In this document: positions 1 to 64,000 of the stretch, piece by piece | Position numbering within the stretch: the stretch's first letter is position 1 | Layout: each line of letters opens with the position of its first letter | IMG/VR virus record: IMGVR_UViG_3300049027_000140 | Span: 1 to 64,000 of that record | Source: a virus | Strand: one strand, 5' to 3' | Length of the DNA: 64,000 bases | Program-made: the position numbers and the translations under genes | Notes under the pieces: generated by a model | Database searches by the model: none | What the model was told of the DNA's origin: nothing | What the model saw: only the letters and a program-made list of their open reading frames with translations

Positions 1-261
1 CCACACCTCCACCGCCACCACCGCCACCACCTCGTCGCCAACCCGCCCGTCATTCGAGTCGATCCACTCGACGTTCTGCCACACGGTGGCAAGTTCCTCG
101 CGGATGGCGTCGGCCCGCCGGAGCGCGTCGGCAGCCTCCTGCGTGCGCGCCGCTGCATCCTCATTCCCGAGCTCTCGCAAGCGCGCTTGCCATGCGCTCG
201 ATGTCGCCCACGCGGTCGCAGAACCCGAGCTCCGTGAACAGGTAGTTGTAGCTGCCGCCGC

Positions 262-648
262 TCACCCTTCATCCTCCTCGCCCAACGCCGCCGTCTCCAC
301 GTACGCGCTCGGCGCCAGCGGCTGCTCTCGCCTCAGCTTCACGGACGCCTTCATCTCGTCGAGCTTCGCCGGGTCGAGGCGCCACGCCTCCGCGTCGATC
401 GTGGCTAGCACCACCGCGCGAACCGCCTCCTCATCGTCCGGACGTCCAGCCTCGCTCCAGCGGCGCTGGATCTTAGCGTGCAGCGTCTCCTCCAGCGTCG
501 GCCTCAGCTCGACGGTCGCCGATCCGGGGATGATGTTGTAGAACACCGGGTGCGACGCGGCCACCACGCGACCACAGCGGACAGGCCACTGACTCTCCGG
601 GTGGCGGTGGACCTGCATCTCGAGGTGCCAGCGGCCGATGCCGCTCAC
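262..648 (-). CDS. hypothetical phage protein
   Basis: GTG start overlaps stop of upstream ORF (GTGA coupling); non-biased composition. Confidence 0.6.
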   Translation of the reverse strand: MSGIGRWHLEMQVHRHPESQWPVRCGRVVAASHPVFYNIIPGSATVELRPTLEETLHAKIQRRWSEAGRPDDEEAVRAVVLATIDAEAWRLDPAKLDEMKASVKLRREQPLAPSAYVETAALGEEDEG

Positions 649-971
649 CTTCGCACCTGCACGATCGCGTTCTGGTGGTTGTCCAGCAGCGCGAGGAGCC
701 GCCGCAGCGCCGGCAGGAGCTCCTCGTAGCTTCCGAAGCCGTTGGGCGGGTTCATGGCGCGGTAGACGTCCGGCTCGCGCTCGAGCGCCGCGATGCCCTC
801 GCGCAGCACCGCGGCGCACTCACTCGCTCTCTTCCCCTTGAAGCCGAGGAGGTCGCAGCCGGCGCGCCGCCACATCGGCGCCAGGTTGCTTGTGCAGTCC
901 CAGTCGTCGGTCTCGGGCAGCACGCCGCAGTGGGCGCAGCGCTCGTGCATCAGCGTGATTCGGTAGCTCAT
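645..971 (-). CDS. conserved phage hypothetical protein (TSNLxxMW...MNPxNGxGSYE type)
   Basis: ATGA coupling; motif TSNLAPMW...AMNPPNGFGSYEELL recalls a widespread small phage family. Confidence 0.7.
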   Translation of the reverse strand: MSYRITLMHERCAHCGVLPETDDWDCTSNLAPMWRRAGCDLLGFKGKRASECAAVLREGIAALEREPDVYRAMNPPNGFGSYEELLPALRRLLALLDNHQNAIVQVRR

Positions 972-1282
972 TCTCCGCCTCCAGCCTGCCGCAGCTTCGC
1001 CGCCAGCGCATCCGCTCGTCGCTCCGCAGCCTCTGCGCGCTTCGTCGCCTCGTCGTAGAGCTCCAGCAGTTCCTCCGGCTTCTCGTAGACGTAGCGGCGC
1101 ATCGGGTGGTGCTTGTCCGGACCCGGCGGCAGCTTGGCCCCGCAGAACGGGCAGAACTCGGCGGGCACATCTACCGCGCCGGTGCCGTCGATGTAGAGCG
1201 CCACGGTCCAGCGGAGGCCGGCCCAGCGCACGGTATCGGCCTCTTCGGCGGTCTGGCAGCATTGCGGGCGCGCGTCACCCAT
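968..1282 (-). CDS. hypothetical protein with CC...FCPFCG zinc-ribbon motif
   Basis: coupled ORF; CPFCG motif. Confidence 0.65.
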   Translation of the reverse strand: MGDARPQCCQTAEEADTVRWAGLRWTVALYIDGTGAVDVPAEFCPFCGAKLPPGPDKHHPMRRYVYEKPEELLELYDEATKRAEAAERRADALAAKLRQAGGGE

Positions 1283-1727
1283 GGTCCAGCACCTCCCGCG
1301 TCTCCTTCCACTCGACCGTCACCGCGACGCCGTGGCCAAAGGCGCCCGTCGCCTCCAGGAACGCTCCTACGCTGTCCCTGCGCGGTTCGCATGCGAGCTC
1401 GATCAGGATGGCGCCCGGCGCATGATGCCGCGCCGTGGCGTTGACCCCGCAGTGCAGCCGGGCCATCTCCTCCCACCAGCGCTTCCAACCGGCGCGGGGT
1501 GACGAGAGCGGCGGCTCGACGTCCTCTCCGATAGGCTCCCAGCGGGAGACGGTTCCGGCGATCTCCACGGCCAGCGTCGCGCTGCCGTCCTGCCAGGCCA
1601 CGCGCTGGAACGACATGCCGCGCTCGTCGCGCCCCTGCTCGGCCGCACGGGCCACCATCTCCCGCAGGTCAGGAGACCGCCACGCGCCACCAAGAGCCGC
1701 CCGCCGCATCACCTCGTCCAGGGTCAT
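1275..1727 (-). CDS. hypothetical protein
   Basis: ATG at 1727 coupled to upstream stop. Confidence 0.55.
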   Translation of the reverse strand: MTLDEVMRRAALGGAWRSPDLREMVARAAEQGRDERGMSFQRVAWQDGSATLAVEIAGTVSRWEPIGEDVEPPLSSPRAGWKRWWEEMARLHCGVNATARHHAPGAILIELACEPRRDSVGAFLEATGAFGHGVAVTVEWKETREVLDHG

Positions 1728-2047
1728 CTCGCCCTCCCCGCCGGCCCGTACTCCTTCGCCCGTTCCGCTGCCGTCCGCACGGCCTCGACGCGACCGGTGT
1801 GGTCCGTGGCCGCGAGTACGCCGTCCCGGAGCGCCATCCAGCCTTCCGGGCCGAGCTCGCCGGGGTGGCCAAGGTCCTCGAGCCACGCCGGCAACGCCGC
1901 TGCGTCGGTGCGGGCGCCGCGGAACCCGCACGGCTCCCACAGCCGGAGCACGGCGCCGTGGACGACGTCGGCCACCGCGAACACGATGCGCCCGACGGGA
2001 GCGAAGAAGACGTGGCCGACTGCGGGGGTGGTGGGCGGGTCAGGCAT
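1724..2047 (-). CDS. hypothetical protein
   Basis: part of coupled minus-strand chain. Confidence 0.55.
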   Translation of the reverse strand: MPDPPTTPAVGHVFFAPVGRIVFAVADVVHGAVLRLWEPCGFRGARTDAAALPAWLEDLGHPGELGPEGWMALRDGVLAATDHTGRVEAVRTAAERAKEYGPAGRAR

Positions 2048-2300
2048 CGACGCTCTCGCTCGCCGCCTCGCGCGGCACGTAGGTGAACCACCTCGTGAAC
2101 TCCCGGTCGGCGCTCGTGTATCGGCCGAGCGCCGCACGCGGCCAGAGCATGCCGAAGCTCAGCGCCGTGCGCGCGAGCCTCCGGCGCCTTGGCGATCGCA
2201 GCGACGCCGCCCGGAGCATGACGAGCCCGTAGGCATCGGGGTGATCCGGGTCGGCGCGGAAGACGCGCAGGCCGAGCGCGGGCGGCAGGATCTCGATCAT
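2040..2300 (-). CDS. hypothetical protein
   Basis: coupled ORF. Confidence 0.55.
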   Translation of the reverse strand: MIEILPPALGLRVFRADPDHPDAYGLVMLRAASLRSPRRRRLARTALSFGMLWPRAALGRYTSADREFTRWFTYVPREAASESVDA

Positions 2301-2521
2301 GGCGCCACCTTCAACCCCAACACCTCACGCCGCCAGCGCCGATCCTCGTCCGCCGTGATGCGCGATACCACGCCGCACCGACACGCCTCGTCCAGCGGAA
2401 ACGTGGGCACCTGGAAGTGCTCCATCAGCTCGCCGCACCCAGGGCACGCCCACACGTAGTGCTCCATGCAGACGTCGCAGTCGTTGGAGCCGTCGGCCAT
2501 GACGTCCATCGGTTCGCTCAC
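2297..2521 (-). CDS. small Cys-rich (zinc-binding) protein
   Basis: CxxC...CPGC...CxC; coupled. Confidence 0.6.
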   Translation of the reverse strand: MSEPMDVMADGSNDCDVCMEHYVWACPGCGELMEHFQVPTFPLDEACRCGVVSRITADEDRRWRREVLGLKVAP

Positions 2522-2853
2522 GGCACCACCTCACACCCCACGCGCCGAGCCAGCGCGAACGCCTCGTCCACCCGCGGCAGGTAGGCGATCTCCCGGTCCA
2601 CCGCCAGGCCGGCATCCGCCACGAGCACGACGCCCGCGCCGTCCCGCAGCAGGTAGCAGCGGCGCACGGGGCGAGCGAGACTCCAGCCGGCGACGGCGCC
2701 GAGGAGCAGGCCAGCAGCGAAGACGGCGAGCCCGCGACGAGAGGGGCCATGCCGGCGGAGCGTGCGCCCGAGCTGGTAGGCCGCCAGCGCGACACGCGGC
2801 CACACAAGCAGCGTCGGCACAGGCGGCGTTGGTCGATAGGGCGAACGCTTCAT
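2518..2853 (-). CDS. hypothetical membrane protein
   Basis: hydrophobic segment GLAVFAAGLLLGAVAGWSL. Confidence 0.55.
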   Translation of the reverse strand: MKRSPYRPTPPVPTLLVWPRVALAAYQLGRTLRRHGPSRRGLAVFAAGLLLGAVAGWSLARPVRRCYLLRDGAGVVLVADAGLAVDREIAYLPRVDEAFALARRVGCEVVP

Positions 2854-2890
2854 CGCAGCTCCGGGGAGCGCGCGCTCCCGTCCGATACCA

Positions 2891-2947
2891 TGTCTAGCTG
2901 ATGCCCATTGAGGCGCAAGGAAGAATCGACATGAGACATCATGTCTC
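2891..2947 (-). promoter_or_regulatory. putative sigma70 promoter (TTGCGC-16-TAGACA) with upstream palindrome GAGACAT-C-ATGTCTC
   Basis: AT-richer intergenic gap; -35 at 2913-2918, -10 at 2891-2896, palindrome 2933-2947. Confidence 0.45.
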
Positions 2948-2956
2948 GTCTGCGCT

Positions 2957-3106
2957 TCACGCCTCCACCTGTTCCTCAGGTGGCGACCACTCCAGCAGCC
3001 GCCGCGCCAGCTCTTCCAGAGCCGCGGCCCGCTCCGGTGCACTCCCCATCAGCGCGAGCGCCGCCAGGTCGGCCGGCTCCGCGTCGTCCAGCATGTCGAG
3101 CCACAT
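2957..3106 (-). CDS. 49-aa hypothetical protein (MWLDMLDDAEPADLAALALMG...)
   Basis: read manually; fills gap in the minus-strand chain. Confidence 0.45.
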   Translation of the reverse strand: MWLDMLDDAEPADLAALALMGSAPERAAALEELARRLLEWSPPEEQVEA

Positions 3107-3112
3107 GACCGA

Positions 3113-3328
3113 TCACCCCGCGGTCACCACCTCGACGGGCTCCCAGCGCTCGCCGGTGTCAAAGCTGTGCGCCGTCTTGTCGCCGAACCTCTCGCCCCAC
3201 AGCCAGCGCCGCGGGCTCAGGTAGAGCCGGCCGAGCACGAGTTCCTTCCCTGGCTGGAGTGCCGCGATTGCACGGCACGTCTCCAGCGCCTGCTCCTTCG
3301 TCCTGCCCCACGCATCCGTCGTCTTCAT
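3113..3328 (-). CDS. hypothetical protein
   Basis: strong RBS AGGAGG upstream of ATG 3328. Confidence 0.65.
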   Translation of the reverse strand: MKTTDAWGRTKEQALETCRAIAALQPGKELVLGRLYLSPRRWLWGERFGDKTAHSFDTGERWEPVEVVTAG

Positions 3329-3452
3329 GACCTCGGCTCCTCCTAACGGACCAAGGCCGGCGTCGCTCCTCGGAGCGACCCGACCAGGGTCCAGCTCGGC
3401 GCCTCCCGTGTTATCCAGTCGAGACGACGGGGGCCTTGCGGCCCCCTCCGTC

Positions 3453-3626
3453 TCAGCTCCAGGTTTTCGCGATCTCCGCCTTGATCTGCTCGGCCTGGGC
3501 GCCGCTCGCCCTCTCCAGCATCGCCTCAAGGATCCACCGTACCCTCACCCGCTCCGGAAGCGCCTCCGCCTTCGCCTTGCCGCCCGCCCGAACCACCATC
3601 GCCTTGTGTGCCGCGCCGTCGTTCAT
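3453..3626 (-). CDS. 57-aa hypothetical protein, leaderless (MNDGAAHKAMVVRAGG...)
   Basis: ATG 6 nt downstream of TATAAC -10 box. Confidence 0.6.
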   Translation of the reverse strand: MNDGAAHKAMVVRAGGKAKAEALPERVRVRWILEAMLERASGAQAEQIKAEIAKTWS

Positions 3627-3632
3627 GTGTTA

Positions 3633-3661
3633 GTTATACGTCGCGACGTATTACCGGTCAA
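3633..3661 (-). promoter_or_regulatory. sigma70 promoter TTGACC-17-TATAAC containing operator ATACGTCGCGACGTAT (3636-3651)
   Basis: near-consensus hexamers, 17-bp spacer, perfect 16-bp palindrome repeated at 4412 and 4560. Confidence 0.8.
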
Positions 3662-3854
3662 GCCCTGTGTTGGGATGGTCGGTCGTTTTTTTGAGGCGCA
3701 TCGCCAGCGGCTCAAGCCGCCGCGCTGGCCCGGTGCCCGGCCGCCCTTGCCCCCCCGCCGCCTCGGCCACCTTCAAGCACTCGGCCTCCAGCCGCGCCTG
3801 CTTGCTGATGGCGGACTGGCTCGCGCCAGAGTGCCAGCCATCAGGCGCGCTGAC

Positions 3855-4058
3855 TCAGGTCCCGATCGCTGCGAGGTCCGCCTCCAGCTTCCGCGCCGTG
3901 GCGCGCCACATGCCCGCGTCTCCGGCATCCTCGTCGGCGGCTCCGCGCCAGACTCCGGCGGCTCCGCGACTCTTCGTCTTCATGGCGCGCAGCCCGTTGC
4001 GGGTCGCCGATACCTCGCTATCGAACGCAAGCTCCTCGTACAGTGCGATTGTGCTCAT
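3855..4058 (-). CDS. hypothetical protein
   Basis: RBS AGGAGG upstream of ATG 4058. Confidence 0.6.
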   Translation of the reverse strand: MSTIALYEELAFDSEVSATRNGLRAMKTKSRGAAGVWRGAADEDAGDAGMWRATARKLEADLAAIGT

Positions 4059-4114
4059 CGTGTCCTCCTGACGCCGAAGGCCCGCCGAGTCTCCCCGGCG
4101 GGCCGCTGTGCTTC

Positions 4115-4402
4115 TCAGATCCGCCCGGCCATCCACCCGCGGAGCGCCGAGGCGATCGCCCGCCCCTGGTGGACGTACTGGCTGCCCTCCTCGCAGGGGC
4201 GGCGGAGCTCCGCCAGCGTCGTCTTCCCGCGGGAGCCGCCAGCCCAGAAGAGGCGGAGCGTATCGCCCATCTCGACCTTGCCGCCCTTGCGGAAGAAGTA
4301 GGCGCGGACCTCGCTCTTGCCGACCCGGACGCTGACCTCACCGAGCCCGTCCGCCTCGATGATCATCGCCGTCTGCACCGTGACCGCCGCGCCGCTCTCC
4401 AT
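4115..4402 (-). CDS. hypothetical protein, leaderless
   Basis: ATG 6 nt after -10 box; followed by GC hairpin 4079-4104. Confidence 0.65.
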   Translation of the reverse strand: MESGAAVTVQTAMIIEADGLGEVSVRVGKSEVRAYFFRKGGKVEMGDTLRLFWAGGSRGKTTLAELRRPCEEGSQYVHQGRAIASALRGWMAGRI

Positions 4403-4408
4403 ACCCAA

Positions 4409-4437
4409 TCTATACGTCGCGACGTATAACCGCGCAA
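4409..4437 (-). promoter_or_regulatory. sigma70 promoter TTGCGC-17-TATAGA with operator TATACGTCGCGACGTATA (4411-4428)
   Basis: 18-bp perfect palindrome in spacer/-10. Confidence 0.75.
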
Positions 4438-4549
4438 GTGCTGTTTCCGGTCGACGCGTCGTTTTTTTTGGGCGGGGCCTCCGGCGCGGCATACCGCCGC
4501 GTCCACGTCGGCCTCGTCCAGGAATCGACCGCCGCCTCGCAAACAGCAC

Positions 4550-4578
4550 TTGCGCGACCATACGTCGCGACGTATCAT
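4550..4578 (+). promoter_or_regulatory. sigma70 promoter TTGCGC-17-TATCAT with operator ATACGTCGCGACGTAT (4560-4575)
   Basis: third copy of same palindrome; divergent from 4409-4437 promoter. Confidence 0.8.
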
Positions 4579-4585
4579 GGTCTGC

Positions 4586-4798
4586 ATGAAGACGACGCGG
4601 GCGGGCGAGATCAAGGCGGCGGTGGCGACGGCGAAGACGGTGGAGCGGATCGGGGCGCGGACGTTCCAGGCGACGTTCCGCACCGACGACGCGGCGAAGG
4701 CGGCGGCCGTGGCCCTGAAGAAGGCCGGCTGCACCGCCATGGCCGCCTACAGCGCCAGGTTCGGGCAGGACGCCTTCGTGCAGTTCACGGCAGCCTGA
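4586..4798 (+). CDS. 70-aa hypothetical protein, leaderless
   Basis: ATG 7 nt after TATCAT; followed by hairpin 4818-4853. Confidence 0.7.
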   Translation: MKTTRAGEIKAAVATAKTVERIGARTFQATFRTDDAAKAAAVALKKAGCTAMAAYSARFGQDAFVQFTAA

Positions 4799-4869
4799 GC
4801 GGCGGCCAGGCGGCGCCAGCCCCGGAGCTCGGCGGAGACGCCGACCCGGGGCTTCGCCGCTCGAGGACC

Positions 4870-5178
4870 ATGAGCAAGACGACCAAGAGCATCACCGAGC
4901 AGATCCGCGAGGCCGTCGCGGCCTGCGGCTCCCAGGCGGAGGCGCTCCGGCGCATCCAGGCGACCGGCAGCAAGCTCACGCAGCCGCTCCTGTCGGCCAT
5001 CATGGGCGGGCAGACGCCGAGCCTGACCACCCTGCGGGACGTCGCCCGCGCCACCGGCTACCGGTTCGAGGTCGCAGGGGAGACCGAGCTCGGCACCAGC
5101 CGGGAGAAGCGACCGTCGGAGGAACCCGTGGGGACGGCCGCCGAGGCGAAGAGGCGCGGGCGACCGGTGCGCGCATGA
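4870..5178 (+). CDS. XRE/Cro-family helix-turn-helix regulator
   Basis: SQAEALRRI...LTQPLLSAIMGGQTPSLTTLRDVARATG HTH pattern; RBS GAGG. Confidence 0.75.
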   Translation: MSKTTKSITEQIREAVAACGSQAEALRRIQATGSKLTQPLLSAIMGGQTPSLTTLRDVARATGYRFEVAGETELGTSREKRPSEEPVGTAAEAKRRGRPVRA

Positions 5179-5441
5179 CAGCTCGCGCGGGGTTCGACGA
5201 GCAGGCGCTGGACGATGTGGCGGCCGCTGCAATGGGCGAGGAAGACCCGATCGCCGCCGTGGACGCGGTGGCTCACGCCGTCCGCGAGCGCGTCCTGCGC
5301 GAGGCCCTCCTCGCCGAGAGTTGGAACCTAAACGCGGCCGCCCGTCGTCTGCGGAGACGGACGTCGACCGTGCAGTACGCGCTGGAGCGCACCTACCCCG
5401 CGCTCAACGCCGAGCGTCTCCGGCGCCTGAAGGGCCGGTAG
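5175..5441 (+). CDS. Fis-type HTH protein
   Basis: ERVLREALLAESWNLNAAARRLRRRTSTVQYAL resembles Fis/HTH_8. Confidence 0.65.
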   Translation: MTARAGFDEQALDDVAAAAMGEEDPIAAVDAVAHAVRERVLREALLAESWNLNAAARRLRRRTSTVQYALERTYPALNAERLRRLKGR

Positions 5442-5443
5442 AC

Positions 5444-6223
5444 CTACCTCGCCAGAGGGCGCTGCTTCCGCGGCTGCGTCGATTTGTCTTGACAAGTTTT
5501 CGCGGCTCTCCCCCTACTACCCCCGTCCCTGCTGGCGCTGACCTCACCGTACGAGCCTCCACCGTCACCGGGCTCCGAGAGGGACGCGAGCTTCGCCCGG
5601 CCACGAGCCACCGCAGCGTCAATCGCCGCCTGTAGCGCCGCCTCCGCTGCCCGGATGCGCTCGATGCGGAGCTCCCAAGCCGCCCGCGACCAGTGCCTCA
5701 GCTTTGAGGGCAGCGGAGCTCCCGGCGTCGGGTCGGCGCCGATGCGCTCTCGCTCTCGAGCCACACGGGCCAGCGCGAGCGGCACCGCGCGATCCTCGGT
5801 GCGGTTCCGGCACGACGGCAGCGTCAGCCGCGCGCAGACGCGACAGCGCAGGCCCGGGCCGTCGAGGTAGAGCCTCGCGACGCGGCGACCGCAGCCAGGG
5901 CACGCCGCGTGGAGCTGGACGCCGCCGCCGGGACGTCGGGACACGAGAACCTGGAGCACGGGGCCGCCAGAGAGGACGAGCCGCCGCCCATCGATGTCGA
6001 GCTCGCCTCTGGCCCCTGGCAGCCCCCTCAGCGCGGCGTGAGCGATGGCCGAGACGTCGAACACCTGGAGCTCGGTCGTGAGCCGCCTCGAGCCGTACGG
6101 AGCCCGCGGAGGCCGATCTGAAACGGTGGCCGGCCGCCGGAGCCATGACGCCACTGCGCACCGCGTCACGCCGACATCTGTTACCAGTCCGGTCACAGTT
6201 TCCGCCCGCCGCGGTTCACCCAT
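5444..6223 (-). CDS. zinc-finger hypothetical protein of mobile elements (CPxCGRRVxxLY...CRxC)
   Basis: GGGVQLHAACPGCGRRVARLYLDGPGLRCRVCARLTLPS motif; start uncertain. Confidence 0.6.
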   Translation of the reverse strand: MGEPRRAETVTGLVTDVGVTRCAVASWLRRPATVSDRPPRAPYGSRRLTTELQVFDVSAIAHAALRGLPGARGELDIDGRRLVLSGGPVLQVLVSRRPGGGVQLHAACPGCGRRVARLYLDGPGLRCRVCARLTLPSCRNRTEDRAVPLALARVARERERIGADPTPGAPLPSKLRHWSRAAWELRIERIRAAEAALQAAIDAAVARGRAKLASLSEPGDGGGSYGEVSASRDGGSRGRAAKTCQDKSTQPRKQRPLAR

Positions 6224-6226
6224 CTG

Positions 6227-6655
6227 CTACTCCGCTGGTAACAGTTTCGCGTCCCCGTCCGGCTCGACCCACCGCTCCGAGGGCCTGTCCGTCGACTCGA
6301 TCGCCGTCCCACACCTGCCGCGGCGGCCATCCGCCAGCGCCATCAGCGCCGACATCGCCTCCCGCTGCCTTCCAGCTTCCGCCGTCCCCGCTCCCGTCAG
6401 CCTGTACAGCTTCCTCGGCTTCCCACCGAGGTCCGCCCGCGGCTGCTCGCCGGCCGGCTCGATGAGCTGCTGCTCGAGCAGCCCCGTGATCGCTCCGGTG
6501 ACGTTCCCCCGGCTCAGCCGCATGCCGGTCGCCTCCTCCACGCGCTGACGGATCCCGTCCGCCCAGCAGGGCCCGGCGGCGAGCGCCTGCATTACGGCGA
6601 CCTGCGCCGGCACGACGAGTGCACCATCTCGGCGCTGACCCTTCCGGGCGGTCAC
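6227..6655 (-). CDS. PadR-family winged-helix transcriptional regulator
   Basis: VMQALAAGPCWADGIRQRVEE...GKPRKLYRLTGAG. Confidence 0.8.
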   Translation of the reverse strand: MTARKGQRRDGALVVPAQVAVMQALAAGPCWADGIRQRVEEATGMRLSRGNVTGAITGLLEQQLIEPAGEQPRADLGGKPRKLYRLTGAGTAEAGRQREAMSALMALADGRRGRCGTAIESTDRPSERWVEPDGDAKLLPAE

Positions 6656-6668
6656 GTGGCGGGCGCCG

Positions 6669-6902
6669 TCACGCGGCCACCTCGATCGCGTACAGCACGA
6701 ACCCGAGCTCCTCCGCGCTGAGCGGCTTGCCGTCGCGGACCTTCGCCCGGACGGTCTCGCGCCAGATGCGGGCCTGCTCCTCGCGCCGCGCCAGATCGGC
6801 CAGCAGGTCGGTCTCCGTTGCGCCCCCGAGCACGACCCGCTCCAGCAGCACCTGCGGGTGGAGCGCCTGCCCGGGCGGCGGCTTGATGGTCTGCCTGTCC
6901 AT
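6669..6902 (-). CDS. hypothetical protein, leaderless
   Basis: ATG 6 nt after TACCAT -10. Confidence 0.6.
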   Translation of the reverse strand: MDRQTIKPPPGQALHPQVLLERVVLGGATETDLLADLARREEQARIWRETVRAKVRDGKPLSAEELGFVLYAIEVAA

Positions 6903-6908
6903 GCGCGC

Positions 6909-6936
6909 ATGGTAGCGCCAGTTTAAGGCGGAGCAA
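6909..6936 (-). promoter_or_regulatory. putative promoter TTGCTC-16-TACCAT
   Basis: hexamers at 6931-6936 and 6909-6914; AAACTGG direct repeat at 6918-6924 and 6940-6946. Confidence 0.55.
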
Positions 6937-7036
6937 TGCCCAGTTTGGGGCGATGGACCCACCGTGTCGCTCCCGCCGGAAGCGCCGGCGTGCTACCCGA
7001 CGAGCGCCGGGCTGGACGCCCGACAGAAGGAGACCT

Positions 7037-7315
7037 GTGGCAGTCACCTACAACAGCGACGACGACACGTACGAGCTTCGCGGCCAGAAGTACCGCGTGA
7101 CGGCGAAGCGCTTGGACAAGGACATCACCCAGTTGAGCATCGTTCGGGCCTCTGGCGGTGTCGCCACCACCGTGACGGTGGCCGAACTACCAGATGGCGC
7201 GAGGATGCCGTCGTGGGACACCGGAAGCGATGTCACCCTCGAATGGGAGGACGCGAAGAGCATCTACAGGGTCTGGCGGGAGCGCAACGAGCCGGAGCCA
7301 CCGGCCCAGGTCTGA
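7037..7315 (+). CDS. hypothetical protein (opposite-strand moron-like)
   Basis: AAGGAG RBS before GTG; lower GC. Confidence 0.7.
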   Translation: MAVTYNSDDDTYELRGQKYRVTAKRLDKDITQLSIVRASGGVATTVTVAELPDGARMPSWDTGSDVTLEWEDAKSIYRVWRERNEPEPPAQV

Positions 7316-7316
7316 G

Positions 7317-7679
7317 TCAGCCGCCCAATGCCTTCCCTCGCTTCTGGTCGCGCCAGGCCCGCACCGTCGTCCGGCAACGGAGGCAGCCGAACGTGAAGAA
7401 GACCGCGGCGACGCCGCACCCGGCTCCAAGCACGTCTGGAGCGCGGACGTCCGTCGACGCCGCCCACGCGGCGAATAGGACCACCGCGCTCCATGTGCCC
7501 ACGGCCGCCGCGAACCAGTTCCCCGACTCGCGGTCCGCCTCGCGGAACTCCTCCTCCAGCACCAGATGCGGCGCCTTCGGCTTCTTCTCGACCGGCACCG
7601 CATCCCTCGCGCCCGCCGTCCGGTAGTCGCCCACGCTCACCGCCTGCCCGCAGGCGGCGCAGGTCTTCGCTTCAGCCAT
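7317..7679 (-). CDS. membrane protein with N-terminal CxxC
   Basis: two hydrophobic segments; GGAGG RBS. Confidence 0.65.
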   Translation of the reverse strand: MAEAKTCAACGQAVSVGDYRTAGARDAVPVEKKPKAPHLVLEEEFREADRESGNWFAAAVGTWSAVVLFAAWAASTDVRAPDVLGAGCGVAAVFFTFGCLRCRTTVRAWRDQKRGKALGG

Positions 7680-7771
7680 CCGCTATCCTCCGCGCCCCGA
7701 TCCGAATCACCACCATCAGGCTCCCAGACACATAGCGATGTGGACGGCGCCCTCGTCGCTGCGGCCCGACC

Positions 7772-8011
7772 ATGCTCGCCCATTCGCGGGCCTCCAGTGG
7801 CGACCAGAAGGTGCCTGTGCTTCTCGAGCTCGTTCTTGCCCTGTCCATCGTGTTCGCCTTCACGTTCCTTGTCGCCATCGTCCCGGTCATCCTCTGCGGC
7901 AATCCGCGACGCGGCTCTCGCCGCTGGCGGATCGACCAGTCGGCCCTGTTCCAGATGCTCGCCAAGGTGGCCTGCGCCGCAATCGCGGCGTGGGCTAAGA
8001 CGAAGCTGTAG
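7772..8011 (+). CDS. small membrane protein (opposite strand)
   Basis: long TM segment VLLELVLALSIVFAFTFLVAIVPVIL; start may be GTG near 7811. Confidence 0.5.
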   Translation: MLAHSRASSGDQKVPVLLELVLALSIVFAFTFLVAIVPVILCGNPRRGSRRWRIDQSALFQMLAKVACAAIAAWAKTKL

Positions 8012-8063
8012 CTGCTCGAAGGCGGCCGTGGTCGCGCTCCGCATCGGGGAAGCCGCGGCCGCC

Positions 8064-8459
8064 TCACACCACGCCCTTCGTCTTCCCCCTCATCACAGCC
8101 GGCTCGGGGCTGGTCTCCACGTCCCCCTCCGGCTGCTCGTCCGGCGGCGGCACCGTATCCGGCCGCCTGCCGATCGGCTCGACGCCCACGACGACGAGCC
8201 GCCGGATCTGCTGAACGATGCCGCCCATGCGGCCCGCGACGGCGCGCCCGCTCTCGCCTCGGCGGAGGAGCCGCGCGCAGGTCTCCAACGCGAGGATCAC
8301 GCGGCTGCGGGCCCGGGCGCCCTCCTCAGGGCTGGGCACCGCGATCGCCTGCACATCATCGGCCGCAGTTGCGAGCGCCCGCGCGCAGCATGGCCGGGCG
8401 GCGCTGGCAGCGCGCTCCAGCAGGGTCACGGCGCGGTCGCGGACGGCGGTGGGGGTCAT
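8064..8459 (-). CDS. hypothetical protein
   Basis: ATGA coupling. Confidence 0.55.
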   Translation of the reverse strand: MTPTAVRDRAVTLLERAASAARPCCARALATAADDVQAIAVPSPEEGARARSRVILALETCARLLRRGESGRAVAGRMGGIVQQIRRLVVVGVEPIGRRPDTVPPPDEQPEGDVETSPEPAVMRGKTKGVV

Positions 8460-8686
8460 CCGCCCTCCGCAGCAGGCGCGTCCGTCGGGTCGGAGATGAC
8501 CCCGGTCTGCGCCCAGCGAAAGACGACCTTGGCCAGCAGCAGGAACTTCTCCTCGCTCCAACCCCAGCGGTCCGCGCACTCCGCGGCGGCCCTGAACACC
8601 GTCGTCAGCGCGGCGAGCTCGTCCTCCTCTGGGATGCCTCGCGACTGCCACTTCTTCGGGGCCACCTGCTCCACCGGCTTCGTCAT
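8456..8686 (-). CDS. hypothetical protein
   Basis: ATGA coupling. Confidence 0.6.
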   Translation of the reverse strand: MTKPVEQVAPKKWQSRGIPEEDELAALTTVFRAAAECADRWGWSEEKFLLLAKVVFRWAQTGVISDPTDAPAAEGG

Positions 8687-8775
8687 GCTCCCCCGCTCGG
8701 CACGATCGTGCATCGAATCCCTCTCTCGAGCGCCGCGGCCACGCAGTCGCGCGAGCCACAGAACACGACCATCAT
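8683..8775 (-). pseudogene. internally deleted SLOG/DUF2493-like remnant (MMVVFCGSRD-CVAAALERGIRCTIVP)
   Basis: N-terminal xxCGSRD and C-terminal AxxxGIxxxxV of SLOG fold juxtaposed; still coupled on both sides. Confidence 0.45.
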
Positions 8776-8924
8776 CGCTTCCCTGGGTCCGCGCTCGGCC
8801 GTTGCGCCCAGGTGAGCAGCACGGACTCGACGACCATCAGCAGTGCGATGCCCAGCGCGAAGCCCGCCAGCACCACGATCGTACCCAGCACGGTGTGCTG
8901 GCCGTAGAAGTCCCAGAACGTCAT
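8772..8924 (-). CDS. small membrane protein
   Basis: single TM helix; coupled. Confidence 0.55.
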   Translation of the reverse strand: MTFWDFYGQHTVLGTIVVLAGFALGIALLMVVESVLLTWAQRPSADPGKR

Positions 8925-9253
8925 CGGTCGCCTCCGAACAGCGGAGGCGCGTGCCGGTAGTGCGGCGCCGACTCGGCGATGAAGCGCCCACGAGCGTCCA
9001 CGGGGTTCACCCGGTACGACGACACGCACTCGACCCCCGCGTTGTCCGCCTCGCGCTTCAGCTCCTGCAACAGCGTCACCATCCGCTCCTGCCACTCAAC
9101 AGGCATCGACTGGAGCAGGGCCCGCGGCACCACGAGGTAGTTCGCGTAGGAGAGCGAGAACCACGTGTGAATGGGCCCGAGCGTTCGGCACTCGTGGACG
9201 ACCGTTTGCTCGGAGGTGGCCTCGTCGGTCCCCGTGAACTGCCCTTCCGTCAT
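8921..9253 (-). CDS. conserved phage hypothetical protein
   Basis: IHTWFSLSYANYLVVPRALLQSMPVEWQERMV motif seen in many phages. Confidence 0.75.
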   Translation of the reverse strand: MTEGQFTGTDEATSEQTVVHECRTLGPIHTWFSLSYANYLVVPRALLQSMPVEWQERMVTLLQELKREADNAGVECVSSYRVNPVDARGRFIAESAPHYRHAPPLFGGDR

Positions 9254-9498
9254 CTCATCCTCCTCGCCTGCCGCAAGTTCCGCACGAGCGCCTCCTCGAC
9301 CATCAGGAGCCCGTGCATGGCGTCCCAGAAGTCGCGCTTGCCGTTGCGGGCGATCGCGTAGCAGCGGAGCGACTCTGCCGGGCCGAGAGCCATCCCAGCC
9401 AGCCAGAACATCACCGCGGCCCTGAGGCATTCGACCCTGGACCGCGTGCGGCGCGGGAAGCGTTTCACCCTCAGCGCCTCGGGTAGCACAGCCGTCAT
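9250..9498 (-). CDS. hypothetical protein
   Basis: coupled ORF. Confidence 0.55.
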   Translation of the reverse strand: MTAVLPEALRVKRFPRRTRSRVECLRAAVMFWLAGMALGPAESLRCYAIARNGKRDFWDAMHGLLMVEEALVRNLRQARRMR

Positions 9499-10061
9499 CT
9501 CGCCCTCTCCCACCTCAGCCGCTTCACCAACCAGCGTCCGACCCGCACCCCGCGGCCGTTCCGCTCGCTGAAGAGCAGGCGCCGTCGGCCCGTGTCCTTC
9601 ACAGCGACGCCCGGCCCGCGCTCCCAGAGGCGAGCCCACGCGATGCCGTCGCCGACGTGGGCGCAGATCGGACCGAGGCGGATGTCGCGGCCGGGGCGCT
9701 GCGGAGCGCTGCCGCGCAGGGACACCTCGCGGATCACCGCATCCGGGTCGGCCGGCGTCGTCGCGTCATGGTGGCGCCATCTGGAGTTGGCCCACAGGAC
9801 GCCGTCGCGGCTCTCGATCCAGGCCTCTCCCACGCGCCAGCCTCGCGACCAGAGGATCTCCTCGGGGACCACGGCATCGACAGGCGCCGCCGTCCTGTAG
9901 CCACCCACGTGCTCTGGGGTAGGCTCCGGGCCCGCCACCGCGGGGTTCTTCGAGGCCCTCTTGAGCCGCCACTCGCGGAAGTGCGCCCAGACGACGAGGC
10001 TCTGGAACACGAAGCAGGCCGCCTGGACCAACAGCGCCACCAGTCGAACATCGCGGCTCAT
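9495..10061 (-). CDS. hypothetical protein with N-terminal TM helix
   Basis: coupled ORF. Confidence 0.55.
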   Translation of the reverse strand: MSRDVRLVALLVQAACFVFQSLVVWAHFREWRLKRASKNPAVAGPEPTPEHVGGYRTAAPVDAVVPEEILWSRGWRVGEAWIESRDGVLWANSRWRHHDATTPADPDAVIREVSLRGSAPQRPGRDIRLGPICAHVGDGIAWARLWERGPGVAVKDTGRRRLLFSERNGRGVRVGRWLVKRLRWERAR

Positions 10062-11425
10062 CTCCACGCCCTCTCCGCCACCTCGGCGTCGTACCGGCTC
10101 TGCTCGTCGTCGGGCTCCGGCGGCAGCGGCGGGCTGGACGGCTCGCGGCGCGTAGGCGGCTGCTCCGCCAGGGCGCCATCGGCCTCCGGCCCGCGCACGA
10201 AGATCCACCCGACCGGCGCCTCGGTGTCGAAGAAGACGTCGTAGCGGTCCCCGCCCACGCCGACGAGCCTACCGGTGGGCCCGCCCCGGACGTGGACCTC
10301 CGCGCCGCAAGGCAGGCGCCACGTCTGCCCCTCGGCGAGCGGTGGGCGCGCGCCGTCGTGGTCTTGGGCGCCCACCTCCCGCTCCTGCGCCATCCACTCC
10401 ACCGTCGCCTCGACGGGCACCTCGATCGCCTCCGCGGCCTTCCCGAGCCGCGCGCGGCGCTGCCAGAAGTCCGCCCAGTCGATCGCGGCCGAGACGTCCG
10501 CCTCGGCCTCCAGGGCCTGGCGGATGCGCGCGACGTCGCGCCCATGGTCCGCGGCGTCCACGTCCACGAAGTCGTCGCCCGTGGCGCCAGGGTCCGCCGC
10601 CGGCGTCTCGCGCCTGATGCCCAGGCGCGCGAGCCGATCGTCGAACTCGCGTCGGCGCCGCTTCACGTCGTCGCTGCGCTTCCACTCCGGCCACGTAGCG
10701 ACCGCTGCGCTGGCGGCGCTGAGGACACCATCGAGCGGCCCGCGATCTGCGGCGGCCGCTGCCGCCTGCGCGGTCTTCCCCTCCCCCGCATCCCACGCCG
10801 CCATCCGGGCCTGGAGAGCGTGGAGCGGGGCGGCGTGGCCGACATCCTCCCAGTTGCACCCGCCGTGAGCGTCGCAGGCGAAGTCGTCCACGTCCCCGCG
10901 GACCACGTGCGTCGCGGGCTTTCCGCACACGCCGCACTTCGGGAGCGCCGCGGCCAGCGAGCTCACCGCGGCCCGGTCGGCGGCGAGCTCGGCGCGGAGC
11001 GCCTTGTTCTCCTCCAACGCCTCGCCCAATTCGCTGCACGTGGATCGGAAGCTGTCGAGGACGTCGTGGATGGTGGCGTCGTCGTCGAACGCCATCTGGC
11101 GCTTCACCTCGCCGATGGCCTCCGCAATCTCATTGCACGCGTTGACCATGCTGGCGTCCCGCGCCCTCAGCCCCGCGTTCTCCCTGGCCAGCCGCACGTT
11201 CTCCTGGACGAGCGCCTGGTCGGCCACCGTGACTGCGCCCCCGCGGCTCCAGCTCGCGGCGCGGTGCCGCAGGTTGCCGAGCGCCATCTGCGCCTCGGCG
11301 GTGGTGCCCCGGTCCACGGCGTCGAGGACCTCGCGCACAGCGGCGTGGTCGAGCTCGGAGGCGGCGCGCAGGCGCTGCACCTCGGCATGGAGCTCGCGGA
11401 TGTACGCCTCGCGGTAGTCGCTCAC
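10058..11425 (-). CDS. mosaic coiled-coil hypothetical protein with CxxC...CxxH module
   Basis: GTGA coupling; heptad-like segments; CGVCGKPATH...FACDAH. Confidence 0.65.
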   Translation of the reverse strand: MSDYREAYIRELHAEVQRLRAASELDHAAVREVLDAVDRGTTAEAQMALGNLRHRAASWSRGGAVTVADQALVQENVRLARENAGLRARDASMVNACNEIAEAIGEVKRQMAFDDDATIHDVLDSFRSTCSELGEALEENKALRAELAADRAAVSSLAAALPKCGVCGKPATHVVRGDVDDFACDAHGGCNWEDVGHAAPLHALQARMAAWDAGEGKTAQAAAAAADRGPLDGVLSAASAAVATWPEWKRSDDVKRRRREFDDRLARLGIRRETPAADPGATGDDFVDVDAADHGRDVARIRQALEAEADVSAAIDWADFWQRRARLGKAAEAIEVPVEATVEWMAQEREVGAQDHDGARPPLAEGQTWRLPCGAEVHVRGGPTGRLVGVGGDRYDVFFDTEAPVGWIFVRGPEADGALAEQPPTRREPSSPPLPPEPDDEQSRYDAEVAERAWR

Positions 11426-11943
11426 GCCGCGCTCCTCTCTGCCTCGCCCACCAGCCAGCCGCCCTCCGCCAGCATCTCCCGCAGCGCGTCCTCCCAGCGC
11501 GAGAGCCCGACCGCCCTCGCAGCCGCCGCCATTCGCAGCGACTCGAACACGTCGGGCCACCGCGCCTGCGGCACGCGGTTCCAGGCCACCATCGCCAGCA
11601 GCCGGCGGGCCTCGGCGCCTTCGCCGGGGGCGAGCGTGATGTGGTCGAGGTGGTCCCACATCGCCCGGTCGAGGATGCTCTGCAACGACGCGGCGGGATC
11701 GAACCGTGCGACCTCCCAGGCCCGGCCGAAGTAGCTCTCGAGCGTGCTGCTCACGCCGTACGGCACCACGACGAGCCGGCACTCAGCGTCCCACGTCAGC
11801 GCGCCCTCCACGTGACAGGCGCACCGACACGGGCTCTTGCGCTGGTACTCCGGCCGGTGGCAGAGCAGCCCGCGCTCCCGACGCGTCCGCTCCGTGCCAC
11901 CCGGTCGCGCGCACACGCAGTTGATGGGCATCCGCTCGCTCAT
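11422..11943 (-). CDS. Cys-rich hypothetical protein
   Basis: coupled; CVC...CRCACH. Confidence 0.6.
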   Translation of the reverse strand: MSERMPINCVCARPGGTERTRRERGLLCHRPEYQRKSPCRCACHVEGALTWDAECRLVVVPYGVSSTLESYFGRAWEVARFDPAASLQSILDRAMWDHLDHITLAPGEGAEARRLLAMVAWNRVPQARWPDVFESLRMAAAARAVGLSRWEDALREMLAEGGWLVGEAERSAA

Positions 11944-12131
11944 CTCCATTCTCCCGCTCCTCCCCGCCTTCTCCACTCGTCCACCGCCCACAAGAACAGC
12001 GCCAGCGCCGCCAGCGCTCCCGCGATCGCGCCCGTCAGGCTCGCCGTCTGCGGCGCCTCCGCCCGCTGCACGCCGGCCAGCACGGCGAACGGGACGAAGA
12101 GCGCGGCCAGCCGCGTCGCGGCTGGTCTCAC
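11940..12131 (-). CDS. small two-TM membrane protein
   Basis: two hydrophobic helices; coupled. Confidence 0.55.
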   Translation of the reverse strand: MRPAATRLAALFVPFAVLAGVQRAEAPQTASLTGAIAGALAALALFLWAVDEWRRRGGAGEWR

Positions 12132-14273
12132 GGCCCACCTCCAGCATCCAGCGCCATGGGGGCGTCGGCGTGAACCTCGGAAACTCCTGGGTTGGGCGTG
12201 GCGGGCTTCGGCCGCGGCACCTCCACCCTGGCCACGTCGAGCCCCTCACGCACCACGCGGTCGACGGTCTCGGCGGGCGCGTCGGCGGAGAGCGGCAGGG
12301 CGCGGATGAGCGCCACAGCAGCAGCCCGCTCCACGGTCACTGATCCCGTGCCGAGGTCGACGTCCGCCATGCTATCGATCGCAACTGCCGCCCGCTCGCG
12401 CATCTCGGCGGCGCCCTGCTCGCGGGCCACGCGCTCGCAAGCTCGCTCGTGCGCCTTGCCAAGGCGGTCGATCTCCACCTGCGCTTCGCGACGTGCCCCA
12501 CGCTTCGCCTCCCGCGCGGAGCGCCACGCCTCCTCCTCCAGCTCCGCCACCCGCTTCCGCAGTCGGTCCGCCTCCGAGCGCTCGAAGGCGAGGTCCCGCC
12601 GGGCTTGCTCGAGATCGGCCGCGCAGCTTCCCGCATCCGGGGCCTTCTCTCCCCGCGCCGCGGCGACGCCCATGCCGTAGAGCCGCTCGCCGACCATGCG
12701 ATCGTGTTCGCGCATCTCCTCGTCGAGCTTCTCCCACGTCAGCCGCGCGCCCCCGGCGCCCCTCCACGCCTGGTACACCTCGTGGACCTCCCGCCCGAGA
12801 GCCTCCCGGTCCGGATCGCCAGCGACCACCGCGGCCTTCTCCTCGCCCGCCTCCCGCTCTCCCCCGCCGGGCCCGTGCGGCGCATCCAGCAGGCGGCGTA
12901 GGTCGGCGGCGCACGTCCGGTGGGCAGCCTGTACGGCCGCCATGAATCCAAGCATGTAGCGCGAGGGCTTGCCGGCCCTGAGCCTCGCGCGCTCGCCGGC
13001 CATCACCTCGTCCATCTCCGAGGCCTCGGTCTCCCACCCCTCCGCCAGCGCGAGCAGCGCCGAGCGGTCCACGGGGGGGCGCGGGGGTGGCGATGCCCCG
13101 CATCGGGACAAGGTCAGCGCCGCATCGGCAGCGCCCGTTGACCGCCCCGATCACCTCGCGCTCGGTGCAGGTCGGGTTGGGACAATCGCCAGCGGCGGGC
13201 ATGCCACCATCCGGCGCCGGCTCTCCGCCTGTCGCCAGCGGGTGACCGTACTTCGGACACGGGTCGATCACCTCGGCCATGCCCGGGGGCGGTCCGCAGC
13301 GACAAGGATCCCCGCCCGTCGGGGGATAGCCGTCCGGGTGCGTCGCCGGGAGCGACACGTCGAACGCGTCAGAGAGGTCGAGCATGCACGATCGCCTGAT
13401 AAGCGCGCTCGAGTCGCGACGCGCCCACGAACCTGGATCGCTCTCGCTCGTCGCATCCCGAAGCCTGAGAGAGTGCCTCCGCGACGCTTCCCACGACGTG
13501 AGGAGCTCCGCCGCCTTGGCCTTGGCGCGGCGCTCGCCCTCGACGACGCCGTCATCGTGCGTCCTGCGGATCAGATCCGGGATCTGGGTCGCGGCGCGGC
13601 GCTCGCCTTCCTCGATGCCGGCGTTGAAGGCTGGTTGCCTGTCGTCGGCGGCAAGGTGCGGGTCGACGCAATGGGTCGCGCGCTGCCACCGCGTGTCGCG
13701 CTCACGCAGCGCCGCCGCTTCCGCGCGCGCCTCGTCGCGCTCGCGCGTCAGCTTCTCTGCCAGCGCGCCGGCCTCCTCCAGAGCGCGCGCGTGCTTCTCG
13801 ATCGCGGCGAACAGGTCGCGCGGGTTGCCGGTGAAGACGCGCAGGTCGCCACGGTCCAGCGCTTCGAGGGCGGCGACGGCCCGAGCGCTGTTCCGCGTGC
13901 GACACGGCCACGAGTCGAACGCCTCGCAGATCTCCAACGGCCCGCACTTCTGGCTGGCCAGGTCGCTGGCGCTCTCGTCGTAGCCCAGTCGCAGCAGCAT
14001 CCCGGCCACGGCATCGCGCGCTGTGGGCTCGCTCGGGGCGGGCGCAGCAGGTGGCGATTCCGAGCACCCGGGATCTCCGCAGTAGCCGCACCCGTCCGCC
14101 TCTGCCTCGCCGCCGCGCTCCTGGACATCGCGGATGCGCGCGGCGTGGATCGCCTCGGCGACGGGGTCAGGCTTCGCCGGGAGCCTCTGCGCCCGCCGCC
14201 CCGCCAGCGCCTGTGTCACCTCGGCGATCTCCGCGGCCGAATCGAACGTGATCTCCAGCTTGCCGTGTATCAC
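12128..14273 (-). CDS. large mosaic coiled-coil/Cys-rich protein interrupted by a frameshift at the G7 run 13073-13079
   Basis: coding-like sequence switches from frame of ORF 12372..14414 to frame of ORF 12128..13111 exactly at the homopolymer; removing one base gives ...ATPAPPVDRSALL... Confidence 0.55.
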
Positions 14274-14473
14274 TGGTTCTCCTTGCACACTCGCGCGGCT
14301 CGCTCCTCGAAGTACATCAAGACGTAGCCAACAACAAACGCCATGAAGAAGCCCGCGCCCATGCCAAAGGTCACGGCGAGCGCGGCGTCTTGACGGGCGG
14401 CTCCGTTCGCGCACAGCGCGGCGAGGAGCACGACGAACACCGCGTGGACTGCGGCCTGGAGGATGCGCTTCAT
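14270..14473 (-). CDS. small two-TM membrane protein
   Basis: two hydrophobic helices. Confidence 0.65.
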   Translation of the reverse strand: MKRILQAAVHAVFVVLLAALCANGAARQDAALAVTFGMGAGFFMAFVVGYVLMYFEERAARVCKENQ

Positions 14474-14483
14474 GGGGCCTCCC

Positions 14484-14834
14484 TCAGCACCGGATCAGTC
14501 CATCGGTCGGCCAGCTCTGGCCGCCGCTGGTCCCATGGATCTTGCCCAGCGCCTCCTGATCGCCGCCATAGGACGGGTCGATCACGTGCCTGAACTGCGC
14601 CGCGAGGTAGCGGCGGATCAGGGTGGCGTCCGGGCCGACAGGGCTCGGCTTCCGGAGGTGGTCCGTCAGCCACGCGACGAACACGTTGCTATGGTCCGGC
14701 TCCACCTTCGCGACCAGCGCGAGATGCGCCTCGATGCAGCGCGCGGCCGCGCCGTCGAGCTTCGGCGCGACAGACATCGCGTCACACAGCTCAAAGTACC
14801 CCTGCAACCAGTAACAGAACTCGTTCGCCTTCAT
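14484..14834 (-). CDS. conserved phage hypothetical protein (FCYWLQGYFE family)
   Basis: MKANEFCYWLQGYFEL motif. Confidence 0.75.
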   Translation of the reverse strand: MKANEFCYWLQGYFELCDAMSVAPKLDGAAARCIEAHLALVAKVEPDHSNVFVAWLTDHLRKPSPVGPDATLIRRYLAAQFRHVIDPSYGGDQEALGKIHGTSGGQSWPTDGLIRC

Positions 14835-15742
14835 GCTTCGGTCTCCTTCGCGCCGCCGCCCAGCGCATCCGCCGCCACATCCCGCCGCACCTCGGCCCAA
14901 TACGCCTCGCCGAAAGCCCTGTAGTCGAACTCCAGACCTCGCAGCACGCGCTCCACCCGGGCGTATCGCCGCAGGCACGAGGCCCGCAGCGCCTCGACCG
15001 ACGGGTGCAGGTCCGTGGCCGAGAGGAACGGGCGCGCGCGGTCGGCGAGGCGGGGCAGGTACTCGCCGAGCCAGAAGCCCATGAAGTCGGCCCAGCTACG
15101 GTACCGTCGCGCCGTGCCGCCGATGACGCTGTAGCGGTTCAGCCGAAAGCGTCCAAGCTCCTCCTCCGGGAAGTAGCACCGCCCGGCCGCCGCATCCTCC
15201 GCGATGTCCCGCACGTTGTTCCACGCCTGATCCAGCGCTCCGAACGCGCCGATGCTCTCCCAGTGCTCCGGCGTCAGAAACGGGAAGAGCCGGAAGAAGC
15301 CACCCACCTCAAGGACCATGCGGTCGTGCTGCTCCAACGTCACGGGCACGAGGGAGCGGCCGTAGTCGGCGGAGAGGGCGTCGAGCCAGCAGGACCACGC
15401 CTCGAGCGACCGATCGCGCTCGAACATCGACGCCGGCGCCCACGCGCGCCCGATGCTGCGGATCATCTCCGCGTGCGGCTCGAGCGGGTCCGGGACACAG
15501 CGCAGGTACTCGCTCCGCCGCCAGAGACGCAGGAACTGGCCGAGCACCCAGCGGTCGGCCTCGGACAGGCGGTCGACCTCGCGCATCCACCGGCAGCGCT
15601 CCTTCCACACGGCGCGCACGTCGGCGGGCTGGTCGCGCAGGAAGGCGAGGTTGTCCTCGTCCTTGAGCCGGTCGTCGCTGTCGCGGTGGTGCGACGCGTA
15701 GCCGTTGTCGAGGGTGGGGAGAGCGGGAGAGGCGAGGGTCAT
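14831..15742 (-). CDS. squalene/phytoene synthase family protein
   Basis: FGALDQAWNNVRDIAEDAAAGRCYFPEEEL closely follows SQS/PSY signature GxxxQxxNxxRDxxEDxxxxRxYxP; first acidic motif EVDRLSEAD. Confidence 0.8.
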   Translation of the reverse strand: MTLASPALPTLDNGYASHHRDSDDRLKDEDNLAFLRDQPADVRAVWKERCRWMREVDRLSEADRWVLGQFLRLWRRSEYLRCVPDPLEPHAEMIRSIGRAWAPASMFERDRSLEAWSCWLDALSADYGRSLVPVTLEQHDRMVLEVGGFFRLFPFLTPEHWESIGAFGALDQAWNNVRDIAEDAAAGRCYFPEEELGRFRLNRYSVIGGTARRYRSWADFMGFWLGEYLPRLADRARPFLSATDLHPSVEALRASCLRRYARVERVLRGLEFDYRAFGEAYWAEVRRDVAADALGGGAKETEA

Positions 15743-15987
15743 GCTCTCGCACCTCGACTGGCCGGGAGAGCCGCGCGGCGAGCGTCGAGCTCGCTGCATG
15801 TGATCGTCTCGGCGCCCGGCGGCGCGCAGTGCTTCGGCGGGTTGTTCCACCACGAGCGCCCGCACGTCAGGCATGCCTCGGCCTCGAAGCAAGAACCGTC
15901 GTCGCTCATCACTGCGATGAGGTCTGATTGGGTGGCGTGTCCGGCGCACCAAGGACACAGCCCCAGCGGGCTATTCGACACACTCAT
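15739..15987 (-). CDS. small zinc-ribbon protein (CPWC...CLTC; Lar-like)
   Basis: two CxxC pairs; GGAGG RBS. Confidence 0.6.
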   Translation of the reverse strand: MSVSNSPLGLCPWCAGHATQSDLIAVMSDDGSCFEAEACLTCGRSWWNNPPKHCAPPGAETITCSELDARRAALPASRGARA

Positions 15988-16031
15988 CACATCTCCTCCG
16001 CGCTCACGGCGTCCGCCGGCTGCGCGAGTGG

Positions 16032-16059
16032 GGTGTAGCAGGTGAAGAGTTGGGCGCAA
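16032..16059 (-). promoter_or_regulatory. putative internal promoter TTGCGC-16-TACACC
   Basis: lies in gap after DnaC-like gene; same -35 as other phage promoters. Confidence 0.45.
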
Positions 16060-16068
16060 GGTGGATAG

Positions 16069-16998
16069 TCATGCAGCCTTGGTGTTCGCGACGGGGTGGA
16101 GGTCGATAATCACGCCCTGCTCCTCGATGCGGTTGATGGTCGGCGGGCCATACCGCTCCTCGAGCTCAGCGATCGTGCGCCCGCTGGTGATGAACGTCGG
16201 CCTCCCGCGGTCCTCGCAGCGGTCGTAGATCACATCGCGGATGACGGCCGGGTCCTCCTCGAACCCCACCTCATCAAGGATCAGCAGCGTCGCGCGCTGG
16301 GCGATGCGCTCGAGTTCCGCCAGCTCACCGAGCCGCGTCTCACGGCGCGCCCGTCCGAGCTTCAGGCCGGATACCACCCTGACGCCGCGCGCGAAACGGA
16401 ACGCGTTGGCGTCAAGTCCCCCTTGCAGGGCCTCGTCGAGGATGCGGTGCGCGCACGCGATTGCTGTCTTGCTCTTGCCAATGCGCGTTGGCCCGACGAG
16501 AAGCACGTTACCAACCTTCCGCTTCCAGACGGCGCGCTCGATGAGCGGTAGCGCTGCCTGCGGGTTCGCCGACCGCCGCGCCGCCTCGCGCGCCTTCTGC
16601 GTTGCATCCGCAAACTCCTGCTTCCCCACGCGGCACCACTCGAGCGAATCCGCGGCGCTCGCCGCGGACCCCACACGAGAGACCGAGTCGTACGCCTCCG
16701 CGAGCAGCGCGAGTCGCTGCCGCCGGCGGTCCTTCTCGGCGCACGGCGCGCAGTACCCGCCGCGGCGCTCGACCGGCTTGTCGCACCCGCCGGCGCAGCG
16801 GAACACGAAGTCCTTGGGCGGCTCGATGCCTGCCCGGCGAGCAAAGAGCCCGACGAGTTCGTCGAAGCCGCTGTCCTGTGGTCCTGCTGGGGCCTCAATG
16901 CGCCTGCGCTCTTCCACCTCACGCAGCATCCGGACGTCGTCCTCAGTGAGGTCGCCGGATGCGTCGCCCGTGTCGTCGATCTCGTGCTCGGTGCTCAT
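16069..16998 (-). CDS. DnaC/IstB-like AAA+ helicase loader
   Basis: Walker A GPTRIGKS, Walker B LLILDE, RPTFITS, N-terminal Cys motif; follows initiator gene. Confidence 0.85.
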   Translation of the reverse strand: MSTEHEIDDTGDASGDLTEDDVRMLREVEERRRIEAPAGPQDSGFDELVGLFARRAGIEPPKDFVFRCAGGCDKPVERRGGYCAPCAEKDRRRQRLALLAEAYDSVSRVGSAASAADSLEWCRVGKQEFADATQKAREAARRSANPQAALPLIERAVWKRKVGNVLLVGPTRIGKSKTAIACAHRILDEALQGGLDANAFRFARGVRVVSGLKLGRARRETRLGELAELERIAQRATLLILDEVGFEEDPAVIRDVIYDRCEDRGRPTFITSGRTIAELEERYGPPTINRIEEQGVIIDLHPVANTKAA

Positions 16999-18203
16999 AT
17001 CCCGTCCTGCTCAAGGTGAAGTGCGAGCTCCGCGGCCCGCTTTCGCTGATGGGCCGCTCGCTCGTCTGGGTCGGTCCGACCGCCCTGGAACTGCACCACG
17101 CGGCCCGATCGCGGCCCCGTTGTCGGCTTGCCACCCTGAAGCCACTCCGCCCACTTCGGCGGCGTGAACCCCTTCTCGAAGTGCTCCTGGCCGGACTTCG
17201 CCCGCCTGTACTCCGCGGAACTGGCCCGAATCCACGCGGTGGCGGCTTCGCCCGTGAGTGGCTGTCCGTCGGCGTCGAGCGCGTACGCCTTCAGGATCGG
17301 CCAGAAGACCGACTTCTGCGGTGGCACCGCGAACGGTGCCCCGGTAACGTCGGTCTGCCCCTGCGCGTAGGCCTCGGCGTAGCGCTGCCCTGCCGGCGGC
17401 TCGTCGGCTGCGCGCGCAGAGCTCCGGGGTGCACGGCGCGCGGCTTTCGCCGGCGCCGCCGCACCCGCCGGCGCCATGGCGCCGAACAGGGGCAGCGGGC
17501 CGGTGACCGCCGCCCGCTTGGGCGACTCGACCGGCGGCGCCGGGCGCGCGGAGGGCATCGGGCGGACGCTGGCAGGCGTCGGCTCGGGGTCGCCGCCGCC
17601 ATCGAACTCCGGCGTCCCGGCCACTGCGCCCACATCGGACCCCTCCACGCGCGCGGCGCTAGCCGGCGCGCAGTCCCCCGCAGGGGGGTGGTCTTCCTTG
17701 GGTGCTTCCATGGGAGATTCCCTGAGAGATTTGTGTCCGGTTACCGGACCCCTGCCGTCCGGTAATCGGACCCCTGCCGTCCGGTAATCGGACCCCTGCC
17801 GTCCGGTAATCGGACTGGTCCGATTATCGGACTGGTCCGGCAGCTGGACTAGTCCGACCATCGGACTGGTCGCGGGAGCCTCGACCGGCGGCGACGGCGC
17901 GCGGACGACGCTGCCGCCGCTGGTCCGGACGAGGTACATCGTCGAGGCGCGGCCGCCTGGGCCGGCGGGCGCGCACCCCTGCCGCTCGATCCAGCGCGCC
18001 GCCTCGAGCTCGTTCAGGCACGTCACGACCGTGCTCCTCGCGAGGCCGGTCATCGCAGCCAAGCGAGACAGCGACGGCCAGGCGCGGTCGGAATCCCGTG
18101 CGTGGTCGGCCAGCACCAGCAGGACGAGCCGGTGCGACGCCGACATCTGCTTGGGTGAGAGGGCCTCCAGGACCCGCATCACCTCGAAGATGGCGAGCGC
18201 CAT
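16995..18203 (-). CDS. phage replication initiator (N-terminal winged HTH, lambda O analog)
   Basis: RLVLLVLADHA...AWPSLSRLAAMTGLARSTVVTCLNELE; internal iterons. Confidence 0.85.
   Translation of the reverse strand: MALAIFEVMRVLEALSPKQMSASHRLVLLVLADHARDSDRAWPSLSRLAAMTGLARSTVVTCLNELEAARWIERQGCAPAGPGGRASTMYLVRTSGGSVVRAPSPPVEAPATSPMVGLVQLPDQSDNRTSPITGRQGSDYRTAGVRLPDGRGPVTGHKSLRESPMEAPKEDHPPAGDCAPASAARVEGSDVGAVAGTPEFDGGGDPEPTPASVRPMPSARPAPPVESPKRAAVTGPLPLFGAMAPAGAAAPAKAARRAPRSSARAADEPPAGQRYAEAYAQGQTDVTGAPFAVPPQKSVFWPILKAYALDADGQPLTGEAATAWIRASSAEYRRAKSGQEHFEKGFTPPKWAEWLQGGKPTTGPRSGRVVQFQGGRTDPDERAAHQRKRAAELALHLEQDGI
17735..17866. repeat. replication origin iterons: 7 copies of GTCCG-N5-(C/T)GGAC
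   Basis: copies start at 17735, 17757, 17779, 17801 (22-bp period) then 17818, 17835, 17852 (17-bp period). Confidence 0.85.
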
Positions 18204-18928
18204 CAGTGCGCCTCGTGGGGAAGGATGTCGTCTCCCACCCGGGATCCGTATTCCACGCCGGCGTCGAGGGCCGCTGTAGCTCCCATCTCGCTCGGGTCGA
18301 TGCACTCATTCTCGTCATCGGCCATGCGCTGCTCAGCAACGGCCATGTAGTGTTGGGACAGCGCCTCGTTGATTCGGTCGACGACCACGGCGACGCTCTC
18401 GACGGACGTGGCCGCGCGCCTGCCGTCGAGGCGGGCCTGAGTCAGCGGGTTGGTCGGGGCGCTGATCTCGGAGGCGAGGTACTTCGCGTTGAGCAGCGTC
18501 GCTAAGTCATCGTCGGACAGGACCCCTGTGTGCCCGAACGTGACAACGTCCGCGTCCGCGATCTTGTCGCCGATTGGCATTCCCTCAGCGATGCCGAGGA
18601 TGAACTGCACCTGCTCGTCCGTGAACCCATGCATGGCAGGCGCCTCTCGAGGCTTCCGCTTCTGCTCCTCCGGGAAGGCCCACCGCATCCCATCGATGAA
18701 GCCAATCAGACGCGGATCCGCGCGGAACCACTCGCCGTGGAGCCGCAGGTCGGCGAAGCGCTCGTGGAGGCCCCGCTCGTGCTGCGGGCTCCCGGGGGCG
18801 AACGCGAGCAGCTTCAGCGGCTTTGAGTTGCCGGTCTGGAGCGCCGAGAGCCGCGCAAACGGGTCCCCGCCCGTGTAGCCGATCTTGATGGCCCCGTCGG
18901 GGGCCTCCTGGATGAAGTAGATCGGCAT
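18203..18928 (-). CDS. GIY-YIG superfamily (T5orf172/MUG113-like) protein
   Basis: IYFIQ...IKIGYT...RLSALQTG...ERGLHERF...GEWF. Confidence 0.85.
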   Translation of the reverse strand: MPIYFIQEAPDGAIKIGYTGGDPFARLSALQTGNSKPLKLLAFAPGSPQHERGLHERFADLRLHGEWFRADPRLIGFIDGMRWAFPEEQKRKPREAPAMHGFTDEQVQFILGIAEGMPIGDKIADADVVTFGHTGVLSDDDLATLLNAKYLASEISAPTNPLTQARLDGRRAATSVESVAVVVDRINEALSQHYMAVAEQRMADDENECIDPSEMGATAALDAGVEYGSRVGDDILPHEAH

Positions 18929-19266
18929 CAGGCGGCCCTCCGCGTGCGGCCCGCCGGCGTCGGCAGACCGAGGTCACGGGCGGCCATCTTGGCCCCGTGC
19001 ATGACCGACGTGTGGTCGCGGTCGAACAGGGCGCCGATCGATGGGTAGCTCCACCGCCGTTCCTCGTGGAACCACAGCCAGATCCGGTGTCTCACACGCA
19101 CGACGTGGGCATGCCGCCGCGTGCCGAACACGTCCTCCAGCAGGACGTTTCCGTCTATGCAGAATTTGTTGATATCTCCCAGCAGTCCGAGCTGGTCGAG
19201 GTGGGCCAGCCGGCGCTTCAGGTTCTTGACTTGGTCAGCATCCGGCGATAAGGATTCCTGCGTCAC
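18928..19266 (-). CDS. stand-alone DnaA C-terminal-like HTH protein
   Basis: SYPSIGALFDRDHTSVMHG matches DnaA domain IV motif. Confidence 0.8.
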   Translation of the reverse strand: MTQESLSPDADQVKNLKRRLAHLDQLGLLGDINKFCIDGNVLLEDVFGTRRHAHVVRVRHRIWLWFHEERRWSYPSIGALFDRDHTSVMHGAKMAARDLGLPTPAGRTRRAA

Positions 19267-20333
19267 GAGACCACCTCTCGTTCTGAGACGCCGACGGCTC
19301 CACCCGCCGGCGTTTCGCTTTTTGTGGCGCGCCTGCTCGCCGCCGCGAACAAGCCAAGCTGTCCACGGCTCGCAGCCCTTGCCGCCACGCCGTCGCTCTC
19401 CGCGTCGAACCGCGCGGCCATGGCGCGGCAGTAGGTCTCCTCGCGCTCGACCAGGATGCAGCGCCGGCCGTTTCGGACCGCGCCGATCCCGGTCGTCCCA
19501 GAGCCCGCCGTCAGGTCGATGACCGGCTCGTCCGTGTCCTCGCGGTCGATGAAGAGCTCGAGCAGACGCACCATGAGCTCTTCCGGCTTCTGCGTGGTGT
19601 GGACGCGCTCCTCGCCGTCGGGTGAACCGCGGTCGAGAACGATCGGGATCGCCCAGTCCGCCGGGAGCCCGCCGCCGTTCCAGCGCTTCGCCTTCGGCTT
19701 CCCGCGAGCGCCGCGCGCATGGTGGAGGAGGATCGCCTCGCGGCTGACGGCGGGCCGGTCGCCGGAGACCTGCGGCGTCGAGCAGAGCTTCCGCCACGAG
19801 CCCTCGCGCACGTACTCGGCCCCTGCGGCAGCGAGCGAGAGACGCCAAAGCCATGTCCCCTCGGTGTCGGCGAAGGTCGCGATCCAGCGGGCGGCCAGCG
19901 CGACGGCCGCGCGGGCGAGCGATCGGCGGTCCCGTGGCCAGAGCGGGTCGAAGCCGATCTCCATCTTCCGGCGCTTGTTCGCGGGGCTCGTGAGGGAACC
20001 GCCGGCCTTCGAGCCGACGACCCCGTGCCGCTTTCCGAGAGACCGCGCGCTCGCGTGCACGTGGGGCGAGTAGGCCGGGTCGAATGCGACGAACCCGCGC
20101 ACGCCGGCGGCGGCGAGCTGAAGCCCGATAGCGGCGCCGTCTCCGTGGTAGATGGTGACCAGGCCGCGCTGGTAGAAGGGCGTGGGGAGCCCGGTCGGGA
20201 CGTCCAGCGGCTCCGCCAGCATCGCTTGTCGCTCGGCCTCGACCAGCAGAGTCCAGAGCGCGGCGCCGTTGGCGTCCTCGAGGACGAGCTCCTTCAGAGC
20301 GGTCAGCAGAGCGGGCTCGATCTCCGGCTTCAC
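19263..20333 (-). CDS. DNA amino-methyltransferase (N6A/N4C, beta class)
   Basis: IYHGD...FDPAY (motif IV variant), HTTQKP, VIDLTAGSGTTG (motif I). Confidence 0.85.
   Translation of the reverse strand: MKPEIEPALLTALKELVLEDANGAALWTLLVEAERQAMLAEPLDVPTGLPTPFYQRGLVTIYHGDGAAIGLQLAAAGVRGFVAFDPAYSPHVHASARSLGKRHGVVGSKAGGSLTSPANKRRKMEIGFDPLWPRDRRSLARAAVALAARWIATFADTEGTWLWRLSLAAAGAEYVREGSWRKLCSTPQVSGDRPAVSREAILLHHARGARGKPKAKRWNGGGLPADWAIPIVLDRGSPDGEERVHTTQKPEELMVRLLELFIDREDTDEPVIDLTAGSGTTGIGAVRNGRRCILVEREETYCRAMAARFDAESDGVAARAASRGQLGLFAAASRRATKSETPAGGAVGVSEREVVS
19285..19325 (+). terminator. GC hairpin plus T-run (antisense to operon)
   Basis: GAGACGCCGACGG-ctccac-CCGCCGGCGTTTC then gctttttg. Confidence 0.4.
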
Positions 20334-20977
20334 GCTCCCCTCCCCGTCCACACCTCGACGAGCACGCAGCCTTTCCCGGGCGGCGCACTCTCGACCCACG
20401 CCGCGAGGTCGATCTCGCCCTGGGAGTCCCCGCGGAGGTACCCCAGCTCGGCCGGGCCCATCTGCTCCTGCATCCTGGCCCAGACATCCGGCGAAAGGTG
20501 ATCCGGGCGCTTGCGCTTCCCGATCTGGAGCCGGTCCAGTGGGACCTTCGTGAAACCCGTGTCGTAGTCCTTCACGCGACCGCTGAACCGCACGATGCGG
20601 ACCATCGGCCGGCCGGTGAGGGGAGCCGCCGCGCGCGCGCCGATCTGCTCCAGCATGCGCTTCAGCACGCGGGCCTTGAGCTTCTTCAGCGCCCACGTGC
20701 CGAATCGCCCCATCTCCACGAGGCGGTTCGTCGTCGGCGCGTCTTCGAGCGGCAGCACGCAGCGGAGCACCAGAGAGCCCACGCCCTCCACGCGCTCGAC
20801 GGCTGGCTGCACACGCCCGCCCTTGAGCTTCTTCTCCGGCGGCGGCGGCTCGGCGAGGCGCTGGTCGACGAACGCGAGCGCCGCAGCCACGTCGAACGCC
20901 TTGGCGGGCTTCCTCGGCTTCTTCGCGGCGGCCGGCTCACCCGTGGTGGCCCGGCGGCGGAACGCGGCGCGCCTCAT
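20330..20977 (-). CDS. RusA-like Holliday junction resolvase
   Basis: PTTN...KDYD...KVPLDRL...GYLRGD acidic pattern, typical position. Confidence 0.6.
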   Translation of the reverse strand: MRRAAFRRRATTGEPAAAKKPRKPAKAFDVAAALAFVDQRLAEPPPPEKKLKGGRVQPAVERVEGVGSLVLRCVLPLEDAPTTNRLVEMGRFGTWALKKLKARVLKRMLEQIGARAAAPLTGRPMVRIVRFSGRVKDYDTGFTKVPLDRLQIGKRKRPDHLSPDVWARMQEQMGPAELGYLRGDSQGEIDLAAWVESAPPGKGCVLVEVWTGRGA

Positions 20978-21123
20978 GACGGCTCCTCCTCTTGCGCGGG
21001 CGCCTCGGACTCGTCCTGCTTCGGCTCCACCGGGAACATCTCCAGCGTCCTCTCGTCACGGATGTCGCGACAGGCGCACTCGCCGCCGCCGAGCAGTGGG
21101 CACCACGGCCTGTGGATTGTCAT
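20974..21123 (-). CDS. small Cys/His protein
   Basis: coupled; HxxWC...CxC. Confidence 0.45.
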   Translation of the reverse strand: MTIHRPWCPLLGGGECACRDIRDERTLEMFPVEPKQDESEAPAQEEEPS

Positions 21124-21713
21124 GTGGCCTCCTGCGCTGCGCGAGCCTGCAAGGACGGTATCAGAGCGCAAGTCGCGACTCTGTCATGCGCGGAGCGGAG
21201 GCGCCATGTGGGGAGAGTAGGAATCGACGATGTGCGTTGTCGGTGCAAAGCGCGCTCGCGGTTGCGCTTCGCCGTCAGCTCGTCTCGACGGCATCCGCAA
21301 CTCCGCACCTTCTCGCGCACGAGGTCGTCCTTGAGCACGGTGACGATCTGCCCGCAGGTGCAGCGGCAGCGCACGCGGAGCCGGGTGCGGCGCCCGCGCC
21401 GGCGCTGCGTCACGAAGGCGAGCGTCCGGAGGCGCCCGTGCCACCTTCGGACCGGCGCGCACCGGCGCCGCTTGCCGGCGGAGACGATCTCGATGGGCTG
21501 CGCCTCGAGGATCTCGACGTGCCGCAGCAGCAGCCCGGCCACGAGCAGGTGCAGAATCGCCGTGTGCTCGAGGCGGTAGAGTAGCGCCGGACCGACGAAG
21601 CGCGCGCCAGAGTCGCGAACCTCCTCGGCGGCGATCTCGGCGGCGTGCGCCTGGATGGCGGCGAGGTCGCAGCCGGCGACGTTCGCGGCAAGGGCGAGGA
21701 CGTCGAGCGTCAC
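21120..21713 (-). CDS. protein with CxCG...SCGC zinc module typical of HNH/AP2-associated phage proteins
   Basis: RCRCTCGQIVTVLKDDLVREKVRSCGC. Confidence 0.6.
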   Translation of the reverse strand: MTLDVLALAANVAGCDLAAIQAHAAEIAAEEVRDSGARFVGPALLYRLEHTAILHLLVAGLLLRHVEILEAQPIEIVSAGKRRRCAPVRRWHGRLRTLAFVTQRRRGRRTRLRVRCRCTCGQIVTVLKDDLVREKVRSCGCRRDELTAKRNRERALHRQRTSSIPTLPTWRLRSAHDRVATCALIPSLQARAAQEAT

Positions 21714-22336
21714 TCGGCGCTCCCGGCGCGCTTCGGCGCCCTCAGCCCGCGGTACTTCTCCAGCACCTGCTCCGCGGTGGGCTGCTGCTTCCGCGGCGCC
21801 GCCGGGACGGGTGCAGCACTCTCCACGGCGGGGCGCGCACGCAGCGCCGGCGGCGGCATCGGGCCGCCCGGGGCGCGCGGGCCGCGAGGCCGGCCGGGCC
21901 CCCGCTTCGGCGGCGCAGGCGGCTCCGGCGCAGCGGCGGGCTCCACGGCGTGAGGCTCGTCGTCCAGCGGCTCCACGGGCTCCGGCTCGACCTCGGCGTC
22001 GCCGGCCGCCTCGATGCGCTCCGCCAGCGCGAGGAGCTTGCCTCCAGCGAGCAGCAGCCCGGCCGCGTACCGGCGGAGCAGCCGCGCCAGCGCCGTCCCG
22101 GCGAGGCGGAGGAACGCCGGGCGCTGCTGGATCTCCCGCACGACCTGCTCCGCGTACGCGTGCGCGCGCTGCATCTCCTCCGGCGAGAGCCACTGCGTGA
22201 AGTCGACGGCGGGTGTGGGCTGCTGCGGCTCTTGCTGCACATGGCTCCGATCCGGGCGGCGCGCGGCGCGCCCTGCTGGCGTGGCGGTCGGCTCGGCCGA
22301 CATGTCGATGGCGAAGGCGAGTCCAAGCTGCGTCAC
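21710..22336 (-). CDS. hypothetical protein, Pro-rich C-terminus with AT-hook-like RGPGRPR
   Basis: coupled ORF. Confidence 0.55.
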   Translation of the reverse strand: MTQLGLAFAIDMSAEPTATPAGRAARRPDRSHVQQEPQQPTPAVDFTQWLSPEEMQRAHAYAEQVVREIQQRPAFLRLAGTALARLLRRYAAGLLLAGGKLLALAERIEAAGDAEVEPEPVEPLDDEPHAVEPAAAPEPPAPPKRGPGRPRGPRAPGGPMPPPALRARPAVESAAPVPAAPRKQQPTAEQVLEKYRGLRAPKRAGSAE

Positions 22337-22659
22337 AGGGGACCTCCGGAAACGACGTACGGGTGGAGCTCCAGCCCGGGCTCGCGGTACCGGTCGAGCT
22401 CAGCGACGGCGCACCCACGCCACCAATCGGAGCTCGCGAGGTCGCCTTCGCCGCGGCAGCGGAGCGCGTGGCTCGCGAACGCGGCGGCGCTCCGGACGAA
22501 GTGCAGGCGGCCGGTGAACCGCACGGCCGCTGCGGCGTCGTAGAGAACGCGGGCGCGAGCGACGTCGTCGGTCGCGGCGTCGATCCCGGCGAGGTCCCCG
22601 CCGTGACCGATGGCTCGGAGGTCGGCGGCGACGGCGGCCAGCAGCTCGTCAAGCGTCAC
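22333..22659 (-). CDS. hypothetical protein
   Basis: coupled ORF. Confidence 0.55.
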   Translation of the reverse strand: MTLDELLAAVAADLRAIGHGGDLAGIDAATDDVARARVLYDAAAAVRFTGRLHFVRSAAAFASHALRCRGEGDLASSDWWRGCAVAELDRYREPGLELHPYVVSGGPL

Positions 22660-23120
22660 GGGCGCCTCCCTTCAGCGGCGCGGGCGGCGCGCATCCCGAT
22701 CAGCGCGGCGATGACGCGGACGACGATTTGCTGATCCGTCGTGCCGTCCGCCACGACGACCATGCCGATCGGGCTGGTGCGGCCGCGGCGCTTGCCCTCC
22801 GCGATGAAGCGCCGCGCCCCGTCGAGGCTGCTCTTCACCTGGACGCGGTACAGGCGATCGTCGTCGCACAAGACGACGATGTCCGCGCCGATCCGGTCCT
22901 CTCGCGCGCCGCCGGCGCGTACGCCGACGATCCAGTTCGGCAGCGCCGCAGCGCGGAGCGCGGAGAGCACGCGGCGCTCGTTCGCGAAGCCGCGTACCTC
23001 GCCGAGGCGCTCTCGGGCGGCGCCGGTCGCGGCGGCGACCTCGGCGGCCGTGGCTCCGCGGCGGAGCAGGGCGGCCTCACGCGCGTCCTCGGCGCGGTCG
23101 ATCAGGCCGGCGAGGCTCAT
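22656..23120 (-). CDS. PD-(D/E)XK-family nuclease-like protein
   Basis: G..NE...ED..GADIVV...VQVKSS. Confidence 0.65.
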   Translation of the reverse strand: MSLAGLIDRAEDAREAALLRRGATAAEVAAATGAARERLGEVRGFANERRVLSALRAAALPNWIVGVRAGGAREDRIGADIVVLCDDDRLYRVQVKSSLDGARRFIAEGKRRGRTSPIGMVVVADGTTDQQIVVRVIAALIGMRAARAAEGRRP

Positions 23121-23401
23121 TCGGCACCGTCCTCTCCGCCGACGCCGCTCATGTCGCTGTCGCCGGCGTCGGTGGCGCACACGGGCATCGCGTCGCAGGC
23201 GGCGTGGCAGTCGTCCCGCAGCACGCCGCAGTCGCGGTGGCACGAGTCGCACGCGTCCTTGACGAGGCAACCCGTCAGCGCGAGCAGCGACAGGAGGCCG
23301 AGCGCGCGCTTGGCCCGTTCGGACAGCGCGAGCAGCGCCTCGCCGCGCGCGGCAGCGAAGATCAGCAGGGCGCTGACGAACACGAGGACGGTGCCGCTCA
23401 T
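23117..23401 (-). CDS. Cys-rich putative lipoprotein
   Basis: lipobox-like LALTGC followed by six Cys. Confidence 0.55.
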   Translation of the reverse strand: MSGTVLVFVSALLIFAAARGEALLALSERAKRALGLLSLLALTGCLVKDACDSCHRDCGVLRDDCHAACDAMPVCATDAGDSDMSGVGGEDGAE

Positions 23402-23528
23402 CGGGAAGCCCTCCCGGCCTGGGCATCGCGGCCCGGGGCGCGCCTGGCGCTGGGCGCCCGGGACGTGTGCGCGCTCTGGGCGCACGAAGGCGCGGCGGGG
23501 GCCGCGGCAAGGACGTCCAGCGGGGGCA

Positions 23529-23918
23529 TCACGCCTCCCCCGGAGCGGTCTCGTGGACCGAGCCGACGTGGTGGGAGGCCGCGTGGACCGCGCGCGCGTT
23601 GCCGGCGCTCCGGCACCAGGTCGCGTGCTCGTCGTCGTTGGTGGTGCCGCAGTCGTCGCAGGCGGCGGGGGCGACGTAGCGGCGCGGGCCGTCAGCGAGG
23701 CGCTCGTACAGGCGGAAGGTGCGGGGGCGGCGGCGTCGCATGGGGCTCTCCTGGTGTCCGCCGGCGATGACGCGCAGGTCGGGCTGGTAGTGGCAGCAGC
23801 AGGCGCAGGGGTCGGTGCCGATCCGGTGGTCGCAGAGCTCCGGGTCGACGTGGTCGCAGCAGCAGCCGACGTCGCCCGCAGCGTCGCGCCACTCGGTGGG
23901 GGTGACGGGGCGCATCAC
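23529..23918 (-). CDS. Cys-rich hypothetical protein
   Basis: coupled ORF. Confidence 0.5.
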   Translation of the reverse strand: MMRPVTPTEWRDAAGDVGCCCDHVDPELCDHRIGTDPCACCCHYQPDLRVIAGGHQESPMRRRRPRTFRLYERLADGPRRYVAPAACDDCGTTNDDEHATWCRSAGNARAVHAASHHVGSVHETAPGEA

Positions 23919-24121
23919 GAGGCGGCTCCGTCGGTGAGGCATGCCGGGCAGGTCACCGCGCCGCGCTCGAACGCGTAGAGGCGGCCGTCGTCGCGGAGGT
24001 ACACGCCATCCGGCAGACCCTCTGGCTGCCCGCTCCACTTCGGCGTGTCCCACGAGCCGTCGCAGGCGATGCGGACGTGCGGCTGGCTAGCCTCGTCGGA
24101 GAGGTGGACGGGCGCGCTCAC
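23915..24121 (-). CDS. small zinc-binding hypothetical protein (H...C...VTCPAC)
   Basis: coupled ORF. Confidence 0.6.
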   Translation of the reverse strand: MSAPVHLSDEASQPHVRIACDGSWDTPKWSGQPEGLPDGVYLRDDGRLYAFERGAVTCPACLTDGAAS

Positions 24122-24845
24122 CGGCCACCTCCCGCCGCGCCGGAGCGCGAGGAGGCGGAGGTGGTGGCGAAAGTGACCGTCGAGCCGCGAGTGGCGTGGA
24201 TGGCGTCGAGCGCCGCGGTGAGGTCAGCCTTGGACCGCGGCTTCCGCAGATCGTCGTTCGACGAGAACGCGCGAACCCCGGCGTCGGTGACCACGCACAG
24301 CGCTATGTGCTCCGCGCTGTACGGCCAGCGAGCGACGCCGCAGTCGCAGATGATGTGGACGATCGTCCGGCTGGCCCGGGTGCGCCCGACCTCCAGCGGC
24401 AGCGACCCGGGCTCGACGATGAGCGCCGCCGTCCCGTCGCCGCTGCGCTGGAGCAGCTGAAGCGGCTCGGCCCACGCGAAGGTGCCGTCGTCGCAGTACC
24501 CGAAGCCGCCGGTGGGCGCGAACGTGGCACTGAAGCCAGCTAGAAGGCGGCCCAGCCTCGCGTTGTTCTCTTCGGCGAACCTGTCACCGGCCGGACCCAC
24601 GCCGACGGGCACGTGAGCGAACGCGAGGAACCCGTCGAGCCACCACGACAGGAGAACGTGCAACGCGTAGGCGTCGTAGACGCTGTAAGCAGAGTCGCTC
24701 TGCGTCAGGAACTGGGCCACCCACGTTTGGCCGGCGTCGCTGTAGAAGAGGCGGAGGCAGTGCTCGACCTCCTCCGGGTCCATCCCCTTGGCCCGGTCGC
24801 GCCAGTAGCAGTTCTGGAGCTCTCGCTCGTGAAGCGTGAGCGAGC

Positions 24846-24849
<4 letters not shown>
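24118..24849 (-). CDS. hypothetical protein, translationally coupled to integrase stop
   Basis: ATGA overlap at 24846-24849. Confidence 0.65.
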
Positions 24850-26536
<1,687 letters not shown>

Positions 26537-26540
<4 letters not shown>

Positions 26541-26818
26541 GGCTTCTGGCTCCCGACCGTCGAGAGGGACAGCAGGCCCTTCCGCTGGGCGATCTGCTGC
26601 GCGCGGCGCGCGGTCACCTCATCGACGGGCCCCGAGGGGCGATAGGGCGGGCGCGGACCGCGACGCGACTGGGTTACCGGCGCCGCATTGGCTGGGAGGG
26701 GCGGCTTCGCGTCGGCGCCGTCTGCGCCAGGCTCCTCCAGCACCGCGAGCATCGCCTTGAGCCCAGCCGTGACAGCGCGTCGAAGCTGATCGTCCATGGT
26801 CACCTTCCTCCCCTCCAT
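26537..26818 (-). CDS. small basic protein upstream of int (possible recombination directionality factor)
   Basis: coupled to integrase start; function by position only. Confidence 0.5.
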
Positions 26819-26933
26819 CACGTCACCCACCCTTCCGCCGGCACCTGCTCCTCGCTGGCGCCGTAGTTGACGTCGCCATCGCGCCTCGGGCGTTCCTCGT
26901 GCTCGCGCGCGTCGTCTGCCTCCACGTCGCGCA

Positions 26934-27659
26934 TCAGCATGCGGCCCTCCGGGAGAGGTACACGTCGCACGCCATGAGCCCGTCGACCGCCCACTCGACG
27001 CCAACCGCATCTTTCAGGAACCACGTGATGCGGCTGAGCGCGCGGCGCCGCTGCCAGTCGGCGACGGCGCCGTGCTCCGGGAGAGCCGCCTCGAGCATCT
27101 CGATCGCCGAGGCGGTGGCGCCGATGACGTCCGCCGCCGGCGCCTCATCCTCCGCCAGCGAGCACATCGCCGAGGTGAACGCCGCCGGGCGCCTCGGGGT
27201 CGCGTCGGCGATCGTGGCGAGGATGAGCCGCCGGGCGTCGTCCCGCGTCCACGGCGTCGGCTCCTCGGGCGAGCGCGGCGGCGCCAGCGGCTCAAGCGCG
27301 GCGACGGGCGGCGGGGCCGGGAGCGCGGGGGAGACCTCGCCGGCGTAGTCGAAGCCGTTCTCGAGGAGCCAGCGCGCCGTCGCGATAGGATCCTGGAGGC
27401 GCTGTCCGTCGACGAGCAGCGGGTGCCCGCTGCCGGTCCACCGCTGCCCCTCACGCGGCGCCGGGGCGACGACGCGTAGCCCCACCGGGATCGAGTCGAT
27501 GCGGCAAAGCGGCGCGTCATCGGCTGAGGCGCCGCGGGTGACCCACCACCTCTCATCGAACGCGCGCGTGATCACCCAGCCGACGTTGAGGGCCCACTCC
27601 CACGCGACCCTCGCCCCCGGCTCGAACACCTGCGGCACCTCCGTCTTCAGCTCGCGCAT
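26934..27659 (-). CDS. hypothetical protein
   Basis: GGAGG RBS; coding-like composition. Confidence 0.6.
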   Translation of the reverse strand: MRELKTEVPQVFEPGARVAWEWALNVGWVITRAFDERWWVTRGASADDAPLCRIDSIPVGLRVVAPAPREGQRWTGSGHPLLVDGQRLQDPIATARWLLENGFDYAGEVSPALPAPPPVAALEPLAPPRSPEEPTPWTRDDARRLILATIADATPRRPAAFTSAMCSLAEDEAPAADVIGATASAIEMLEAALPEHGAVADWQRRRALSRITWFLKDAVGVEWAVDGLMACDVYLSRRAAC

Positions 27660-28072
27660 ACGTCCTCCACGGCGCTCTCCAGCGCCTGCACGGCGAGACG
27701 CTGCGGCGCCTCGCATCCTCCCGCGATCCGCTCCAGAGCTCCGCGCAGGTGGCGCGCCTCCGCGCCGACGACCGCCGCCCGGTCGCACTCGGCGCGCAGG
27801 TGGCGGTGGTCCTCGACGCGGAGGATCGTCAGCCCGTGCTTGTCGATCTCCCGCACGAAGTCCGCCTGCTCGACCACCTTGGCGCGCGCGGCGTCGCGCT
27901 CTCCGCGGAAGCGCTTCGCCGTCGCGATGATCCTCACCAGCCGGGCCCGCATCCGGCGCGCCCTCGCCTCGAGCACCGCGGTGCTCGCGTCCCGCCGCGT
28001 CTCGGCGACGTGGTAGGCGATGAGCGCGGCGCCGAGGAGCCACGGGACCAGCTGCACCCCCCGGGCCCTCAC
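27647..28072 (-). CDS. membrane-anchored coiled-coil protein
   Basis: N-terminal TM, GTGA coupling. Confidence 0.55.
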   Translation of the reverse strand: MRARGVQLVPWLLGAALIAYHVAETRRDASTAVLEARARRMRARLVRIIATAKRFRGERDAARAKVVEQADFVREIDKHGLTILRVEDHRHLRAECDRAAVVGAEARHLRGALERIAGGCEAPQRLAVQALESAVEDVCAS

Positions 28073-28416
28073 GATGCCAGCTCCACGGGTGCGGGTGAGC
28101 CGTCGCGGCGAACGATGCCGCTCTCCGTGGGCTCCGGGCGCTCGGTACCGAGGAGTTCCTCGAGAGCCTCGCGGGCGTCTCTGTACGCGAGCGCCTCCGC
28201 CTTGCCGGCGCCCTGGGACACCCTGGCCGCGTCCGCGCGCCTGTAGCGGACCCACGCCTTCGAGATGTCGCCGAGGAGACGGTGCGCTTCGGCGTTGCGC
28301 TCGGCCTGGTACCAGAGCCGCTGCCGCGTCCGCCGTACCGCGGAGACGCCGCCGGTGAAGAGGCCAGCGAGGAAGCCGAGGACGACTCCAGTGGTGACGA
28401 TCGCGAACAGGTTCAT
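28069..28416 (-). CDS. membrane-anchored hypothetical protein
   Basis: N-terminal TM; coupled. Confidence 0.6.
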   Translation of the reverse strand: MNLFAIVTTGVVLGFLAGLFTGGVSAVRRTRQRLWYQAERNAEAHRLLGDISKAWVRYRRADAARVSQGAGKAEALAYRDAREALEELLGTERPEPTESGIVRRDGSPAPVELAS

Positions 28417-28904
28417 GTGCGCCCCTCCTTCGCTCGCCGCGCCTGGGCGATGCGGATCAGGTCGTGTCCAAGTAGTTCAACAGCATCGGTCGGGAGTGCT
28501 TCGCTGTAGGCTTTCGCCACCTCGACGCCCCAATCGGGCCGCCTTTCGGCGACGAGAAGCAGGTGCTCCAGGGCGAACGGCTTTGTCGGCTCGTCGCTTA
28601 GCGCGAGCGAGACATGCTGCGGCTGCACGTCGACCACGCACGCAAGCTCACTGAACGAGATCGGCCTGAACGCACCACGCACGAGTTTCACGGCGCGCTT
28701 GCGCGCCTCGTGCCTGACGCCGCTCTGGAGCTGATAGGAACTGCGCGCCTGCGCAGGTGACGGGACCACCGGCGCAACCACATTGCGCGCCGCGACCTGT
28801 GCCGCAAGCTCTGCGATATGGATGACGCCGGCGCCGCTCGGCGGAGACGCACTCGCGCGCTCTCCGGATGGGATACTACTGCTCTTGTCACGGAAGATGC
28901 TCAT
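28413..28904 (-). CDS. CII-like HTH regulator
   Basis: SFSELACVVDVQPQHVSLALS HTH-like; downstream of cro. Confidence 0.5.
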   Translation of the reverse strand: MSIFRDKSSSIPSGERASASPPSGAGVIHIAELAAQVAARNVVAPVVPSPAQARSSYQLQSGVRHEARKRAVKLVRGAFRPISFSELACVVDVQPQHVSLALSDEPTKPFALEHLLLVAERRPDWGVEVAKAYSEALPTDAVELLGHDLIRIAQARRAKEGRT

Positions 28905-28952
28905 TGTTCTACGATCCCCCGCAGACGGTTGGGGCCGAGCGACGCACCAGAG

Positions 28953-29423
28953 TCACTCGGCGACATTCTCTCTCGCGTGATCGCCGGCATCGTCCCGGCA
29001 AATGAGGACGGCGGCGGAGGCTACATGCCCCATGGGGGCGGGATAGGCGGCGTCGATCTTCCGCTGGATCGCGTCGAGGAGGTCCTCGACAGACACGGCA
29101 TCGAGGCCGGTGGCAATGACGCCGCGAGCGCGCTCGAGGTCGGCCTCGATGGCGGCGATGCGCGCACGGGCCTCGGTCATCCCAGCGAGTGCGCCTTGAT
29201 GGGCCTCGGCCTGGACTCGGGCGGCAGCCTCGAATGCGTCGGCGCGCGCCCGCTGCTCGCGCTCGCGGTGCTGGGCGTTCTCCAGGAGCGCCTCAAGGGC
29301 GGCGATACGCTCGCTCTTGCCGTCGCGCTCCGGACGGTCGACGCCGTCCCAGGTCGCCTCGAGGTCGGCGGCGGGCGGCGCGCTGGTGACCACCTCGGGG
29401 TCGGCATTCTCGTGCGGGTGCAT
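28953..29423 (-). CDS. coiled-coil hypothetical protein
   Basis: GGAGG RBS. Confidence 0.6.
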   Translation of the reverse strand: MHPHENADPEVVTSAPPAADLEATWDGVDRPERDGKSERIAALEALLENAQHREREQRARADAFEAAARVQAEAHQGALAGMTEARARIAAIEADLERARGVIATGLDAVSVEDLLDAIQRKIDAAYPAPMGHVASAAVLICRDDAGDHARENVAE

Positions 29424-29426
29424 GGG

Positions 29427-30062
29427 CTACCTCCCACCCGCGGCGGCGCGGGCGCGGAGCGCTTCGAGGCGCTCGCGGCGCGCCTGCTGGTACTGATGCA
29501 AGCCGCGGATGGGCGCAAACCGGAGCGCGACGACCACGCCGTTTCGCGTGAGCCACGACCGCCTCGGGACCGCGCCGCCGGTCCAGAGCTCAATCATCTC
29601 GGCGGCGATCTCGTCCGGAGTCGACCGGCCGCAGCGCCAGTAGCAGATGCTCTGGGTCGAGCACGGGATCTCAGCGGCCGCCTGGGCCTGGGTTACCCCG
29701 CGGGAATTGAGGAACTCGTCGAGCAGAAGCTCTCCGTCGCGGCCGTCGAACCCCGCATCGAACTCGCGGAGCACCTCGCCACGCACGCGGCCACCAATCG
29801 TATCGATGTAGTCCGCTACTGGCCCGGTCGGCAGGAACCACTCGGTGGTGCCGTCGCCGGCCTCCAGGTACATGCGCGCGTGGCGGAAGTCCCAATGCCA
29901 GTCCTTCTCTTCCCGCTGGCCACCCGGGGCCGTGGCGATGACCTCGAGCGCATCGCCGATGGAGGCGGAGATGTCGGCAGCCCGGCGCTCAGGGCGCACC
30001 GAGTGACCGACCTTGATCGGGCCGCCATGCGGGCGCTGAAGGAAGTAGACGACGGAGCCCAC
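29427..30062 (-). CDS. GIY-YIG (T5orf172-like) domain fused to C-terminal Cro/XRE HTH
   Basis: VYFLQ...IKVGHS..PERR...EWF then TQAQAAAEIPCSTQSICYWRCGRSTP...IELWTGGAV. Confidence 0.75.
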   Translation of the reverse strand: MGSVVYFLQRPHGGPIKVGHSVRPERRAADISASIGDALEVIATAPGGQREEKDWHWDFRHARMYLEAGDGTTEWFLPTGPVADYIDTIGGRVRGEVLREFDAGFDGRDGELLLDEFLNSRGVTQAQAAAEIPCSTQSICYWRCGRSTPDEIAAEMIELWTGGAVPRRSWLTRNGVVVALRFAPIRGLHQYQQARRERLEALRARAAAGGR

Positions 30063-30065
30063 GGG

Positions 30066-30392
30066 TCAGGCTGCCCCTCGAGCCGCAGCCATCGCCTCGC
30101 GCTCGCTCTCGACCAACCAGTCATCGGCGAGGATCGTCGGCTTGCTGAGCTTGCCGCCCTTGACCGCCTTCCGGCTCCAGAGCGCAATGTGGGCGCGGCT
30201 GATGGTGTCGGGGCGGGCGATACCGTGCCGCCAGTTGTGGATGGTCGCCCTCGCGTACGGGGGCGACTTCCCGACGAGGACGGTGATCTCGGAGGCGACC
30301 TCGGCGGATGAGAGGCCGCGCTCGTCGACGAGCTCGTCGAACTTCTTGGACCCGGGGGTCGGGTACGGACCCGGCTTGGCTGTTCTTCTCAC
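30066..30392 (-). CDS. Cro-like HTH repressor, leaderless
   Basis: LSSAEVASEI...RATIHNWRHGIARP; divergent from CI-like gene; GTG 6 nt after TACAAT. Confidence 0.7.
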   Translation of the reverse strand: MRRTAKPGPYPTPGSKKFDELVDERGLSSAEVASEITVLVGKSPPYARATIHNWRHGIARPDTISRAHIALWSRKAVKGGKLSKPTILADDWLVESEREAMAAARGAA

Positions 30393-30398
30393 GCCCCA

Positions 30399-30428
30399 AT
30401 TGTATGCACGACAAGACGAACTGCGCAA
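30399..30428 (-). promoter_or_regulatory. lytic (cro) promoter TTGCGC-18-TACAAT with putative operator TCGTCTTGTCGTGCATAC
   Basis: hexamers at 30423-30428 and 30399-30404. Confidence 0.65.
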
Positions 30429-30486
30429 GGGGGAACCGGTGACGGAAGTTTTTTCCGCAATACATGCGGGGTGTTACAGGAGAACG

Positions 30487-31032
30487 ATGCGCAGATCCGA
30501 AGCGAGGAAGGTGCTCGCCGCGTATGTGGCCGACCGGCTCGGGCGCGAGTGCGCCGAACGACGCGGCGCGCAAGCGGAGATCGCTCGGGCGCTTGGCTTC
30601 AGCCGTGGGCACCTCAGCAACGTGCTGCGGGGCCAGTACTCCGTCGGCGAGGACCTAGCCGCACGATTGGCCGACTACTGGGGGATGACTTACGACCAGC
30701 TCCATGCGGAGGCCGAGAAGTGGGGCAAAACGTCTCAGCGACCGGCCGCAGTGGATAGACCAGAGCCTTGGCGCCGATTGAAGGATCGGCCGGAATGGAC
30801 AGCGAGCCTCGAATCTGCTCGGGCGTTCTACAAGGATATCCCGGACGACTATTTCCTGCGCGTTGGCGCCATCCTGGACGACGTGAGCCGTCACATTGAC
30901 GCGCAGTTCATCGGCGAAATGGCGAGGGTGATCTGGAGTGCCGAGGTCCGTGAGTCTGCCGTGCCCCCCGTATCTGTGGTGGAGACAACGAAGCACAGTC
31001 ACGGGAAAGACAAAAAGTCTGGCGGCAGTTGA
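30487..31032 (+). CDS. CI/ImmR-like XRE repressor (no S24 peptidase domain)
   Basis: AQAEIARALGFSRGHLSNVLRG HTH; AGGAG RBS; divergent from cro. Confidence 0.8.
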   Translation: MRRSEARKVLAAYVADRLGRECAERRGAQAEIARALGFSRGHLSNVLRGQYSVGEDLAARLADYWGMTYDQLHAEAEKWGKTSQRPAAVDRPEPWRRLKDRPEWTASLESARAFYKDIPDDYFLRVGAILDDVSRHIDAQFIGEMARVIWSAEVRESAVPPVSVVETTKHSHGKDKKSGGS

Positions 31033-31103
31033 ACCACAAACGGTATGGTGAGATCACCGATGTAGTGCTCTGGGCCCGGCCGTAGCCCAGAAGGGGGTGG
31101 TCA

Positions 31104-31550
31104 GTGACTATGACGCCGAACAACCGCTTGGCCGTAGAACACGCCAATGACGGTTGTGGGTGCGAAATGCACCGAGGGACACCGACCCGTAGGGATCTCG
31201 ATGCATTCCCGCATCCGTACGCGATCGCAGACGTTCTGGGATTCCGCGTCGTCGAGGTACCTTCCCTCCCCGCCGGCGCCGAGCAGATGACGGACGGCCG
31301 CACCATCTGGGTCGCGTGGGCACACGACCAGCGCCAGCGCGGCAGCAGGCTCTTCCGCGCCATTGCCGCGGCCCTGCTCTCCGCCCAGGGGGCGCCGCGC
31401 TCGGAGGCTGCGGCCTACGAGCTCGCCGCGAAGCTGGCCGTGCCGCCGGAGCTCATGCGACGCGTGGGCCTGGACGAGACCATCCGCCGGCAGGCATGGG
31501 CGACCGAGTGCCTGATCCGCTGGTGGTGGAACGCCGCCGTCGTGGAGTAG
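31104..31550 (+). CDS. ImmA/IrrE-family homolog lacking HExxH (probable pseudo-peptidase)
   Basis: HPYAIADVLGFRVV...TIWV...RQRGSRLF-RAIAA-ALL...EAAAYELAAKLAVP aligns with RQRFTLAHELGH...ExEAxxFAAxLLMP. Confidence 0.7.
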   Translation: MTMTPNNRLAVEHANDGCGCEMHRGTPTRRDLDAFPHPYAIADVLGFRVVEVPSLPAGAEQMTDGRTIWVAWAHDQRQRGSRLFRAIAAALLSAQGAPRSEAAAYELAAKLAVPPELMRRVGLDETIRRQAWATECLIRWWWNAAVVE

Positions 31551-31561
31551 GCAGCCGGCTC

Positions 31562-31616
31562 TCGTCGTTCGCGCAATACATTTCCGGTTGACGTATTGTC
31601 TTGCGAGCAATACCAT
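31562..31616 (+). promoter_or_regulatory. rightward early promoter TTGACG-17-TACCAT with two TyGTC-N6-GCAATAC operator-like sites
   Basis: -35 31588-31593, -10 31611-31616; sites 31562-31579 and 31596-31613. Confidence 0.75.
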
Positions 31617-31654
31617 GGTCTCCGTCAGGCCGCGCTTGCGGCCGAGGAGGCCCG

Positions 31655-31978
31655 ATGCTCTCAGCCGTCTCCGCCCTTGCTTCTCCGCCGCGCACCGCGC
31701 CGGCCGTTCCGTTCGCTGACCGCGCCGTCGCTGCGCTGCTTCACGGGGGCGGCGAGCTCGCCAGCGCCCGTCGCTCGCGGCCCACCGGGCGGCTGCGGTA
31801 CTTCGCCGAGCCCCGGCCCTCCGGGCGCGTGGCGGTGGAGGTCGTCGAAAGCCCCTATGGGGCCGAGCGGAGCGCGCTGGAGCACGCGGCCCGGCTGCTG
31901 CGTGGACGCGGGTTCAGGGTGCTGGAGCTTCCGAAGAGCGGGCGCCTCATCGTGTGCGCGGGCCGGAGGGTGCAGTGA
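31655..31978 (+). CDS. hypothetical protein (first gene of rightward operon)
   Basis: GAGGAGG RBS. Confidence 0.6.
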   Translation: MLSAVSALASPPRTAPAVPFADRAVAALLHGGGELASARRSRPTGRLRYFAEPRPSGRVAVEVVESPYGAERSALEHAARLLRGRGFRVLELPKSGRLIVCAGRRVQ

Positions 31979-32412
31979 ACGCCGCTCGCATCTCGACCTT
32001 TGGCGGCTACGAGACCGCCCTCATCGCCGCCGCCAAGCTCAACGCCGGTCTCGGCGACGCCGCCCGGGTGCCCGGCTACCGCGCCGCGCTCATCGCCTCG
32101 CTGGAGCGCCTGCACCAGGCCGGCTGCGGCCCGTGGATCGCGGAGTGGCTCGAGTTCCTGAACGACGAGCGCTGCTGGCTCCCGATCTGGGAGGCCGACG
32201 GCCACGAGATGGTCAAGACGCTCGGCGCACTCCTGAACCTGGACGAGATGGCGCTGGAACTGCCCTGCCCGCGCAGCGTCCCGATCACTCCCCCGCCCTC
32301 GGTGACGGCTGAGGCCGATGAGCACGCCGCCGCGCGCGACACCCGCGACACGCTGCCGCCGCTCGGCGACGTGGAGCTCTGGGACCTCGAGAAAACCCTC
32401 GTTCCGGTTTGA
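31975..32412 (+). CDS. hypothetical protein
   Basis: GTGA coupling. Confidence 0.65.
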   Translation: MNAARISTFGGYETALIAAAKLNAGLGDAARVPGYRAALIASLERLHQAGCGPWIAEWLEFLNDERCWLPIWEADGHEMVKTLGALLNLDEMALELPCPRSVPITPPPSVTAEADEHAAARDTRDTLPPLGDVELWDLEKTLVPV

Positions 32413-32422
32413 GGAGGACGCC

Positions 32423-32833
32423 ATGCGAGCATTCGAGACCTTCCGATCCGAGCTTCTTGCGGCCCTCCGCGACGCGACCCGTGGCTACGGCTGCGACTCC
32501 TGGGAGCGCGCCGTGAGGACGCTCCCCCGCGCCGGCGCGCCGGAGTGGCGCGAGGACTGGCTCTACGCCGTCTCGGGCCACGGCAACGACGGCATGATCT
32601 ACCAGGTCGAGCGCGAGCTCGGCCGGGCCGGCAACACCCCGCGGAGCGCCCGCGCGTGGCTGCGCGTCTACGATCTGCTGGTCGGGCTGCGCGAGGAGTT
32701 GCGGACCGCGCCGGCGGTTGCGCCGGTGGTCGCGATCGGCGCCGATCCGGTCAAGGTCGCCTGCGAGTGCGTCTCCGGGTGCGCCGAGTGCGACGGCGAG
32801 GGCGTGACGTTCGTCGAGCCGGAGGCCGCGTGA
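32423..32833 (+). CDS. hypothetical protein with C-terminal Cys motif
   Basis: GAGGAGG RBS. Confidence 0.65.
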   Translation: MRAFETFRSELLAALRDATRGYGCDSWERAVRTLPRAGAPEWREDWLYAVSGHGNDGMIYQVERELGRAGNTPRSARAWLRVYDLLVGLREELRTAPAVAPVVAIGADPVKVACECVSGCAECDGEGVTFVEPEAA

Positions 32834-33300
32834 ACCGCCCGGCGACCCGAGGCTCCGTGTGGGTCCGCCGCGAGGCTATCGCGCGCGCTGTTGCCGGCGA
32901 AGCGCTCGGCGGCGCAGAGGTCTGCACCGTGCTCGGTGTGACTTCGGCAGGTGTCGACGCTCTGACGTGGGGCGGCATGCGCAGCACCGTGCTGACGCCG
33001 GTGTTCCTCGACCTGTGGGAGCGAAGTCCCAGGCGCGATCTCTGCGTCTCTCGCACCGTCCGGCTGCTCGACCGTAAGGTGTCGCCGGAGCTCGACATCC
33101 GGCGTGGCGGATCGACCGTGTTCGTCCACGAGTGGGACTCGCTCGCGGCCGTGCGACGCGCGCTCGCCGGGTACGGATTGCGGCTCGGGAAGGTGGGGAG
33201 GAGGAAGAAGTACGGTCCGATCGGGTATCGATACGTGGGCACGACGTGGAGCGTGCGCGGGCACTTCCGCGAGCCAGCGCCGGCGATGGAGGGCAAGTGA
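32830..33300 (+). CDS. hypothetical protein
   Basis: coupled. Confidence 0.55.
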   Translation: MNRPATRGSVWVRREAIARAVAGEALGGAEVCTVLGVTSAGVDALTWGGMRSTVLTPVFLDLWERSPRRDLCVSRTVRLLDRKVSPELDIRRGGSTVFVHEWDSLAAVRRALAGYGLRLGKVGRRKKYGPIGYRYVGTTWSVRGHFREPAPAMEGK

Positions 33301-33635
33301 ACCGCACCGGCGCCCCTGGCTTCGGCGACGCCGACGACGCCCTCGACGCCGAGCGCATCGACGGCATCGGGCACATCGCCCGCACGCAGCGCCTGAGCCC
33401 CCGCGGCCTGCACCAGAGCCCGGCCTACCTGCGCGGGCGCGTGGAGCGGCTGGCGGCGCGGCTGCGGGAGGAGGGCGGTGACCCTGGCAAGGTCGTCACG
33501 GCCGAGGATACGGCGGCTCTCCTCGCGGAGGTGCTGCGGCTGGAGGGGGAGATCGGCGCCGCGCTGAATCGGAAGCGCGAGCCGGTGACGGGACTGGACG
33601 AGCCGGGCGCCGGTGAGGCGATCGCGGCGGAGTGA
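33297..33635 (+). CDS. hypothetical protein
   Basis: coupled. Confidence 0.6.
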   Translation: MNRTGAPGFGDADDALDAERIDGIGHIARTQRLSPRGLHQSPAYLRGRVERLAARLREEGGDPGKVVTAEDTAALLAEVLRLEGEIGAALNRKREPVTGLDEPGAGEAIAAE

Positions 33636-33785
33636 AGGAGGGGTCATGGTCGGAGCACACCGGGTCATCCGGACGGCGAGCGAGGTGGCGGGATTCGTCG
33701 GCTTCATGGCGGCATGGGGCTGGGTGACGGTGAAAGGGCTCGTGAAGCACCCGGTCGCCCTTCTCCGCACCCTGCGGGGTGCCAG

Positions 33786-34049
33786 GTGATCGGCGCGGCC
33801 ACCACGGTCCTCGTCACGCGCACGGTGGTGATCCGCCGCGGGCGTCGCATCGAGGTCTGCATCGAGCGCTACGACGTCGCCGTCTGCGAGGAGAAGCCGG
33901 GGAAGGCGCCGCTCCTGCTCGACACGCGCACGGGCGAGCCCTGGGCCGGCGCGTTCACCCCGGAGGAGCAGGCCGAGGCGGACGCGCTGCTGGAGCGGGC
34001 GCGGGAGATGCGGCGGCTGGATGAGACGCGGTGGCCGAGGGCGGCGTGA
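33786..34049 (+). CDS. hypothetical protein
   Basis: coupled. Confidence 0.55.
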   Translation: MIGAATTVLVTRTVVIRRGRRIEVCIERYDVAVCEEKPGKAPLLLDTRTGEPWAGAFTPEEQAEADALLERAREMRRLDETRWPRAA

Positions 34050-34210
34050 TGGTGACGATCGGCGATCTGGCCGCGGCCGCGCTCGGCGTCTCCATCGCTG
34101 CCGGGCTCGTGTTCGCGGCGTGGTGCCTCGGCGTGCTGCTGGCCGATGCGGTGTGGGCGGCGAGACGGGTTGTGCGGCGGTGGCGGCAGAATGGCCGCTG
34201 AGGAGGAGCG

Positions 34211-34453
34211 ATGGCGACGAAGAAGATGACGGGCAAGGACATCTCGACGGAGCAGGTGCTCGCCGCGGTGGGCGACGGCGCGACGTTCGGGGACATGTGC
34301 GCGAAGCTCGGACTGCCGTGCGACTCGCGCGCGCTCGACCAGGCGCTCCAGCGGGAGAAGCGCGCGGGGCGCATCCGCCTCGGCGAAAAGCGGCGGTGGG
34401 TCAAGGCGGATGCGCCGCCAGCGGCGAAGGCGAAGCGCGAGAGGTCGGCGTGA
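34211..34453 (+). CDS. small winged-helix-like DNA-binding protein
   Basis: EQVLAAV...TFGDMCAKLG...LDQALQREKRAGRI; strong RBS. Confidence 0.6.
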   Translation: MATKKMTGKDISTEQVLAAVGDGATFGDMCAKLGLPCDSRALDQALQREKRAGRIRLGEKRRWVKADAPPAAKAKRERSA

Positions 34454-35256
34454 CAGCTCCGAAGCTGTTCGCGCTCGCGACGCTGGTCGATTCTGGCGAC
34501 CGGTTCGTCACGGTCGACGCCGGCCACGCTGGTCACTTCGACCTGCACTTCAACAACCTCGTGCCGGCGGAGATCGCGGCGCTGAACGGGAAGCATCGTG
34601 CGCTCCGCGTCACCATCGAGCCCGCCTCCCCCGCCCCTTCGCCGCCTCGCTCCGCCGAGGAGATCGCGCGGGAGATGGTTCAGCCGATGACGCGGGAGGA
34701 TCGCGTCGACGGCGAGTTTCGCATGCTGGTGCGGGCCGGAGGCTGGCAGACCGAGGTGTCGACGCGCGCGCCAGACACGCTCGTCTGCGTCGTCGCCCGT
34801 GCCATCGAGCAGGCCAACGTTGACGGCGCCGCGGCGGAGCGCGCAGCGCAGAACGAGCGACTGACTGCGCAGATTCGCGACGACTGGAAGATCCCCGCGG
34901 TCGACCATTACCGCGAAGGCTTGCACCGCATATGGCGGGGCGAGCCGAACCCGCAGGCAATCGCGTGCTCGTACCTCGGCGAGGACGACCCGTCGCAGCC
35001 CCGCGACCTCGCCGGCCGCATCCGCGCGCTGGTGATGGAGTACGCGGGGCGGTGGTGCGACGCAGTTGGCGATGCGGACGTGGGCGTCGAGAACGCGCTG
35101 GCCGCGCTCCGGTTTGCTCTGGCGGCTCACAACAGAGGCGGCGACGTCCAGAACCACATTCTCTGGATGAAGCAGCGAACGTGCCAGTACACGCGCAGAG
35201 CAGCCGACGAGCTCGAGGCCATCGTGCGCGAGTGCGGGGAGGAGAAGCGGTCATGA
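34450..35256 (+). CDS. mosaic hypothetical protein
   Basis: coupled. Confidence 0.6.
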   Translation: MTAPKLFALATLVDSGDRFVTVDAGHAGHFDLHFNNLVPAEIAALNGKHRALRVTIEPASPAPSPPRSAEEIAREMVQPMTREDRVDGEFRMLVRAGGWQTEVSTRAPDTLVCVVARAIEQANVDGAAAERAAQNERLTAQIRDDWKIPAVDHYREGLHRIWRGEPNPQAIACSYLGEDDPSQPRDLAGRIRALVMEYAGRWCDAVGDADVGVENALAALRFALAAHNRGGDVQNHILWMKQRTCQYTRRAADELEAIVRECGEEKRS

Positions 35257-35594
35257 AGCTCAAAGTCGGCCAGACGGCGACGTGGACATCCCAGGCCGGC
35301 GGCATCGCCCGCGAGAAGACCGGGAAGGTGCTCGCGATCGTCACCGCGGGGGAGAGCCTCGGGATCGTGCGGCGGCGACTCAGGCTCGACGTGCTCCGCC
35401 GGGACGTGAAAGCGGACGCCGACACGTCGATGTTCGATCGGTACCTCATTGAGGTCATGGTCGATCGCAAGCGCGGCGGCCCGAAGCCGGTGCTCTACGT
35501 GCCCAAGTGCTCGGTGGTCGACGCGCAGGTGGCTGCCGCGCCGGAGGCGAAGGCGCGCCAGGAGTCGTTCCGCCTCATCACGGAGGCCCTGTGA
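35253..35594 (+). CDS. conserved phage hypothetical protein (KVGxxxxWTSQAGG family)
   Basis: MKLKVGQTATWTSQAGG...LYVP. Confidence 0.7.
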   Translation: MKLKVGQTATWTSQAGGIAREKTGKVLAIVTAGESLGIVRRRLRLDVLRRDVKADADTSMFDRYLIEVMVDRKRGGPKPVLYVPKCSVVDAQVAAAPEAKARQESFRLITEAL

Positions 35595-35809
35595 CCGCGG
35601 CCGCCCAGCTCTGCCGCTGCTGCCGCGGCGTCGGCGCCGTCGTGGAGGAGCTCCGCGCCCGCGGCTGGCGCGCCCGGCGAACGGTGGCCTGCGAGGCGCC
35701 CGGCTGCGTGGGCGGCGTCGTGACGCCCGCGGCGCTCGGGCTGAGGCTGGCGGTGAGCTGGGATGGGCTCGTGGGCGTGTGCAGGGTTGTGGAGGTGGGG
35801 CTTTGCTGA
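35591..35809 (+). CDS. small Cys-rich protein (CxxCxG)
   Basis: coupled. Confidence 0.5.
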   Translation: MTAAAQLCRCCRGVGAVVEELRARGWRARRTVACEAPGCVGGVVTPAALGLRLAVSWDGLVGVCRVVEVGLC

Positions 35810-35819
35810 GGAGGATGTG

Positions 35820-36254
35820 ATGGACATCGACATTCGCATCGGTCGTTTCAGGCTCTCATGGTCGTCGCGCTCATCGCTCATGCCGGAGAGCGCCCGGGAG
35901 ATGGAGCAGGAACTCCTGAGCCTCCGCGCTCGGAACCGGCACATCGAGCTCAAGGAGATGGACATGCAGGACCTCCTCCGGCGCGAGCTCCGCGGCGAGC
36001 CCGAGGACGAGCCGAGCCCGCACGCGGCGAAGTGCGCGGCCGACCTGATCCGGCGCCTGAAAGAGGAGCTGGCCGAGGAGCGCTCCGGCGCGCGCGAGCT
36101 CCTCACCGGGCTGATGAAGCGCGGAGCCACGCTCGCCCAGGTCGCGGACGCGGCCGGCGTCGAGTTGGACGAGCACCTCGACGACAACCAGATCGTCGGC
36201 GCGGTCCGGAGCCTGCGGGCGCGCACGGCGCCGCTGGTGCGGAGCGCGGCGTGA
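35820..36254 (+). CDS. coiled-coil hypothetical protein
   Basis: GAGGAGG RBS. Confidence 0.6.
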   Translation: MDIDIRIGRFRLSWSSRSSLMPESAREMEQELLSLRARNRHIELKEMDMQDLLRRELRGEPEDEPSPHAAKCAADLIRRLKEELAEERSGARELLTGLMKRGATLAQVADAAGVELDEHLDDNQIVGAVRSLRARTAPLVRSAA

Positions 36255-36973
36255 TCCTCGCCCTCGACATCGAGACCATCCGTCACCCGGACGTCCCGGC
36301 GCCGGAGGCCGACGAGCAGGAGGACCGCTGCCCGGCGGCGCCGCATCACCGGATCGTCGCGGCGGCTGGAGTGGTGCTGGAGGAGCAGCACAAGCCGCTC
36401 TGGTACGAGGCTGACCGCGCCGTGACGTTCGGCGAGGGCAGCACGGAGGAGCCCGTGATACTGGAGCACCTCGCGCGCGCCTTCCGGAACCGGCCGCAGC
36501 TGCTCACCTGGAACGGCGACGGCTTCGATCTGCGCGTGATCATCGCCGCGGCGATGGAGCACGGCATCCCGGTGCCGTGGCTCCTCTCCCGCGAGGTGAC
36601 CTATCGATACGGCTGTGACGGCCACGAGGACCTCTGCGACACGCTCTCGCAGTACGGAGCGGCGAGGCGTGCCAAGCAGGACGCTTACGCCCGGCGGATC
36701 GGCCTGCCGGGGAAGATGGGCGTGGATGGCGGAGACGTGGCCGCGATGGTTGCCGAGGGCCGCCTGGAGGTGCTGCGAGAGTACAACCTCCAGGACTGCG
36801 GCCAGCTCGCGGGGGTGTTCATCCGGCGCGAGTACGTGGCCGGGCGGCTGACGCTGGAGGGGTACCGGCAGAGCGCGGCGTCGCTCGTGGGCTTGATGGA
36901 GAGAACGCCGGGGCTTCGGCCGATCGTCGAGCACGAGCGGTTCAACCGGAAGCGTTTTTTGCTGGAGGGGTAG
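36251..36973 (+). CDS. DEDD 3'-5' exonuclease related to PolB exonuclease domain
   Basis: LDIET (ExoI), TWNGDGFD (ExoII), HEDL, GLPGK, YNLQD (ExoIII). Confidence 0.88.
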   Translation: MILALDIETIRHPDVPAPEADEQEDRCPAAPHHRIVAAAGVVLEEQHKPLWYEADRAVTFGEGSTEEPVILEHLARAFRNRPQLLTWNGDGFDLRVIIAAAMEHGIPVPWLLSREVTYRYGCDGHEDLCDTLSQYGAARRAKQDAYARRIGLPGKMGVDGGDVAAMVAEGRLEVLREYNLQDCGQLAGVFIRREYVAGRLTLEGYRQSAASLVGLMERTPGLRPIVEHERFNRKRFLLEG

Positions 36974-37828
36974 ATGCTGACGGAATCCCAACGCGCAGCC
37001 AGGATGGCGGGGCTCGGCAGTTCGGATATCGCTGCGGTGGCCGGCGAGCACCCGTACAAGAACGCGCACGCCGTCTGGCTGGAGAAGCGCGGGCTCGTGG
37101 ATCCGCAGCCCGAGACCGACGCGACGTGGCTGGGCCACCAGATGGAGCCCATCATAGCTGCCCGGTACGCGCAGGAGATGGGCGTGCGCATCGTTCCAGG
37201 ACCCGGCACGGTCGCGCATCCGGAGCACCCGTGGGCGCTCGCGACGACCGACTACGAGCATGCGGACGGCGCGCGCGTGGTCGAGTGCAAGTGGGTTGGA
37301 ATGCGGCCTATGGCACACTGGTCAATGGATGCGGACGGAGCGCCGATCTACGTGAATCTGCAAATGCAGCATCAGATGTTCGTGCGAGGCATCAACCGCG
37401 CCGACTGCGCTGTCATCTTCGGCGCAACTGCCGAGTTCAGGATCTACGAGTTCACGCGGGACAACGGGATAATCGATGCTATCTTCCGCATCGGCCAGCG
37501 CTTCTGGCAGCGAGTGCTCGACGGCGAGCCGCCGCCCATCGACGAGACGGAGGAGGCGCGGCAGACGCTGCTCGCGCTCTACCCGACGAGCTACGCGCCG
37601 CTGAAGCCGGCGCCGCCGGAAGCTGACCGGTGGTTCCAGGAGCACGAGGCGGCGGACGCCGATGCGGAGGCGGCGCTGGCGAGGAAGAAGCTGGCGGCGA
37701 ACAAGCTGCGTGAGGCGATCGGGGATGCCGTGGGGATCGAGGGTCCCTTCGGCAAGGCGACTTGGAAGGCGGACAAGAGGGGCGTGCGCACGCTGCGCAC
37801 CTACCCGAGGAAGGAGCGCGCCGCGTAG
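36974..37828 (+). CDS. YqaJ/lambda-type recombination exonuclease
   Basis: GLGSSDIAAV...WLEK...GHQMEP...ATTD...VECK...QMQHQM. Confidence 0.9.
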   Translation: MLTESQRAARMAGLGSSDIAAVAGEHPYKNAHAVWLEKRGLVDPQPETDATWLGHQMEPIIAARYAQEMGVRIVPGPGTVAHPEHPWALATTDYEHADGARVVECKWVGMRPMAHWSMDADGAPIYVNLQMQHQMFVRGINRADCAVIFGATAEFRIYEFTRDNGIIDAIFRIGQRFWQRVLDGEPPPIDETEEARQTLLALYPTSYAPLKPAPPEADRWFQEHEAADADAEAALARKKLAANKLREAIGDAVGIEGPFGKATWKADKRGVRTLRTYPRKERAA

Positions 37829-37842
37829 GCGCGGAGGACGAG

Positions 37843-38718
37843 ATGGCGAATCAGGCACCGGCGAACATGACGACGACCAACGGCAACGGCAGCGCGGCTG
37901 TGGTGAGGGGGCCGCAGGCGCGGCTCAAGGCCATCAAAGAAGAGCTGGCCAAGGCGAGCAAGACGCTGGCGGTGCTGCTGCCGAAGCACGTCACCATCGA
38001 CCGCATGGTCCGGATCGTGACGTCATCGGTCAGCAGGACCCCTGCCCTACTCGACTGCACGCCGCAGTCGATCGTCCTCGCGACGGCGCAGGCGTGCGCG
38101 CTCGGTCTGGAGCCGGGGACCGCGCTCGGGCTCGGCTACCTCGTGCCCTTCAAGAAAGAGGCGCAGTTCATCCCAGGTTACCGCGGCCTGGCGAAGCTCG
38201 CGGTGCAGAGCGGCGAGGTGCAGTGGATCCAGTCGCGTGTTGTCTACGAGAAGGACACTTTCTCCATCGACTACGGCACCGAGCAGAAGATCGTCCACGC
38301 TCCCTTCCTCGCCGAGGAGGACGCCGGCAAGGTCATCGGCGCCTACGCGGTCGCGGAGATGAAGAACGGCGCGAAGCTGTTCGAGTTCATGACGATCGCT
38401 CAACTGGAGGGCATCCGGCGCCGCTCGAAGTCGGCGGACGACGGCCCGTGGAAGACGGACACGGAGGAGATGTACCGGAAGACGACCGTCCGCCGCCTCT
38501 GCAAGTCGCTTCCGCTCTCCGAGGAGCGCCTGGAGCGCGCACTTCACCATCAGGCGGTGGCCGAGGCCGGCGAGGCGCCCGACTACGGCGACGTGATCGA
38601 GGTGCTCGGCGACGTGGCCGAGGACGCGACGAACGGCGGCGACGGAGCGCCCGCCCCCGAGCCATCCCGCACGGACGCCGCGCGTGACCGTCTCCAGGCG
38701 CGGGCGGGCCAGTCGTGA
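37843..38718 (+). CDS. recT: RecT-family single-strand annealing protein
   Basis: LLDCTPQS...LGLEP...YLVPF...QFIPGYRGL...PWKTDTEEMYRKT..RRLCKSLP. Confidence 0.92.
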   Translation: MANQAPANMTTTNGNGSAAVVRGPQARLKAIKEELAKASKTLAVLLPKHVTIDRMVRIVTSSVSRTPALLDCTPQSIVLATAQACALGLEPGTALGLGYLVPFKKEAQFIPGYRGLAKLAVQSGEVQWIQSRVVYEKDTFSIDYGTEQKIVHAPFLAEEDAGKVIGAYAVAEMKNGAKLFEFMTIAQLEGIRRRSKSADDGPWKTDTEEMYRKTTVRRLCKSLPLSEERLERALHHQAVAEAGEAPDYGDVIEVLGDVAEDATNGGDGAPAPEPSRTDAARDRLQARAGQS

Positions 38719-39239
38719 GCCCGGACCAGCGCGTCCAGGCTGAGCTGACGGCGATCCGGCGCGAGCTGGCCGAGATCAAGGCGCTCCTCCTGGGTGGATC
38801 GGGTGCAGCAGCGGCGCGTGGAGGGTCCGGCGCCGGCCGCGGCGGCGCGGTAGCCGACGACCGCGACCTCGATAGCGACTACGGCAACTTCAGCATCAAG
38901 CGCGATCCACCGCGCTGGGACGGGCAGAGCTACGTGGGCTACAAGCTCAGCGAGACGGAGCCCGCATACCTCGACGTCCTCGCCTCGTTCAAGGACTGGC
39001 AGGCGGACAAGGACGAGCAGCAGGACAAGCGCGACGCGAAGGGGCGGCCTACCGCGCCCATGAACCGCAAGGACGCGGCCCGCGCTCGCGGGTGGGCTAC
39101 GAGGCTGCGGAATGGGTGGGCGGCTGGCGGCGGGGGCGGCGGGCACGCGAACGGTCACGGCGCCCCGTCTGGGGGCGGCTATGAGCAGCACGCGAACGGC
39201 TTCAGCGGCGGCGACGCCGATGACGGGATCCCGTTCTGA
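38715..39239 (+). CDS. putative SSB-like protein with acidic DDGIPF tail but no obvious OB-fold
   Basis: Gly-rich linker plus C-terminal DADDGIPF; position after RecT. Confidence 0.65.
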   Translation: MSPDQRVQAELTAIRRELAEIKALLLGGSGAAAARGGSGAGRGGAVADDRDLDSDYGNFSIKRDPPRWDGQSYVGYKLSETEPAYLDVLASFKDWQADKDEQQDKRDAKGRPTAPMNRKDAARARGWATRLRNGWAAGGGGGGHANGHGAPSGGGYEQHANGFSGGDADDGIPF

Positions 39240-39535
39240 TGCTCACCGCCCTCGACCTCGCCACCATCGACGCCTCCTGGGACGAGGAGCCCAGCGGCGT
39301 CCGCGCCCGCCCGCAGCGCAAGCCGCCGCTCCCGGTCCAGGCGATGCCGACCGAGGCCGTAGCGGCGCTCTACCTGCTCACGCGCTTCGAGCTGGAGGAC
39401 CGCCTCGACTCCGGGCAGCGCCTGCGGGTCGAGCTCGACGGCGACGTGTTCGAGGTGGTGCGGGTGGCCGACCGGTTCGACGCGGAGGGCAGGTTCGTGG
39501 CGAAGGGCGGGCTGCGGGTGGAGAGAAAGCGATGA
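39239..39535 (+). CDS. hypothetical protein
   Basis: coupled. Confidence 0.55.
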   Translation: MLTALDLATIDASWDEEPSGVRARPQRKPPLPVQAMPTEAVAALYLLTRFELEDRLDSGQRLRVELDGDVFEVVRVADRFDAEGRFVAKGGLRVERKR

Positions 39536-40002
39536 TCTGGGCGGCTCTGGTGGCGTTCGGGTGGCTGGTCGCGGCCGACGTGGCCGAGAGGAGGCGGCGA
39601 TGATCTGGGTGGTGGCGTGGCTGATGGTATTCCGCCTCGGCTCGGCCGTGGGCGGCGATGTGGAGTGGAGGAAGTGATGAAACCGATCTTCTCGATTCAG
39701 GGCATTCTCCACCGGGACGCGCTCTCGGTGCTCGCCGGGTGCTTCTGCCTGCGGGCGATGCAGCGCCGGGACTGGGGGAAGGCGTGACGCTGGGCCAGCT
39801 CCTCTGGCTGGTCGCACGCGGGCTCGGTATCGCCCTACTGGGAGTGCTGTGCCTGCTCCTCATCCCGGCGCACTGGCTGCTGGACCACGGCGGCCGCGGG
39901 CTCGCGCGGATGGCAGACCGCATCGTCGCGTTCGTGGCCTGGACCATCGAAGCCTTCGAGGCCTGGAAGCGCGACGTGCGGGCGACGGAGGCAAGCCTGT
40001 GA
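39532..40002 (+). other. chain of four tiny coupled hydrophobic ORFs (39532-39603, 39600-39677, 39677-39787, 39784-40002)
   Basis: each start overlaps the previous stop; first two begin MIW. Confidence 0.5.
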
Positions 40003-40772
40003 CCGCGCCCCTTCCCTACGTTGGTATCTCCGGCCTGACGACCCGCACCGAGGTCCTCGCCGCCCGCTCGGTCTTCCCCGCGTGCGGCCGGCAGCTCATG
40101 GTCGGCGTTCTCGCCAGCGAGAAGACGCTCGCCGGCCAGCAGAACCGGTGGCACCGGCGCTATCCCCGCATCGAGAGCATCGCCGGGATCTTCAGCGACG
40201 ACCCGCGCTGCCTCAACCTGGTTCACTTCGGCGCCGACACGCCGCCAGACGCCGCGACGCTGCTGCGCCTGTTCGAGCTGGCGGGGCATCGCTGCCACGG
40301 GTTTCAATTCAATGGCGCCTGGCCCTACCGCTCGGACCTTTTCCGCCTCCACGAGGCAGCGGCGCACCGCGGGCGCGATCTGCGCGTGGTGCTCCAATGC
40401 CGGTGCGCGGGGCCCAGCGATCTCGTCTGGCTCACGGTGCCGTCGGTGGCGCACTACGGCGGGGCCATCACGGACGTGCTCGCGGATGCGTCAGGCGGCA
40501 CCGGCAAGCCGCTGGAGCGCCACCACGTGGACGCGTGGCGGCAGAACGTCGCCAAGATCTGGCGCGATCGGCCGCTCGGCATCGGCATCGCCGGCGGGCT
40601 CTGCGCCGAGGCGATCCCCGGGGTGGCCGACCTGCTGCGCGCCGGCGCATCGTGCGATGCGGAGGGCCGGCTGCGCGATGACGCCGACGGCGGCGGGCGG
40701 CTGGTGCAGGAGAAGGTCGAGGCGTACCTCGAGGCGGCAGGAGAGGCGGCCACGTCCACGCCGACCCCATGA
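39999..40772 (+). CDS. TrpF/phosphoribosylanthranilate-isomerase-like TIM barrel
   Basis: GISG...FQFN...VLADASGGTG...GIAGGLCAE...DAEGRLR phosphate-binding motifs. Confidence 0.7.
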   Translation: MTAPLPYVGISGLTTRTEVLAARSVFPACGRQLMVGVLASEKTLAGQQNRWHRRYPRIESIAGIFSDDPRCLNLVHFGADTPPDAATLLRLFELAGHRCHGFQFNGAWPYRSDLFRLHEAAAHRGRDLRVVLQCRCAGPSDLVWLTVPSVAHYGGAITDVLADASGGTGKPLERHHVDAWRQNVAKIWRDRPLGIGIAGGLCAEAIPGVADLLRAGASCDAEGRLRDDADGGGRLVQEKVEAYLEAAGEAATSTPTP

Positions 40773-41209
40773 CCTCCTCCCGCCCGCCGCGCTCCCCTTC
40801 CCCGCCGCCTCCTGGCACCTCGGCCACGGAGCTCCGCGAGGGCGTGCCGTGGACGGTGCTGACCGGCTGCATCACGCCGGAGGGGCTGCGCGCGTCGGCG
40901 GAGGCGTACCGGCGGCTTGGCGGCGGGGCGATCTGGGTGTTCGACACGCTCGGGGCCACGCGGTACACGCGGCCGGCGATCGGCTGCGCGCTCGACATCG
41001 CAGAGCGGGCGAGCCGCGAGCACGGGCTCCGGGTGGCGATCGTGGGCGTGCGGCCGGCGTCGGCGCTGTCGATGGGTCTCGCGGTGCTGCGGCTGCGCGG
41101 GCACCTGTTCGAGCAGCCGGTGGAGTACCTGGGCGCCGCGTCGGAAGACGAGATGCTGGCCGAGGTGCGGTGGTGGCAGGCGAAGCTGGCGGGAGGAGAT
41201 GGGCGATGA
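40769..41209 (+). CDS. hypothetical protein (STAS/SpoIIAA-like alpha/beta pattern possible)
   Basis: coupled; VLTGCIT...WVFD...RVAIVG. Confidence 0.5.
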   Translation: MTSSRPPRSPSPPPPGTSATELREGVPWTVLTGCITPEGLRASAEAYRRLGGGAIWVFDTLGATRYTRPAIGCALDIAERASREHGLRVAIVGVRPASALSMGLAVLRLRGHLFEQPVEYLGAASEDEMLAEVRWWQAKLAGGDGR

Positions 41210-41427
41210 ACGACGAATCGAAGCGGTGCCAGTGCGGCGGTGTTCCGTACAAGCACCCTCCTCACCTGGAGGCGAAGCGGAAGGCGATGTGGGCCAAGAG
41301 CGTGGAGGAAGGCCGGCGTCGCCCTGACGAGGAGATGCCCGCCCTGTGCGCGGCCTGCATCTGGCGGCGCCTGACCGACGGCCTCGACGCGCGACACGAC
41401 GTGAACGCCAGCGGCGGCAGCGCCTGA
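41206..41427 (+). CDS. small Cys protein
   Basis: coupled; CxC...CxxC. Confidence 0.55.
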   Translation: MNDESKRCQCGGVPYKHPPHLEAKRKAMWAKSVEEGRRRPDEEMPALCAACIWRRLTDGLDARHDVNASGGSA

Positions 41428-41885
41428 TGTCCTGCGCCGCCGTCGACCCCTTCGCCTGGCTCCCGCCGCACCTGCGCTCCGCCGGCGAGCGCTGGGCCTT
41501 CGGCTTGCGGCCGGGCGCGACCTGGTGCGTGTTCAGCATCCGCGGCGCGCTCTGGTACGGCGACGGCGCGTGCCTCGTGAGCTCGGGGCTGCCAGCGCAT
41601 GGGCCGCAGTCCGCGACGGCGCGGCTGCTGGAGGAGTACCTCGACACGGCTGCGGGCGAGCTGGCGATACCGGTGGTGCGTGGCGGCCCGGTGCGCGTGG
41701 GCGATGCGTGGATTCCGGAGGCGCATCACGGGCTGGTAGCCGAGCTCTTCCCTGGGGCGACGTGGAGCAATCCGCTCTGGTGGAGCGACTGGGAGCGAGA
41801 TGCTGTGCCAGCGGCGCTCGCCAGATGCGATGGTGAAGCGGTGGCGTTGGTGCTTCCGCTGACTGGCAGTCTCGACAAGGTGTGA
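41427..41885 (+). CDS. hypothetical protein
   Basis: coupled. Confidence 0.6.
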   Translation: MSCAAVDPFAWLPPHLRSAGERWAFGLRPGATWCVFSIRGALWYGDGACLVSSGLPAHGPQSATARLLEEYLDTAAGELAIPVVRGGPVRVGDAWIPEAHHGLVAELFPGATWSNPLWWSDWERDAVPAALARCDGEAVALVLPLTGSLDKV

Positions 41886-41927
41886 TAGGCTGTGCGGACT
41901 GACGGCGCCGCGAGGCGCGCTGGAGAG

Positions 41928-42152
41928 ATGATGAACGACCCGATTCCAATGCTCATCTGGTGTCCGCTATGCAAGGAGCGCCACATCGACCGCGGCGAGT
42001 TCGCCACGAAGCCGCATCACACGCATTCGTGTCAGGGCTGCGGGCTGACGTGGAGACCGGCGGTCGTGGCGACGGTGGGCGTCCAGTACCTGCCAGGCTT
42101 CAAGGACGAAGATTGGCACACGGAGAAGAAGCCGGCCGCGTCGGAGACGTAG
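41928..42152 (+). CDS. conserved phage zinc-binding protein (CPxCxxRHID...HxxHxCxxCGxxWRPA)
   Basis: recognisable phage motif. Confidence 0.75.
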   Translation: MMNDPIPMLIWCPLCKERHIDRGEFATKPHHTHSCQGCGLTWRPAVVATVGVQYLPGFKDEDWHTEKKPAASET

Positions 42153-42193
42153 AACAAAAAAATGAGCGCGTCGCGAGTCGCTACGGAGCCAAG

Positions 42194-42418
42194 ATGGCAA
42201 TCGTCGTGAAGTGGCGCAAGGACGGGACTTACCTCAGCGGTTTCTACTCGTCGCGCAAAGGTCCGCGCTTAGCCTGGAGCCGAAAGCAGTCGGAGGCGAT
42301 GCTGTTTGCGACCGCCCAAGGCGCGAAAGACTGCGTGAAGGGACACCTGGGACGGTGGGGATTCATGCGAGCGCAGGTCGCGCTCGTCCGCCTCGTGCCC
42401 AAGAAGCGCGCCGCGTGA
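42194..42418 (+). CDS. small basic hypothetical protein
   Basis: GGAG RBS. Confidence 0.6.
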   Translation: MAIVVKWRKDGTYLSGFYSSRKGPRLAWSRKQSEAMLFATAQGAKDCVKGHLGRWGFMRAQVALVRLVPKKRAA

Positions 42419-42618
42419 CCCTCCTCGCCTCGCGCTACCCGCACCTCTCCCCTGCGCACCTTGCCGATGCGGAGGAGCAGTTCCAGGCGATGCGGGCGGC
42501 GCTGAACGAGCGGAACGGCCGCGGGCTCGGGCCGAGGCGGAGCGACGGGTGGCTGGCGGAGATGGCGGTGGATGCCGCGTTGCGGGGTGTGAAGGTGGGG
42601 TGGTTGTGGGGCGGGTGA
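42415..42618 (+). CDS. hypothetical protein
   Basis: coupled. Confidence 0.5.
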   Translation: MTLLASRYPHLSPAHLADAEEQFQAMRAALNERNGRGLGPRRSDGWLAEMAVDAALRGVKVGWLWGG

Positions 42619-42623
42619 GGAGG

Positions 42624-43196
42624 ATGATCGTGAGACACAAGGAGTTCATGGTGTCGCTGGTAGACGGCTCGCACTTCACGACGCGCGAGGTTGAGCCCCG
42701 CATCCGGACGGCGTTCGGGAAGGAGTTCGTCCCAGCAATCGAAGCCGCAAACCCGGGTGCAATCCAGGTGCTCGCCGACGAGCTGACCAAGCTGATTCAG
42801 CGCAAAGGTCGCGCGGTGGCCGAGGCCGGCGTCAACGAGTACGTCAAGGAGGCGTGCTCAGACCTGCGCGATCGGTACAACCGGGCGATCGAGGAGGCCG
42901 ACGCGGAGCGTGCTGCGCTCGCCGCGGAACGCCTCCGCCTGAGCCAGTCCGACCCGCGGTTCGCATGGGCGGAGGAGCGGATCGCTGCGCTCATGGAGGA
43001 AGCGAAAGGCTCGCGCGACCGATACGCACTCCAGCAGGCAATCCGTAGCTCTGGCCTCATTGCCTTCGCTGCACTCGGGGGCACGTCCGTCGGGGCACAC
43101 GCCCCGCAGCCGACCCAGGCGAGGTCCTCGTACGAGGACGATGAGGACTGGGGGAGCGAGTCGCCCAACGGCTCTTGCTGCCCGGGGGACGCATGA
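42624..43196 (+). CDS. coiled-coil hypothetical protein
   Basis: GAGGAGG RBS. Confidence 0.6.
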   Translation: MIVRHKEFMVSLVDGSHFTTREVEPRIRTAFGKEFVPAIEAANPGAIQVLADELTKLIQRKGRAVAEAGVNEYVKEACSDLRDRYNRAIEEADAERAALAAERLRLSQSDPRFAWAEERIAALMEEAKGSRDRYALQQAIRSSGLIAFAALGGTSVGAHAPQPTQARSSYEDDEDWGSESPNGSCCPGDA

Positions 43197-43732
43197 AGAG
43201 CGCCCACGCCGACCCCCTCGCCCCCTCCCCCGCGGCCTCGCCGGAGCAGCGGGAGGCGTGCCCTCCTCCGGACGACCCCCGGTTCGTCGAGTTCGACCGG
43301 ATGGCGACGATGGCGCTGGCCGAGCCGGATCCAGGCGGCGACTGCCTCCGGTGCCACCTGCCGATGCGGCGACCGGACCGCGGCGACGGCGAGGATGCGA
43401 CGCCGCTGTGCCACGCCTGCGCGCAGGAGGTCCTCGCGACGCTCGCGACGGCGGTGCTCGCGCTGTCGGCCGAGGTGCGGAGGCTGAGGGAGCGGGAGAC
43501 GACGGCCGCGCGCGATCGGGCGATCGGTTTGCTGGTCAGACATGGGTGGCTCGCGGCGGCTCAAGCGCTGGCCTCGGGCGCGGCTTCCGCGGCAACGATC
43601 GCGCGGCGGCTGAGGCGCAGCGAGCTGCTGCTCTGCGAGCCGGGGAACGAGGACCGCGCGTGCATTGCCGCAGTGGAGGCGCTGGCGTCCGTGGAGCCGC
43701 CGCAGGCGGGAGAGGAGCGGGAGGATGGTTGA
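43193..43732 (+). CDS. hypothetical protein with two CxxC
   Basis: coupled. Confidence 0.55.
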   Translation: MKSAHADPLAPSPAASPEQREACPPPDDPRFVEFDRMATMALAEPDPGGDCLRCHLPMRRPDRGDGEDATPLCHACAQEVLATLATAVLALSAEVRRLRERETTAARDRAIGLLVRHGWLAAAQALASGAASAATIARRLRRSELLLCEPGNEDRACIAAVEALASVEPPQAGEEREDG

Positions 43733-44366
43733 TGTGCGAGCTGAACCGATCGGGCTGCTGGCCACGACAACAGGGAAGGTCGCCGGCTTCGTTTGCGGCG
43801 CATGCCGCTGCACCACCATGGGCATGTTCCCGAGCGGCTACCTCGGCACCGAGGATGAGCGCCTCGCCGCCGCGCGGCAGACCGCCGTGGAGCACTGCGA
43901 GCCGAAGCTCTGCCCGTGCGGTGCCGAGCGCGAGCGGAACTACACGGTGTGCGCCACGTGCCGGCAGCAGCAATGGGCGGCGGAGCACGAAGCGAAAGAG
44001 GTGGCCGCCTTCGAGCGCGCCGAGAAGGTCAAAGCCTCGGACTGGACCGGCGAATACGTGTGGAGCGAGCGCTTCGAGGAGATCTTCGACAGCATCTCCG
44101 AGCTGCTCGGCCGGTACGAGGACGAGGGGGAGGAGCCGCCCGACTACGTGTGGGAGTGCGAGGAGGAGGTGCTCGCGCTGGACGCCGAGGACATCCTCCA
44201 CAACGCGCTGGAGCGGGAGGGCGCGACCTACATGATGGAGCACATCCCGCCCGTGGTGCTCGACGACCTCAAGAAGGCGCTGGACGACTGGGCGAAGAAG
44301 CACCCGGTGAAGTGGTGGGTCGAGGCGAACCGGCGAGCGGTGGTGCTGATCACGGAGGAAGGGTGA
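43725..44366 (+). CDS. zinc-finger/acidic hypothetical protein
   Basis: CxxC motifs, acidic C-terminal half. Confidence 0.7.
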   Translation: MVDVRAEPIGLLATTTGKVAGFVCGACRCTTMGMFPSGYLGTEDERLAAARQTAVEHCEPKLCPCGAERERNYTVCATCRQQQWAAEHEAKEVAAFERAEKVKASDWTGEYVWSERFEEIFDSISELLGRYEDEGEEPPDYVWECEEEVLALDAEDILHNALEREGATYMMEHIPPVVLDDLKKALDDWAKKHPVKWWVEANRRAVVLITEEG

Positions 44367-44611
44367 TGGCGAGCAACATCCAGTCGTTCTTCGGGTTCCC
44401 CGCCGCCGACCCGTGGCCTCGGACGTGCGGCGTCCCCGGCCCGCGCGGCCTCACCTGCGTCCGGCCGCACCGTCACCGCGGCGATCACCGGGTCGAGGTG
44501 GAGGGCCCGCCGCTCGCCTGCGACGTGTGCAGCGCCCGGGCCGGCGAGGACTGCGCCGACCCGAAGGCGTGCCGCGCGGCTCGCGAGCAACTGATGGCGG
44601 TGGCCACGTGA
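44366..44611 (+). CDS. Cys/His-rich small protein
   Basis: coupled. Confidence 0.55.
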   Translation: MASNIQSFFGFPAADPWPRTCGVPGPRGLTCVRPHRHRGDHRVEVEGPPLACDVCSARAGEDCADPKACRAAREQLMAVAT

Positions 44612-45180
44612 CGACCGATCTCCTCCCCGAGCTCCGCTCCCTCCTCGCCGCGCAGCCGCCCGGCTCTGGTGCCCACGACACGCTGGAGAGAGCCGTCGCT
44701 GAGATCGAGCGCCTCCGCTCCCGCCGTAGCTTCCAGGAGCAGGTAGCCGAGTTCCACCGCGCGCTGGACTTCCCGGTGCGGGAGACGCCGACGGTGCCCG
44801 GGGACGACGAGGTGCGGCTGCGGGCGCGGCTCATCGCTGAAGAGGCCTTCGAGGTGCTAGCGGCGATGTTTCCGAAGGAGCGCTGGATCTCGTGGTACCG
44901 CGGCGTGCGCGAGGTCATCGATCGGGCGCACGTCGACGTGTACCTCCCCGCGCTGGCCCACGAGCTCGCCGATCTCCACTACGTCACGAGCGGCACGGCG
45001 GTGCAACTCGGGATCGGCGAGGGCGCCGTGCTGGCCGAGGTCCACCGCGCCAACTGCGAGAAGCGCGGAGGCGGGAAGGATGCAGGGGGCAAGGCGCTGC
45101 GCCCCGCGAACTGGCGCCCGGCCGACGTTGCCGCCGTGCTGCGCGCGCAGGGGTGGGACGGCGGCGAGGAACCGCGATGA
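44608..45180 (+). CDS. MazG-like all-alpha NTP pyrophosphohydrolase (PRA-PH type)
   Basis: VAEFH...LIAEEAFE...ELADLHYV..G...EVHRANCEK...GKALRP..W. Confidence 0.85.
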   Translation: MTTDLLPELRSLLAAQPPGSGAHDTLERAVAEIERLRSRRSFQEQVAEFHRALDFPVRETPTVPGDDEVRLRARLIAEEAFEVLAAMFPKERWISWYRGVREVIDRAHVDVYLPALAHELADLHYVTSGTAVQLGIGEGAVLAEVHRANCEKRGGGKDAGGKALRPANWRPADVAAVLRAQGWDGGEEPR

Positions 45181-45434
45181 GCGAGCCCCGTTGTTCTTTC
45201 TGCGGCGTCACCCCGTCCTTCCCGCATCGCCGCCGCCCGTTCGTCTGGCAGGACGTCGCTGGCCGGCTGGTCTGCGACGAGGACTGCGCTGGGCTGGAGC
45301 GGGCGCGGCAGCCGGCTCAGCCGGTGCTGCTGGAGTACGCCGAGGTGGACGGGTGGTGGGGTCTACGGGGTGGCGTCGAGTACGTCGGCCCGTTCGAGAG
45401 CCGGGAGCGTCTACAGGACGTCATCGCGTGGTGA
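45177..45434 (+). CDS. small zinc-finger protein (CSFCG)
   Basis: coupled. Confidence 0.55.
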   Translation: MSEPRCSFCGVTPSFPHRRRPFVWQDVAGRLVCDEDCAGLERARQPAQPVLLEYAEVDGWWGLRGGVEYVGPFESRERLQDVIAW

Positions 45435-45445
45435 GGAGCAAGGAC

Positions 45446-45802
45446 ATGACCGAGCAACAGCGGATCGAGGCGACGGAGGCAGCGCTGCGGGCGGCGTGCG
45501 TGGAGGCGCGGGAGCAGGGGCTCGTGCTGGTGCGGGAGTCGCCCGGCGTGACGGTGGCCGGCGTCTTCGTCGGCTGCTGCGCGTGGACCGCGCTCGGCCT
45601 GACCGCGGACGCAGAGGCGGAGCTTCCGGAGGTCGACGCGCCCGAGTATGACGCCATCGAGCACGGCTGGGACGGGGAGCGCGCCATCGCCGAGCGCGAC
45701 GGGTTGCCCATGCCCTGGTTCGGCATCGGCGCGAGGCTGGCGGCGGAGTTCCAGCCGGTGGCGGCGAGCGCGCTGGAGGCGGGGCGATGGCGAGGCCGCT
45801 GA
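45446..45802 (+). CDS. hypothetical protein
   Basis: RBS AAGGA. Confidence 0.6.
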   Translation: MTEQQRIEATEAALRAACVEAREQGLVLVRESPGVTVAGVFVGCCAWTALGLTADAEAELPEVDAPEYDAIEHGWDGERAIAERDGLPMPWFGIGARLAAEFQPVAASALEAGRWRGR

Positions 45803-46152
45803 GCACGGACCCCGATGTGCTGAGGATGAAGCCGATGGTGCTGCGCCTGCTGGAGGCGACGCCCGGAGCTTGGATGTCATACGGGGAGATCGACCGGCTG
45901 CTGCCGTCGTCCGGGCATAGGGAGTCCGCCGACGTACTCCTCGCCATCTGCGACCTCGCCGACGAGGCGAAGATCGAGCACCTGCGCCGCCCTAGCGACG
46001 GCGAGGACGTCTACCGTGCGCTGCGCCCGAACCCGGACGCGGACATGTCGAGGCGGGTGAGCGTGCTCGAGGCCGAACTCCAGAGCGCGCTGAAGCGGCT
46101 CGCGGATCTGGAGCGCGAGGTGGAGCACCTGACGACGCCGAGGAGCGGGTGA
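45787..46152 (+). CDS. winged-helix-like protein with coiled-coil tail
   Basis: VLRLLE...MSYGEI...LCDLADEAKI. Confidence 0.55.
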   Translation: MARPLSTDPDVLRMKPMVLRLLEATPGAWMSYGEIDRLLPSSGHRESADVLLAICDLADEAKIEHLRRPSDGEDVYRALRPNPDADMSRRVSVLEAELQSALKRLADLEREVEHLTTPRSG

Positions 46153-46664
46153 TGCCCGAGATCCTCCTCTCCCCCGGCGACATCTTCGCCAGCGGCTGCG
46201 AGGCGCTGGTCAACCCGGTCGACACCACGGCCGCCATGGGTGCCGGCCTCGCGCTGGCGTTCACCAAGCGCTTCTCGCAGCAGACGACGTGGTACCGCGA
46301 GCACGCCCGCCGCGGGTTCGCTGAGGCCGGCAGCGTCTACCACGTGCTGCCGCGCCGAGACGAGGAGAGGCTCTCCGCCGCGCGCTGGGTGCTGGAGCGG
46401 CACAGGGCCGGCGGACGCGCGCAGCCGCTCGTGCTGTTCGCCACGACCAAGGCGTCGTGGAAGAAACCCTCCGACCTCCGCTGGGTCATCGGCTGCTGCC
46501 AGGCGCTCGTGGACGTGGTGGCCGAGCTCGGCATCCGGTCGATCGGCATCCCGGCGCTGGGCTGCGGCGAGGGAAAGCTCTCCTGGACCGACGTGCGCCC
46601 GCTGCTGCTCGGCGCGGCGCAGCAGATGCAGTGCGAGCGCGTGGTGGTGTTTGAGCCAAGGTGA
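46149..46664 (+). CDS. macrodomain (DarG/TARG1-like ADP-ribosylhydrolase)
   Basis: GDIF...ALVNPV...MGAGLALAF...FATTKASW...SIGIPALGCGEGKLSW. Confidence 0.88.
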   Translation: MMPEILLSPGDIFASGCEALVNPVDTTAAMGAGLALAFTKRFSQQTTWYREHARRGFAEAGSVYHVLPRRDEERLSAARWVLERHRAGGRAQPLVLFATTKASWKKPSDLRWVIGCCQALVDVVAELGIRSIGIPALGCGEGKLSWTDVRPLLLGAAQQMQCERVVVFEPR

Positions 46665-47527
46665 TTGCGGATCTGCCCGACAGACATCATATTAGGATAT
46701 CGATGCAGCTGCCAATTGGACGCCGGTTGAAGCACAGCGACATCACGCCGGAGATGGAGACCGAGCTTGCGCGCCAGTGTCAGGCTGGCGACACGCGAGC
46801 CGGTGCCGCTCTGGTCATGGCGAACGAGCCCATGATCTACAAGTTCGTGCGGCGGTACTTTCGCAAAGGCGTCCGGACCGAGGACATCATGCAGGCGGCG
46901 CGGTTTGGGTTCTACCGCGGGATCTTACGATTCGACCCGGCCGTGGGCGCTCGGCTCACGACCTATGCGCTCTACTGGGCGAGGAACGAGGCGGTCGACG
47001 CACTCCAGGGCGAGGGGCCCACGATCCGCATCCCGCGGCACGTCTTCGACGCGATCTACAAGTCGGCGAAGACCGGAGAGGCACTGGATGAGGAGACGGC
47101 CGAGGCGGCGCGGCTGCTGACCACGCCGAGCCTCGACATCCCGGTGCGCAGGGACGGGTCCACGCGCGGCGACCTCGAGGTGAACCCGATGCCGGGCCCA
47201 GAAGCATCGGCCGAGGCCGACGACGCCCAGCGACGCCGCCGGGAGCTCATCCAGCGGGCGCTGACGTGGCTGACCGATCGGGAGCGCGAGATCGTCGAGC
47301 GTCGGTTCTGCGAGGAGCCGGAGAGCTACGAAGCGATCGGCGCCTCGCTCGGCTTCACGAAGCAGAGGACCGAGCAGATCATGAAACGCGCGCTGCCGAA
47401 GCTCGACCGGGCCGTGCGGCGCGTGATGGCGAAGGACGACTGGATGCTCTGGGGCGCGCGCGGGCCGCTGAAGCCGCTTGGGGAGACGGCGAGGGGCGAA
47501 GCGGAGAGCGTGGAGGTGGCGAGGTGA
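46661..47527 (+). CDS. sigma70-family RNA polymerase sigma factor
   Basis: region 1.2 ETELARQCQAGD, region 2 EDIMQ...FDPAVGARLTTYALYW, IRIP, region 4 LTDREREIVERRF...SYEAIG..LGFTKQRTEQI; start could be ATG near 46703. Confidence 0.9.
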   Translation: MIADLPDRHHIRISMQLPIGRRLKHSDITPEMETELARQCQAGDTRAGAALVMANEPMIYKFVRRYFRKGVRTEDIMQAARFGFYRGILRFDPAVGARLTTYALYWARNEAVDALQGEGPTIRIPRHVFDAIYKSAKTGEALDEETAEAARLLTTPSLDIPVRRDGSTRGDLEVNPMPGPEASAEADDAQRRRRELIQRALTWLTDREREIVERRFCEEPESYEAIGASLGFTKQRTEQIMKRALPKLDRAVRRVMAKDDWMLWGARGPLKPLGETARGEAESVEVAR

Positions 47528-48288
47528 GCGACGACGAGCAGCAAGACAGCGACCTCCCGCAGCGCCCCCGCGCGCGCGGCGACTGCGCCGGCGGTGCGCG
47601 CCCGTGTCCGTACGTCTCGTGCCGGCACCACCTCTACCTGGACGTGCCGCGCGGTGGGAGCGGCTTCCGGTTGACCCACCCTGACCTGGAGCCGTGGGAG
47701 CTCGAGGAGACGTGCTCGCTCGACGTGGCCGATCGCGGCGGTGGCACGCTGGAGGACGTGGCCGCGGTGATGAGCGTGACCCGCGAGCGCATCCGCCAGA
47801 TCGAAGAGCTGGCGCTGCGTCGGCTCCGTCCGATCGCGAACAGGGCGCTGAGCGACGATCTGCCAGCTCCACGCCGGGCGGCTCCCGTGGTGGCCCCGGT
47901 GCGACGCCTGCCGGTCCTCGCCCCGCCTCGGCCGCGCCCGGCCCTCATCGAAGCTCCGCGCGCTGAGCCGGTGGCGCCTCCGGTCGCGCCCGTTGAGGTC
48001 GAGGGTGCCCGCGAGGCGCCGCCCGCGCCTGTGGCCGAGCCGGAGCCCGTCAGTGCGCCGCTCCTGCCTGCGCCCCCTGCGGCCGTCGAGCCGCCCGCGC
48101 GCCCCGTTGTCCGGCGGCAGGTCTTCGGCACCATCGACGCCATCCCACCTGCTCCACCGGAACCGCCGCCGACAGGGCTGACGCCCGCCGAGATCCAGGC
48201 GGCCCGGATCGCGCGGATGCGCCCGCTGCGGCCACCGACGCGGAAGCCCGCCGGCGACGACGCATGGCCGCTCCGGGAGCGCGCATGA
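47524..48288 (+). CDS. myxobacterial-type Cys/His motif + sigma70 region-4 HTH protein with Pro-rich tail
   Basis: [25 protein letters not shown]...[29 protein letters not shown]. Confidence 0.8.
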
Positions 48289-48512
48289 CCGACCAGAAGA
48301 AAGCTTCCGACGACCAGAAGGATCTTTCTCCCGTGCTGGACGCCGCTCGGCGTCGCCGGATGCGGGAGGCCGCGGAGAGGACGCGGTTCTTCAGTGACTG
48401 GAGCGGCCAGCTCGGCGGCATGCTCTCGTCCTGCCTCGACGCGCTGGAGCAGACGGAGCGGGAGCGCGACGTGCTGCGGGAGAGGCTCGCGGCGGCGGAA
48501 AGGGGCGCCTGA
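48285..48512 (+). CDS. hypothetical protein
   Basis: coupled. Confidence 0.55.
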
Positions 48513-48513
48513 G

Positions 48514-48933
48514 ATGCCCTGCTATCGCGTGAACGTGAAGCCGATGACGCTGTGGGACGCGAAGGAAGCGGCCGGCTCCCAGCATGGCTGGAAGCGGAAG
48601 CGCCCCAAGCCAGGGCAAGGTCACCCGGGGCACCCGGACCTGTGGCCGGAGGAGGTCGCGACAGAGCGATCCGAGATCCTCCCGGGCGGGACATTCATCA
48701 TGTGCGGCGATCTCGGGCCACACTGCTCCGATCCGTCATGCGGCGCCGTCGGCGACAACCTCTGCGACTGGCCGATGGGCCGCGGGAAGACGTGTGACCT
48801 GCCGCTCTGCGACGAGCACGCGCGCGAGATCGGTATGGACCGGCACCTGTGCCCGGTTCACCACCCGATGTGGGTCAAGGCGGCCGGCGTCGAGCGCGTG
48901 AACCCGTGGCCGCCCCCGCCGAGGAAGCGATGA
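48514..48933 (+). CDS. Cys/His-rich conserved phage protein (LCDWP..GKTCD.PLC..HA...LCP.H)
   Basis: recognisable motif. Confidence 0.7.
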
Positions 48934-49250
48934 CCCGCACGCTCGACTGGAGCACCGGCACCTTCAGCAACTTCGCGGGCGAGCCACTCACCATGGAGAA
49001 GCTCGCGGCCCCGATCGAGGCCTTCCGCCCGCCGGAGCCGTCTGTCGAAGCGCTGGAGCAAGCCTCTTTCCTCGGCTTCTTCGCCTTCGGCGTCCCCTGC
49101 TGCGCCGGCTGGGATGGTCGCCGCATCCGCGTGGTGGCGCTTGAGCCCGTCAGCCGGCTCGACCTCAACGTCGCCCGGATGAAGCTGCGGCGGTGGTACC
49201 CCGAGCTGGCCGAGGTGGTCGAGCTGGCGGCGGCGGGGAGGTGGCGGTGA
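48930..49250 (+). CDS. hypothetical protein
   Basis: coupled. Confidence 0.55.
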   Translation: MTRTLDWSTGTFSNFAGEPLTMEKLAAPIEAFRPPEPSVEALEQASFLGFFAFGVPCCAGWDGRRIRVVALEPVSRLDLNVARMKLRRWYPELAEVVELAAAGRWR

Positions 49251-49945
49251 GCCAGCTCGACCTGTTCGGCCTGACCGTCCGCGTCCCGCCGGCCCTGTGC
49301 CCGCCTGCGCTGAGAGCTGCCGAGCGGCGCCCCGTCCCCGCACCGCCACCGGAGACATCCGTTGCCACCTCGCCCGCCGTAGCGCTCGCGCTCGATCTCC
49401 GGGAGAGCCTCGACTACAACGACGGGCCGGGGACCACGGTCGCGAGCTACAGCCTGACCCTGCGCAACCCGCACTGGGGCGAGTGGTGCCGCGCCGGCTT
49501 GTGGGTCTCGGTCGAGCGGCATTTCGGCACGCGCCCCCACCGCTGGATGGCCGAGGTGTACCTGGAGCTCCCGGACGAGGCCCGCACGTGGTGGAAGGCG
49601 CACGAGATCTTCGCCAGTCAGGACGAGGCCGCGGCGGAGGCGGCCGCGATGGCGCTGGCGGCGCGCGCGATGCTGGAGGCGGCGATCCGCGGCGAGCCGG
49701 TGGAGACGCCAGGGCGGCGACGGCAGCGGGCCGCGGAGGCCCACGCGGGCGCCCTGCCAGAGGTCCAGGCGGCGGCGAGGAAGGTGGCCGCGGAGCGCGC
49801 CGCGCGGGACGCGATCGGCGCTGGCAACGACGGGTACCCCGAGGCACACCGACGCTACCTCGCCGCGAAGGACGCCGTCGATGGGCTGCGACGTCGCGCC
49901 GTGCAGGCGTTCTGCGAGGCGCACACGTGGCGGGAGTTCGTGTGA
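49247..49945 (+). CDS. hypothetical protein
   Basis: coupled. Confidence 0.6.
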   Translation: MSQLDLFGLTVRVPPALCPPALRAAERRPVPAPPPETSVATSPAVALALDLRESLDYNDGPGTTVASYSLTLRNPHWGEWCRAGLWVSVERHFGTRPHRWMAEVYLELPDEARTWWKAHEIFASQDEAAAEAAAMALAARAMLEAAIRGEPVETPGRRRQRAAEAHAGALPEVQAAARKVAAERAARDAIGAGNDGYPEAHRRYLAAKDAVDGLRRRAVQAFCEAHTWREFV

Positions 49946-50157
49946 TGGGAGGGCAGTTGTTGCGGAACGCGCAACAACTCAGCCTCTTCAGCGCCTCCAG
50001 CATCGGCCACCTGCTGGTCGAGCCCATCGACGGCGTGCCTGGCTGGCCGTGGTGCGTCCACGGCTCGGCGCCGCACTCGGCCTGGATCGAGCTCTACAAG
50101 AGCCGCGAGGAGGCCGAGGCGGACGCGCGGGCGATGCTGGAGCGCGGGCGGAGGTAG
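49945..50157 (+). CDS. hypothetical protein (last of rightward operon)
   Basis: coupled. Confidence 0.55.
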   Translation: MGGQLLRNAQQLSLFSASSIGHLLVEPIDGVPGWPWCVHGSAPHSAWIELYKSREEAEADARAMLERGRR

Positions 50158-50164
50158 AGCCGGT

Positions 50165-50353
50165 CTACCCGGCGGCCCACAACCTGGAGAGCGCCGCAGC
50201 CACGGCGCAGGCCAGGACGAAGACGGCGGGTCCGGTCACCTTCAGCTCAAAAGAGCTCTTTTGGGCTGGAACTGCCCCGAGTTCCAGATGGCGGTTGTCA
50301 ACCGGAACGACGGCGGGTACCTTCTCATGCGGAAGACGTTCGTGATTCGTCAT
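50165..50353 (-). CDS. 62-aa protein with C-terminal TM helix
   Basis: GGAGG RBS; PAVFVLACAVAAALSRLW. Confidence 0.55.
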   Translation of the reverse strand: MTNHERLPHEKVPAVVPVDNRHLELGAVPAQKSSFELKVTGPAVFVLACAVAAALSRLWAAG

Positions 50354-50366
50354 GGATGCCTCCACG

Positions 50367-50416
50367 AGCCCGGTCCCCCATCTCCGCCAAGAGCATGGGA
50401 CCGGGCTTCTGCTTTC
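50367..50416 (+). terminator. 11-bp GC hairpin with T-rich tail
   Basis: AGCCCGGTCCC...GGGACCGGGCT-tctgctttc. Confidence 0.55.
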
Positions 50417-50594
50417 AGGCGCACGAACCCAGCGCCACGCACACCGGTGCGTGAGCCGTGTTCGCTGACCTGGGCAGGAGCATGCCATCGAATCCGCGAA
50501 ACCCAAAGCGCGGGTGTAGGTCCAACGTCGCGCGGATGCACATTTCCGTGTCGGCGTCGTGGTTCACGTGGCGAAGGGCCGCCTTTTGCAAAGA

Positions 50595-50798
50595 TCACCC
50601 CTCCACCACCTCGACCGCTCGCCACCACCCTCCACAGCGCCACGTCGCCGCGACGATGCCCCCGCCGTCGTAGGTCACGTCGAGCAGCACGCCCGGCGCG
50701 GCCGGGTGCGGCACCGTGAGCGTCCCGACGGGCTCGTCGAGGGCGGCTTCAGCGATGGCTGCGAGGTCTTCGAGATCGTCGGGGGAGAGGTCGTCCAT
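50595..50798 (-). CDS. acidic hypothetical protein
   Basis: ORF with coding-like composition. Confidence 0.5.
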   Translation of the reverse strand: MDDLSPDDLEDLAAIAEAALDEPVGTLTVPHPAAPGVLLDVTYDGGGIVAATWRCGGWWRAVEVVEG

Positions 50799-50847
50799 GC
50801 CCGGAAGGTCGACGCGTGCGCGGGGCGGGTTGCGTCGGAAGTGTGCG

Positions 50848-51084
50848 CTACGGGCCGTCGCCTACGCGCTCGACGCGCAGCCTGCACCCTGCCGCCGACA
50901 GCAGCCGCACGACCGTCGACAGCGACGGATCCGCGGCGCCGGTGAGCGCCCGGCTGATGCTGCTCTGGGCGATGCCGGTCGCCACCTTCAGGTCGCGCTG
51001 CGAAAATCCTGCCGCGTCGATGGCGGCCGCGATCTGCTGGCGCAGTTCGGCGGTGAGGGTCGCGGGGTCGTCCTGGGGCATCAA
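50848..51084 (-). CDS. XRE-family HTH regulator
   Basis: FSQRDLKVATGIAQSSISRALTGAADPSLSTVVRLL. Confidence 0.85.
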   Translation of the reverse strand: MMPQDDPATLTAELRQQIAAAIDAAGFSQRDLKVATGIAQSSISRALTGAADPSLSTVVRLLSAAGCRLRVERVGDGP

Positions 51085-51593
51085 GACCAGTTTCCTGAGA
51101 AGCCCGGGTTCTCATCGCGCCACTCGGACACGATCTTCTCGTGGAGCGCGCGGTCCTCATCGTTGCCGCGCGCGAGGTAGCCCGCCCGCCGGCAGAGCGC
51201 CGTGTAGAGCTCGGCCTGGTCCTCGCCGTCGGTGCGGCGGAGGCGTTCGGCCGTGCCATCCTCCACCAGGCTTCCCGCAGCGCCCAGCAGGGCATCGGGT
51301 CGGCACGTCCAGAGGCAGGTGCCGTCGTTGACCACAACCCCGGCCTCGAACAGCGTGATCTTGAGGCCGGTGATGCCGGCCTCATTGAGAGCCGCCTTGA
51401 TCTGCCGAACCGACGGCGCCGGGGCCTCGACCGAGATGAGCGACGGGTCCTCGGCGGCCACAGCGCGCGCCTCCTCGACGGAGAGGCCCTCGCGGGCGCC
51501 CTCGGTCGGGTCCGCCGCCTTGCTCAGGAGGAGCCCGCTGCGCTCCGCCACCTCGATCGCCGTCCACCCCGTCAGCCGCACCGTCGTCGCCAT
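51081..51593 (-). CDS. hypothetical protein (conserved phage motif G..AI..AE..G..LSK..DP.EGAR.GL...EA)
   Basis: GGGAGG RBS; directly downstream of promoter. Confidence 0.7.
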   Translation of the reverse strand: MATTVRLTGWTAIEVAERSGLLLSKAADPTEGAREGLSVEEARAVAAEDPSLISVEAPAPSVRQIKAALNEAGITGLKITLFEAGVVVNDGTCLWTCRPDALLGAAGSLVEDGTAERLRRTDGEDQAELYTALCRRAGYLARGNDEDRALHEKIVSEWRDENPGFSGNWS

Positions 51594-51630
51594 GATCGTC
51601 TCCCTCCCGGCGCCGCGCGCCGATGGTCTA

Positions 51631-51659
51631 CTGATATCGTATACGCTATCAGCTGTCAA
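51631..51659 (-). promoter_or_regulatory. promoter TTGACA-17-TATCAG overlapped by 22-bp near-perfect palindrome CTGATATCGTATACGCTATCAG
   Basis: palindrome 51631-51652, -35 at 51654-51659. Confidence 0.7.
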
Positions 51660-52030
51660 GGGGCGTGCGCTGACGAGGTCACAGTAGCCGGCGCCATCGG
51701 GTGGACGCGCCTCCACCACCGGCGCCACAGCGGGTAGGCCGCGAACACGGCGCAGCCGACGAGCGCGGCGTAGGTGCCGGACCACACGAAGTAGAGCGCC
51801 CAGCAGAGCTCCTTGCCGATGAAGTACCACGTCGATGCGCGGTGGCACTCGACCGACGGCACCGCACGGGCGGCCTCGCGCTCTCGCAGCCGCTCGGACA
51901 CGGAGGCGTGCCCGAAGCTCAGGTAGACGGCGAGCGACCCGGCGAGCTCTCGCAGCTCGTGTCCGGTCGCCAGCCAGACGCCGAGGAGAACCGTCACCAC
52001 CACCGCATGCTCGAAGTGCCAAGTCTTCAT
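51656..52030 (-). CDS. multi-pass membrane protein
   Basis: several TM segments. Confidence 0.7.
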   Translation of the reverse strand: MKTWHFEHAVVVTVLLGVWLATGHELRELAGSLAVYLSFGHASVSERLREREAARAVPSVECHRASTWYFIGKELCWALYFVWSGTYAALVGCAVFAAYPLWRRWWRRVHPMAPATVTSSAHAP

Positions 52031-52218
52031 CCTCTGCCTCCCAGGGCTCTCGCCCTCTCGTCCGCTATCCGCGACGCGCCCGTCGCCCCCAGCCTTCGGT
52101 ACTCGCCGCACCACCGCTCGTGCTCGGCGTCCCGCGCGCCGCACGGGCAAAGATCCCGCCGCGGGTCGGCCCCGCGCTTCTGCGCCGCCTCCCAGTCCTC
52201 GAACGTCCGCTCCCGCAT
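52027..52218 (-). CDS. small Cys/His protein
   Basis: AGGAGG RBS. Confidence 0.55.
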   Translation of the reverse strand: MRERTFEDWEAAQKRGADPRRDLCPCGARDAEHERWCGEYRRLGATGASRIADERARALGGRG

Positions 52219-52282
52219 CGGGCCCTCCTGATAGAGAGGACGCCATCCAGCGGCGGATCGATCGCGGGCCGCGTCGATTTCT

Positions 52283-52717
52283 TCAGCCGCCGGGCGCTGG
52301 CCGGATCTCGTACTCCGGCCACGGCTCCAGGCCGCTCTCCTCGCGCCCGCGCATCCACCACTCGGCCGCGTCGCGCGACGGGAAGATGAAGGCCCGCTCG
52401 ATGGGGCCGAAGGCCTCCTCGTCGAGCCCGTTGCGGACGAGCCCTGAGAGGTAGGCGAGCGCCTCGTCGTCCTCGTCCTTGACGCGCAGGACCACGCCGC
52501 CCGGTGCAGGACCCGCCATGCTGTGCTCGGCCAGCCACTCCGTCTTCGCGCGCTCCGCATGCTCCAGCCGCACGCCTGCGCCGAGGAGCGCGGCCATGGC
52601 CTCGCGCTCGGTCTGCACGTGCTTTGCGGCGTCGTAGAGCCAGCTCGGCCCGGGGATGTACGCCTGACGCTCCTCGTGGAACCAGCGCAGGAAGTCGGCC
52701 CACGCCGGTGCGCTCAT
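52283..52717 (-). CDS. hypothetical protein
   Basis: coupled. Confidence 0.6.
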   Translation of the reverse strand: MSAPAWADFLRWFHEERQAYIPGPSWLYDAAKHVQTEREAMAALLGAGVRLEHAERAKTEWLAEHSMAGPAPGGVVLRVKDEDDEALAYLSGLVRNGLDEEAFGPIERAFIFPSRDAAEWWMRGREESGLEPWPEYEIRPAPGG

Positions 52718-53124
52718 CGGAACCCCAGGATGCGCGCGAGGTCCTCGACGCGCCGCTGTCCCGCCTCGACGGTGGCGCGGAGCTCCTCCGCCGTCTGCGG
52801 CAGCGGCTCCCCGCGCGCGGCGATGTTGTAGACGGTCTGCACGTAGGCATCGACGCGGTCCGTTGCCGCGGCGACTGGGGACCGCGCCGCCTCCTCGATG
52901 CCGACACGCTCGGCGAGTTCGACGGCCCGCTGCGCCTCACCGCGGTCGCCGACGATGAGCGCGAGCCTGGCGATGGTCTCCTCGCGGGCCTGTGCGCGCT
53001 GTGCCGAGGCGGCCAGGATGGGGTGCGTGGCGAGGGAGGGGAGGAGGGGCGTGAGCTTGAGCTTCGGCCGTTTCCCGGTCGCGGCGAGGCGCAGTGCGTG
53101 GAGCTTGGAGGGAGGCGCCCTCAT
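52714..53124 (-). CDS. hypothetical protein
   Basis: coupled. Confidence 0.55.
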   Translation of the reverse strand: MRAPPSKLHALRLAATGKRPKLKLTPLLPSLATHPILAASAQRAQAREETIARLALIVGDRGEAQRAVELAERVGIEEAARSPVAAATDRVDAYVQTVYNIAARGEPLPQTAEELRATVEAGQRRVEDLARILGFR

Positions 53125-53432
53125 CGGAGCGCCTCGATCCTCGCAGCAAGGTCGATGACGCGGCCGTAGAGCTCGTGGACGCGGCGCGCGTCGGAGGGCG
53201 AGAGCCCCACCGCCTCCACATTGACCCGCGCCGACATCGACGCCGTTTGCCGCAGCACGACGAGTTCGACCGCTGGGTGTCCACCCCGCGGGCACGGCGG
53301 GCGCCACGTCAGCATCATCCGGTCCGCGCGGAGTCCTTCCTCCCGCACGTCGCCGGCCGTCATGCCGGCGTGCTCCAGCCCGAACTCGATCACGAGCTCG
53401 GCGGCGCGCTGGATGAGGGCGACGGAGGTCAT
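53121..53432 (-). CDS. hypothetical protein
   Basis: coupled. Confidence 0.6.
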   Translation of the reverse strand: MTSVALIQRAAELVIEFGLEHAGMTAGDVREEGLRADRMMLTWRPPCPRGGHPAVELVVLRQTASMSARVNVEAVGLSPSDARRVHELYGRVIDLAARIEALR

Positions 53433-53611
53433 TGCGGGCCGTCCTTCGGACGCTTGAACAGGTACACGTCGGGTGCGTCGCCGGACGTGATGACCTGCAC
53501 GAGTTCCCAGCCAACGCCACCGAGTTCGTCCAGACCCGTGTCCAGCTTCCAGTCAGCGGTCTCCTGCATGATCTCCACTTCGGTCGCCCTGAGATATTCC
53601 CACTTGGTCAT
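53429..53611 (-). CDS. DUF4177-like small protein
   Basis: MTKWEY...LDELGGVGWELVQV...YLFKRP. Confidence 0.75.
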   Translation of the reverse strand: MTKWEYLRATEVEIMQETADWKLDTGLDELGGVGWELVQVITSGDAPDVYLFKRPKDGPQ

Positions 53612-54012
53612 CACGCCTCCTCCTCGTCCTTCGGTTCCGGCTCCTCGTCCCTGAACTCCTGCACGAGTCCAGGGCTCACGTACGCCCGGATGACCCGCCA
53701 CGCCCACGCCAGCCGCCGCGCAGCAGCCATGTGGAGGCGGAAGTGCCGCGAGGCGAGTCTGTGCGAGCGCTCCGCCTTCTCCTCGGCCGCCCGCGACCGC
53801 GCCTCTGCTGCGGCCTCCCGAGCCTTCAGCGCCACGATCTCGGCCTGCGCGTTCATGAGTTCAGCTTGAAGACGCGCTCGCTCGTCGCTCCAGTTGAGCG
53901 GCTCCGCACCATTGATCCGCGGCGAGGTCGTGGAGTAGCCGCGCTGGGCAAGGTCTGCGGCCACCCCGCGCGCGACCGAGACGCTGCCTCTTCTGTATGC
54001 CGCTGCACCCAT
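53611..54012 (-). CDS. coiled-coil hypothetical protein
   Basis: GAGGAGG RBS. Confidence 0.55.
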   Translation of the reverse strand: MGAAAYRRGSVSVARGVAADLAQRGYSTTSPRINGAEPLNWSDERARLQAELMNAQAEIVALKAREAAAEARSRAAEEKAERSHRLASRHFRLHMAAARRLAWAWRVIRAYVSPGLVQEFRDEEPEPKDEEEA

Positions 54013-54013
54013 G

Positions 54014-54220
54014 TTACGCCTCCTCGAACCCCTGCATGATGGCGAACAGCCTCTCCGCCTCCGCTGTCACCGCCTGCGCCAGATCGGCCGGCGTCGTCGG
54101 ATTCACCAGCTTTAGCGCCGCTCGGATGTGCCGCACCGCGCGGTCCAGCAGCTCCGCGGCGGCGACTGGGTCCTTGATGGCGCCCGCGATGCAGCGGCGC
54201 GCGGAGATGAGGTGTTGCAC
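54014..54220 (-). CDS. hypothetical protein
   Basis: GAAAGG RBS before GTG. Confidence 0.5.
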   Translation of the reverse strand: MQHLISARRCIAGAIKDPVAAAELLDRAVRHIRAALKLVNPTTPADLAQAVTAEAERLFAIMQGFEEA

Positions 54221-54243
54221 GGAGATGGCCTTTCGTCGAGTGA

Positions 54244-54762
54244 TTAAGCAGCTCGGACACGCACGCTGACCGACTCCGCGCCCGCGTCCCACGCCTCGCG
54301 CTTCAGCTGCTCGCACAGCTCCTCGGCGCCCTGCCGGTCAGCGGGCACCTTGCGGCAGTAGGCCAAGCGGCGCACGCCGTCACTGCCCGAGCTGTCGAGG
54401 ATCACCTGGTCGGCCGGGTAGAAGCCCGGCGCGCCGTGGACCTCGACCTCGAAGGCGTACTCCGTGCCGTCCGCCACGCCGCGCATCTCGGCCGCCTGCT
54501 CCTGGGTCAGCACCTCGGAGAACGCCCGCTTGATGGCGCGGCGGCTGCCCTCCGGCGCGGCCGCGCAGAGGACACCGAGCTTGCGAGGGTACGAGCCCGG
54601 GATCGAGCGGAGCCAGCGCGCGTGGACCGCGTGGCGGCGGAGCTCAGTGCCGAGCAGCCGCATCGCCGGAGCCGCGAGTAGGTAGGAGAGCTCGACCCGG
54701 AGGAGGGCGAGAGCCTGAGCCGGGGTGCCGATCCAGTCCTGGGCAGCGGGGCGACGGGGCAT
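54244..54762 (-). CDS. hypothetical protein, leaderless
   Basis: ATG 6 nt after TACTAA. Confidence 0.6.
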   Translation of the reverse strand: MPRRPAAQDWIGTPAQALALLRVELSYLLAAPAMRLLGTELRRHAVHARWLRSIPGSYPRKLGVLCAAAPEGSRRAIKRAFSEVLTQEQAAEMRGVADGTEYAFEVEVHGAPGFYPADQVILDSSGSDGVRRLAYCRKVPADRQGAEELCEQLKREAWDAGAESVSVRVRAA

Positions 54763-54768
54763 GTCTTA

Positions 54769-54796
54769 TTAGTAGCGCTTCGCTCTGTTAAGTCAA
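54769..54796 (-). promoter_or_regulatory. promoter TTGACT-16-TACTAA
   Basis: contains TAGCG-N3-CGCT partial operator. Confidence 0.6.
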
Positions 54797-54831
54797 CGGC
54801 AGCTCGGTGGGAATCGGCCGACTCCACGCCG

Positions 54832-54859
54832 TTGACATCCTAGCGCCCGTCGCTACCAT
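54832..54859 (+). promoter_or_regulatory. promoter TTGACA-16-TACCAT with operator TAGCG-N5-CGCTA
   Basis: operator 54841-54855 repeated at 55298-55314. Confidence 0.7.
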
Positions 54860-54895
54860 TGGCACGCGAGGTGCTATGAGGGAGCGAGGACGAGG

Positions 54896-55243
54896 ATGGT
54901 GAAGGGCGTGATGGGTCGGCCGCGTGGAGCTCCGCTGCCGGCGAGCGAACTGGCCGACGTAGGCGAAGGCATGGTGCGCGTGTTCCTGCGGGTGCCGCCG
55001 CCGCTCGCGGAAGGGATGGGCAAACCGAGGCAGCGGCCGGTCCACCTGGCGATCGCGGTCGAGCGGCTGCTGCTGACCGAGCCGCGGCCGCGCATCCCCG
55101 AGGTGATGGCCGAGGGGCCCGGTGCGCAGTGGACGGTCCTGCGCTGGCAGGCCGAGCGAATGGAGGAGCGCTTCGGGCTCGCAGATCGCGACCGCGCCTT
55201 CCTCCTGGCGATCGAGCGGTACATCTCAGAGATAGACCAGTAG
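54896..55243 (+). CDS. putative ribbon-helix-helix-like regulator
   Basis: MGRPR, MVRVFLRVPPPLAE alternating beta-strand then helices. Confidence 0.5.
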   Translation: MVKGVMGRPRGAPLPASELADVGEGMVRVFLRVPPPLAEGMGKPRQRPVHLAIAVERLLLTEPRPRIPEVMAEGPGAQWTVLRWQAERMEERFGLADRDRAFLLAIERYISEIDQ

Positions 55244-55289
55244 AGACGCTGCGTTAGGCGGCCCCCCGCAAGAACCGAATCACGGCCCG

Positions 55290-55317
55290 TTGACATCGTA
55301 GCGCCATGCGCTACTAT
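55290..55317 (+). promoter_or_regulatory. promoter TTGACA-16-TACTAT with operator GTAGCG-N5-CGCTAC
   Basis: ATG 55324 lies 6 nt downstream. Confidence 0.75.
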
Positions 55318-55323
55318 GTCGAC

Positions 55324-55905
55324 ATGAGCAACGGTGCTGCGGCGGTCTTCGGTGAGGTGGCGGCGAACGACGTGTGTGCGACGGTCTCCGAAGACCGCGC
55401 TCGCCGGCTGGAGCCTGAGTACGCGCGGCTCCGCGAGGTGGCGAAGGGGCACTGGACGGGCGCCAAATACGACAAGGAGCGGCCGTTCACGGAGACGGCG
55501 AAGCTCATCCGCAAAGAGCTCGCCGCGGCGTCGAAGGCTGACGGCGTGCTCCGCGGCGTGAAGTGCACCGTGAAGTCCGGGTGGTCGACGTACAAGCGGT
55601 CGCTCGACATCAAGATCGTCGAGGTCGCCACCGGGGACAAGATGCCGATCATGAACCCGGCCCGTGTCGAGCGCGAGATGCGGAACCCGCACGCCGCCGT
55701 GCTCGGCTGCTGGCTCTCGAAGCGCGGGAAGGAGATCGAGAAGGCTGTCGAGACGATCGCGCGTCAGTACAGCTACGACAAGAGCGACTCGATGTCGGAT
55801 TACCATGACACCGCGTTCCACATCTCGGTGACGTTCGCGAGTGATGTGCAAGCGTCGCACCGCGCCGAGGTCGAGGCCGCCGTGCGGATGGCCGGCCGGG
55901 TCTGA
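55324..55905 (+). CDS. large-polyvalent-protein-associated domain (LPD29-like) protein, leaderless
   Basis: GAKY...ETAKLIRKEL...VKCTVK...SLDI...YSYDKSDSMSDYHDTAF. Confidence 0.7.
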   Translation: MSNGAAAVFGEVAANDVCATVSEDRARRLEPEYARLREVAKGHWTGAKYDKERPFTETAKLIRKELAAASKADGVLRGVKCTVKSGWSTYKRSLDIKIVEVATGDKMPIMNPARVEREMRNPHAAVLGCWLSKRGKEIEKAVETIARQYSYDKSDSMSDYHDTAFHISVTFASDVQASHRAEVEAAVRMAGRV

Positions 55906-55983
55906 CGCGAGCCCACCGACAACCCACCACGCCGCGCCTGCATCCGGTCCGCCGGTGCGGGCTTTCGGCGTCGGGAGGGGGCC

Positions 55984-56196
55984 ATGGTGGTGCAGTGGAG
56001 CTTGGAGATGCTCGAGGCGACGTGGCGGCGGCAGGGGCTCGCGGTGGAGCGCGGCGGCATGGTGCGGGCGCGCTGCCGCGGCGAGGTGGTCGAGATTCCG
56101 TGCGAGCTCGTGGGCCGGGCGGCGAGCGGGCGGACGGTGATCTGCGTGGCCGGGCGGCTGGAGCAGTTCGACCCGGAGGAGGTCGTCGATGGGTGA
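55984..56196 (+). CDS. hypothetical protein
   Basis: GGAGG RBS. Confidence 0.55.
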   Translation: MVVQWSLEMLEATWRRQGLAVERGGMVRARCRGEVVEIPCELVGRAASGRTVICVAGRLEQFDPEEVVDG

Positions 56197-56476
56197 GCAG
56201 TACTGGGCCGAGGTGACGGGGGAGAACGAGACGTACGTGATCGCCACCGGGGACGCCGCGCCGGTGGCCGAGATCGTGGCGCACTGGACCCGGGAGCGGG
56301 AGCGTGCGATCGACATCTACACCGGGGAGAGCCTGCCGACGGCGCGCCGGGTCGACCAGCTCATGAGGGCGCTGGACGGCACCCTGCGGCGGACGCAGCA
56401 CGGGCGGGAGCTCGTGGCGCGCGGGAGCGACGCGGGGTGGCTGGAGGCGATTCGGGCGACGGGCGCGGTAAAGTAG
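56189..56476 (+). CDS. hypothetical protein
   Basis: GGAGG RBS, overlap. Confidence 0.6.
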   Translation: MGEQYWAEVTGENETYVIATGDAAPVAEIVAHWTRERERAIDIYTGESLPTARRVDQLMRALDGTLRRTQHGRELVARGSDAGWLEAIRATGAVK

Positions 56477-56490
56477 GGCCCATGGAGCGC

Positions 56491-56517
56491 GAAAACCGCC
56501 GGGACGTGCCCGGCGGT
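56491..56517 (-). terminator. intrinsic terminator between convergent units
   Basis: ACCGCCGGG-N5-CCCGGCGGT followed by TTTT on minus strand. Confidence 0.7.
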
Positions 56518-56540
56518 CTCGCTCTGCGACTCGGCGGAGG

Positions 56541-56849
56541 CTAACCTCCCGGCGCGCGGCCTCCAGGTGGACCACCGCCGCCGCCTCCACCCTGCCCATC
56601 CTCACGCGGCCGCCCCTTGAATCCGGTGTCCTCGGCATGCGCAGCTCCGCGAGCATCCCGCTCGTCTCCGTGCCGGCCGAGGTCGGACTGGTAGCCGACG
56701 AGGTAGGCGCCGTTCTGCGGGCGCTGGCCGTTGCGCGCTGTCTCCCAGCGGTCCACGCCGATAACGGCGAGGCATTCCTCCGGCGTCGGCGTCCGCTCCG
56801 GGTCGGCGTCGGCCACGCGGATCACGAGGTGCAGGGTGCGGATGGCCAT
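56541..56849 (-). CDS. hypothetical protein (end of late operon)
   Basis: follows 56852 gene by 2 nt. Confidence 0.55.
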   Translation of the reverse strand: MAIRTLHLVIRVADADPERTPTPEECLAVIGVDRWETARNGQRPQNGAYLVGYQSDLGRHGDERDARGAAHAEDTGFKGRPREDGQGGGGGGGPPGGRAPGG

Positions 56850-56851
56850 GG

Positions 56852-57871
56852 CTACACCGCCCTCTCGTGGACCTTGAAGCTGCCCGGCTCCGCGGCGCGC
56901 GCGCCTGTCGTGACGACGGTGTACTCGTACACGCCGGCGCCGCGCTCCTCGGTGATCTCGACCTGCACGTCGAACGTCCCCTCCCCGGTACGGATCACGG
57001 CATCGCCATCCCCGCTGGTGGGCGCGACCCCATAGACCAGATCGAAGCTATCCCCGAGCGGGGTGCGCACGCTGACGGTGAGCGACGACGGGTCGACGAA
57101 CTCGCCGGCGCGTGTGCGGACGGTGATGCCGGGAATGACGGCGGTGTCGCCGATGTGGAGTCTGGCCATGGGCCTCGTCAGGGTGATCGTGTGGGTGGAG
57201 GCGACCGCGGGCAGCGCGAGCTCGTAGAGGGCGCCTGCGCGCGGCAGCGTGAGAAAGGCGGGCTCGTCGTCTTCGCCGGAGGTGACCAGCGAGCCGGTCG
57301 CGTCGGCGGTGAGCGCCGGGAGCGCGGCGGAGCCGGTGCCGACGAAGCGGAGCGCGCCCGTCGCCGCGGCGACCATGGCTGGCAGCGAGACGGCCGCCGT
57401 GCCGGCGAAGACCAGCGTGATGGTTCCGGCGCCCGCGGCGGCGATACCCGGGAGCGCGGCCGCTCCGGTCCCGGCGAAGCCCAGTGCGCCGGCGGCGTCG
57501 CTCTCCAGCACGCCCAGAGCGACCGCGGCGGCGCCGAGGAAGACCTGCAGGCCGTCGCCATCGGCGGCGGGCGCCGGCAGGGCAGCGGCCCCGGTACCGG
57601 AAAACCCCAGCGCCCCGTCCCCCTCGCTGGCGACCGTCGGGAGCTCCACATCGGCCGTGCCGGCGAAGGTCTGGCTCCCCTCGCCCGCGGCCCCCAGCGC
57701 AGGCAGCGCCACGGCCGCGACGCCCACGAAGACCAGCTGGCCGACGCCGGCGGCGGTCAGGGTCGGGAGCTCAGCCTCGGCCGCGCCATCGACCGGCGGC
57801 GGCGCATCGCCGAGCGGCAGGTCGAGCGGCCCCGCGCCGGGACCGCGGAGAGCGATGTCGAGCGCGGCCAT
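56852..57871 (-). CDS. virion-associated protein: ~21-aa Gly/Ala repeats plus C-terminal BppU-like Ig-type domain
   Basis: repeats GxxxFxGxxxxxLPxxxxxGx (~7 copies); IGDT...VDPSSLTVSVRTP...G.F...G.YEY. Confidence 0.65.
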   Translation of the reverse strand: MAALDIALRGPGAGPLDLPLGDAPPPVDGAAEAELPTLTAAGVGQLVFVGVAAVALPALGAAGEGSQTFAGTADVELPTVASEGDGALGFSGTGAAALPAPAADGDGLQVFLGAAAVALGVLESDAAGALGFAGTGAAALPGIAAAGAGTITLVFAGTAAVSLPAMVAAATGALRFVGTGSAALPALTADATGSLVTSGEDDEPAFLTLPRAGALYELALPAVASTHTITLTRPMARLHIGDTAVIPGITVRTRAGEFVDPSSLTVSVRTPLGDSFDLVYGVAPTSGDGDAVIRTGEGTFDVQVEITEERGAGVYEYTVVTTGARAAEPGSFKVHERAV

Positions 57872-57874
57872 CGC

Positions 57875-59821
57875 TCAGCTCGGGGTGAACGGCAGGGTGC
57901 GACCCGACTTCGTGCCGTACTCCGTCTGGGCGTACAGCTCCAAGGTGTCGCTGTAGAAGGTGAACGAGTATCCGCCGCCGACGGCGCTCGTGGTCTGGTA
58001 GAGGAGCTCGTCGTTGTCGGCCCGGTGGACCTTGATCACGGCGCCGGACCCGTCCCCCTCGCTGGCGAAGTCGGAGAGCGTCCCACTCTCGCTGACCGTG
58101 ATCGTGTGATACGTGATGCTCGCGACGAACGACGAGAAGCCGCCGTGGCTGTTGGTGCCGTCCAAGAATCCAGAGATGCGCCACGTGCGCGAGGTCTCCA
58201 GCTCGAGCCGGTTCGGGTCAGGGTCTACCGGGTGCCGGTAGAAGTGCGCTGAGGCGTTGCACCACGGCGTGTTCACCGAGGTCTCGTTCGACACGCAGAA
58301 GCCGTTGGTCAGCAGCGTCTCCCACCCGTCGCCGATCCCCTCTCCGCTCTGGCGCTCGGCCAGGAGCGCGAGCATCCCGCGGCCGGCCTGCAAAAAGTCG
58401 ATCTTGAAGCCGAGGCAGGTGACCCAGTATTCGCTCTCTGGGATCGCCGGCTGAAACGTGTAGTCCCGGACCGTGGACGAGCCCACCGCATCCGTCCCGC
58501 CGCCCCACAGATCGATCGTGTGGTTGTGCGCGCCGGCGCCGTCGGCTGCCAGATCCGACACGTAGTTGAGGATGAGCATCGAGGTCCAGCCGTAGCCGGC
58601 GCCGCCGCTGCCCGTGCTGGTCCGGTACCAGGCCAGCGTGATCTCGTTCTCCCCGCGCGCGAGCGTCACGCCGCTGCCCGCCGCGGCGCCGGAGTCGAAC
58701 CGGTGGCACACCGTCTGCTGCCCGGCAGGGCTGTTGTACAACGTGCTCGGCGTGTAGGTCCTGTGGCTTTGCGAGCCGACAGCGATATTGAGGCCGGCGA
58801 GCGTGCTGTTGGGCATGTTGTAGGCTGCCACCACCCCGCTCTGCTTCAGCGTGATCGTCCCCGGCTCCTCAATGGGCACCACCATCGAGACCTTGGACTG
58901 GAGCCCAGATGTGGCCCCGCCGAAGTTGCCCGGCTCGGTGGGCATCGGCATCTGGAGCGAGTTCAGAAGCTGCGTCGTCGTGTCGTGGTCGTAGGTGTAG
59001 GTGACGTAGAGCAGAGCGAACAGCTGCGGGAACTTCCCTGTCGCGGTGCCGCGCGCCTTGAAGGCGTGCGCGGTGGACGTGGCCATGTCGGTCCGCTTCC
59101 AGACGGCCTCCAGCCACGGCGACGAGTCGAGCGCCTGCTCGCAGACGCCGAGCGTCACCTCGCTCTCCGCATCGAGCGAGACCGCGAGCGAGAAGTCCGT
59201 GGTCCCCGAGGCGTGGCCCTCGTTCGCCATCACCACGAAAAAGATGTCCCGGATGGTGATGCCCGCCTCCGGGAGGAGCCCGCCGACGCCGGTGAGCTGC
59301 GGGATCTGGTTCGTCCCGATCTCCGCGAGCGAGTCGGTCAGCGTGCTCGCCGCACTCTCCAGCGGGATGCAGACGCTCTTCGTGCGGGTGCTCGCGCTCG
59401 CGTCGTCGTAGCTGTACGTGATGACGAGCCGCGCGCTGTGGTTGATGGTCGGAAGCGTGCCGAACTGCACCGCGACCTGGACCGAATGCGAGGTGCCGGT
59501 GAAGTTGGTCTGGAGGTAGCTCGTGACGTCGCGGCGGAACCTGAACGAGTCCTGGTCGCCGCTGGTGCCGATGGTCTCGACCTTCGACTCGTCGTTCCAC
59601 GCGACGGCATCGACTCGGATCCCGATGAGCCGGCTGGTCATCGACGTGGCCGCGGTCTCGTTGCCTCGGCAGGCGACCTCCAGGTACGCCGACACGATGG
59701 TGCGGCTCGACGTCTCCGCGATGGCGACGGTGATGGCGCCGAACTCCCGGCGCGTGGCCGCGGCGAGCGCGGTGGCGTCGGTGGTCCAGCCGTAGGTGAC
59801 GGTGCTGGTGCGGATCGCCAT
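57875..59821 (-). CDS. large Ser/Thr-rich beta-structured virion/tail-associated protein
   Basis: 648 aa, Thr/Ser/Gly-rich, in late cluster. Confidence 0.7.
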   Translation of the reverse strand: MAIRTSTVTYGWTTDATALAAATRREFGAITVAIAETSSRTIVSAYLEVACRGNETAATSMTSRLIGIRVDAVAWNDESKVETIGTSGDQDSFRFRRDVTSYLQTNFTGTSHSVQVAVQFGTLPTINHSARLVITYSYDDASASTRTKSVCIPLESAASTLTDSLAEIGTNQIPQLTGVGGLLPEAGITIRDIFFVVMANEGHASGTTDFSLAVSLDAESEVTLGVCEQALDSSPWLEAVWKRTDMATSTAHAFKARGTATGKFPQLFALLYVTYTYDHDTTTQLLNSLQMPMPTEPGNFGGATSGLQSKVSMVVPIEEPGTITLKQSGVVAAYNMPNSTLAGLNIAVGSQSHRTYTPSTLYNSPAGQQTVCHRFDSGAAAGSGVTLARGENEITLAWYRTSTGSGGAGYGWTSMLILNYVSDLAADGAGAHNHTIDLWGGGTDAVGSSTVRDYTFQPAIPESEYWVTCLGFKIDFLQAGRGMLALLAERQSGEGIGDGWETLLTNGFCVSNETSVNTPWCNASAHFYRHPVDPDPNRLELETSRTWRISGFLDGTNSHGGFSSFVASITYHTITVSESGTLSDFASEGDGSGAVIKVHRADNDELLYQTTSAVGGGYSFTFYSDTLELYAQTEYGTKSGRTLPFTPS

Positions 59822-59824
59822 GGG

Positions 59825-60130
59825 TCAGCGGGGCGGCTCGACGTGGCCGATGGCGCGGAAGACGATGCCGGGGAGCGCGCGCGGGACGCTCGGCACCGGC
59901 GTAGCGGCCTGCTCCGGCGGGGGCGCCAGGCGCGCTGCGAGGTCGGCGTGCTCGGGCGCGAGCTCCACGGCGACGGGCACGACGCGAAGCCAGCCCGGGC
60001 CGTGCAGCCGGTCGAGGCGCGCCTGCTCGGCAGCGAGGCGCTCGTCGGACGGCGGCGCCGAGAAGAGCGGGGCGAAGATGGTCCCGCCGCGCTGGTGACG
60101 GAGGGCGAAGAGGCCAGCCTGCGCGCTCAT
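59825..60130 (-). CDS. hypothetical protein
   Basis: ATGA coupling. Confidence 0.55.
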   Translation of the reverse strand: MSAQAGLFALRHQRGGTIFAPLFSAPPSDERLAAEQARLDRLHGPGWLRVVPVAVELAPEHADLAARLAPPPEQAATPVPSVPRALPGIVFRAIGHVEPPR

Positions 60131-60525
60131 GAGCCGATCGGCTGCGAGACGGTGAAGGACGAGATGGATATCTCGGCGCCGACGTCCCAGAGCAGGCCGG
60201 GGAACTCGATGTCCCCACCGCCGCCCGTTGCCGTGACGGTGAGGTCGGCAACCGCGGTGCCGCCGCTCGTGACCGCGCGCGCCCACGCCACGGTCCCCTG
60301 GGTGCCGACGGTGCCGGCCACGATGGCGTTCGCAGTGGCGCTGGCGCTCGCAGCGGCCGCGAAGGCATCCGCGTTGAAGTCGAGGGTGACGAGCAACTCC
60401 TGGGTGGAAATCGCCGTCTCCGGCGTCGCGGGCCTCGATCCGTCGTAGAAGCGGAGCTCGCCGCCATCCAGCAGCGCCGTGAAGACGTTGATCATTGCGT
60501 TGCGAGAGGCGACAGATGCACGCAT
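60127..60525 (-). CDS. conserved small phage structural protein (RNAxxD...LxxYxGxxP...GTAxWxR...ISSF type)
   Basis: SRNAMIN...LRFYDGSRPATP...GTVAWARA...ISISSFTV; AAAGGA RBS. Confidence 0.75.
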   Translation of the reverse strand: MRASVASRNAMINVFTALLDGGELRFYDGSRPATPETAISTQELLVTLDFNADAFAAAASASATANAIVAGTVGTQGTVAWARAVTSGGTAVADLTVTATGGGGDIEFPGLLWDVGAEISISSFTVSQPIGS

Positions 60526-60623
60526 GCGTGTCCTTTCGAGCCGGCTCGGCCGGCGTGAGGCGATGGGGGGCGCCGACGCGAGAGGGCGTCAGCGCGAGGA
60601 GGCTTGATGGTGGCGAGCGGCGC

Positions 60624-61337
60624 TCAGCCCGGGAACGAGCGGTAGACGCCCGTCATCCGGTGGGCGTACTGGTCCGGCGTTTCGGTGAACCACACGAGTT
60701 CGCCGAGCTTGAGCGCGGCGTCGTATGGGCGGCCTGCGTCGAAGAGGGGCAGCGCGTCCTCGTAGGTCTTCGACATCACGCGCCAGTAGTCCGCCGAGCC
60801 GGCCTGCGGCGTCCCGTGCGCGCGAAACAGCATGTCGCGCCACTCCCACCGATCCGGGTTCTGCTCGATGCGCTCCTGGACGCGGATGACGTACACCGAG
60901 CCCTGCCAGCGGAAGCCAGTGATGTTGCCGAAGTTGTTGCAGTAGACGTGTTGCCCGCGGCCGTTCTCGAGCGCCACGTGGGCCCAGGCGACGGCGAGGC
61001 GCGACCGTGTCGGCTGCGCACCGAAGACCGCTTCGTGGCCCCGGGCGAGAGCGTTGGCGAGGCCGACCTCGGAGAGCGGCGTATGCACCTTCTCGACACG
61101 GCGGCGCTCGGCCTGCGGCGGCGTCGCCTCGTCGGCGAGCTCGGCTCGGGTCTGCGGCCCGACGATGCCGTCGGCGTGGAGGCCGCGGGCTGCCTGGAAG
61201 GCGCGCGCGGCGGCCTCGGTCTTGCGGCCGAAGATGCCGTCGCTCGGACCAGGGTCGTGCCCGCGGGCGCGGAGGAGGTCCTGGACGGCGGCGACGTCCG
61301 CGCCGGAGGAGTCACGGCGAAGGATGCGCGGCCTCAC
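60624..61337 (-). CDS. endolysin: PG-binding domain + glucosaminidase/lysozyme-like domain
   Basis: DVAAVQDLL...DGIFGRKTEAA.RAFQ...L.ADGIVGPQT; ALENG...NNFGNI...FRAH. Confidence 0.8.
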   Translation of the reverse strand: MRPRILRRDSSGADVAAVQDLLRARGHDPGPSDGIFGRKTEAAARAFQAARGLHADGIVGPQTRAELADEATPPQAERRRVEKVHTPLSEVGLANALARGHEAVFGAQPTRSRLAVAWAHVALENGRGQHVYCNNFGNITGFRWQGSVYVIRVQERIEQNPDRWEWRDMLFRAHGTPQAGSADYWRVMSKTYEDALPLFDAGRPYDAALKLGELVWFTETPDQYAHRMTGVYRSFPG

Positions 61338-62170
61338 GCGGCCCCCTTCTGCCGCAGCGCGCAGTTCGGCGGGCACGTCCGGTGGCACGCTCCCGCGGGC
61401 GCGCCCTCCTTCTCGGCCAACCGGTGGCGAGCCTTCTCGAGCGCCCCGTTGAGGCGCGTGCGGTCCGCCTCCACCGTGTCGATCGCGTAGAGCAGATCCC
61501 GGAACTCGGCCTCGTGGTGCTCGTGCGGGACCTCGAGACGAGCCTGGATCACACGGGCCCACGTCTCCCCGTCGTGTGTCGCGTGCAGGTGCGCGGTCAG
61601 CGCGAGGACGACGGACTCGAGCGCGGCTACCTCGCGAGAGACACGGCGGGTCAATGCGTCGAAGCTGCGACCCCCGCGCTTGAACGAGATGGCCGCCGGG
61701 AAGAAGTCCCGGATGTCGCGCTCGGGAATCCGCGTAGCCCTGACCGTCGGCGTGCGGCCGGGTCCCGTGCGGACGAGACCGAACATCGCCTCGATCTCCC
61801 ACAGCCCGAAGTCCTCGGTGTGCGAGATGCACACCCGATCGAAGCGCTCGGTGAAGCGCGCGGCCTCCTGAAGACCCGTTGCGATCTTGACCACCGCGTC
61901 GCCCAGAAACCGCCACTCCCTGAACTGGGCCATGTACTGGCCAGGCACCTCGCCGTCGTAGAGGTCGTGGCTGATCTGGACGAGTTCAGCCCGATCCCCC
62001 TCTGTGGCAGCGATCATGATGGCACGCCGCCCGGGGTGCTCGATGCGCCAGAAGGCGGCGCGAACGAGGATCTCCCGCTTCCGACGGCTGCGCTCGCCTT
62101 CGAGCATGAGGCATTCCTCGTCCCCCTCCACGAAGCGCGCCTCGAAGCTCTCGAGCGTGGCGTCGGTCAT
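61334..62170 (-). CDS. degenerate terminase large-subunit ATPase-like domain with unrelated C-terminus
   Basis: colinear with TerL N-terminal ATPase (see findings) but Walker A = EGERSRRKR and Walker B = CISHTEDF. Confidence 0.6.
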   Translation of the reverse strand: MTDATLESFEARFVEGDEECLMLEGERSRRKREILVRAAFWRIEHPGRRAIMIAATEGDRAELVQISHDLYDGEVPGQYMAQFREWRFLGDAVVKIATGLQEAARFTERFDRVCISHTEDFGLWEIEAMFGLVRTGPGRTPTVRATRIPERDIRDFFPAAISFKRGGRSFDALTRRVSREVAALESVVLALTAHLHATHDGETWARVIQARLEVPHEHHEAEFRDLLYAIDTVEADRTRLNGALEKARHRLAEKEGAPAGACHRTCPPNCALRQKGAA

Positions 62171-63585
62171 CCGTCGAGCCATCCAGCGCCGCGGAATTTC
62201 GGGTCCCGGAGATCACGATCCATCTCGGCCACGCGGTCACCCTTCGCTCCGCTGTTGCCCTCGACCGTTTTGACCTTCGTGCCGCTGACGGTCCGGCGCT
62301 TGATGCCGACGTGGCCGCGCCAATCGTCGCGCGTCGTGCGGTCCCAGAATATGAGCATCCCGTCGCGGAGTTTGAGCGGGTCCTTGAGCAGATCGTCGGC
62401 GTCGATGAAGCGCCCGGCGCGCCGGAACTGCGCCTCGAGCGTCTTCGCGCCCGCGCTCCCGATGACGGGCGCCACGGTACCAATCGCCTCTGCCGCGTCG
62501 AGGATCCACGAACTCGCCGTGACGGAGCACCAGTCAGCAGGCGGCTCGATGTCGAAGCGGCGGAGATATTGCCCGATGCGCTCGCCGTCGTTGGGCCGCT
62601 CCTCGCAGACGCCGGCCTCGAGGTCGGCCACGGCGCGCGCGAGCGCGGCGGCCGCGAGTCCATCGGGCGGCGCCGCCGGCTGCGGCCGAGGCCGCACCAT
62701 CTCCGCGGCGGCCCGCGTCTTCGGCCCGACCACACCGTCGGCCTTGAGGTGTGCGTCGCCCTGGAACTCCTTCGTGGCGCGCTCGACCAGCGGCCCGAAC
62801 GCGCCATCAGGCGCGCCGGGGTCGTAGCCCAGGGCGATCAGGCGCTCCTGCCAGGCGAGAACGTCGGGCCCCTTCGCGCCGCGCTTGAGCGCCCGCGGCG
62901 GCTCGCGCTCGGTCGAGGGTGGCTCCGGCGTGTCGCGGCTCTCGGTCGGCGCTGCGCCCCCGCTCGCCATGGCGTCCGCCGCGAACGTGGGCCCCCACCC
63001 ATCGCGCGCGGCGACGTGCTCGGCCTTGTCGTCTGTCGCGACGTTGTGCGCGCGCACGAGAAAGCGCCCGCCCTGCCCACCGGCGAGCTTCAGGACCTCC
63101 TCGGCGACCTTCGTCGTGCTCGCTACGTTGCCGTAGGTCCGGACGTCCGTGTGCCCGATCCAGAGCGTCGAGCGCCCCGCCTTCGCCTCACGCGCCCAGT
63201 CGACCAGCCACTGCACGCCCGCGTCGCTCGCGGTGTTGTCGCGGTCCAGCGTCGTGTGCCCGCCGTCGAGCAGCACGAGGCCGGCGAGCTCGGCGCGGTC
63301 GGCCGGCCGCATGGCGCGTGCGAGGGCGTAGGAGCCCGACCAGCAGACGAGCCACGTCGAGGCGTAGCCCTGCCGCGGCGGCTTGTACTTCGCGAGAAGG
63401 CCGGGTAGCACGCGGCCGTTCTGGAGGCAGGCGTGGGCCAGCGCGTCGTAGGCGGCGCTCATGCCGGCGTACGGCGAGCGGATCGGCACGACGTCCACGT
63501 CGAGACCACGAGCCGCGGCGGCAGCGCCGAACATGGGCGCGACGTCCGGCGTGGCGTGCGCGAGGAGGATGAGGTGGTGGCTCAC
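62167..63585 (-). CDS. modular lysin: alpha/beta-hydrolase + PG-binding + CHAP domain
   Basis: LVCWSGSY nucleophile elbow, LVLLDGGH; DVLAWQERL...DGAFGP...ADGVVGPKT; DWCS...GHVGI...TVEGNS. Confidence 0.8.
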   Translation of the reverse strand: MSHHLILLAHATPDVAPMFGAAAAARGLDVDVVPIRSPYAGMSAAYDALAHACLQNGRVLPGLLAKYKPPRQGYASTWLVCWSGSYALARAMRPADRAELAGLVLLDGGHTTLDRDNTASDAGVQWLVDWAREAKAGRSTLWIGHTDVRTYGNVASTTKVAEEVLKLAGGQGGRFLVRAHNVATDDKAEHVAARDGWGPTFAADAMASGGAAPTESRDTPEPPSTEREPPRALKRGAKGPDVLAWQERLIALGYDPGAPDGAFGPLVERATKEFQGDAHLKADGVVGPKTRAAAEMVRPRPQPAAPPDGLAAAALARAVADLEAGVCEERPNDGERIGQYLRRFDIEPPADWCSVTASSWILDAAEAIGTVAPVIGSAGAKTLEAQFRRAGRFIDADDLLKDPLKLRDGMLIFWDRTTRDDWRGHVGIKRRTVSGTKVKTVEGNSGAKGDRVAEMDRDLRDPKFRGAGWLDG

Positions 63586-63917
63586 GGGGTGGCTCTTGGC
63601 GGCGGGATGGTCAGCGCGTCCGGCTCGGTCGGGTCGGGGTCCGGCGGCTCCTCGCCACGCAGGGCGGTGCCAGGGAGCGGCCGCGAGGGAGCGCTCGCTC
63701 CCGGCGTAGCTCGGCTGAGCCGCTCGTCGATGCCGGCGTGGCCCCGCGCCGTGATGTCGGCGTCGGCGCGCTTGGGGAAGTTGTCCGTCCTGCGCGGCGT
63801 GGGCGTGGCCGGTTTCGGGGTCGGCTTGGCGGCCACGCGGTTCACGAGGAAGGCGCCGATCGCGGCGACAGCGACCTCGGCGAGGAGCGTGCCCAGTTTG
63901 TCCCAGGGGAACTTCAC
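63582..63917 (-). CDS. single-TM protein upstream of lysin (holin/lysis accessory candidate)
   Basis: N-terminal TM, Pro-rich tail; GTGA coupling to lysin. Confidence 0.55.
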   Translation of the reverse strand: MKFPWDKLGTLLAEVAVAAIGAFLVNRVAAKPTPKPATPTPRRTDNFPKRADADITARGHAGIDERLSRATPGASAPSRPLPGTALRGEEPPDPDPTEPDALTIPPPRATP

Positions 63918-64000
63918 GAGCAGGCCTCCATTGCGCCCTGGTTGGGCGTGATGGCGGCTTGCCGCGGCGCTGGCGCCCGCGGCTGCCCGAGCGTCTCGAT

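Follow-up and report, generated by a model that had tools for sequence, protein, structure and literature searches.

Analysis of a 64,000-nt window (the whole stretch of DNA analysed, positions 1 to 64,000 of IMG/VR record IMGVR_UViG_3300049027_000140) indicated that a Sorangium phage carries a gene for a divergent enzyme of the squalene/phytoene synthase (SQS/PSY) fold. On the whole, this protein seems likely to be a catalytically competent Mg2+-dependent prenyl-diphosphate enzyme of an uncharacterised SQS/PSY-fold subfamily, encoded by an old phage auxiliary gene and performing non-canonical chemistry. Our results showed that the modelled structure has the fold, that the metal- and diphosphate-binding residues were retained, that the gene was located in a phage at a fixed position and under purifying selection, and that the subfamily was linked to HMG-CoA reductase. 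By its motifs and profile scores, the phage enzyme differs from canonical squalene and phytoene synthases and belongs to a separate small subfamily.

The gene sits within a 98-kb temperate tailed phage, the record of which contained genes for terminase, portal, protease, major head, sheath, baseplate, tape measure, integrase and RecT, as well as a sigma factor (46661-47527). Phage genes lay on both flanks of the enzyme ORF, with an ATGA start/stop overlap at each side, and synteny on both sides extended to two prophages of Sorangium and two contigs of IMG/VR. The structural and lysogeny genes, the ATGA junctions and the two-sided synteny bear out the earlier statement that the gene is phage-borne and not flanking host DNA, and the host, described as myxobacterial, proved to be Sorangium, which lives in soil. 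A search of the phage for polyprenyl synthase, amine-oxidase-type desaturase, HMGR and UbiA found none of them, and the enzyme gene was the sole isoprenoid-type gene detected. Neither tblastn with the enzyme against 50,697 deposited phage genomes nor a megablast search of deposited phages with a 16-kb segment of this region gave a match. PHROGs held no family for the enzyme, the BFVD fold search of predicted viral proteins gave no match below E 0.2, and the searchable literature contained no report of such a phage gene. In bacteriophages, auxiliary genes of isoprenoid type seem to be very rare.

The 303-residue ORF and the signature string GALDQAWNNVRDIAEDAAAGRCYFP quoted in the preliminary description were both located, the string within the translation of the ORF, and the upstream acidic motif mentioned there is real, being R54-x-x-D57-x-x-x-E61. 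A longer reading of 375 residues from the GTG at 15958 was rejected, as it was not conserved among relatives. The AF2 model of the enzyme (pLDDT 87.6, pTM 0.85) superposed on 254 residues of 5iys with a Z of 20.2 and an rmsd of 3.5 Å. Further full-length matches included CrtM 3ae0 (Z 19.5), HpnC (Z 18.2) and LvqB4 (Z 17.9), and the TM scores from Foldseek were 0.6-0.69. By this model, the phage protein is predicted to have the complete all-helical squalene/phytoene synthase fold of class I isoprenoid synthases; structure prediction had been proposed as a check for an isoprenoid-synthase fold, and the fold was present, with Z of about 20 against CrtM-type enzymes. The Pfam SQS_PSY profile (PF00494), proposed as a check as well, matched with 29.9 bits, over the cut-off of 26, but only at profile positions 142-234 of 263, and the Pfam and PDB sequence matches were restricted to the half of the protein with the second motif. 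The host paralogue scored 59.8 bits against the same profile. The NCBIfam equivalog models (HpnD, HpnC, CrtB) gave 25.5 bits against a cut-off of 278.6, 21.7 against 550, 17.9 against 480 and 16.9 against 250, the best match being HpnD with 25.5 bits.

Alignment by HHalign with three canonical sequences only covered residues 129-275, and a profile of 32 canonical enzymes was required for more; the profile-profile alignment with these 32 enzymes covered residues 6-296 at a probability of 97-98%. In this alignment, R54, D57 and E61 corresponded to the canonical R..DD..D and Y260 to the canonical Tyr, while HMMER against CrtM paired Q172 with Q165, N175 with N168, R178 with R171, D179 with D172, E182 with E175, D183 with D176 and Y190 with Y183. 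Conservation was assessed in 70 sequences of the subfamily, of which 20 belonged to the phage clade, 9 came from the host and 41 were others. R54, D57 and E61 were invariant in all 70, as was the second Asp-rich motif, N175-x-x-R178-D179-x-x-E182-D183, with its N175, R178, D179, E182 and D183. The position of Q172 was occupied by Gln in 16 and His in 4 of the 20 phage-clade sequences, and D24, K27 and D28 were additional invariant residues in the phage enzyme. The first motif reads D57-R58-x-x-E61, with two carboxylates at the canonical spacing. Compared with DDxxD, which was present in 12/12 labelled canonical enzymes, the second Asp was replaced by Arg, Gln or His and the last Asp by Glu in 70/70. 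In both HMMER and HHalign, M142 aligned to the catalytic Tyr (Y129 in CrtM) of the canonical Y-C-x-x-V-A-G block; this position was Met in 67 of the 70 subfamily members, versus Tyr in all 12 labelled enzymes of the CrtB, HpnC and HpnD types. Since, in these alignments, Met replaces the catalytic Tyr and the first motif is D-R-x-x-E, the enzyme probably does not form squalene or phytoene by the canonical head-to-head condensation. The loss of the Tyr with retention of the metal site makes a hitherto unknown isoprenoid reaction probable. Catalysis could also be reduced or abolished by the replacement of this Tyr by Met and, in motif 1, of D by E and of D by R.

The subfamily is recognised by the first motif R-x-x-D-x-x-x-E, the intact D-x-x-E-D and Met for the catalytic Tyr. 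It comprised about 80-120 clusters worldwide, was core in Sorangium, and occurred also in cyanobacteria and soil bacteria. Three members (P0170, P0189 and the truncated P0036) were fused to HMG-CoA reductase; these fusions tie the subfamily to isoprenoid metabolism and offer a way to test a connection with the mevalonate pathway, and HMGR was present in 4/4 host genomes. A tree against host homologs had been suggested earlier; when built, it placed the copies with known viral context in a single, separate phage clade (SH-aLRT 100), and a joint clade of phage and host sequences was not rejected (p-AU 0.73). The chromosomal paralogue was found in 19/19 Sorangium species genomes searched, and was about 41% identical when aligned at full length. 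The 20 phage-clade sequences had diverged down to 46% identity. Close pairs gave a dN/dS of about 0.31-0.33, compared with 0.25 for the host pair; values of about 0.3-0.5 are not very low, and dS was depressed by strong GC3 bias. As expected of an auxiliary gene, the gene was embedded in a phage, was homologous to a host gene and was under purifying selection in related phages, and the phage clade would represent an old auxiliary gene related to the core chromosomal paralogue of Sorangium. Among 40 loci, the neighbours were accD, psbV, petE and cytochrome c genes in cyanobacteria-like contigs and response regulator and histidine kinase genes in soil and Sorangium contigs, and no biosynthetic cluster was found near subfamily members. 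The neighbours of the chromosomal members were housekeeping or signalling genes that gave no pathway clue.

A canonical head-to-head synthase (forming squalene, dehydrosqualene, phytoene or, like HpnD, presqualene diphosphate) that boosts host carotenoids or triterpenoids, a reading in line with the preliminary description, now appears unlikely. The "near-complete SQS/PSY signature" of that description did not carry the implied squalene/phytoene synthesis, given equivalog scores of 17-26 bits against cut-offs of 250-550, the Met in place of Tyr and the altered first motif. In favour of a canonical synthase, CrtM-type dehydrosqualene synthases and HpnC gave the top structural matches, the phage enzyme retains the second motif along with most of the residues that bind diphosphate, and source databases label the relatives "phytoene synthase". 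The CrtM and CrtM-like enzymes (2zco, 3ae0, 5iys, 8is6) and CrtB/PSY (PF00494) have the same all-helical fold, which extends over about 255 residues (Z 19-20). In common with the phage enzyme they also have N-x-x-R-D-x-x-E-D and the Arg, together with the first Asp, the C-terminal Tyr and the post-motif Tyr/Phe. However, the identity was only 10-13%, the phage enzyme has D-R-x-x-E for D-D-x-x-D and Met for CrtM Y129, the YCxxVAGxVG block was lost, and an 11-residue N-terminal insertion contained an invariant D..KD. HpnC (4hd1) has the same fold too, but both HpnC and HpnD retain Tyr and DDxxD, the scores of their models were one tenth of the cut-offs, and there was no hpnE or cyclase context as in the bacterial three-step HpnC/HpnD synthesis of squalene. 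The host already owns a canonical CrtB-like gene, from which the phage enzyme is separated by a branch of 3.7 substitutions per site, and the phage has neither desaturase nor polyprenyl synthase. The host genomes searched lacked hpnC and hpnD and contained no convincing candidate for a squalene cyclase, which speaks against the canonical reading; because of the latter, the idea that the enzyme is the missing squalene synthase of Sorangium was also rejected.

Three other explanations concern what the enzyme does with its substrate, or whether it has one. Transfer of a prenyl group to a non-isoprenoid acceptor, as in the aromatic prenyltransferases NzsG, CqsB4 and LvqB4, would agree with the loss of the head-to-head Tyr, which is consistent with a different second substrate, and CqsB4 and LvqB4 were matched both by sequence (E 0.002-0.005) and by structure (Z 17.7-17.9). 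These three proteins show that a phytoene-synthase-like fold with two Asp-rich motifs allows non-head-to-head chemistry (PMC7466098). Their genes, however, are in actinomycete carbazole clusters, and no such cluster or acceptor pathway was present at the phage locus; the neighbour analysis revealed no acceptor-biosynthesis genes beside any member, no candidate acceptor is known, and the Z-scores of CqsB4 and LvqB4 were below those of the CrtM-type enzymes; acceptor prenylation is unlikely. Hydrolysis of prenyl diphosphates, as by the phosphatase YisP, would starve undecaprenyl-phosphate-dependent envelope synthesis or the synthesis of quinones or carotenoids. YisP has the same fold (Z 15.5), and an enzyme that stands alone in the phage, where no partner genes were found, would suit a sink, but the phage enzyme strictly keeps the second Asp-rich motif, which YisP is not known to have. 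Moreover, the occurrence in 19/19 genomes of a core host paralogue whose active site is the same favours a defined product over a drain, and hydrolysis is accordingly judged very unlikely. Finally, a non-catalytic mimic acting as a decoy or dominant negative could bind the partners or regulators of the host enzyme, because the phage and host proteins are paralogues within one rare subfamily and the host gene adjoins that of a HAMP-PAS histidine kinase. Against this, R54, D57, E61, N175, R178, D179, E182 and D183 were invariant in the 20 phage-clade sequences despite 46% identity; such constancy of metal- and diphosphate-binding residues is expected only if catalysis is selected, and a mimic is extremely improbable.

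Under the favoured reading of a catalytic enzyme with non-canonical chemistry, we infer that it would ionise an allylic diphosphate, FPP or GGPP, that the host supplies from mevalonate. During infection or lysogeny the enzyme would either deplete the prenyl-diphosphate pool of the host or form a specific lipid. Diversion of this pool by the phage enzyme is a reasonable idea. More tentatively, the whole subfamily may catalyse a reaction new to the SQS/PSY fold, with Sorangium phages possibly keeping their own version behind a dedicated element to override or supplement the host isoprenoid product. As Sorangium is important for the natural products it makes, a new isoprenoid from the phage or host enzyme would be of biosynthetic interest. 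With its fixed position in the phage and its core paralogue in the host, the enzyme offers a clean pair of proteins with which the function of this uncharacterised branch of a well-studied superfamily could be found. Among eukaryotic viruses, the carotenoid pathway of ChoanoVirus is reportedly complete and canonical. ChoanoVirus is reported to be a giant virus of eukaryotes that has an SQS/PSY-family carotenoid gene and brings a rhodopsin photosystem (PMC6789865). Both it and the Sorangium phage carry an SQS/PSY-family auxiliary metabolic gene; in the bacteriophage this gene stands alone and encodes a non-canonical enzyme.

The enzyme gene directly followed the replication module in every copy with a known viral context, whether the module was of DnaC or DnaB type (Table 1). 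The cassette fixed at this position would consist of the conserved upstream element, a variable small ORF and the enzyme gene.

Table 1. Features of the enzyme locus in the window.
Feature	Position	Strand	Basis
Replication initiator, winged-helix HTH_36 domain	16995..18305	-	PF13730; phrog_1032 and other replication-initiation PHROGs
DnaC-like helicase loader, last gene of upstream replication module	16069..16998	-	PF01695, 31.4 bits; phrog_50
Conserved non-coding element, about 70 nt	15993..16062	-	Present in five phage-type loci
82-aa Cys-rich small ORF, CPWC...CLTC, zinc-ribbon-like	15739..15987	-	Sequence; GGAGGAG ribosome-binding site
Divergent SQS/PSY-fold enzyme gene, 303 aa	14831..15742	-	ORF (start ATG 15742, stop counted), Pfam, AF2 model, profile alignments
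Key residues of the enzyme: R54, D57, E61, M142, Q172, N175, R178, D179, E182, D183, Y260			
116-aa hypothetical protein	14484..14834	-	ATG overlaps enzyme TGA stop (ATGA)
67-aa hydrophobic small ORF, next in operon	14270..14473	-	GGGAGG ribosome-binding site

The element was found upstream of the cassette in 5/5 phage-type loci with differing flanking genes, in one copy per viral contig. It is laid out as TTGCNC, 16 nt and TGC-TA(C/A)AC, followed by GCGCAGCC..GAC..GTGAGCGC and the Shine-Dalgarno sequence GGAGGAG, and a leader hairpin with one compensatory pair was predicted in it. The TTGCGC hexamer (16059-16054) begins 10 nt past the stop of the DnaC-like gene and is separated by a 16-nt spacer from TACACC (16037-16032); counted by hand, the two hexamers match the sigma-70 consensus at 6 of 12 positions. 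The pattern TTGCGC-N15-18-TANNN[CT] occurred at 3 sites in the phage, which by estimate is about the chance expectation, so the hexamers alone are no evidence and only their conservation across loci counts. As to the promoter of its own that had been ascribed to the gene, a sigma-70 consensus scan reported no promoter and no nearby terminator, yet the conservation of the hexamer block in five loci despite differing flanks strengthened the idea of a separate regulatory signal. From its sequence, the element is a candidate promoter with an extended -10, plus a leader hairpin.

The 82-aa ORF, the TGA stop of which overlaps the enzyme ATG (ATGA), had a GC3 of 0.77, the top of the three frames, and gave no Pfam, PHROG-type or PADLOC match. 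It was not conserved in relatives, and unrelated small ORFs filled the same slot at other loci. None of the small neighbour ORFs of the enzyme belonged to a PADLOC family, and the 67-aa ORF was not conserved at other loci. The 116-aa protein had 105 homologues, none with a Pfam domain; its gene was adjacent to the enzyme gene in L025 (64%), L026 (88%) and L027 (82%) and missing from L002 and L003. A role as a dedicated partner of the enzyme was rejected, in view of its absence from two prophages and its wider family, and the gene is a frequent, non-obligatory downstream neighbour.

The open frame of the enzyme gene encoded a 303-aa protein from ATG 15742 that contained GALDQAWNNVRDIAEDAAAGRCYFP, the motif string quoted in the preliminary description. 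A longer reading from a GTG was not supported, because the N-termini of relatives matched the ATG; the ATGA overlap of this start with the stop of an upstream 82-aa Cys-rich ORF was an additional argument. The ATG of a 116-aa ORF overlapped the enzyme stop in turn, and the gene lay within a tightly packed minus-strand operon. The source record was a 98,115-bp IMG/VR virus of 78% completeness as estimated by CheckV, and the window comprised its bases 1-64000. PHROG scans of the phage identified an integrase, RecT, a sigma-70-type factor, a nucleotide pyrophosphohydrolase, a replication initiator and a DnaC-like loader, as well as the large terminase, portal, head protease, major head protein, tail sheath, baseplate proteins and tape measure. 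The enzyme gene is carried by a temperate phage whose tail is contractile. With the overlapping junctions, the structural and lysogeny genes on the record and the two-sided synteny with prophages, the placement of the gene between phage genes was borne out.

Locations of the features discussed (L025 and L026, the 101-kb and 126-kb viral contigs; other L numbers, loci compared; unprefixed positions, the window)
Feature	Location	Strand
Enzyme gene	14831-15742	-
Open frame of the enzyme gene	14831..15958	-
Conserved upstream element	15993-16062	-
Gene for the 116-aa protein	14484-14834	-
Counterpart of the 116-aa protein	L026:8909-9253	
Phage sigma factor	46661-47527	
Promoter-like site	4550-4578	+
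Promoter-like site	30399-30428	-
Near-identical promoter-like sites	L025:16596-16722	
837-aa DnaB-like helicase	L026:5314-7827	
63-residue fragment (L117)	G416:C1:820014-820202	
Chromosomal member convergent to histidine kinase, So ce388	L010:6687-10290	
Chromosomal member convergent to histidine kinase	L046:3153-6765	
Long subfamily member	L034:7938-9638	
Long subfamily member	L065:5503-7413	
Cyanobacteria-like clade locus	L029:3851-9026	

The Pfam SQS_PSY match of the enzyme passed narrowly (29.9 bits against a threshold of 26) and was confined to the C-terminal half of the profile. Scores for the NCBIfam equivalogs HpnD, CrtB and HpnC were 17-26 bits against cut-offs of 250-550, and the PHROG scan returned no matching family. 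The AlphaFold2 model built from 27 homologues was confident and all-helical (pLDDT 87.6, pTM 0.85), and its predicted squalene/phytoene-synthase (SQS/PSY) fold agreed with the proposed enzyme family. Full-length matches by Foldseek and VIA-align were found to dehydrosqualene synthase 5iys (Z 20.2), CrtM-like 8is6/8is8 (Z 20.1), CrtM 3ae0 (Z 19.5), HpnC (Z 18.2), the carbazole prenyltransferases LvqB4 and CqsB4 (Z 17.9 and 17.7), human squalene synthase (Z 16.3) and YisP (Z 15.5); among the predicted viral structures of BFVD there was no match below E 0.2.

Residues D24, K27, D28, R54, D57, E61, D171, N175, R178, D179, E182, D183, R259, R262 and Y281 were invariant in the family alignment. By HMMER, Q172, N175, R178, D179, E182, D183 and Y190 corresponded to Q165, N168, R171, D172, E175, D176 and Y183 of CrtM, in which roles have been stated for H18, D48, D52, Y129, Q165 and N168 (PMC13304436). 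In the profile-profile alignment of the enzyme and its separate group of relatives (the subfamily) with 32 canonical enzymes from Myxococcota (probability 97-98%, residues 6-296), R54, D57 and E61 mapped onto the canonical R..D-D-x-x-D motif, in agreement with the structural offset (model residue 24 to CrtM residue 15) and with the upstream acidic motif described earlier, and Y260 mapped onto the canonical C-terminal Tyr. All metal- and diphosphate-binding positions were kept in the 20 phage-clade proteins, 16 of which, the main subclade, had Ala-Trp instead of Phe-Phe/Tyr at 173-174 beside the second motif. The signature was less complete than first thought: the string and the second-motif residues were present, but Met142 occupied the position of the Tyr in the Y-C-x-x-V-A-G block. 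This Tyr and DDxxD were both kept in all 12 NCBIfam-labelled canonical enzymes compared (tandem HpnD-like/HpnC-like pairs and CrtB-like enzymes), while the subfamily had Met in 67 of 70 sequences and D-[RQH]-x-x-E as the first motif in 70 of 70.

The protein is very probably an active SQS/PSY-fold enzyme that binds an allylic diphosphate via Mg2+. A non-catalytic mimic is unlikely, since the catalytic residues are invariant. Four features speak against the canonical production of squalene or phytoene, the identity implied at the outset: the conserved Tyr is missing, the first motif is altered, no equivalog model reaches its cut-off, and neither phage nor host has downstream pathway genes. By analogy, the active enzyme might instead transfer a prenyl group to another acceptor, as NzsG and CqsB4 do within this fold (PMC7466098), or catalyze hydrolysis as YisP does. 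No polyprenyl synthase, amine-oxidase-type desaturase, HMG-CoA reductase or UbiA prenyltransferase was found across the 98-kb record, so the precursors must come from the host. HMG-CoA reductase was present in all four Sorangium genomes examined, and each Sorangium genome had one canonical CrtB-like gene and neither HpnC nor HpnD. Squalene cyclase gave only weak partial matches in host genomes, and So ce388 had none.

When 1.84 billion representatives were searched exhaustively by profile for the subfamily, 81 proteins reached E ≤ 1e-30 and 124 reached E ≤ 1e-10; matches below about 60 bits were mostly short and partial, many of them in longer or differently sized proteins. In three metagenome cluster representatives (P0170 and P0189, full-length; P0036, truncated) the subfamily domain was fused to a complete HMG-CoA reductase domain, and these gene fusions connect the subfamily with mevalonate-derived isoprenoid metabolism. 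Some other members were 510-640 aa long (two loci in the table; P0158, P0164, P0173), and their 200-300 extra residues matched no Pfam family. The maximum-likelihood tree of 73 sequences, answering the earlier call for a comparison with host homologs, resolved Polyangiaceae chromosomal, cyanobacteria-like, high-GC soil and phage clades, and the branch to the canonical CrtB-like outgroup was 3.7 substitutions per site long. The phage clade (20 sequences, SH-aLRT 100) was separate from the Polyangiaceae chromosomal clade and included every sequence of known viral or prophage context. In the cyanobacteria-like clade (L029, L035-L038) the neighbours of the gene were accD, two cytochrome c-550 (psbV-like) genes, plastocyanin and a c-type cytochrome, a conserved arrangement that gave no functional clue.

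Only 38 matches to the enzyme were found among 5.8 billion proteins searched. The closest relatives (70-81% identity) were on the chromosomes of Sorangium sp. So ce388, So ce134 and So ce233, and the early region of the phage was syntenic with the loci of So ce388 and So ce134 to either side of the gene, which identifies these two loci as prophages. Two more IMG/VR contigs, of 101 kb (63% identity) and 126 kb (47%), carried the gene and were colinear with the window. In all five loci the gene directly followed the replication module, which comprised the initiator and the DnaC-like loader (the latter noted originally) in the window and in So ce388, while So ce134 and the two viral contigs had a DnaB-like helicase instead. 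The helicase of the 126-kb phage had DnaB matches in two separate stretches, with terminase, primase and DnaC-type P-loop PHROG matches between them (residues ~189-586), and may contain an inserted domain or intein-like element. The 116-aa protein, whose family had 105 homologues and no Pfam domain, was 88% identical between the window and the 126-kb phage against 47% for the adjacent enzymes, which shows that exchange within the cassette has been mosaic.

Upstream of the cassette, alignment of the five loci revealed a conserved block of about 70 nt. It consisted of TTGCNC, a 16-nt spacer and TGC-TA(C/A)AC, followed by GCGCAGCC..GAC..GTGAGCGC and the Shine-Dalgarno sequence GGAGGAG. Either a DnaC-like or a DnaB-like gene preceded the block, the small ORFs that followed were mutually unrelated, and each viral contig had one copy of the block, always at this position. 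The window and So ce388 had identical hexamers, and their spacers differed at 6 of 16 positions. We assign the cassette a conserved cis-acting signal of its own, which may be a promoter (for a host sigma factor or that of the phage), an RNA-level element, or both. The hexamers TTGCGC and TACACC of the putative promoter in the preliminary description exist within this conserved block, but they match the consensus at only 6 of 12 positions and a consensus scan passes over both. A small hairpin was predicted ahead of the Shine-Dalgarno sequence, and its one compensatory change (G:C to U:A) weakly suggests an RNA structure. Two other promoter-like sites in the phage (TTGCGC-N17/18-TA...T) had better -10 hexamers than the cassette, TATCAT and TACAAT, and near-identical sites occurred in the 101-kb phage.

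At E ≤ 1e-20, a subfamily member was present in all 19 species genomes of the genus of So ce388, as one chromosomal copy each at 0.6-2.0 Mb, in 6 of 121 genomes of the family sample and in none of 300 other genomes of the phylum sample. Prophage-type copies occurred in 2 of the 19, and a third Sorangium genome had, beside its full chromosomal copy, a fragment of the C-terminal profile part (L117), probably left over from a decayed copy. Forcing the phage and Polyangiaceae chromosomal clades together was not rejected by the AU test (p-AU 0.73), and the data are therefore compatible with ancient capture of the gene from the lineage of the host; the constrained tree surpassed the free quick search in likelihood. 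In full-length codon alignments the phage protein and the host paralogue shared 41% identity, and inside the phage clade identity went down to 46%; the capture, if it happened, is not recent. The dN/dS values, upper estimates owing to strong GC3 bias, were 0.31-0.33 for close phage pairs and 0.25 for the host pair. No bacteriophage gene of the SQS/PSY family was described in the literature searched, where the nearest case found was a choanoflagellate giant virus that reportedly brings a rhodopsin photosystem (PMC6789865).

The host chromosomal copy lay among signalling genes, adjoining a HAMP-PAS histidine kinase and a Ser/Thr kinase. Chromosomal members were repeatedly convergent to such a HAMP-PAS histidine kinase, at the two loci in the table and about 12 similar soil metagenome loci, and in the soil clade a single-domain response regulator lay between the subfamily gene and the histidine kinase gene.

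Follow-up and report, generated by a model that had tools for sequence, protein, structure and literature searches.

The window analysed here comprises the first 64,000 nucleotides of IMG/VR record IMGVR_UViG_3300049027_000140, an uncultured viral contig of 98 kb in total that is estimated to be 78% complete, so that further replication functions or promoters may be absent from the record. Its content is best explained as that of a temperate phage of a Sorangium-type myxobacterium, with an early lytic operon of the lambda pR type. An XRE-type repressor gene (30487..31032, plus strand; Pfam HTH_31, E 5.4e-6), starting at ATG 30487 with an AGGAG ribosome-binding site, diverges from a cro-like gene of 108 aa (30066..30392, minus strand), which was recognised from the GC frame plot and the sequence, gave no match in Pfam or PHROGs and owes its label to position alone. 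The early leftward promoter, Pcro (30399..30428, minus strand), consists of TTGCGC (30428-30423), 17 nt and TACAAT (30404-30399), in agreement with the cro promoter that had been placed at 30428 in the first-pass annotation. The most likely start of the cro-like ORF is GTG 30392, about 7 nt past the -10 box, and its mRNA may be leaderless. A phage-specific promoter pattern derived from this genome (TTG[AC][CG][CG]-N16-18-TA[CT][AC][ACT][TC]) matches five times in 98 kb, each time at the head of a gene chain, and Pcro is one of these matches; the next promoter-like site, TTGCGC-16-TACACC (16032..16059, minus strand), lies in the first real gap beyond the chain described below.

The early gene chain

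The chain, called from GC-frame plots and from inspection of start codons and ribosome-binding sites, runs leftwards on the minus strand. The cro-like gene, g2 (T5orf172/GIY-YIG-like plus HTH, 211 aa) and g3 (156 aa; g2 and g3 together 28953..30062) are spaced by gaps of 3 nt and are followed by a single gap of 48 nt (28905-28952); from g4 (28904) to the DnaC-like gene (16069) all 22 consecutive junctions overlap, by 1-13 nt, while outside the chain an overlap joins 67 of the 128 same-strand junctions in the automatic gene calls. Two apparent gaps (26819-26933 and 23402-23528) are each taken up by a small ORF (38 aa in the first, 43 aa in the second) that is coupled on both sides through TGATG or ATGA overlaps. 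The first-pass annotation had described int as lying mid-way along one leftward chain headed by the cro promoter, with start/stop overlaps almost throughout from 28904 to 16069, and these coordinates and overlaps are borne out.

The genes g4, g5, g6 and g7 (26934..28904, minus strand), all overlapping, have no assigned function. They are followed by sORFa (38 aa), with a TGATG overlap at either end, and by g8 (93 aa; both within 26537..26934, minus strand), which is excisionase-like by position only and has neither a family match nor any similarity to Uoi of phage Mx8. Beyond the integrase, g10 to g19 (20330..24849, minus strand) overlap at every junction and include the bridging sORFb (43 aa; 23398-23529, minus strand; GC3 0.88) and an HNH endonuclease gene assigned through PHROG (g17; 21120-21713, minus strand); no recognisable defence or conversion function emerged from Pfam and PHROG searches of g10 to g19. 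The earlier label GIY-YIG-HTH agrees with the T5orf172, GIY-YIG-like, plus HTH composition of g2; for the labels RusA and CII-like, neither Pfam nor PHROGs offered any support.

The replication module

The distal end of the chain, on the same minus strand, opens with an N6/N4 DNA methyltransferase gene (g20; 19263..20333; PF01555, E 3.9e-13; PHROG 67), followed by g21 (DnaA C-terminal-type HTH, 112 aa) and g22 (T5orf172/MUG113, 241 aa; together 18203..19266), by an O-like replication initiator gene (HTH_36; 16995..18203; PF13730, E 3.5e-11) and by the gene of a DnaC/IstB-like AAA+ helicase loader (16069..16998; PF01695, E 1.7e-7; PHROG 50, E 3e-12), which overlaps the initiator stop and is the last gene of the overlapping chain. 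The initiator, the only HTH_36 gene in the 98-kb record, matches ten PHROG replication-initiation families (best E 8e-15; PHROGs 1032, 270 and 391 among them), and these Pfam and PHROG matches uphold the methyltransferase, initiator and DnaC names given at first reading. Within the initiator gene lies a putative origin (17690..17868), made up of seven palindromic 15-bp iterons (GTCCGGTAATCGGAC; 17735-17868, spacing 22, 22, 22, 17, 17, 17) and a lower-GC stretch, the GC dip at 17685-17749 adjoining the iterons. No DnaB was found in the 98-kb record.

Integrase and attP

The tyrosine integrase ORF (24846..26540, minus strand, 564 aa), the only integrase found in the 98-kb record, matches PF00589 (E 2e-18) over residues 202-396 with 67 bits against a cut-off of 27.1, and its translation retains the catalytic residues of the RxxE/HxxR/Y motifs (TGVRQGE, HDLRHS and QRYAHL, the last with Tyr391). 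Past the end of the catalytic domain, near residue 396, the ORF continues through attP for about 170 further codons, up to a stop that shares ATGA, preceded by GGGAGG, with the start of g10, as had been noted for 24846-24849.

The attP core of 46 bp (25148..25193, minus strand) is identical to the 3' part of a Sorangium tRNA-Lys(UUU), running from the anticodon stem to the acceptor end, and shares its sense with int and the chain; within the integrase it corresponds to about residues 447-465 of 564, past the catalytic Tyr. Five arm repeats of GGTCACG type (repeat families D1 and D5) flank the core on both sides, three GTCAC/GTGAC-type copies on the int side (25243..25272) and two GGTCACG copies on the g10 side (25089..25106). 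The exact tRNA core, the arm repeats and the intact integrase mark this attP as a real site, and from the geometry of the ORF integration is predicted to swap the integrase C-terminus.

Directly after the tRNA 3' end lies a hairpin (25121..25143, minus strand; 10-bp stem, -12.9 kcal/mol), and three successive hairpins follow the tRNA end. The hairpin proposed earlier at 25121-25143 does exist, but no U tract follows its stem and it is not a canonical terminator, so that read-through from the strong tRNA-Lys promoter into g10-DnaC is possible. Separately, the matches of a terminator scan were discarded, since all lay inside genes and their number was that expected by chance.

Promoters between attP and the loader

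The absence of a promoter-sized gap between attP and the initiator, already remarked on in the first-pass annotation, was confirmed: the genes leave no intergenic bases there, and no promoter of sigma-70-like or sigma-54-like consensus was found. Neither the phage-specific pattern nor a loose TTGNNN-N16-18-TANNNT scan gave a match on the minus strand of 16069-25146, and no sigma-54-like site was present anywhere in the record. These scans detect sigma-70-like and sigma-54-like consensus only and promoters inside coding sequence could escape them; such embedded promoters, including ones read by a candidate phage sigma factor, may exist. A generic sigma-70 scan was dropped because its -35 rule, too strict at this GC content, missed even the clear cro promoter, and k-mer enrichment in upstream gaps yielded nothing usable as a late-promoter motif except the TTGCGC -35 box. 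Overall, the overlaps and the lack of consensus promoters support a single promoter that, once the phage is excised, would serve the genes to either side of attP.

Relatives and integrated copies

In two metagenomic relatives (L024 and L017) the order g4-g7, sORFa, integrase, g10, g11 is kept with all genes overlapped; g10 and g11 are conserved in both, and g4, g6, g7 and the C-terminus of sORFa (the latter at 100%) in L024. In place of the tyrosine integrase these relatives carry a serine integrase that is not homologous to it, and here too the integrase stop and the g10 start share an ATGA; alignment of the two relatives for the serine-integrase attP gave no outstanding conserved block. Since the integration cassette is swapped between relatives, its position could reflect a recombination hotspot and not selection for gating. 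The genomic context of the g10 homologues P0003 to P0008 was taken from related loci, and the distant homologues (~35% identity) are not beside integrases, so that g10 is not integration-specific.

The closest relatives of the tyrosine integrase (40-48% identity) are located at the same tRNA-Lys(UUU), and in eight Sorangium/Polyangiaceae loci (L001-L008) a related integrase adjoins tRNA-Lys, with the orientation of the core relative to int opposite to that found here in all eight. Sorangium chromosomal elements at tRNA-Lys were considered as integrated relatives and rejected, as they have the integrase alone in common and the tRNA in opposite orientation. The region had no megablast match in the phage collection; g10 was absent from the five Sorangium genomes searched, and its profile had no match in 401 genomes of the order; the initiator gave no more than weak domain matches in 151 Polyangiaceae genomes, and initiator and loader had no match in IMG/VR. 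No lysogen, integrated relative or attL/attR junction was found in the genomes searched.

Proposed mechanism

The layout suggests a module inserted, in the style of Mx8, between regulatory and replication genes and composed of a small ORF, a gene in the excisionase position and a tyrosine integrase with attP inside it. In the free or circular genome one transcript from 30428 would proceed through cro, int, g10, the methyltransferase and the initiator, with ori inside, to the loader, and each junction would couple the translation of its two genes. This transcription unit would be broken by recombination within the 46-bp tRNA-Lys core: because int and attP lie inside one early chain, integration would leave the replication genes cut off from the one promoter that can be recognised for them. 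At one end of the prophage cro to int would keep the promoter, now reading out into host DNA; at the other, since the core has the sense of the chain, g10 to DnaC would come to lie directly behind the regenerated tRNA-Lys and the hairpin, without a recognisable promoter of their own. That integration would physically cut the early operon, the central proposal of the first-pass annotation, is well supported by attP, the sense of the core and a distal half free of recognisable promoters.

As cro to int stay on the promoter in the prophage, the integrase and the putative excision factor could be made in situ upon induction, and promoter-driven expression of initiator and loader, together with transcription across ori, would resume only once excision had rejoined the two halves. 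An "excise before replicate" lock against in-situ replication is plausible on this gene order, and for the explanation as a whole, of an operon in which excision precedes replication, we regard the chances as evenly balanced; within it we infer that the chain is co-transcribed, that cryptic promoters are absent, that tRNA read-through is effectively blocked and that the phage benefits.

Alternative explanations

The split may be real and have no regulatory effect, the cassette having come to lie mid-chain by modular exchange and the replication genes being expressed in situ after induction, from embedded promoters (host alternative or phage sigma) or by read-through from tRNA-Lys. The exchange of tyrosine and serine integrases at one position in relatives fits a recombination hotspot, a candidate sigma-factor gene is present among the gene calls (46727-47527), the hairpin behind the tRNA has no U tract, and int of integrated ICEKp1 is transcribed from the adjacent tRNA promoter (PMC13023037). 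This explanation has to contend with 9 kb devoid of intergenic space or consensus promoter, with a tight int/g10 translational coupling that is kept even with a non-homologous integrase and with the occurrence of the same order in the very distantly related Mx8; we hold it to be a serious possibility that falls short of probable.

The genes g10 to g20 could, on the other hand, be meant for expression in the lysogen behind the constitutive tRNA-Lys promoter, serving lysogenic conversion or defence, with the hairpins merely attenuating transcription and replication restrained otherwise. The tRNA core in chain sense, as against antisense to int in Mx8 and in the Sorangium elements, would suit such a role, as would the three hairpins after the tRNA, which resemble the attenuating stem-loops of ICEKp1, and the methylase Mox of Mx8, which we take to be expressed in lysogens. 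However, initiator and loader belong to the chain by translational coupling, so that tRNA read-through would express both as well and could start replication from ori within the chromosome, and g10 to g19 encode nothing recognisable as defence or conversion, which leaves this role improbable. Lastly, that the tRNA-like segment is a remnant or captured tRNA fragment and not a working attP, so that no integration and no cut would occur there, agrees with the lack of any lysogen or attL/attR junction and with a core orientation opposite to all eight Sorangium/Polyangiaceae loci, but is scarcely credible given an exact 46-bp Sorangium tRNA-Lys match ending where attP/attB cores typically end, the five arm-type repeats around it and an intact integrase whose closest relatives sit at the same tRNA-Lys(UUU).

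Significance of the proposed excision before replication

The order of excision, replication and packaging sets host death after failed induction, amplification of flanking DNA and lateral transduction, and its known control is regulatory, by the timing of Xis and Int expression. If expression of the replication genes did depend on excision as proposed above, this hard-wired topological dependence would be a different and simple solution, and it would explain the mid-operon integration module in unrelated myxophages. A broader claim, which we consider rather doubtful, is that this module is a selected checkpoint, common to Mx8 and the present phage group and kept despite the swap of integrase type, which would rule out replication of the prophage in situ at the level of transcription, and with it the host killing, escape replication and lateral transduction to which such replication leads. 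Mx8 shares the layout and has genetics and int/uoi mutants, so that the idea is testable in Myxococcus xanthus. Even if gating fails, the locus remains a clean case of tyrosine-for-serine cassette exchange at a fixed intra-operon position.

Comparison with known systems

The phage resembles Mx8 (AF396866: uoi, int, p13-p18, p19, p20) in having attP inside int with a core formed by the 3' part of a tRNA, in the small gene immediately upstream of int (uoi in Mx8) and in the one-strand order uoi, int (attP inside), HNH, replication initiator p19 and DnaC-like p20. In Mx8 about 100 codons of the integrase ORF remain between attP and the stop, and integration exchanges the C-terminus of the enzyme (PMC6070905). 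Since the HNH, initiator and loader genes of Mx8 follow int on one strand, its integration likewise parts int from the replication genes; a replication-gating role for Mx8 is unmentioned in a 2018 review. The proteins of the two phages are, in contrast, essentially unrelated (Int BLASTP E 0.44; no alignment between g8 and Uoi) and share only the T5orf172 and methyltransferase domains; to judge from these comparisons, the integration module is a functional analogue of the Mx8 type whose proteins fall outside the Mx8 families. Moreover, the tRNA core is antisense to int in Mx8 and sense here, so that the replication half would lie behind an intact tRNA; gaps of 48, 170 and 58 nt follow Mx8 int, whereas this phage has no intergenic base; and int lies here within a cro-headed operon.

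Lambda (pR operon cro-cII-O-P, ori inside O) has in common with this phage the divergent repressor/cro switch, an O-like initiator with iterons in its own gene and an adjacent loader, although the loader is here of DnaC type and not of lambda-P type. When lambda integrates, its pL transcription unit is interrupted just past int, which alters int expression (sib retroregulation). However, int and attP of lambda belong to the pL operon, with only non-essential b-region DNA beyond attP, and the replication genes remain on pR, so that excision-defective lambda prophages replicate in situ; in the present phage the essential replication module is the part that would be cut off.

State-dependent promoter switching also occurs for the transfer genes of Tn916. 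In ICEKp1, ICEclc and ICEEc1 a promoter at one end crosses the joined ends only when the element is excised, and in the integrated state the first gene lies behind the host tRNA promoter and attenuating stem-loops (PMC13023037); for ICEKp1, transcription across the att junctions and behind the tRNA is state-dependent, with read-through from the tRNA promoter into the integrated element (PMC13023037). The proposal made here shares with these elements a dependence of expression on the integrated or circular state, but the genes controlled there are those of integrase or conjugation, and here they would be a phage initiator, its loader and ori. In the mycobacteriophages BPs and Brujita attP likewise lies inside a coding sequence and integration changes the protein C-terminus as part of the switch (PMC3694055); there, however, the repressor is cut and protein stability is affected, whereas in this phage the integrase ORF would be cut and a downstream transcriptional disconnection is proposed. 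Gating of replication in this way would be a variant of known state-dependent control, as in lambda sib, Mx8 intP/intX and ICE promoter switching.

Organization of the early gene chain

The virus record, of whose 98,115 bp the window covers the first 64 kb, is classed as linear (IMG/VR), with a completeness estimate of 78% (CheckV) and a GC content of about 71%. Since ORFs are open in every frame at high GC, genes were called from codon-position GC plots and inspection of start codons and RBS. The early leftward promoter (TTGCGC-17-TACAAT, 30428-30399, minus strand) lies opposite the gene of an XRE-type repressor (30487-31032, plus strand) and heads a cro-like ORF (30392-30066, minus strand), named from its position only, g2 (T5orf172 plus HTH), and g3, which are separated by 3-nt gaps; a single 48-nt gap comes after g3. 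Between the g4 start (28904) and the end of the DnaC-like gene (16069) all 22 of 22 junctions overlap, by 1–13 nt, while only 67 of the 128 same-strand junctions elsewhere in the genome do so; the chain of start/stop overlaps described in the first-pass annotation is thus borne out, as is the joint between integrase and g10, where the stop codon of the integrase and the start codon of g10 share an ATGA at 24846-24849 preceded by GGGAGG. Two apparent gaps are filled by small minus-strand ORFs, sORFa (26934-26818, 38 aa, TGATG at each end) and sORFb (23529-23398, 43 aa, GC3 0.88, TGATG and ATGA ends), and the first real gap past the chain (16068-15988) holds a minus-strand promoter-like site, TTGCGC-16-TACACC.

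A 10-bp hairpin across the g3 stop codon (28953-28985), just ahead of the 48-nt gap, has no U tract, and its fold z-score does not reach significance; a possible role is attenuation between the regulatory genes and the remaining operon. The 98-kb record contains GCAATAC at just three positions (30457, 31573, and 31607), all within the immunity region, beside the start of the repressor gene and the rightward promoter; the motif represents an extended -10 element or else half of an operator site.

The integrase matches PF00589 (E 2e-18) and its catalytic residues are intact; g8, in the xis position, is named from position alone. Further along, g17 is an HNH endonuclease, g20 an N6/N4 methyltransferase, g21 a DnaA C-terminal-type HTH protein, g22 a protein with a T5orf172 domain, g23 an HTH_36/O-like replication initiator that matches ten PHROG initiator families, and g24 an IstB/DnaC-like loader; no support was found for "RusA" and "CII-like", labels previously given to members of the chain. 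The whole record has a single HTH_36 gene, that of the initiator, and a single integrase, and no DnaB was found in it; the rightward operon, headed by TTGACG-17-TACCAT at 31588, contains genes of RecE/RecT type and not replication initiators. Within the initiator gene, seven palindromic 15-bp iterons (GTCCGGTAATCGGAC; 17735-17868; spacing 22, 22, 22, 17, 17, 17) adjoin a lower-GC stretch. Together they form, at 17690-17868, a putative lambda-style origin embedded in the initiator's coding sequence, a layout similar to that of lambda, whose origin lies inside gene O.

Integration at attP and expression of the replication module

The integrase ORF reads through the attP core, a 46-bp segment (25193-25148, minus strand) whose sequence is exactly that of Sorangium tRNA-Lys(UUU), anticodon stem through acceptor end; GGTCACG-type repeats flank it on both sides (three at 25243-25272, two at 25089-25106), as arm-type sites would be expected to do. 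Because of this identity, and because the nearest integrase relatives (40–48% identity) are found in Sorangium and Polyangiaceae chromosomes, the host is most likely a Sorangium-type myxobacterium. The core, int, and the chain have one and the same sense, opposite to the orientation in eight Sorangium/Polyangiaceae loci (L001-L008, from chromosomes and a MAG), in which elements sit at tRNA-Lys(UUU) with the tRNA convergent to the adjoining int. These loci have integrases 40–48% identical to that of the phage and no other chain gene in common with it, and they use the same tRNA target with the core reversed. The approximately 100 integrase-ORF codons past attP (24846-25147) have no match and a weak coding signal (GC3 about 0.78); given that the ORF still ends in the precise ATGA overlap with g10, translation of this stretch is likely in the free phage form.

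It follows directly from this anatomy that integration cuts the chain just past the integrase catalytic domain and that, in the prophage, the replication module is deprived of its only recognisable promoter. In the integrated form, the 5′ part from the host and the core would make up an intact tRNA, with phage sequence from 25147 downwards, i.e., g10 to DnaC, directly behind it, and the cro-to-int half would end in a core copy followed by host DNA. The earlier proposal of an early operon severed by integration, so that replication must await excision, therefore stands in part, namely for the physical cut and the loss of this promoter.

Two main alternatives would allow the replication genes to be expressed in the prophage. 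The first is read-through from the tRNA-Lys promoter into the replication half, which is documented for ICEKp1, where stem-loops merely attenuate it (PMC13023037); here a 10-bp hairpin (-12.9 kcal/mol) lies directly past the tRNA end with two further hairpins behind, and none of the three is followed by a U tract. The second is expression without excision from cryptic internal promoters. The pattern TTG[AC][CG][CG]-N16-18-TA[CT][AC][ACT][TC] has five matches in 98 kb (3633-3661, 4550-4578, 16032-16059, 30399-30428, and 31588-31616), every one heading a gene chain, and none on the minus strand at 25146-16069; on that same stretch the looser TTGNNN-N16-18-TANNNT gave nothing and no TTG[AC][CG]N box is paired with a correctly spaced -10 element, and the entire record has no sigma-54-like site. 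Within the sigma-70-like and sigma-54-like patterns scanned, the claim that no promoter stands between attP and the initiator is supported; sites read by different sigma factors, among them the one that the phage itself encodes, may be hidden in coding sequence.

Excision-first expression remains a coherent reading of the split and fits the conservation of the mid-chain position. The integrase and excision factor would be made first, excision would join the operon halves again, and only then would the initiator and loader be expressed and the origin transcribed.

Recombinase exchange in relatives

Homologues of g10 with 71–75% identity occur in two metagenomic relatives, the IMG/VR contig IMGVR_UViG_3300049020_000084 (L024) and a 3.2-kb metagenome contig (L017). 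The layout of L024 is the same as here: a TTGACG-17-TAACGT promoter in a divergent switch is followed by a cro-sized gene and by three genes spaced 3 nt apart, and beyond a gap come homologues of g4, g6, g7, and sORFa, an integrase, g10, and g11, all overlapping. At 711 aa, this integrase belongs to the large serine recombinases, with Resolvase, Recombinase, and Zn_ribbon_recom matches and a MerR-like HTH at its C-terminus, and its stop overlaps the g10 start, again as ATGA; the serine recombinase region (L024 7866-10001; L017 451-2526) replaces the xis-like gene and tyrosine integrase exactly. When L024 and L017 were aligned, no conserved block stood out as an attP for this recombinase. Placement in mid-chain and coupling to g10 have therefore been retained despite the swap of recombinase type. 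Over its final 18 residues, sORFa (26818-26934, 38 aa) shows 100% identity to its L024 counterpart and 89% to that of L017, against only 42–59% for the neighbouring proteins; this conserved end lies at the upstream edge of the exchanged integration cassette.

Comparison with known systems

Gating of replication by excision would fall within an established type of control by integration state, of which lambda sib, Mx8 intP/intX, ICE promoter switching, and integration-dependent immunity (PMC3694055) are examples. If gating is true, the new element here is that the controlled genes are the phage replication module. In Myxococcus phage Mx8 (AF396866), whose gene order was taken from the deposited annotation and PHROG scans, one strand carries imm, mox, uoi, int, p13, p14, p15 (HNH), then p19, a replication initiator plus T5orf172, and p20, a DnaC-like loader. 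The Mx8 attP core, at about 6466, lies inside int, and integration makes a new int 3′ end; the review describing this does not mention an effect on the replication genes (PMC6070905). The tRNA is antisense to int in Mx8 and sense in this phage, and the proteins of the two are essentially unrelated, whereas the functional order is shared, and the idea is testable in Mx8.

Follow-up and report, generated by a model that had tools for sequence, protein, structure and literature searches.

The window analysed here covers positions 1 to 64,000 of an IMG/VR virus record of 98 kb (71% G+C, with an estimated completeness of 78%). The source element is a large temperate phage of Sorangium-like hosts, or myxophage, and its host is a Sorangium-like myxobacterium, given that homologs of both genes discussed below were found in Sorangium genomes. 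These two genes, ORF A and ORF B, are oriented in the same direction, such that a gene for an XRE-family HTH protein lies immediately 5' of a gene whose product has an M78 (ImmA/IrrE) fold (Table 1). Both have GC3 values of the coding type (0.74 for ORF A and 0.83 for ORF B), ORF A is preceded by AGGAG located 5 nt upstream of its ATG start codon, and the two are probably co-transcribed.

A third gene diverges from ORF A across a short intergenic region. Its 120-aa product appears HTH-like by eye, yields no family match in Pfam, PHROG or NCBIfam searches, and has syntenic counterparts of 102 aa in L001, a related, complete and terminally repeated phage of 126 kb, and of 94 aa in L002, a prophage of Sorangium sp. 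So ce388. This gene is a candidate for a Cro-like or alternative switch regulator. It heads a leftward chain that extends from the switch through the integrase to an O-like initiator and a DnaC-like loader, and the placement of an integrase gene inside an early operon is unusual. On the same strand reside two paralogous genes for T5orf172/GIY-YIG-like proteins that match phrog_8130 and phrog_4284. The product of the copy closer to the switch carries a C-terminal HTH fusion, and a syntenic copy of this gene is present in L001 (2324-2899).

Table 1. Genes, sites and sequence elements in and around the ORF A-ORF B cassette (window coordinates).
Feature	Position	Strand	Remarks
O-like initiator and DnaC-like loader	16069-18305	minus	
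Leftward chain	16069-30428	minus	From switch through integrase to initiator and loader
T5orf172/GIY-YIG-like gene	18203-18928	minus	Paralog of 29427-30062
Tyrosine integrase	24846-26540	minus	
T5orf172/GIY-YIG-like gene	29427-30062	minus	C-terminal HTH fusion
Divergent 120-aa leftward gene	30066-30428	minus	HTH-like by eye; heads leftward chain running to integrase
Divergent intergenic region, 58 bp	30429-30486		Between leftward HTH gene and ORF A; repeat and palindrome
CGCAATACAT	30456-30465		Within CCGCA-N5-TGCGG
ORF A, 181 aa	30487-31032	+	XRE-family HTH regulator, putative immunity repressor; Pfam HTH_31
ORF B, 148 aa	31104-31550	+	M78/ImmA-IrrE-fold pseudo-peptidase; start GTG 31104 or ATG 31110
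R85-A86-I87-A88-A89	31356-31370	+	HExxH position, active-site helix 76-94; aligned column for column on H-E-L-G-H (hhalign)
E101	31404-31406	+	Third zinc ligand position; aligned onto downstream Glu of HExxH relatives (hhalign) and of HGxxH relatives
Region just 3' of ORF B stop codon	31564-31616	+	Direct repeats, inverted GTATTG, promoter-like site
16-nt direct repeats	31564-31579, 31598-31613		Terminal GCAATAC
Promoter-like TTGACG-17-TACCAT	31588-31616	+	Faces rightward genes
Small gene	31635-31978	+	No family match
RecT	37762-38718	+	
Sigma factor	46661-47527	+	

The sequence GCAATAC occurs three times in the 64 kb, with every copy in an intergenic region that borders the A-B cassette on one side or the other. 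One copy is located 24 nt upstream of ORF A, in the intergenic region that also holds the short palindrome listed in Table 1. The other two form the ends of a pair of direct repeats situated around the promoter-like site that follows the ORF B stop codon. At the same two places, L001 and L002 carry different repeats of their own (TTTACAT in L001 and four copies of CTGAACT in L002). These element-specific repeats thus look like putative operators flanking an immunity cassette, and it is mainly from them, and so indirectly, that ORF A is taken as the putative switch repressor. In L002, the cassette-flanking repeat (3313-3340 and 4505-4595) forms a CTGAAC/GTTCAG palindrome, from which the repeats of the window differ. 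The L002 repeat resembles the GTTCAG half of the myxobacterial LexA box, and a pattern for this box matched no more often than expected by chance. Rightward of the promoter-like site 3' of ORF B, the first gene encodes a small protein, and this gene keeps its position in L002 (4624-5004).

The earlier note had described the upstream protein as a repressor that lacks a LexA-type autoprotease domain, and the domain content of ORF A agrees with that description. HTH_31 is its sole Pfam match (3.2e-6, residues 17-70), Peptidase_S24 (PF00717) is absent from the Pfam results at E<=1, and an AF2 model (pLDDT 84) is composed of helices throughout, including residues 97-170 of the C-terminal half. The model places an XRE HTH domain at approximately residues 2-85, a second helical domain at approximately 97-170, and a disordered tail thereafter. 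The XRE domain has many repressor matches with Z values of about 8. In a Foldseek search DdrO ranks top over 138 columns, and since the rmsd is 15 Å, the two-domain resemblance is suggestive at most and weak beyond the HTH. Homologs in Sorangium genomes are 59% identical and bear the JGI name VapI. A search of 151 genomes of the family with ORF A as the query returned only three distant matches. A comparison with the HigA-type antitoxin model TIGR02607 gives 24 bits, which is below the cut-off.

ORF B is far less accessible to sequence searches. It has no match in Pfam, PHROG or NCBIfam, Peptidase_M78 (PF06114) does not match ORF B or any of 33 relatives at E<=1, a word-based homolog search recovers only ORF B itself, and a comparison of its profile with PDB sequences gives chance matches only, the apelin receptor (E 0.07) among them. 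Exhaustive phmmer searching, however, recovers 38 relatives, and an AF2 model built with their alignment is predicted with high confidence (pLDDT 86, with a core above 95). Residues 1-28 are disordered, and residues 29-148 form a single domain with the order of elements of a zincin, namely a helix, three strands, a long helix (76-94) and a further helix (101-112). The protein has no further domain, and neither a membrane segment nor any other enzyme motif is present. All of the first 11 Foldseek ranks are occupied by M78 proteins (PrpR, PprI/IrrE and CapP). VIA-align, a search independent of Foldseek, matches the model to CapP (Z 11.3, 121 residues, 3.1 Å), PprI (Z 9.2, 111 residues, 2.4 Å) and PrpR (Z 7.5 and 6.9), whereas the next fold, that of generic zincins, reaches 5.4 or less. 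In the ESM Atlas, PF06114 clusters account for 28 of the 30 feature neighbours of ORF B. The view that this gene follows the ImmA/IrrE template is therefore upheld by predicted fold, by structure matches and by the profile alignment presented below, even though standard HMMs do not see it.

Relatives that retain the zinc-protease motif allow the active site to be located. With a family profile, 27 loci were identified among 201 Polyangiales genomes, 17 of which contain at least one, and most of the encoded proteins carry HELAH or HELGH. This profile reaches one protein (L012) at E 4e-10 that in turn passes the Peptidase_M78 gathering score (34.4 bits versus a cut-off of 22), and two further proteins lie at the threshold. 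When the close, histidine-less clade of the window is aligned with the HExxH relatives by hhalign (96.5%, E 8.6e-10, 104 columns), RAIAA of ORF B falls column for column on HELGH, exactly the replacement that had been proposed from the single sequence. In the reverse direction, the HExxH profile finds ORF B as its sole match in the 98-kb record (E 1.4e-9). The earlier note had also stated that the downstream glutamate is retained, which is correct for the window copy, where E101 occupies the position, but not for the histidine-less clade as a whole, in which this residue is variable. From sequence, ORF B is predicted to be incapable of zinc-dependent catalysis, which would rule out cleavage of the repressor by this chemistry, and because the whole zinc-protease site is gone, the protein probably acts through binding rather than cutting. 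Among the HELAH relatives (L007, L009, L010, L021-L024 and others), a histidine replaces glutamate at the third ligand (H-S-H-A-D-V). Most of these proteins score below the Pfam M78 threshold and thus constitute a poorly annotated myxobacterial M78 subfamily.

The loss extends well beyond a single gene copy. Among 77 family members, 23 have HExxH, 27 have H-G/A-x-x-H, four retain one histidine and 22 retain none, with the remaining member being a fragment (P0013) that is gapped at this position. HExxH is absent from all of the approximately 50 relatives taken from global databases. A quick maximum-likelihood tree made with IQ-TREE places ORF B in a clade of 14 members (SH-aLRT 97), and both histidines and the catalytic glutamate are missing from all 14; a sister group is of the H-G/A-x-x-H type. 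The tree omits the fragments P0002, P0013 and L025, the low-complexity matches P0015 and P0022, and the duplicates L001 (= P0004), L002 and L003 (= P0024). Motif states require seven changes on this tree, compared with 37 when labels are shuffled. Terminal branches within the histidine-less clade measure 0.4-1.2 substitutions per site, and 11 columns are invariant among 12 of its members, which are 33-63% identical.

These comparisons bear on the concern that close homologs might all retain HExxH while the window copy simply decays. What was found instead is an entire clade devoid of the motif, and the loss of the active site is, as judged from sequence comparison, old and inherited rather than the result of recent decay. 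The accompanying question of whether the loss is conserved under dN/dS<1 receives a divided answer. Conservation is evident in the clade, but the ratio for ORF B versus L001, the sole relative with DNA, is 0.51 (neighbouring genes 0.35-0.86) on a saturated dS (>1), and therefore adds little beyond being below 1. Together with the fold, these comparisons make it very probable that ORF B descends from an ImmA/IrrE-type zinc peptidase (MEROPS M78, COG2856) and is conserved although catalytically dead. A series from HExxH to H-G/A-x-x-H, in which the base is lost and the metal ligands are kept, and then to proteins with no histidine, accords with a step-by-step replacement of cleaving by binding. 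A profile of the histidine-less clade finds no member in 400 other Myxococcota genomes, GenBank phage records (50,697) contain no homolog of ORF A or ORF B, and no further loci emerged from two scans of metagenomes or from a second scan of viral sequences.

The pairing of the two genes is likewise conserved. A homolog of ORF A is located directly upstream, on the same strand, at eight loci (L001, L002, L004, L005, L007, L020, L026 and L029), which bears out the proposal of a repressor paired with a dead ImmA homolog. Partners of the ORF A type adjoin dead, HGxxH-type and HExxH-type proteins alike. A search for other proteins that could act in induction found no other M78 gene and no S24, ANT or Bro-N gene in the 98-kb record, and no M78 or S24 match in the complete relative L001. 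As the record is 78% complete, an induction gene could lie in its missing part.

Perhaps the most likely function for ORF B, although we advance it tentatively, is that of a signal-dependent, stoichiometric anti-repressor that does not cleave its target. ORF A would bind the GCAATAC repeats and thereby repress two promoters, the leftward one and the rightward one located 3' of ORF B. The ancestral state would have been a protease and its substrate, from which the catalytic base was lost first (as in HGxxH proteins) and the metal ligands later, with the fold, partner gene and position being kept while cleavage became dispensable. ORF B may thus keep the ancestral recognition of the repressor C-terminal domain without the ability to cut it, and could, on a signal, prevent the repressor from oligomerising or from binding DNA and so inactivate it stoichiometrically. 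An antirepressor that is co-expressed with its repressor needs a signal input, and no signal-input domain is evident in the 148-aa, single-domain ORF B, which counts against such a function.

Proteases of the ImmA/IrrE/CapP type provide the main SOS-independent route for switching on prophages, ICEs, stress regulons and defence systems. The arrangement in the window resembles that of ImmR/ImmA in ICEBs1 and phage phi105, in that an HTH gene comes first and an M78-fold gene follows directly 3' on the same strand, within the switch region of an integrating element. ORF B is also similarly small (148 aa versus approximately 170 aa for ImmA) and consists of one domain. It differs in carrying RAIAA in place of HExxH and in having no Pfam M78 match, and the A-B cassette points away from the integrase, whereas the known system is an immR-immA-int operon. 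IrrE(PprI)/DdrO and CapP/CapH provide the best structure matches to ORF B, DdrO ranks top for ORF A, and these systems share the logic of a protease and an XRE repressor. However, CapP and IrrE are active relatives that cleave their HTH partners (bioRxiv 10.1101/2022.04.27.489752; PMC6868357), and they are zinc peptidases equipped with an additional linker and a GAF domain that sense ssDNA or stress, whereas ORF B comprises only the peptidase-like domain.

Two precedents are closer in mechanism. As PMC6868357 relates it, citing Koberg 2015, the COG2856 protein Rir of Streptococcus thermophilus phage TP-J34 is needed for induction and blocks oligomerisation of the repressor Crh without cleaving it. 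Rir is thus a COG2856-fold partner of a prophage repressor, and the binding mode reported there is the one proposed above for ORF B. Rir keeps HEXXH, so that the absence of proteolysis, which was observed experimentally, is open to doubt, whereas the motif is gone from the clade of ORF B; the hosts also differ, being Bacillota for Rir/Crh and Myxococcota here. PrpR/RamB of Mycobacterium tuberculosis, the third-best structure match to ORF B, fuses an XRE HTH to an M78-like domain that is without the HExxH residues and has a non-proteolytic regulatory role (PMC6765138). PrpR is, however, a multi-domain chromosomal regulator of metabolism that binds CoA and a 4Fe-4S cluster via a GAF-like domain, whereas ORF B is encoded by a phage as a small protein of its own. 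Dead M78 domains (PrpR) and non-cleaving COG2856 partners (Rir/Crh) are therefore already on record. What is new is a stand-alone protein of ImmA size in the canonical ImmR/ImmA-like position of a phage switch, with its active site erased throughout a clade and with no detection by current family models. Also new are the graded intermediates inside the same family.

Several other explanations would accommodate the same genes. Expression in the lysogen is expected for an operator-bracketed cassette, and ORF B could be a passenger within it whose role is independent of the repressor, much as rexAB follows cI in the immunity cassette of lambda. Such a protein might serve in superinfection exclusion, defence or sensing, or might be the remnant of a toxin-antitoxin-like pair made of XRE and COG2856 proteins. 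Pairs of this kind are predicted to be toxin-antitoxin-like modules (PMC2701414), the faint HigA likeness of ORF A and the VapI label of its homologs point in the same direction, and dead M78 domains such as that of PrpR act elsewhere as ligand sensors (PMC6765138). We nevertheless regard a passenger role as unlikely, because the strict adjacency of HTH and M78 genes, kept at every locus examined, is the ancestral layout of protease and substrate, and because ORF B lacks the further domains and motifs named above. The chance that the protein is a hydrolase that uses other residues, or a functionless relic in decay, seems very small indeed. The presence of E101 in the window copy and the blindness of Pfam to ORF B could be read in its favour, but the catalytic residues have vanished from the entire clade and the third ligand is variable, while the ORFs are all intact, the fold is predicted with confidence, core columns are invariant and divergence is deep, none of which marks a relic.

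The identity of the repressor can also be questioned, since ORF A is co-directional with early-type genes (those for RecT and the sigma factor) and the leftward chain leads to the integrase. On that view the repressor would be the divergent HTH protein of 120 aa, ORF A would act as a Cro-like or early regulator, and ORF B would modulate an early lytic regulator. This assignment is improbable, given that a promoter-like site with shared repeats separates ORF B from the rightward genes and makes A-B a unit of its own, that in size ORF A fits the two-domain repressors of the CI, ImmR or DdrO type while the protein encoded leftward is small, and that replication genes are found in the leftward chain as well. 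There is also a slim chance that ORF B protects the repressor, as a shield, co-repressor or decoy, by binding it or by mimicking the protease. It would either block cleavage by HExxH-type M78 proteases encoded in co-resident prophages, ICEs or defence loci or stabilise the repressor on DNA, so that others could not induce the prophage. The occurrence of one repressor family beside HExxH-type as well as dead M78 proteins is compatible with protection, and the intermediate H-G-x-x-H clade resembles a natural substrate trap. Furthermore, HExxH relatives occur in three of four Polyangiales genomes that have a degenerate copy versus 13 of 197 that do not (Fisher p 0.0016), although this co-occurrence may simply reflect the large, prophage-rich genomes of one lineage. 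Protection also leaves the induction of the phage itself unexplained. The particular case in which ORF B is an anti-induction shield between mobile elements, occupying the cleavage region of the repressor or titrating activators to give immunity to co-resident HExxH M78 proteases while the phage is induced by a separate route, is quite improbable.

In the clade of ORF B, the complete loss of protease chemistry with retention of fold, partner and position offers a natural, sequence-level argument for regulation by binding alone, which in the accounts drawn on here had been suggested only by the disputed case of Rir/Crh. The series of HExxH, HGxxH and histidine-less proteins is ready material for testing when cleavage becomes dispensable. 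Because standard HMMs miss partners of this kind, prophage switches that employ them are annotated as a repressor and a hypothetical protein. Several Polyangiales genomes (loci L004-L029; genomes G066, G108, G118, G150 and G182) hold two or three family members at once, a pattern that could stem from an abundance of prophages or from cross-talk between elements.

Follow-up and report, generated by a model that had tools for sequence, protein, structure and literature searches.

A gene between two lysin genes of a Sorangium phage very probably encodes a terminase ATPase domain turned pseudoenzyme

The window analysed here is a stretch of 64,000 nucleotides, positions 1-64,000 of IMG/VR record IMGVR_UViG_3300049027_000140, from a phage of Sorangium, and the features under study are listed in Table 1. 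The gene of interest, called the pseudo-terminase gene below, lies about 32 kb downstream of the gene for the large terminase subunit (TerL) within one leftward late gene block. Its ATG, to which there is an alternative ATG at 62182, overlaps the stop codon of the upstream lysin gene as ATGA (62167-62170), and its own stop codon shares the four bases GTGA (61334-61337) with the GTG start of the downstream lysin gene. The GC3 of 0.88 is typical for real genes of this phage genome of 71% GC. These overlaps, together with the purifying selection described below, bear out the claim of the first-pass annotation that the reading frame is intact and coupled on both sides in a late lysis block. The overlap of the start of the pseudo-terminase gene with the stop codon of endolysin A makes it likely that the two proteins are translated in a constant ratio. 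A site scan found no promoter-like or terminator-like sites within 56-64 kb, which is weak evidence.

Both flanking genes carry PG_binding_1 and match endolysin families of PHROG, so that the position between two lysin genes, as originally described, was confirmed. Lysin A is laid out as an unknown N-terminal domain, PG_binding_1 and a CHAP-like C-terminal domain, and it matches phrog_1493, phrog_2649 and phrog_9589; lysin B has PG_binding_1 and a weak glucosaminidase-like C-terminal domain, and it matches phrog_1493 and phrog_3513. The 111-aa protein encoded next to lysin A matched no family, but judged from its sequence its N-terminal stretch is probably membrane-spanning, which would make it a candidate holin/spanin-type lysis gene. 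The pseudo-terminase matched no lysis family in Pfam or PHROG and its model contains no peptidoglycan-binding domain, hydrolase or membrane segment; its sole link to lysis is the position of its gene.

Table 1. Genes and features of the lysis cassette, in coordinates of the window
Feature	Position	Strand	Basis
111-aa protein, hydrophobic N-terminal stretch	63582..63917	(-)	translation; 4-nt overlap with lysin A start
Lysin A (upstream endolysin-like gene), 472 aa	62167..63585	(-)	PG_binding_1, Pfam 2.4e-16
Pseudo-terminase gene (P0002), 278 aa	61334..62170	(-)	open reading frame; overlaps on both sides
N-terminal domain, residues 1-172, TerL-type ASCE ATPase fold, Terminase_6N lineage	61655..62170	(-)	structure and sequence matches
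Degenerate Walker A GERSRRKR, residues 25-32	62075..62098	(-)	alignment; coordinates checked
Walker B-equivalent strand RVCISH, residues 112-117	61820..61837	(-)	alignment; coordinates checked
Motif III-equivalent strand TVRATRIP, residues 142-149	61724..61747	(-)	alignment; coordinates checked
C-terminal four-helix bundle, residues 179-254	61409..61636	(-)	models; pLDDT 85 folded alone
Cys/His tail C262-H263-x2-C266-x3-C270	61361..61387	(-)	invariant in 12/12 sequences; coordinates checked
Lysin B (downstream endolysin-like gene), 237 aa	60624..61337	(-)	PG_binding_1, Pfam 3.5e-17

When the AF2 model of the pseudo-terminase (pLDDT 80.8) was compared with 48,161 PDB chains by VIA-align, ranks 1-6 were all terminases (P74-26, D6E, Sf6, PhiV-1, T4 and HK97), with Z of 14.1-15.4 and rmsd of 2.8-3.3 Å over 161-173 residues, and helicases ranked below them with Z of at most 13.5. 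The Avs3-terminase structure, PDB 8dgc, also ranked with the best matches (Z 14.6). A Foldseek search of BFVD agreed, its top matches being terminases with E values down to 4e-9, and the ESM Atlas neighbours of the protein bear Terminase_6N. The TerL-like fold is thus borne out by structure search. In the Foldseek search of the PDB the top matches were F1-ATPase subunits, which were set aside since their rmsd was about 17 Å and the compact matches (3-5 Å) were terminases; we take the F1-ATPase matches as an artefact of the modelled succession of a P-loop domain and a helical domain.

At the sequence level the homology is visible only via divergent family members, the family profile and structure. 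The window protein itself had no match in Pfam, the family profile gave none in a PDB sequence search, and BLASTP of the window protein gave nothing significant with either the resident TerL or a 231-aa paralog described below. However, five of the twelve family members matched phrog_979, 'terminase large subunit' (best 9.5e-8), the family profile matched, at about 1e-11, bona fide TerLs with Terminase_6N and Terminase_6C from three further Polyangiales genomes, and the most divergent member, P0013, matched one Polyangiales Terminase_6N TerL by BLASTP at 2e-11 with 33% identity over 141 aa. Alignment with these Polyangiales TerLs reproduced the motifs on which the N-terminal colinearity with the TerL ATPase had been proposed. 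Most of the core positions conserved in TerLs, other than the catalytic ones, are retained, namely L23, G25, K31, L35, Y79, W86, F88 and G91-A92, and further along F121, R134, G138, R144 and T146; W.FPSGA of TerL aligns with WRFLGDA of the window protein.

The catalytic residues have been replaced, as had been read from the window sequence. The Walker A motif GGAAGGGK[TS] of TerL is GERSRRKR in the window protein, where the second Gly is Arg. Across the twelve members G25 and K31 are invariant, the second Gly is missing in eight and the Ser/Thr is missing in all. GxxxxGK is kept in the four deepest-branching members, and also in the C110 copy of the metagenome-assembled genome (MAG) G003. In Walker B, FDELTHF of TerL corresponds to ISHTEDF, with VCISH aligned to IGFDE. 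In the window protein Ser replaces the Walker B Asp, which only about half of the family members keep. Where TerL has its catalytic Glu, eleven of the twelve members have His, one has Arg and none has Glu; position 119 is acidic in 11 of 12. Motif III, R[SA]T[ST]NPGG in TerL, has become RATRIPER, with the Asn lost and NP changed to IP, and here R144 and T146 are the same in every member. We infer from these losses that the pseudo-terminase is unable to hydrolyse ATP. Residual nucleotide binding is conceivable, since the Walker A Lys is invariant and the four deepest-branching members have the canonical GxxxxGK.

In the AF2 models everything past residue 179, that is residues 179-278, is helical, and the four-helix bundle contains an invariant ARHRLAE motif. 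No match to Terminase_6C or any other Pfam family was found and no RNase H-like domain is seen in the model, in agreement with the earlier observation that the nuclease domain is missing. When the C-terminal domain alone was compared with known structures only generic four-helix bundles were matched, with Z of at most 8.3, so that no family was assigned, and it had no match in BFVD. The Cys3-His tail that follows the bundle may well be a metal site. Taken together, the gene is almost certainly an exapted TerL ATPase domain of the Terminase_6N type that has lost the residues for binding and hydrolysis of Mg-ATP and in which the nuclease half has been replaced, in other words a pseudoenzyme.

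The family is small. It has twelve homologs with 34-86% identity, which form 3 representative clusters among 1.8 billion, and a tblastn search of the window protein against 50,697 GenBank phage records gave no match; scans of metagenome and viral sequences found no encoding loci for the divergent members P0012 and P0013. The reading frame is intact in all twelve down to 34% identity, and 45 residues are invariant in the family alignment. The dN/dS was 0.16-0.21 in three close pairs, the only ones used, since in distant pairs (identity of 51% or less) synonymous sites are saturated (pS about 0.5) and the ratio is unreliable. In the two flanking lysin genes it was about 0.25-0.40, and in p122 and p648 it was 0.27-0.55. 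Purifying selection on the pseudo-terminase is stronger than on its neighbours, and the homologs do not show neutral decay. Of 10 pairwise comparisons, 8 showed less divergence in the C-terminal than in the N-terminal domain, and these include every comparison among Sorangium-type loci.

The order lysin A - pseudo-terminase - (lysin B) - p122 - p101 - p648 - p339 is kept in an IMG/VR contig and in prophages of Sorangium sp. strains So ce388 and So ce134. The pseudo-terminase gene directly follows lysin A even at loci without lysin B, and the ATGA overlap with lysin A is kept in So ce134 too. Phage gene order may, however, be kept by modular inheritance instead of function. Whether lysin A occurs without the pseudo-terminase is an uninformative comparison because full-length lysin A was found in 1 of 201 genomes and is equally rare. 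An 8.8-Mb MAG has at least two full-length family copies and two C-terminal fragments at contig ends; none of these copies adjoins a lysin and one follows an XRE-type HTH gene, and therefore the coupling to an endolysin is not universal. A conserved neighbour in MAG G003 (240-280 aa, motif ARHESGF) was considered as a lytic transglycosylase and was dropped, as it had no Pfam or PDB match and is unlike the lysins of the window.

The separate, intact TerL whose presence had to be confirmed was found at genome positions 92275-93909; it is 544 aa long and matches phrog_2 at 1.4e-30. This TerL is of the phrog_2 type and has no Pfam match, whereas those of the So ce388 and So ce134 prophages are of the Terminase_6N type; a Mu-type portal is common to all three. 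Because the pseudo-terminase is kept although the resident TerL differs, its function is independent of one TerL type. The same genome encodes a second dead paralog of the TerL ATPase, of 231 aa, at 89590-90285, downstream of the portal gene, with 32% identity to the resident TerL (E 6e-33). Like the pseudo-terminase, it is a terminase copy reduced to the ATPase: it has no nuclease, its Walker motifs are inactivated, and it is kept by selection. However, the 231-aa paralog derives from the resident TerL and has no added domain, whereas the pseudo-terminase comes from a foreign TerL lineage, has a new C-terminal domain and sits between lysins.

Compared with TerLs of the Terminase_6N/Terminase_6C type, such as those of the Polyangiales prophages L015 and L016, the pseudo-terminase has the same ATPase fold, order of elements and colinear motifs, and the fold is shared with the solved TerLs of P74-26 (4zni), D6E (5oe8), Sf6 gp2 (4idh), T4 gp17 (2o0h) and HK97 (6z6d). 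In place of the RNase H-like nuclease of TerL it has the four-helix bundle and the Cys3-His tail, and its gene is in a lysis cassette and not, like that of TerL, beside the portal or TerS. Stand-alone phage proteins that resemble the TerL ATPase are known, namely T4 vs.8 (PMC13601566) and Ksap1/Ksap2 (PMC11564622), and like the pseudo-terminase they are small, have a terminase-ATPase-like fold without a nuclease and are encoded besides a real TerL. Ksap1/Ksap2 trigger Avs2 and do not inhibit it (PMC11564622), and T4 vs.8, which retains its Walker A and B motifs, activates EcAvs2 (PMC13601566). The pseudo-terminase differs from vs.8 in that both Walker motifs are lost, in its extra C-terminal domain, and in its TerL lineage and host phylum. 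The statement in the first-pass annotation that no example had been described therefore does not hold for stand-alone look-alikes of the TerL ATPase, which are published, but it does hold for one that is catalytically dead and encoded within a lysis cassette.

One explanation of such a protein is an immune decoy, in which a dead TerL look-alike fills the pocket of Avs1-3/Upx, cannot present terminase-bound ATP and thereby shields the real TerL. Avs sensors are activated by ligand binding, and the published Ksap1, Ksap2 and vs.8 all activate Avs2, which speaks against a decoy. In favour of one, the pseudo-terminase has the very fold that terminase sensors read, with 8dgc as one of its close structural matches. 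For Upx homologues recognition of the ATPase domain alone suffices (PMC13601566), but Walker B or nuclease Asp-to-Ala terminases, which were also assayed with Avs2, mostly still activate Upx (PMC13601566). EcAvs2 uses a bridging ATP to contact the ATP held by the terminase (PMC13601566), so a mimic lacking ATP might conceivably bind the sensor and leave it inactive, and stand-alone TerL-like proteins have been proposed as possible anti-defence proteins (PMC13601566). The gene, however, evolves slowly relative to its neighbours, unlike an arms-race gene, and because its dN/dS is below theirs it has no signature of a host-virus interface. If the late block is read from the TerL end, the pseudo-terminase is probably made no earlier than TerL because it is encoded about 32 kb downstream in the same block. 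PADLOC-DB HMMs gave no match at E <=0.1 for the window protein, P0010, P0012, P0013 or the 231-aa paralog, and there is no anti-defence neighbour. The available evidence leans against a decoy role, which is not supported and which we consider quite improbable. That the phage bears two independent dead mimics, a copy of its own TerL and a captured Terminase_6N domain, speaks for such a role, and it is just as improbable that the two jointly block terminase sensing by Avs1-3/Upx; if this were true it would be the first natural ligand-mimicry inhibitor of a bacterial pattern-recognition receptor.

Another explanation, unlikely in our estimate, is that the dead subunit poisons packaging motors of the Terminase_6N type in phages or satellites that co-infect the cell, by entering or blocking their terminase ring, TerS or portal. 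The N-terminal domain does resemble the TerLs of other Polyangiales prophages (about 1e-11) more than the carriers' own TerLs, for which there was no match at E <=1e-3 in G001 and G002 and an hhalign E of 0.0018. When the T4 motor is doped with ATPase-dead gp17, DNA engagement, speed and success are all lower (PMC8589836), but the same motor tolerates an inactive subunit (PMC8589836). Moreover, self-poisoning would need to be avoided because the prophages of So ce388 and So ce134 rely on TerLs of the Terminase_6N type, the pseudo-terminase lacks the nuclease or C-terminal arm by which many terminases dock, and a late position in a lysis cassette is odd for an exclusion function. A nucleotide-gated regulator that binds NTP without hydrolysing it, or hydrolyses it in an unusual way via E119/D120, would fit the invariant G25 and K31, the GxxxxGK of the deep-branching members and the G003 copy, the acidic residue 119 in nearly the whole family and the weak match of one member to AAA_16/AAA_25 (3e-4). 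It is nevertheless very unlikely, as the Mg-coordinating Ser/Thr is missing in all members, the Arg that replaces the second P-loop Gly in the Sorangium clade should fill the phosphate site, and the Walker B Asp is present in only about half of the members and the catalytic Glu in none. The loss of the catalytic motifs and the tiny size of the family would also be expected of a functionless, decaying relic of a captured terminase gene, but frames that stay open across the whole family, the 45 invariant residues, a dN/dS below that of neighbouring genes and the addition of a new, confidently folded C-terminal domain make a relic hardly credible.

The reading that we tentatively favour, while giving it somewhat less than an even chance, is that the pseudo-terminase is a binding-only, non-catalytic subunit that serves the late programme of the phage itself. 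Its production would come at the end of the late block, and it would act by binding and not by catalysis. Its partner would be a conserved component of the phage or the cell, such as the co-translated endolysin, the Mu-type portal/packaging complex or a polyanion; a polyanion such as DNA could be held by the retained Lys/Arg cluster, and a fast-changing host immune sensor would be a less likely partner. The C-terminal bundle and the metal tail, the most conserved part of the protein, would probably be the main interaction surface. We know of no precedent for a terminase fold working in lysis.

What this gene would mean is that the terminase ATPase fold can be reused as a binding module, and it offers a clean, extreme case of this, with none of the catalytic residues left, an added C-terminal domain that probably holds a metal site, and strong purifying selection. 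It is further marked by a fixed site inside the lysis cassette, and the genome has another dead copy, independently derived, beside the portal gene. As a small soluble protein it can be tested directly against Avs2, Avs3 and Upx, to see whether it triggers them, inhibits them or does neither, and against the late proteins of the phage.

When queried directly, P0002, the predicted product of the pseudo-terminase gene, gave no match in Pfam and none among PDB sequences. However, an AF2 model built with 12 homologs as input (pLDDT 80.8) has beta1, loop, helix, beta2 and the following elements in the order of large terminase subunits (TerL), and in a structural search of 48,161 chains ranks 1 to 6 were all large terminases (Z 14.1-15.4, rmsd about 3 Å over 161-173 residues), with helicases ranking below them (Z ≤13.5). 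Foldseek against BFVD, a set of predicted viral structures, returned mostly terminases with E down to 4e-9. The TerL family phrog_979 was matched by five of the 12 family members (best 9.5e-8, PHROG profile), and at about 1e-11 the family profile reached ORFs of 500-680 aa in three further Polyangiales genomes; the two of these checked against Pfam both carry Terminase_6N and Terminase_6C, and P0013, the most divergent family member, matched one such TerL by BLASTP (2e-11, 33% identity over 141 aa). These four independent lines agree that the N-terminal part of P0002 is a terminase ATPase, and the TerL-like fold claimed in the first-pass annotation is thereby borne out.

The colinear TerL blocks that had been listed were reproduced in a joint alignment with TerLs, in which P0002 has GERSRRKR at Walker A (TerL GGAAGGGK[TS]), ISH at Walker B and the catalytic Glu (TerL FDE), and RATRIPER at motif III (TerL R[SA]T[ST]NPGG). 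The Mg-binding Ser/Thr of Walker A is absent in all 12 family members and so is the catalytic Glu (His in 11, Arg in one), the second P-loop Gly is absent in eight, and the Walker B Asp is kept in about half. Many non-catalytic residues of the TerL core are kept in the family, and so are K31, R134, R144 and T146. Judged from these motif states, P0002 is very probably catalytically dead. Its C-terminal part is not a nuclease, as had been asserted: residues 179-254 are folded into four helices and the tail behind them carries C262, H263, C266 and C270, all invariant, and when modelled alone (pLDDT 85) this part matched only generic four-helix bundles (Z ≤8.3) and nothing in BFVD. In 8 of 10 pairwise comparisons, among them every one between Sorangium-type loci, the C-domain has diverged less than the N-domain, and the C-domain also holds the longest invariant stretch in the family, ARHRLAE.

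Features of the 98,115-bp virus record (71% GC), whose first 64 kb are the window; genome coordinates refer to the whole record and L002 is a segment of it
Feature	Length	Coordinates	Strand	Remark
Pseudo-terminase gene P0002	278 aa	window 61334-62170	minus	ORF; second possible ATG at 62182, four codons upstream
Lysin A N-terminal domain	residues 1-210	window 62956-63585	minus	CWSGSY motif resembling the nucleophile elbow of a hydrolase; no Pfam family
p339	339 aa	window 56852-57871	minus	Ala/Gly-rich, units of about 20 aa (F.GTGAAALPA-like)
TerL of the window phage	544 aa	genome 92275-93909 (L002:12275-13909)	minus	phrog_2, 1.4e-30
ATPase-only TerL paralog	231 aa	genome 89590-90285 (L002:9590-10285)	minus	directly downstream of the Mu-type portal

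The locus had been described accurately as an intact ORF coupled on both sides and lying between two lysin genes. Within ATGA the P0002 ATG overlaps the stop of lysin A (472 aa, upstream), and within GTGA the P0002 stop overlaps the GTG at which lysin B (237 aa, downstream) starts. Both lysins carry PG_binding_1 (2.4e-16 and 3.5e-17, Pfam) and match several PHROG endolysin families. Upstream of lysin A, a 111-aa protein has a hydrophobic stretch at its N-terminus, and a 141-aa ORF weakly matches an Rz-like spanin; downstream of lysin B is p122, a virion structural protein (phrog_3758, 2.2e-23), and then three large unannotated ORFs. The order lysin A, pseudo-terminase, lysin B, p122, p101, p648, p339 is kept in Sorangium sp. 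So ce388 and in an IMG/VR contig. So ce134 (51% identity) has no lysin B and its lysin carries a different N-domain, but the pseudo-terminase still follows the lysin with the ATGA overlap kept. The lysin A N-domain is lacking from the So ce134 lysin and has a stand-alone 232-aa homolog (39% identity) in another Polyangiales genome; it seems to be a mobile module. Beyond the lysis genes, on their downstream side, p339 comes after p648, a 648-aa protein without known family; both are kept in the Sorangium prophages and are candidate fibre or decoration proteins.

Very few proteins belong to the family: it has nine 90%-identity clusters in a set of 5.8 billion proteins, and three representative clusters in one of 1.8 billion. 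Its members come from chromosomes of Sorangium, a small number of metagenome or virus contigs and a single MAG. This 8.8-Mb MAG holds at least two full-length copies, besides two fragments of the C-terminal part where contigs end, and no lysin adjoins any of these; one comes after an XRE HTH gene, and on one contig there is a GH25 lysozyme cassette at a distance of about 3 kb. The copies and fragments are on the short contigs C139, C110, C133 and C143 (L005, L020, L021 and L022), and near each is a conserved, Cys-rich protein of 240-280 aa with an ARHESGF motif, for which Pfam and PDB gave nothing; this is apparently a repeated element at which the assembly breaks. The reading frame is intact in all family members. 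Over the loci of the window, So ce388 and the IMG/VR contig, the three that are close to each other, the dN/dS of the pseudo-terminase is 0.16-0.21, which is below that of lysin A (0.25-0.40), lysin B (0.25-0.38), p122 (0.33-0.55) and p648 (0.27-0.43). The gene is under purifying selection and is not in neutral decay.

The window phage has a separate, intact TerL, as had been anticipated, which gave no match in Pfam or PDB sequence searches and was recognised by PHROGs only (phrog_2, phrog_5902). The 231-aa paralog aligns with residues 35-285 of this TerL (32% identity, E 6e-33). Its Walker A is SGHKTGMT, with Met for Lys, and its Walker B is VVDNA, with Asn for Glu; a 227-aa homolog (62% identity) has both changes too. 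No such paralog was found in the prophages of So ce388 and So ce134. Those prophages also have Mu-type portals, but their TerLs, 41 and 35 kb upstream of the pseudo-terminase, are of the Terminase_6N type. This difference in TerL type within the same portal family suggests that the packaging enzyme was exchanged between otherwise syntenic phages. P0002 had no significant BLASTP match to the window phage TerL, at E 1e-3 the family profile missed the TerLs of So ce388 and So ce134, and hhalign gave E 0.0018, compared to about 1e-11 for the profile against TerLs of other Polyangiales genomes. By these comparisons the pseudo-terminase has not recently been copied from any of the resident TerLs.

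Since its catalytic residues are gone, P0002 would act by binding. It had been proposed to be a decoy for terminase-sensing immunity, which we regard as improbable. The described stand-alone TerL-like proteins act in the opposite direction: Ksap1 and Ksap2 activate Avs2, Ksap2 being weakly similar to the D6E terminase ATPase domain (PMC11564622), and so does T4 vs.8, a TerL-ATPase homolog that stands alone and keeps its Walker motifs (PMC13601566); the role of such proteins is an open question according to the authors. The EcAvs2 interface is sealed by a bridging ATP that touches the terminase-bound ATP (PMC13601566), and a mimic unable to load ATP might therefore bind without activating. However, terminases with Asp-to-Ala changes in Walker B or the nuclease mostly still trigger Upx, and the same mutants were assayed with Avs2 too (PMC13601566). 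Moreover, a host-virus interface is expected to evolve fast, and the dN/dS of the pseudo-terminase does not show this. That P0002 poisons the motors of competing phages is about as improbable as the decoy, even though its ATPase domain is of foreign origin and dead gp17 subunits harm the T4 motor (PMC8589836).

The general kind, an ATPase-only terminase look-alike besides a real TerL, is already published in T4 vs.8, and in this respect the earlier statement that there is no described example does not stand, while for a catalytically dead one in a lysis cassette it does; the literature searches turned up no terminase decoy. Unlike T4 vs.8, P0002 has wholly lost its catalytic motifs, and this loss together with an added helical Cys3-His domain is new. 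The position of a terminase look-alike inside a lysis cassette, the ATPase domain from a foreign TerL lineage and the coexistence with a second, cognate dead TerL copy, the 231-aa paralog, are also new. The slow evolution of the pseudo-terminase, its constant position after the endolysin in the Sorangium elements, with the two coupled in translation, and its retention whatever the resident TerL type suggest that P0002 would bind a conserved partner inside the phage's own late programme and not a variable host sensor; candidates for this partner are the endolysin translated together with it, the portal or packaging complex, and DNA.
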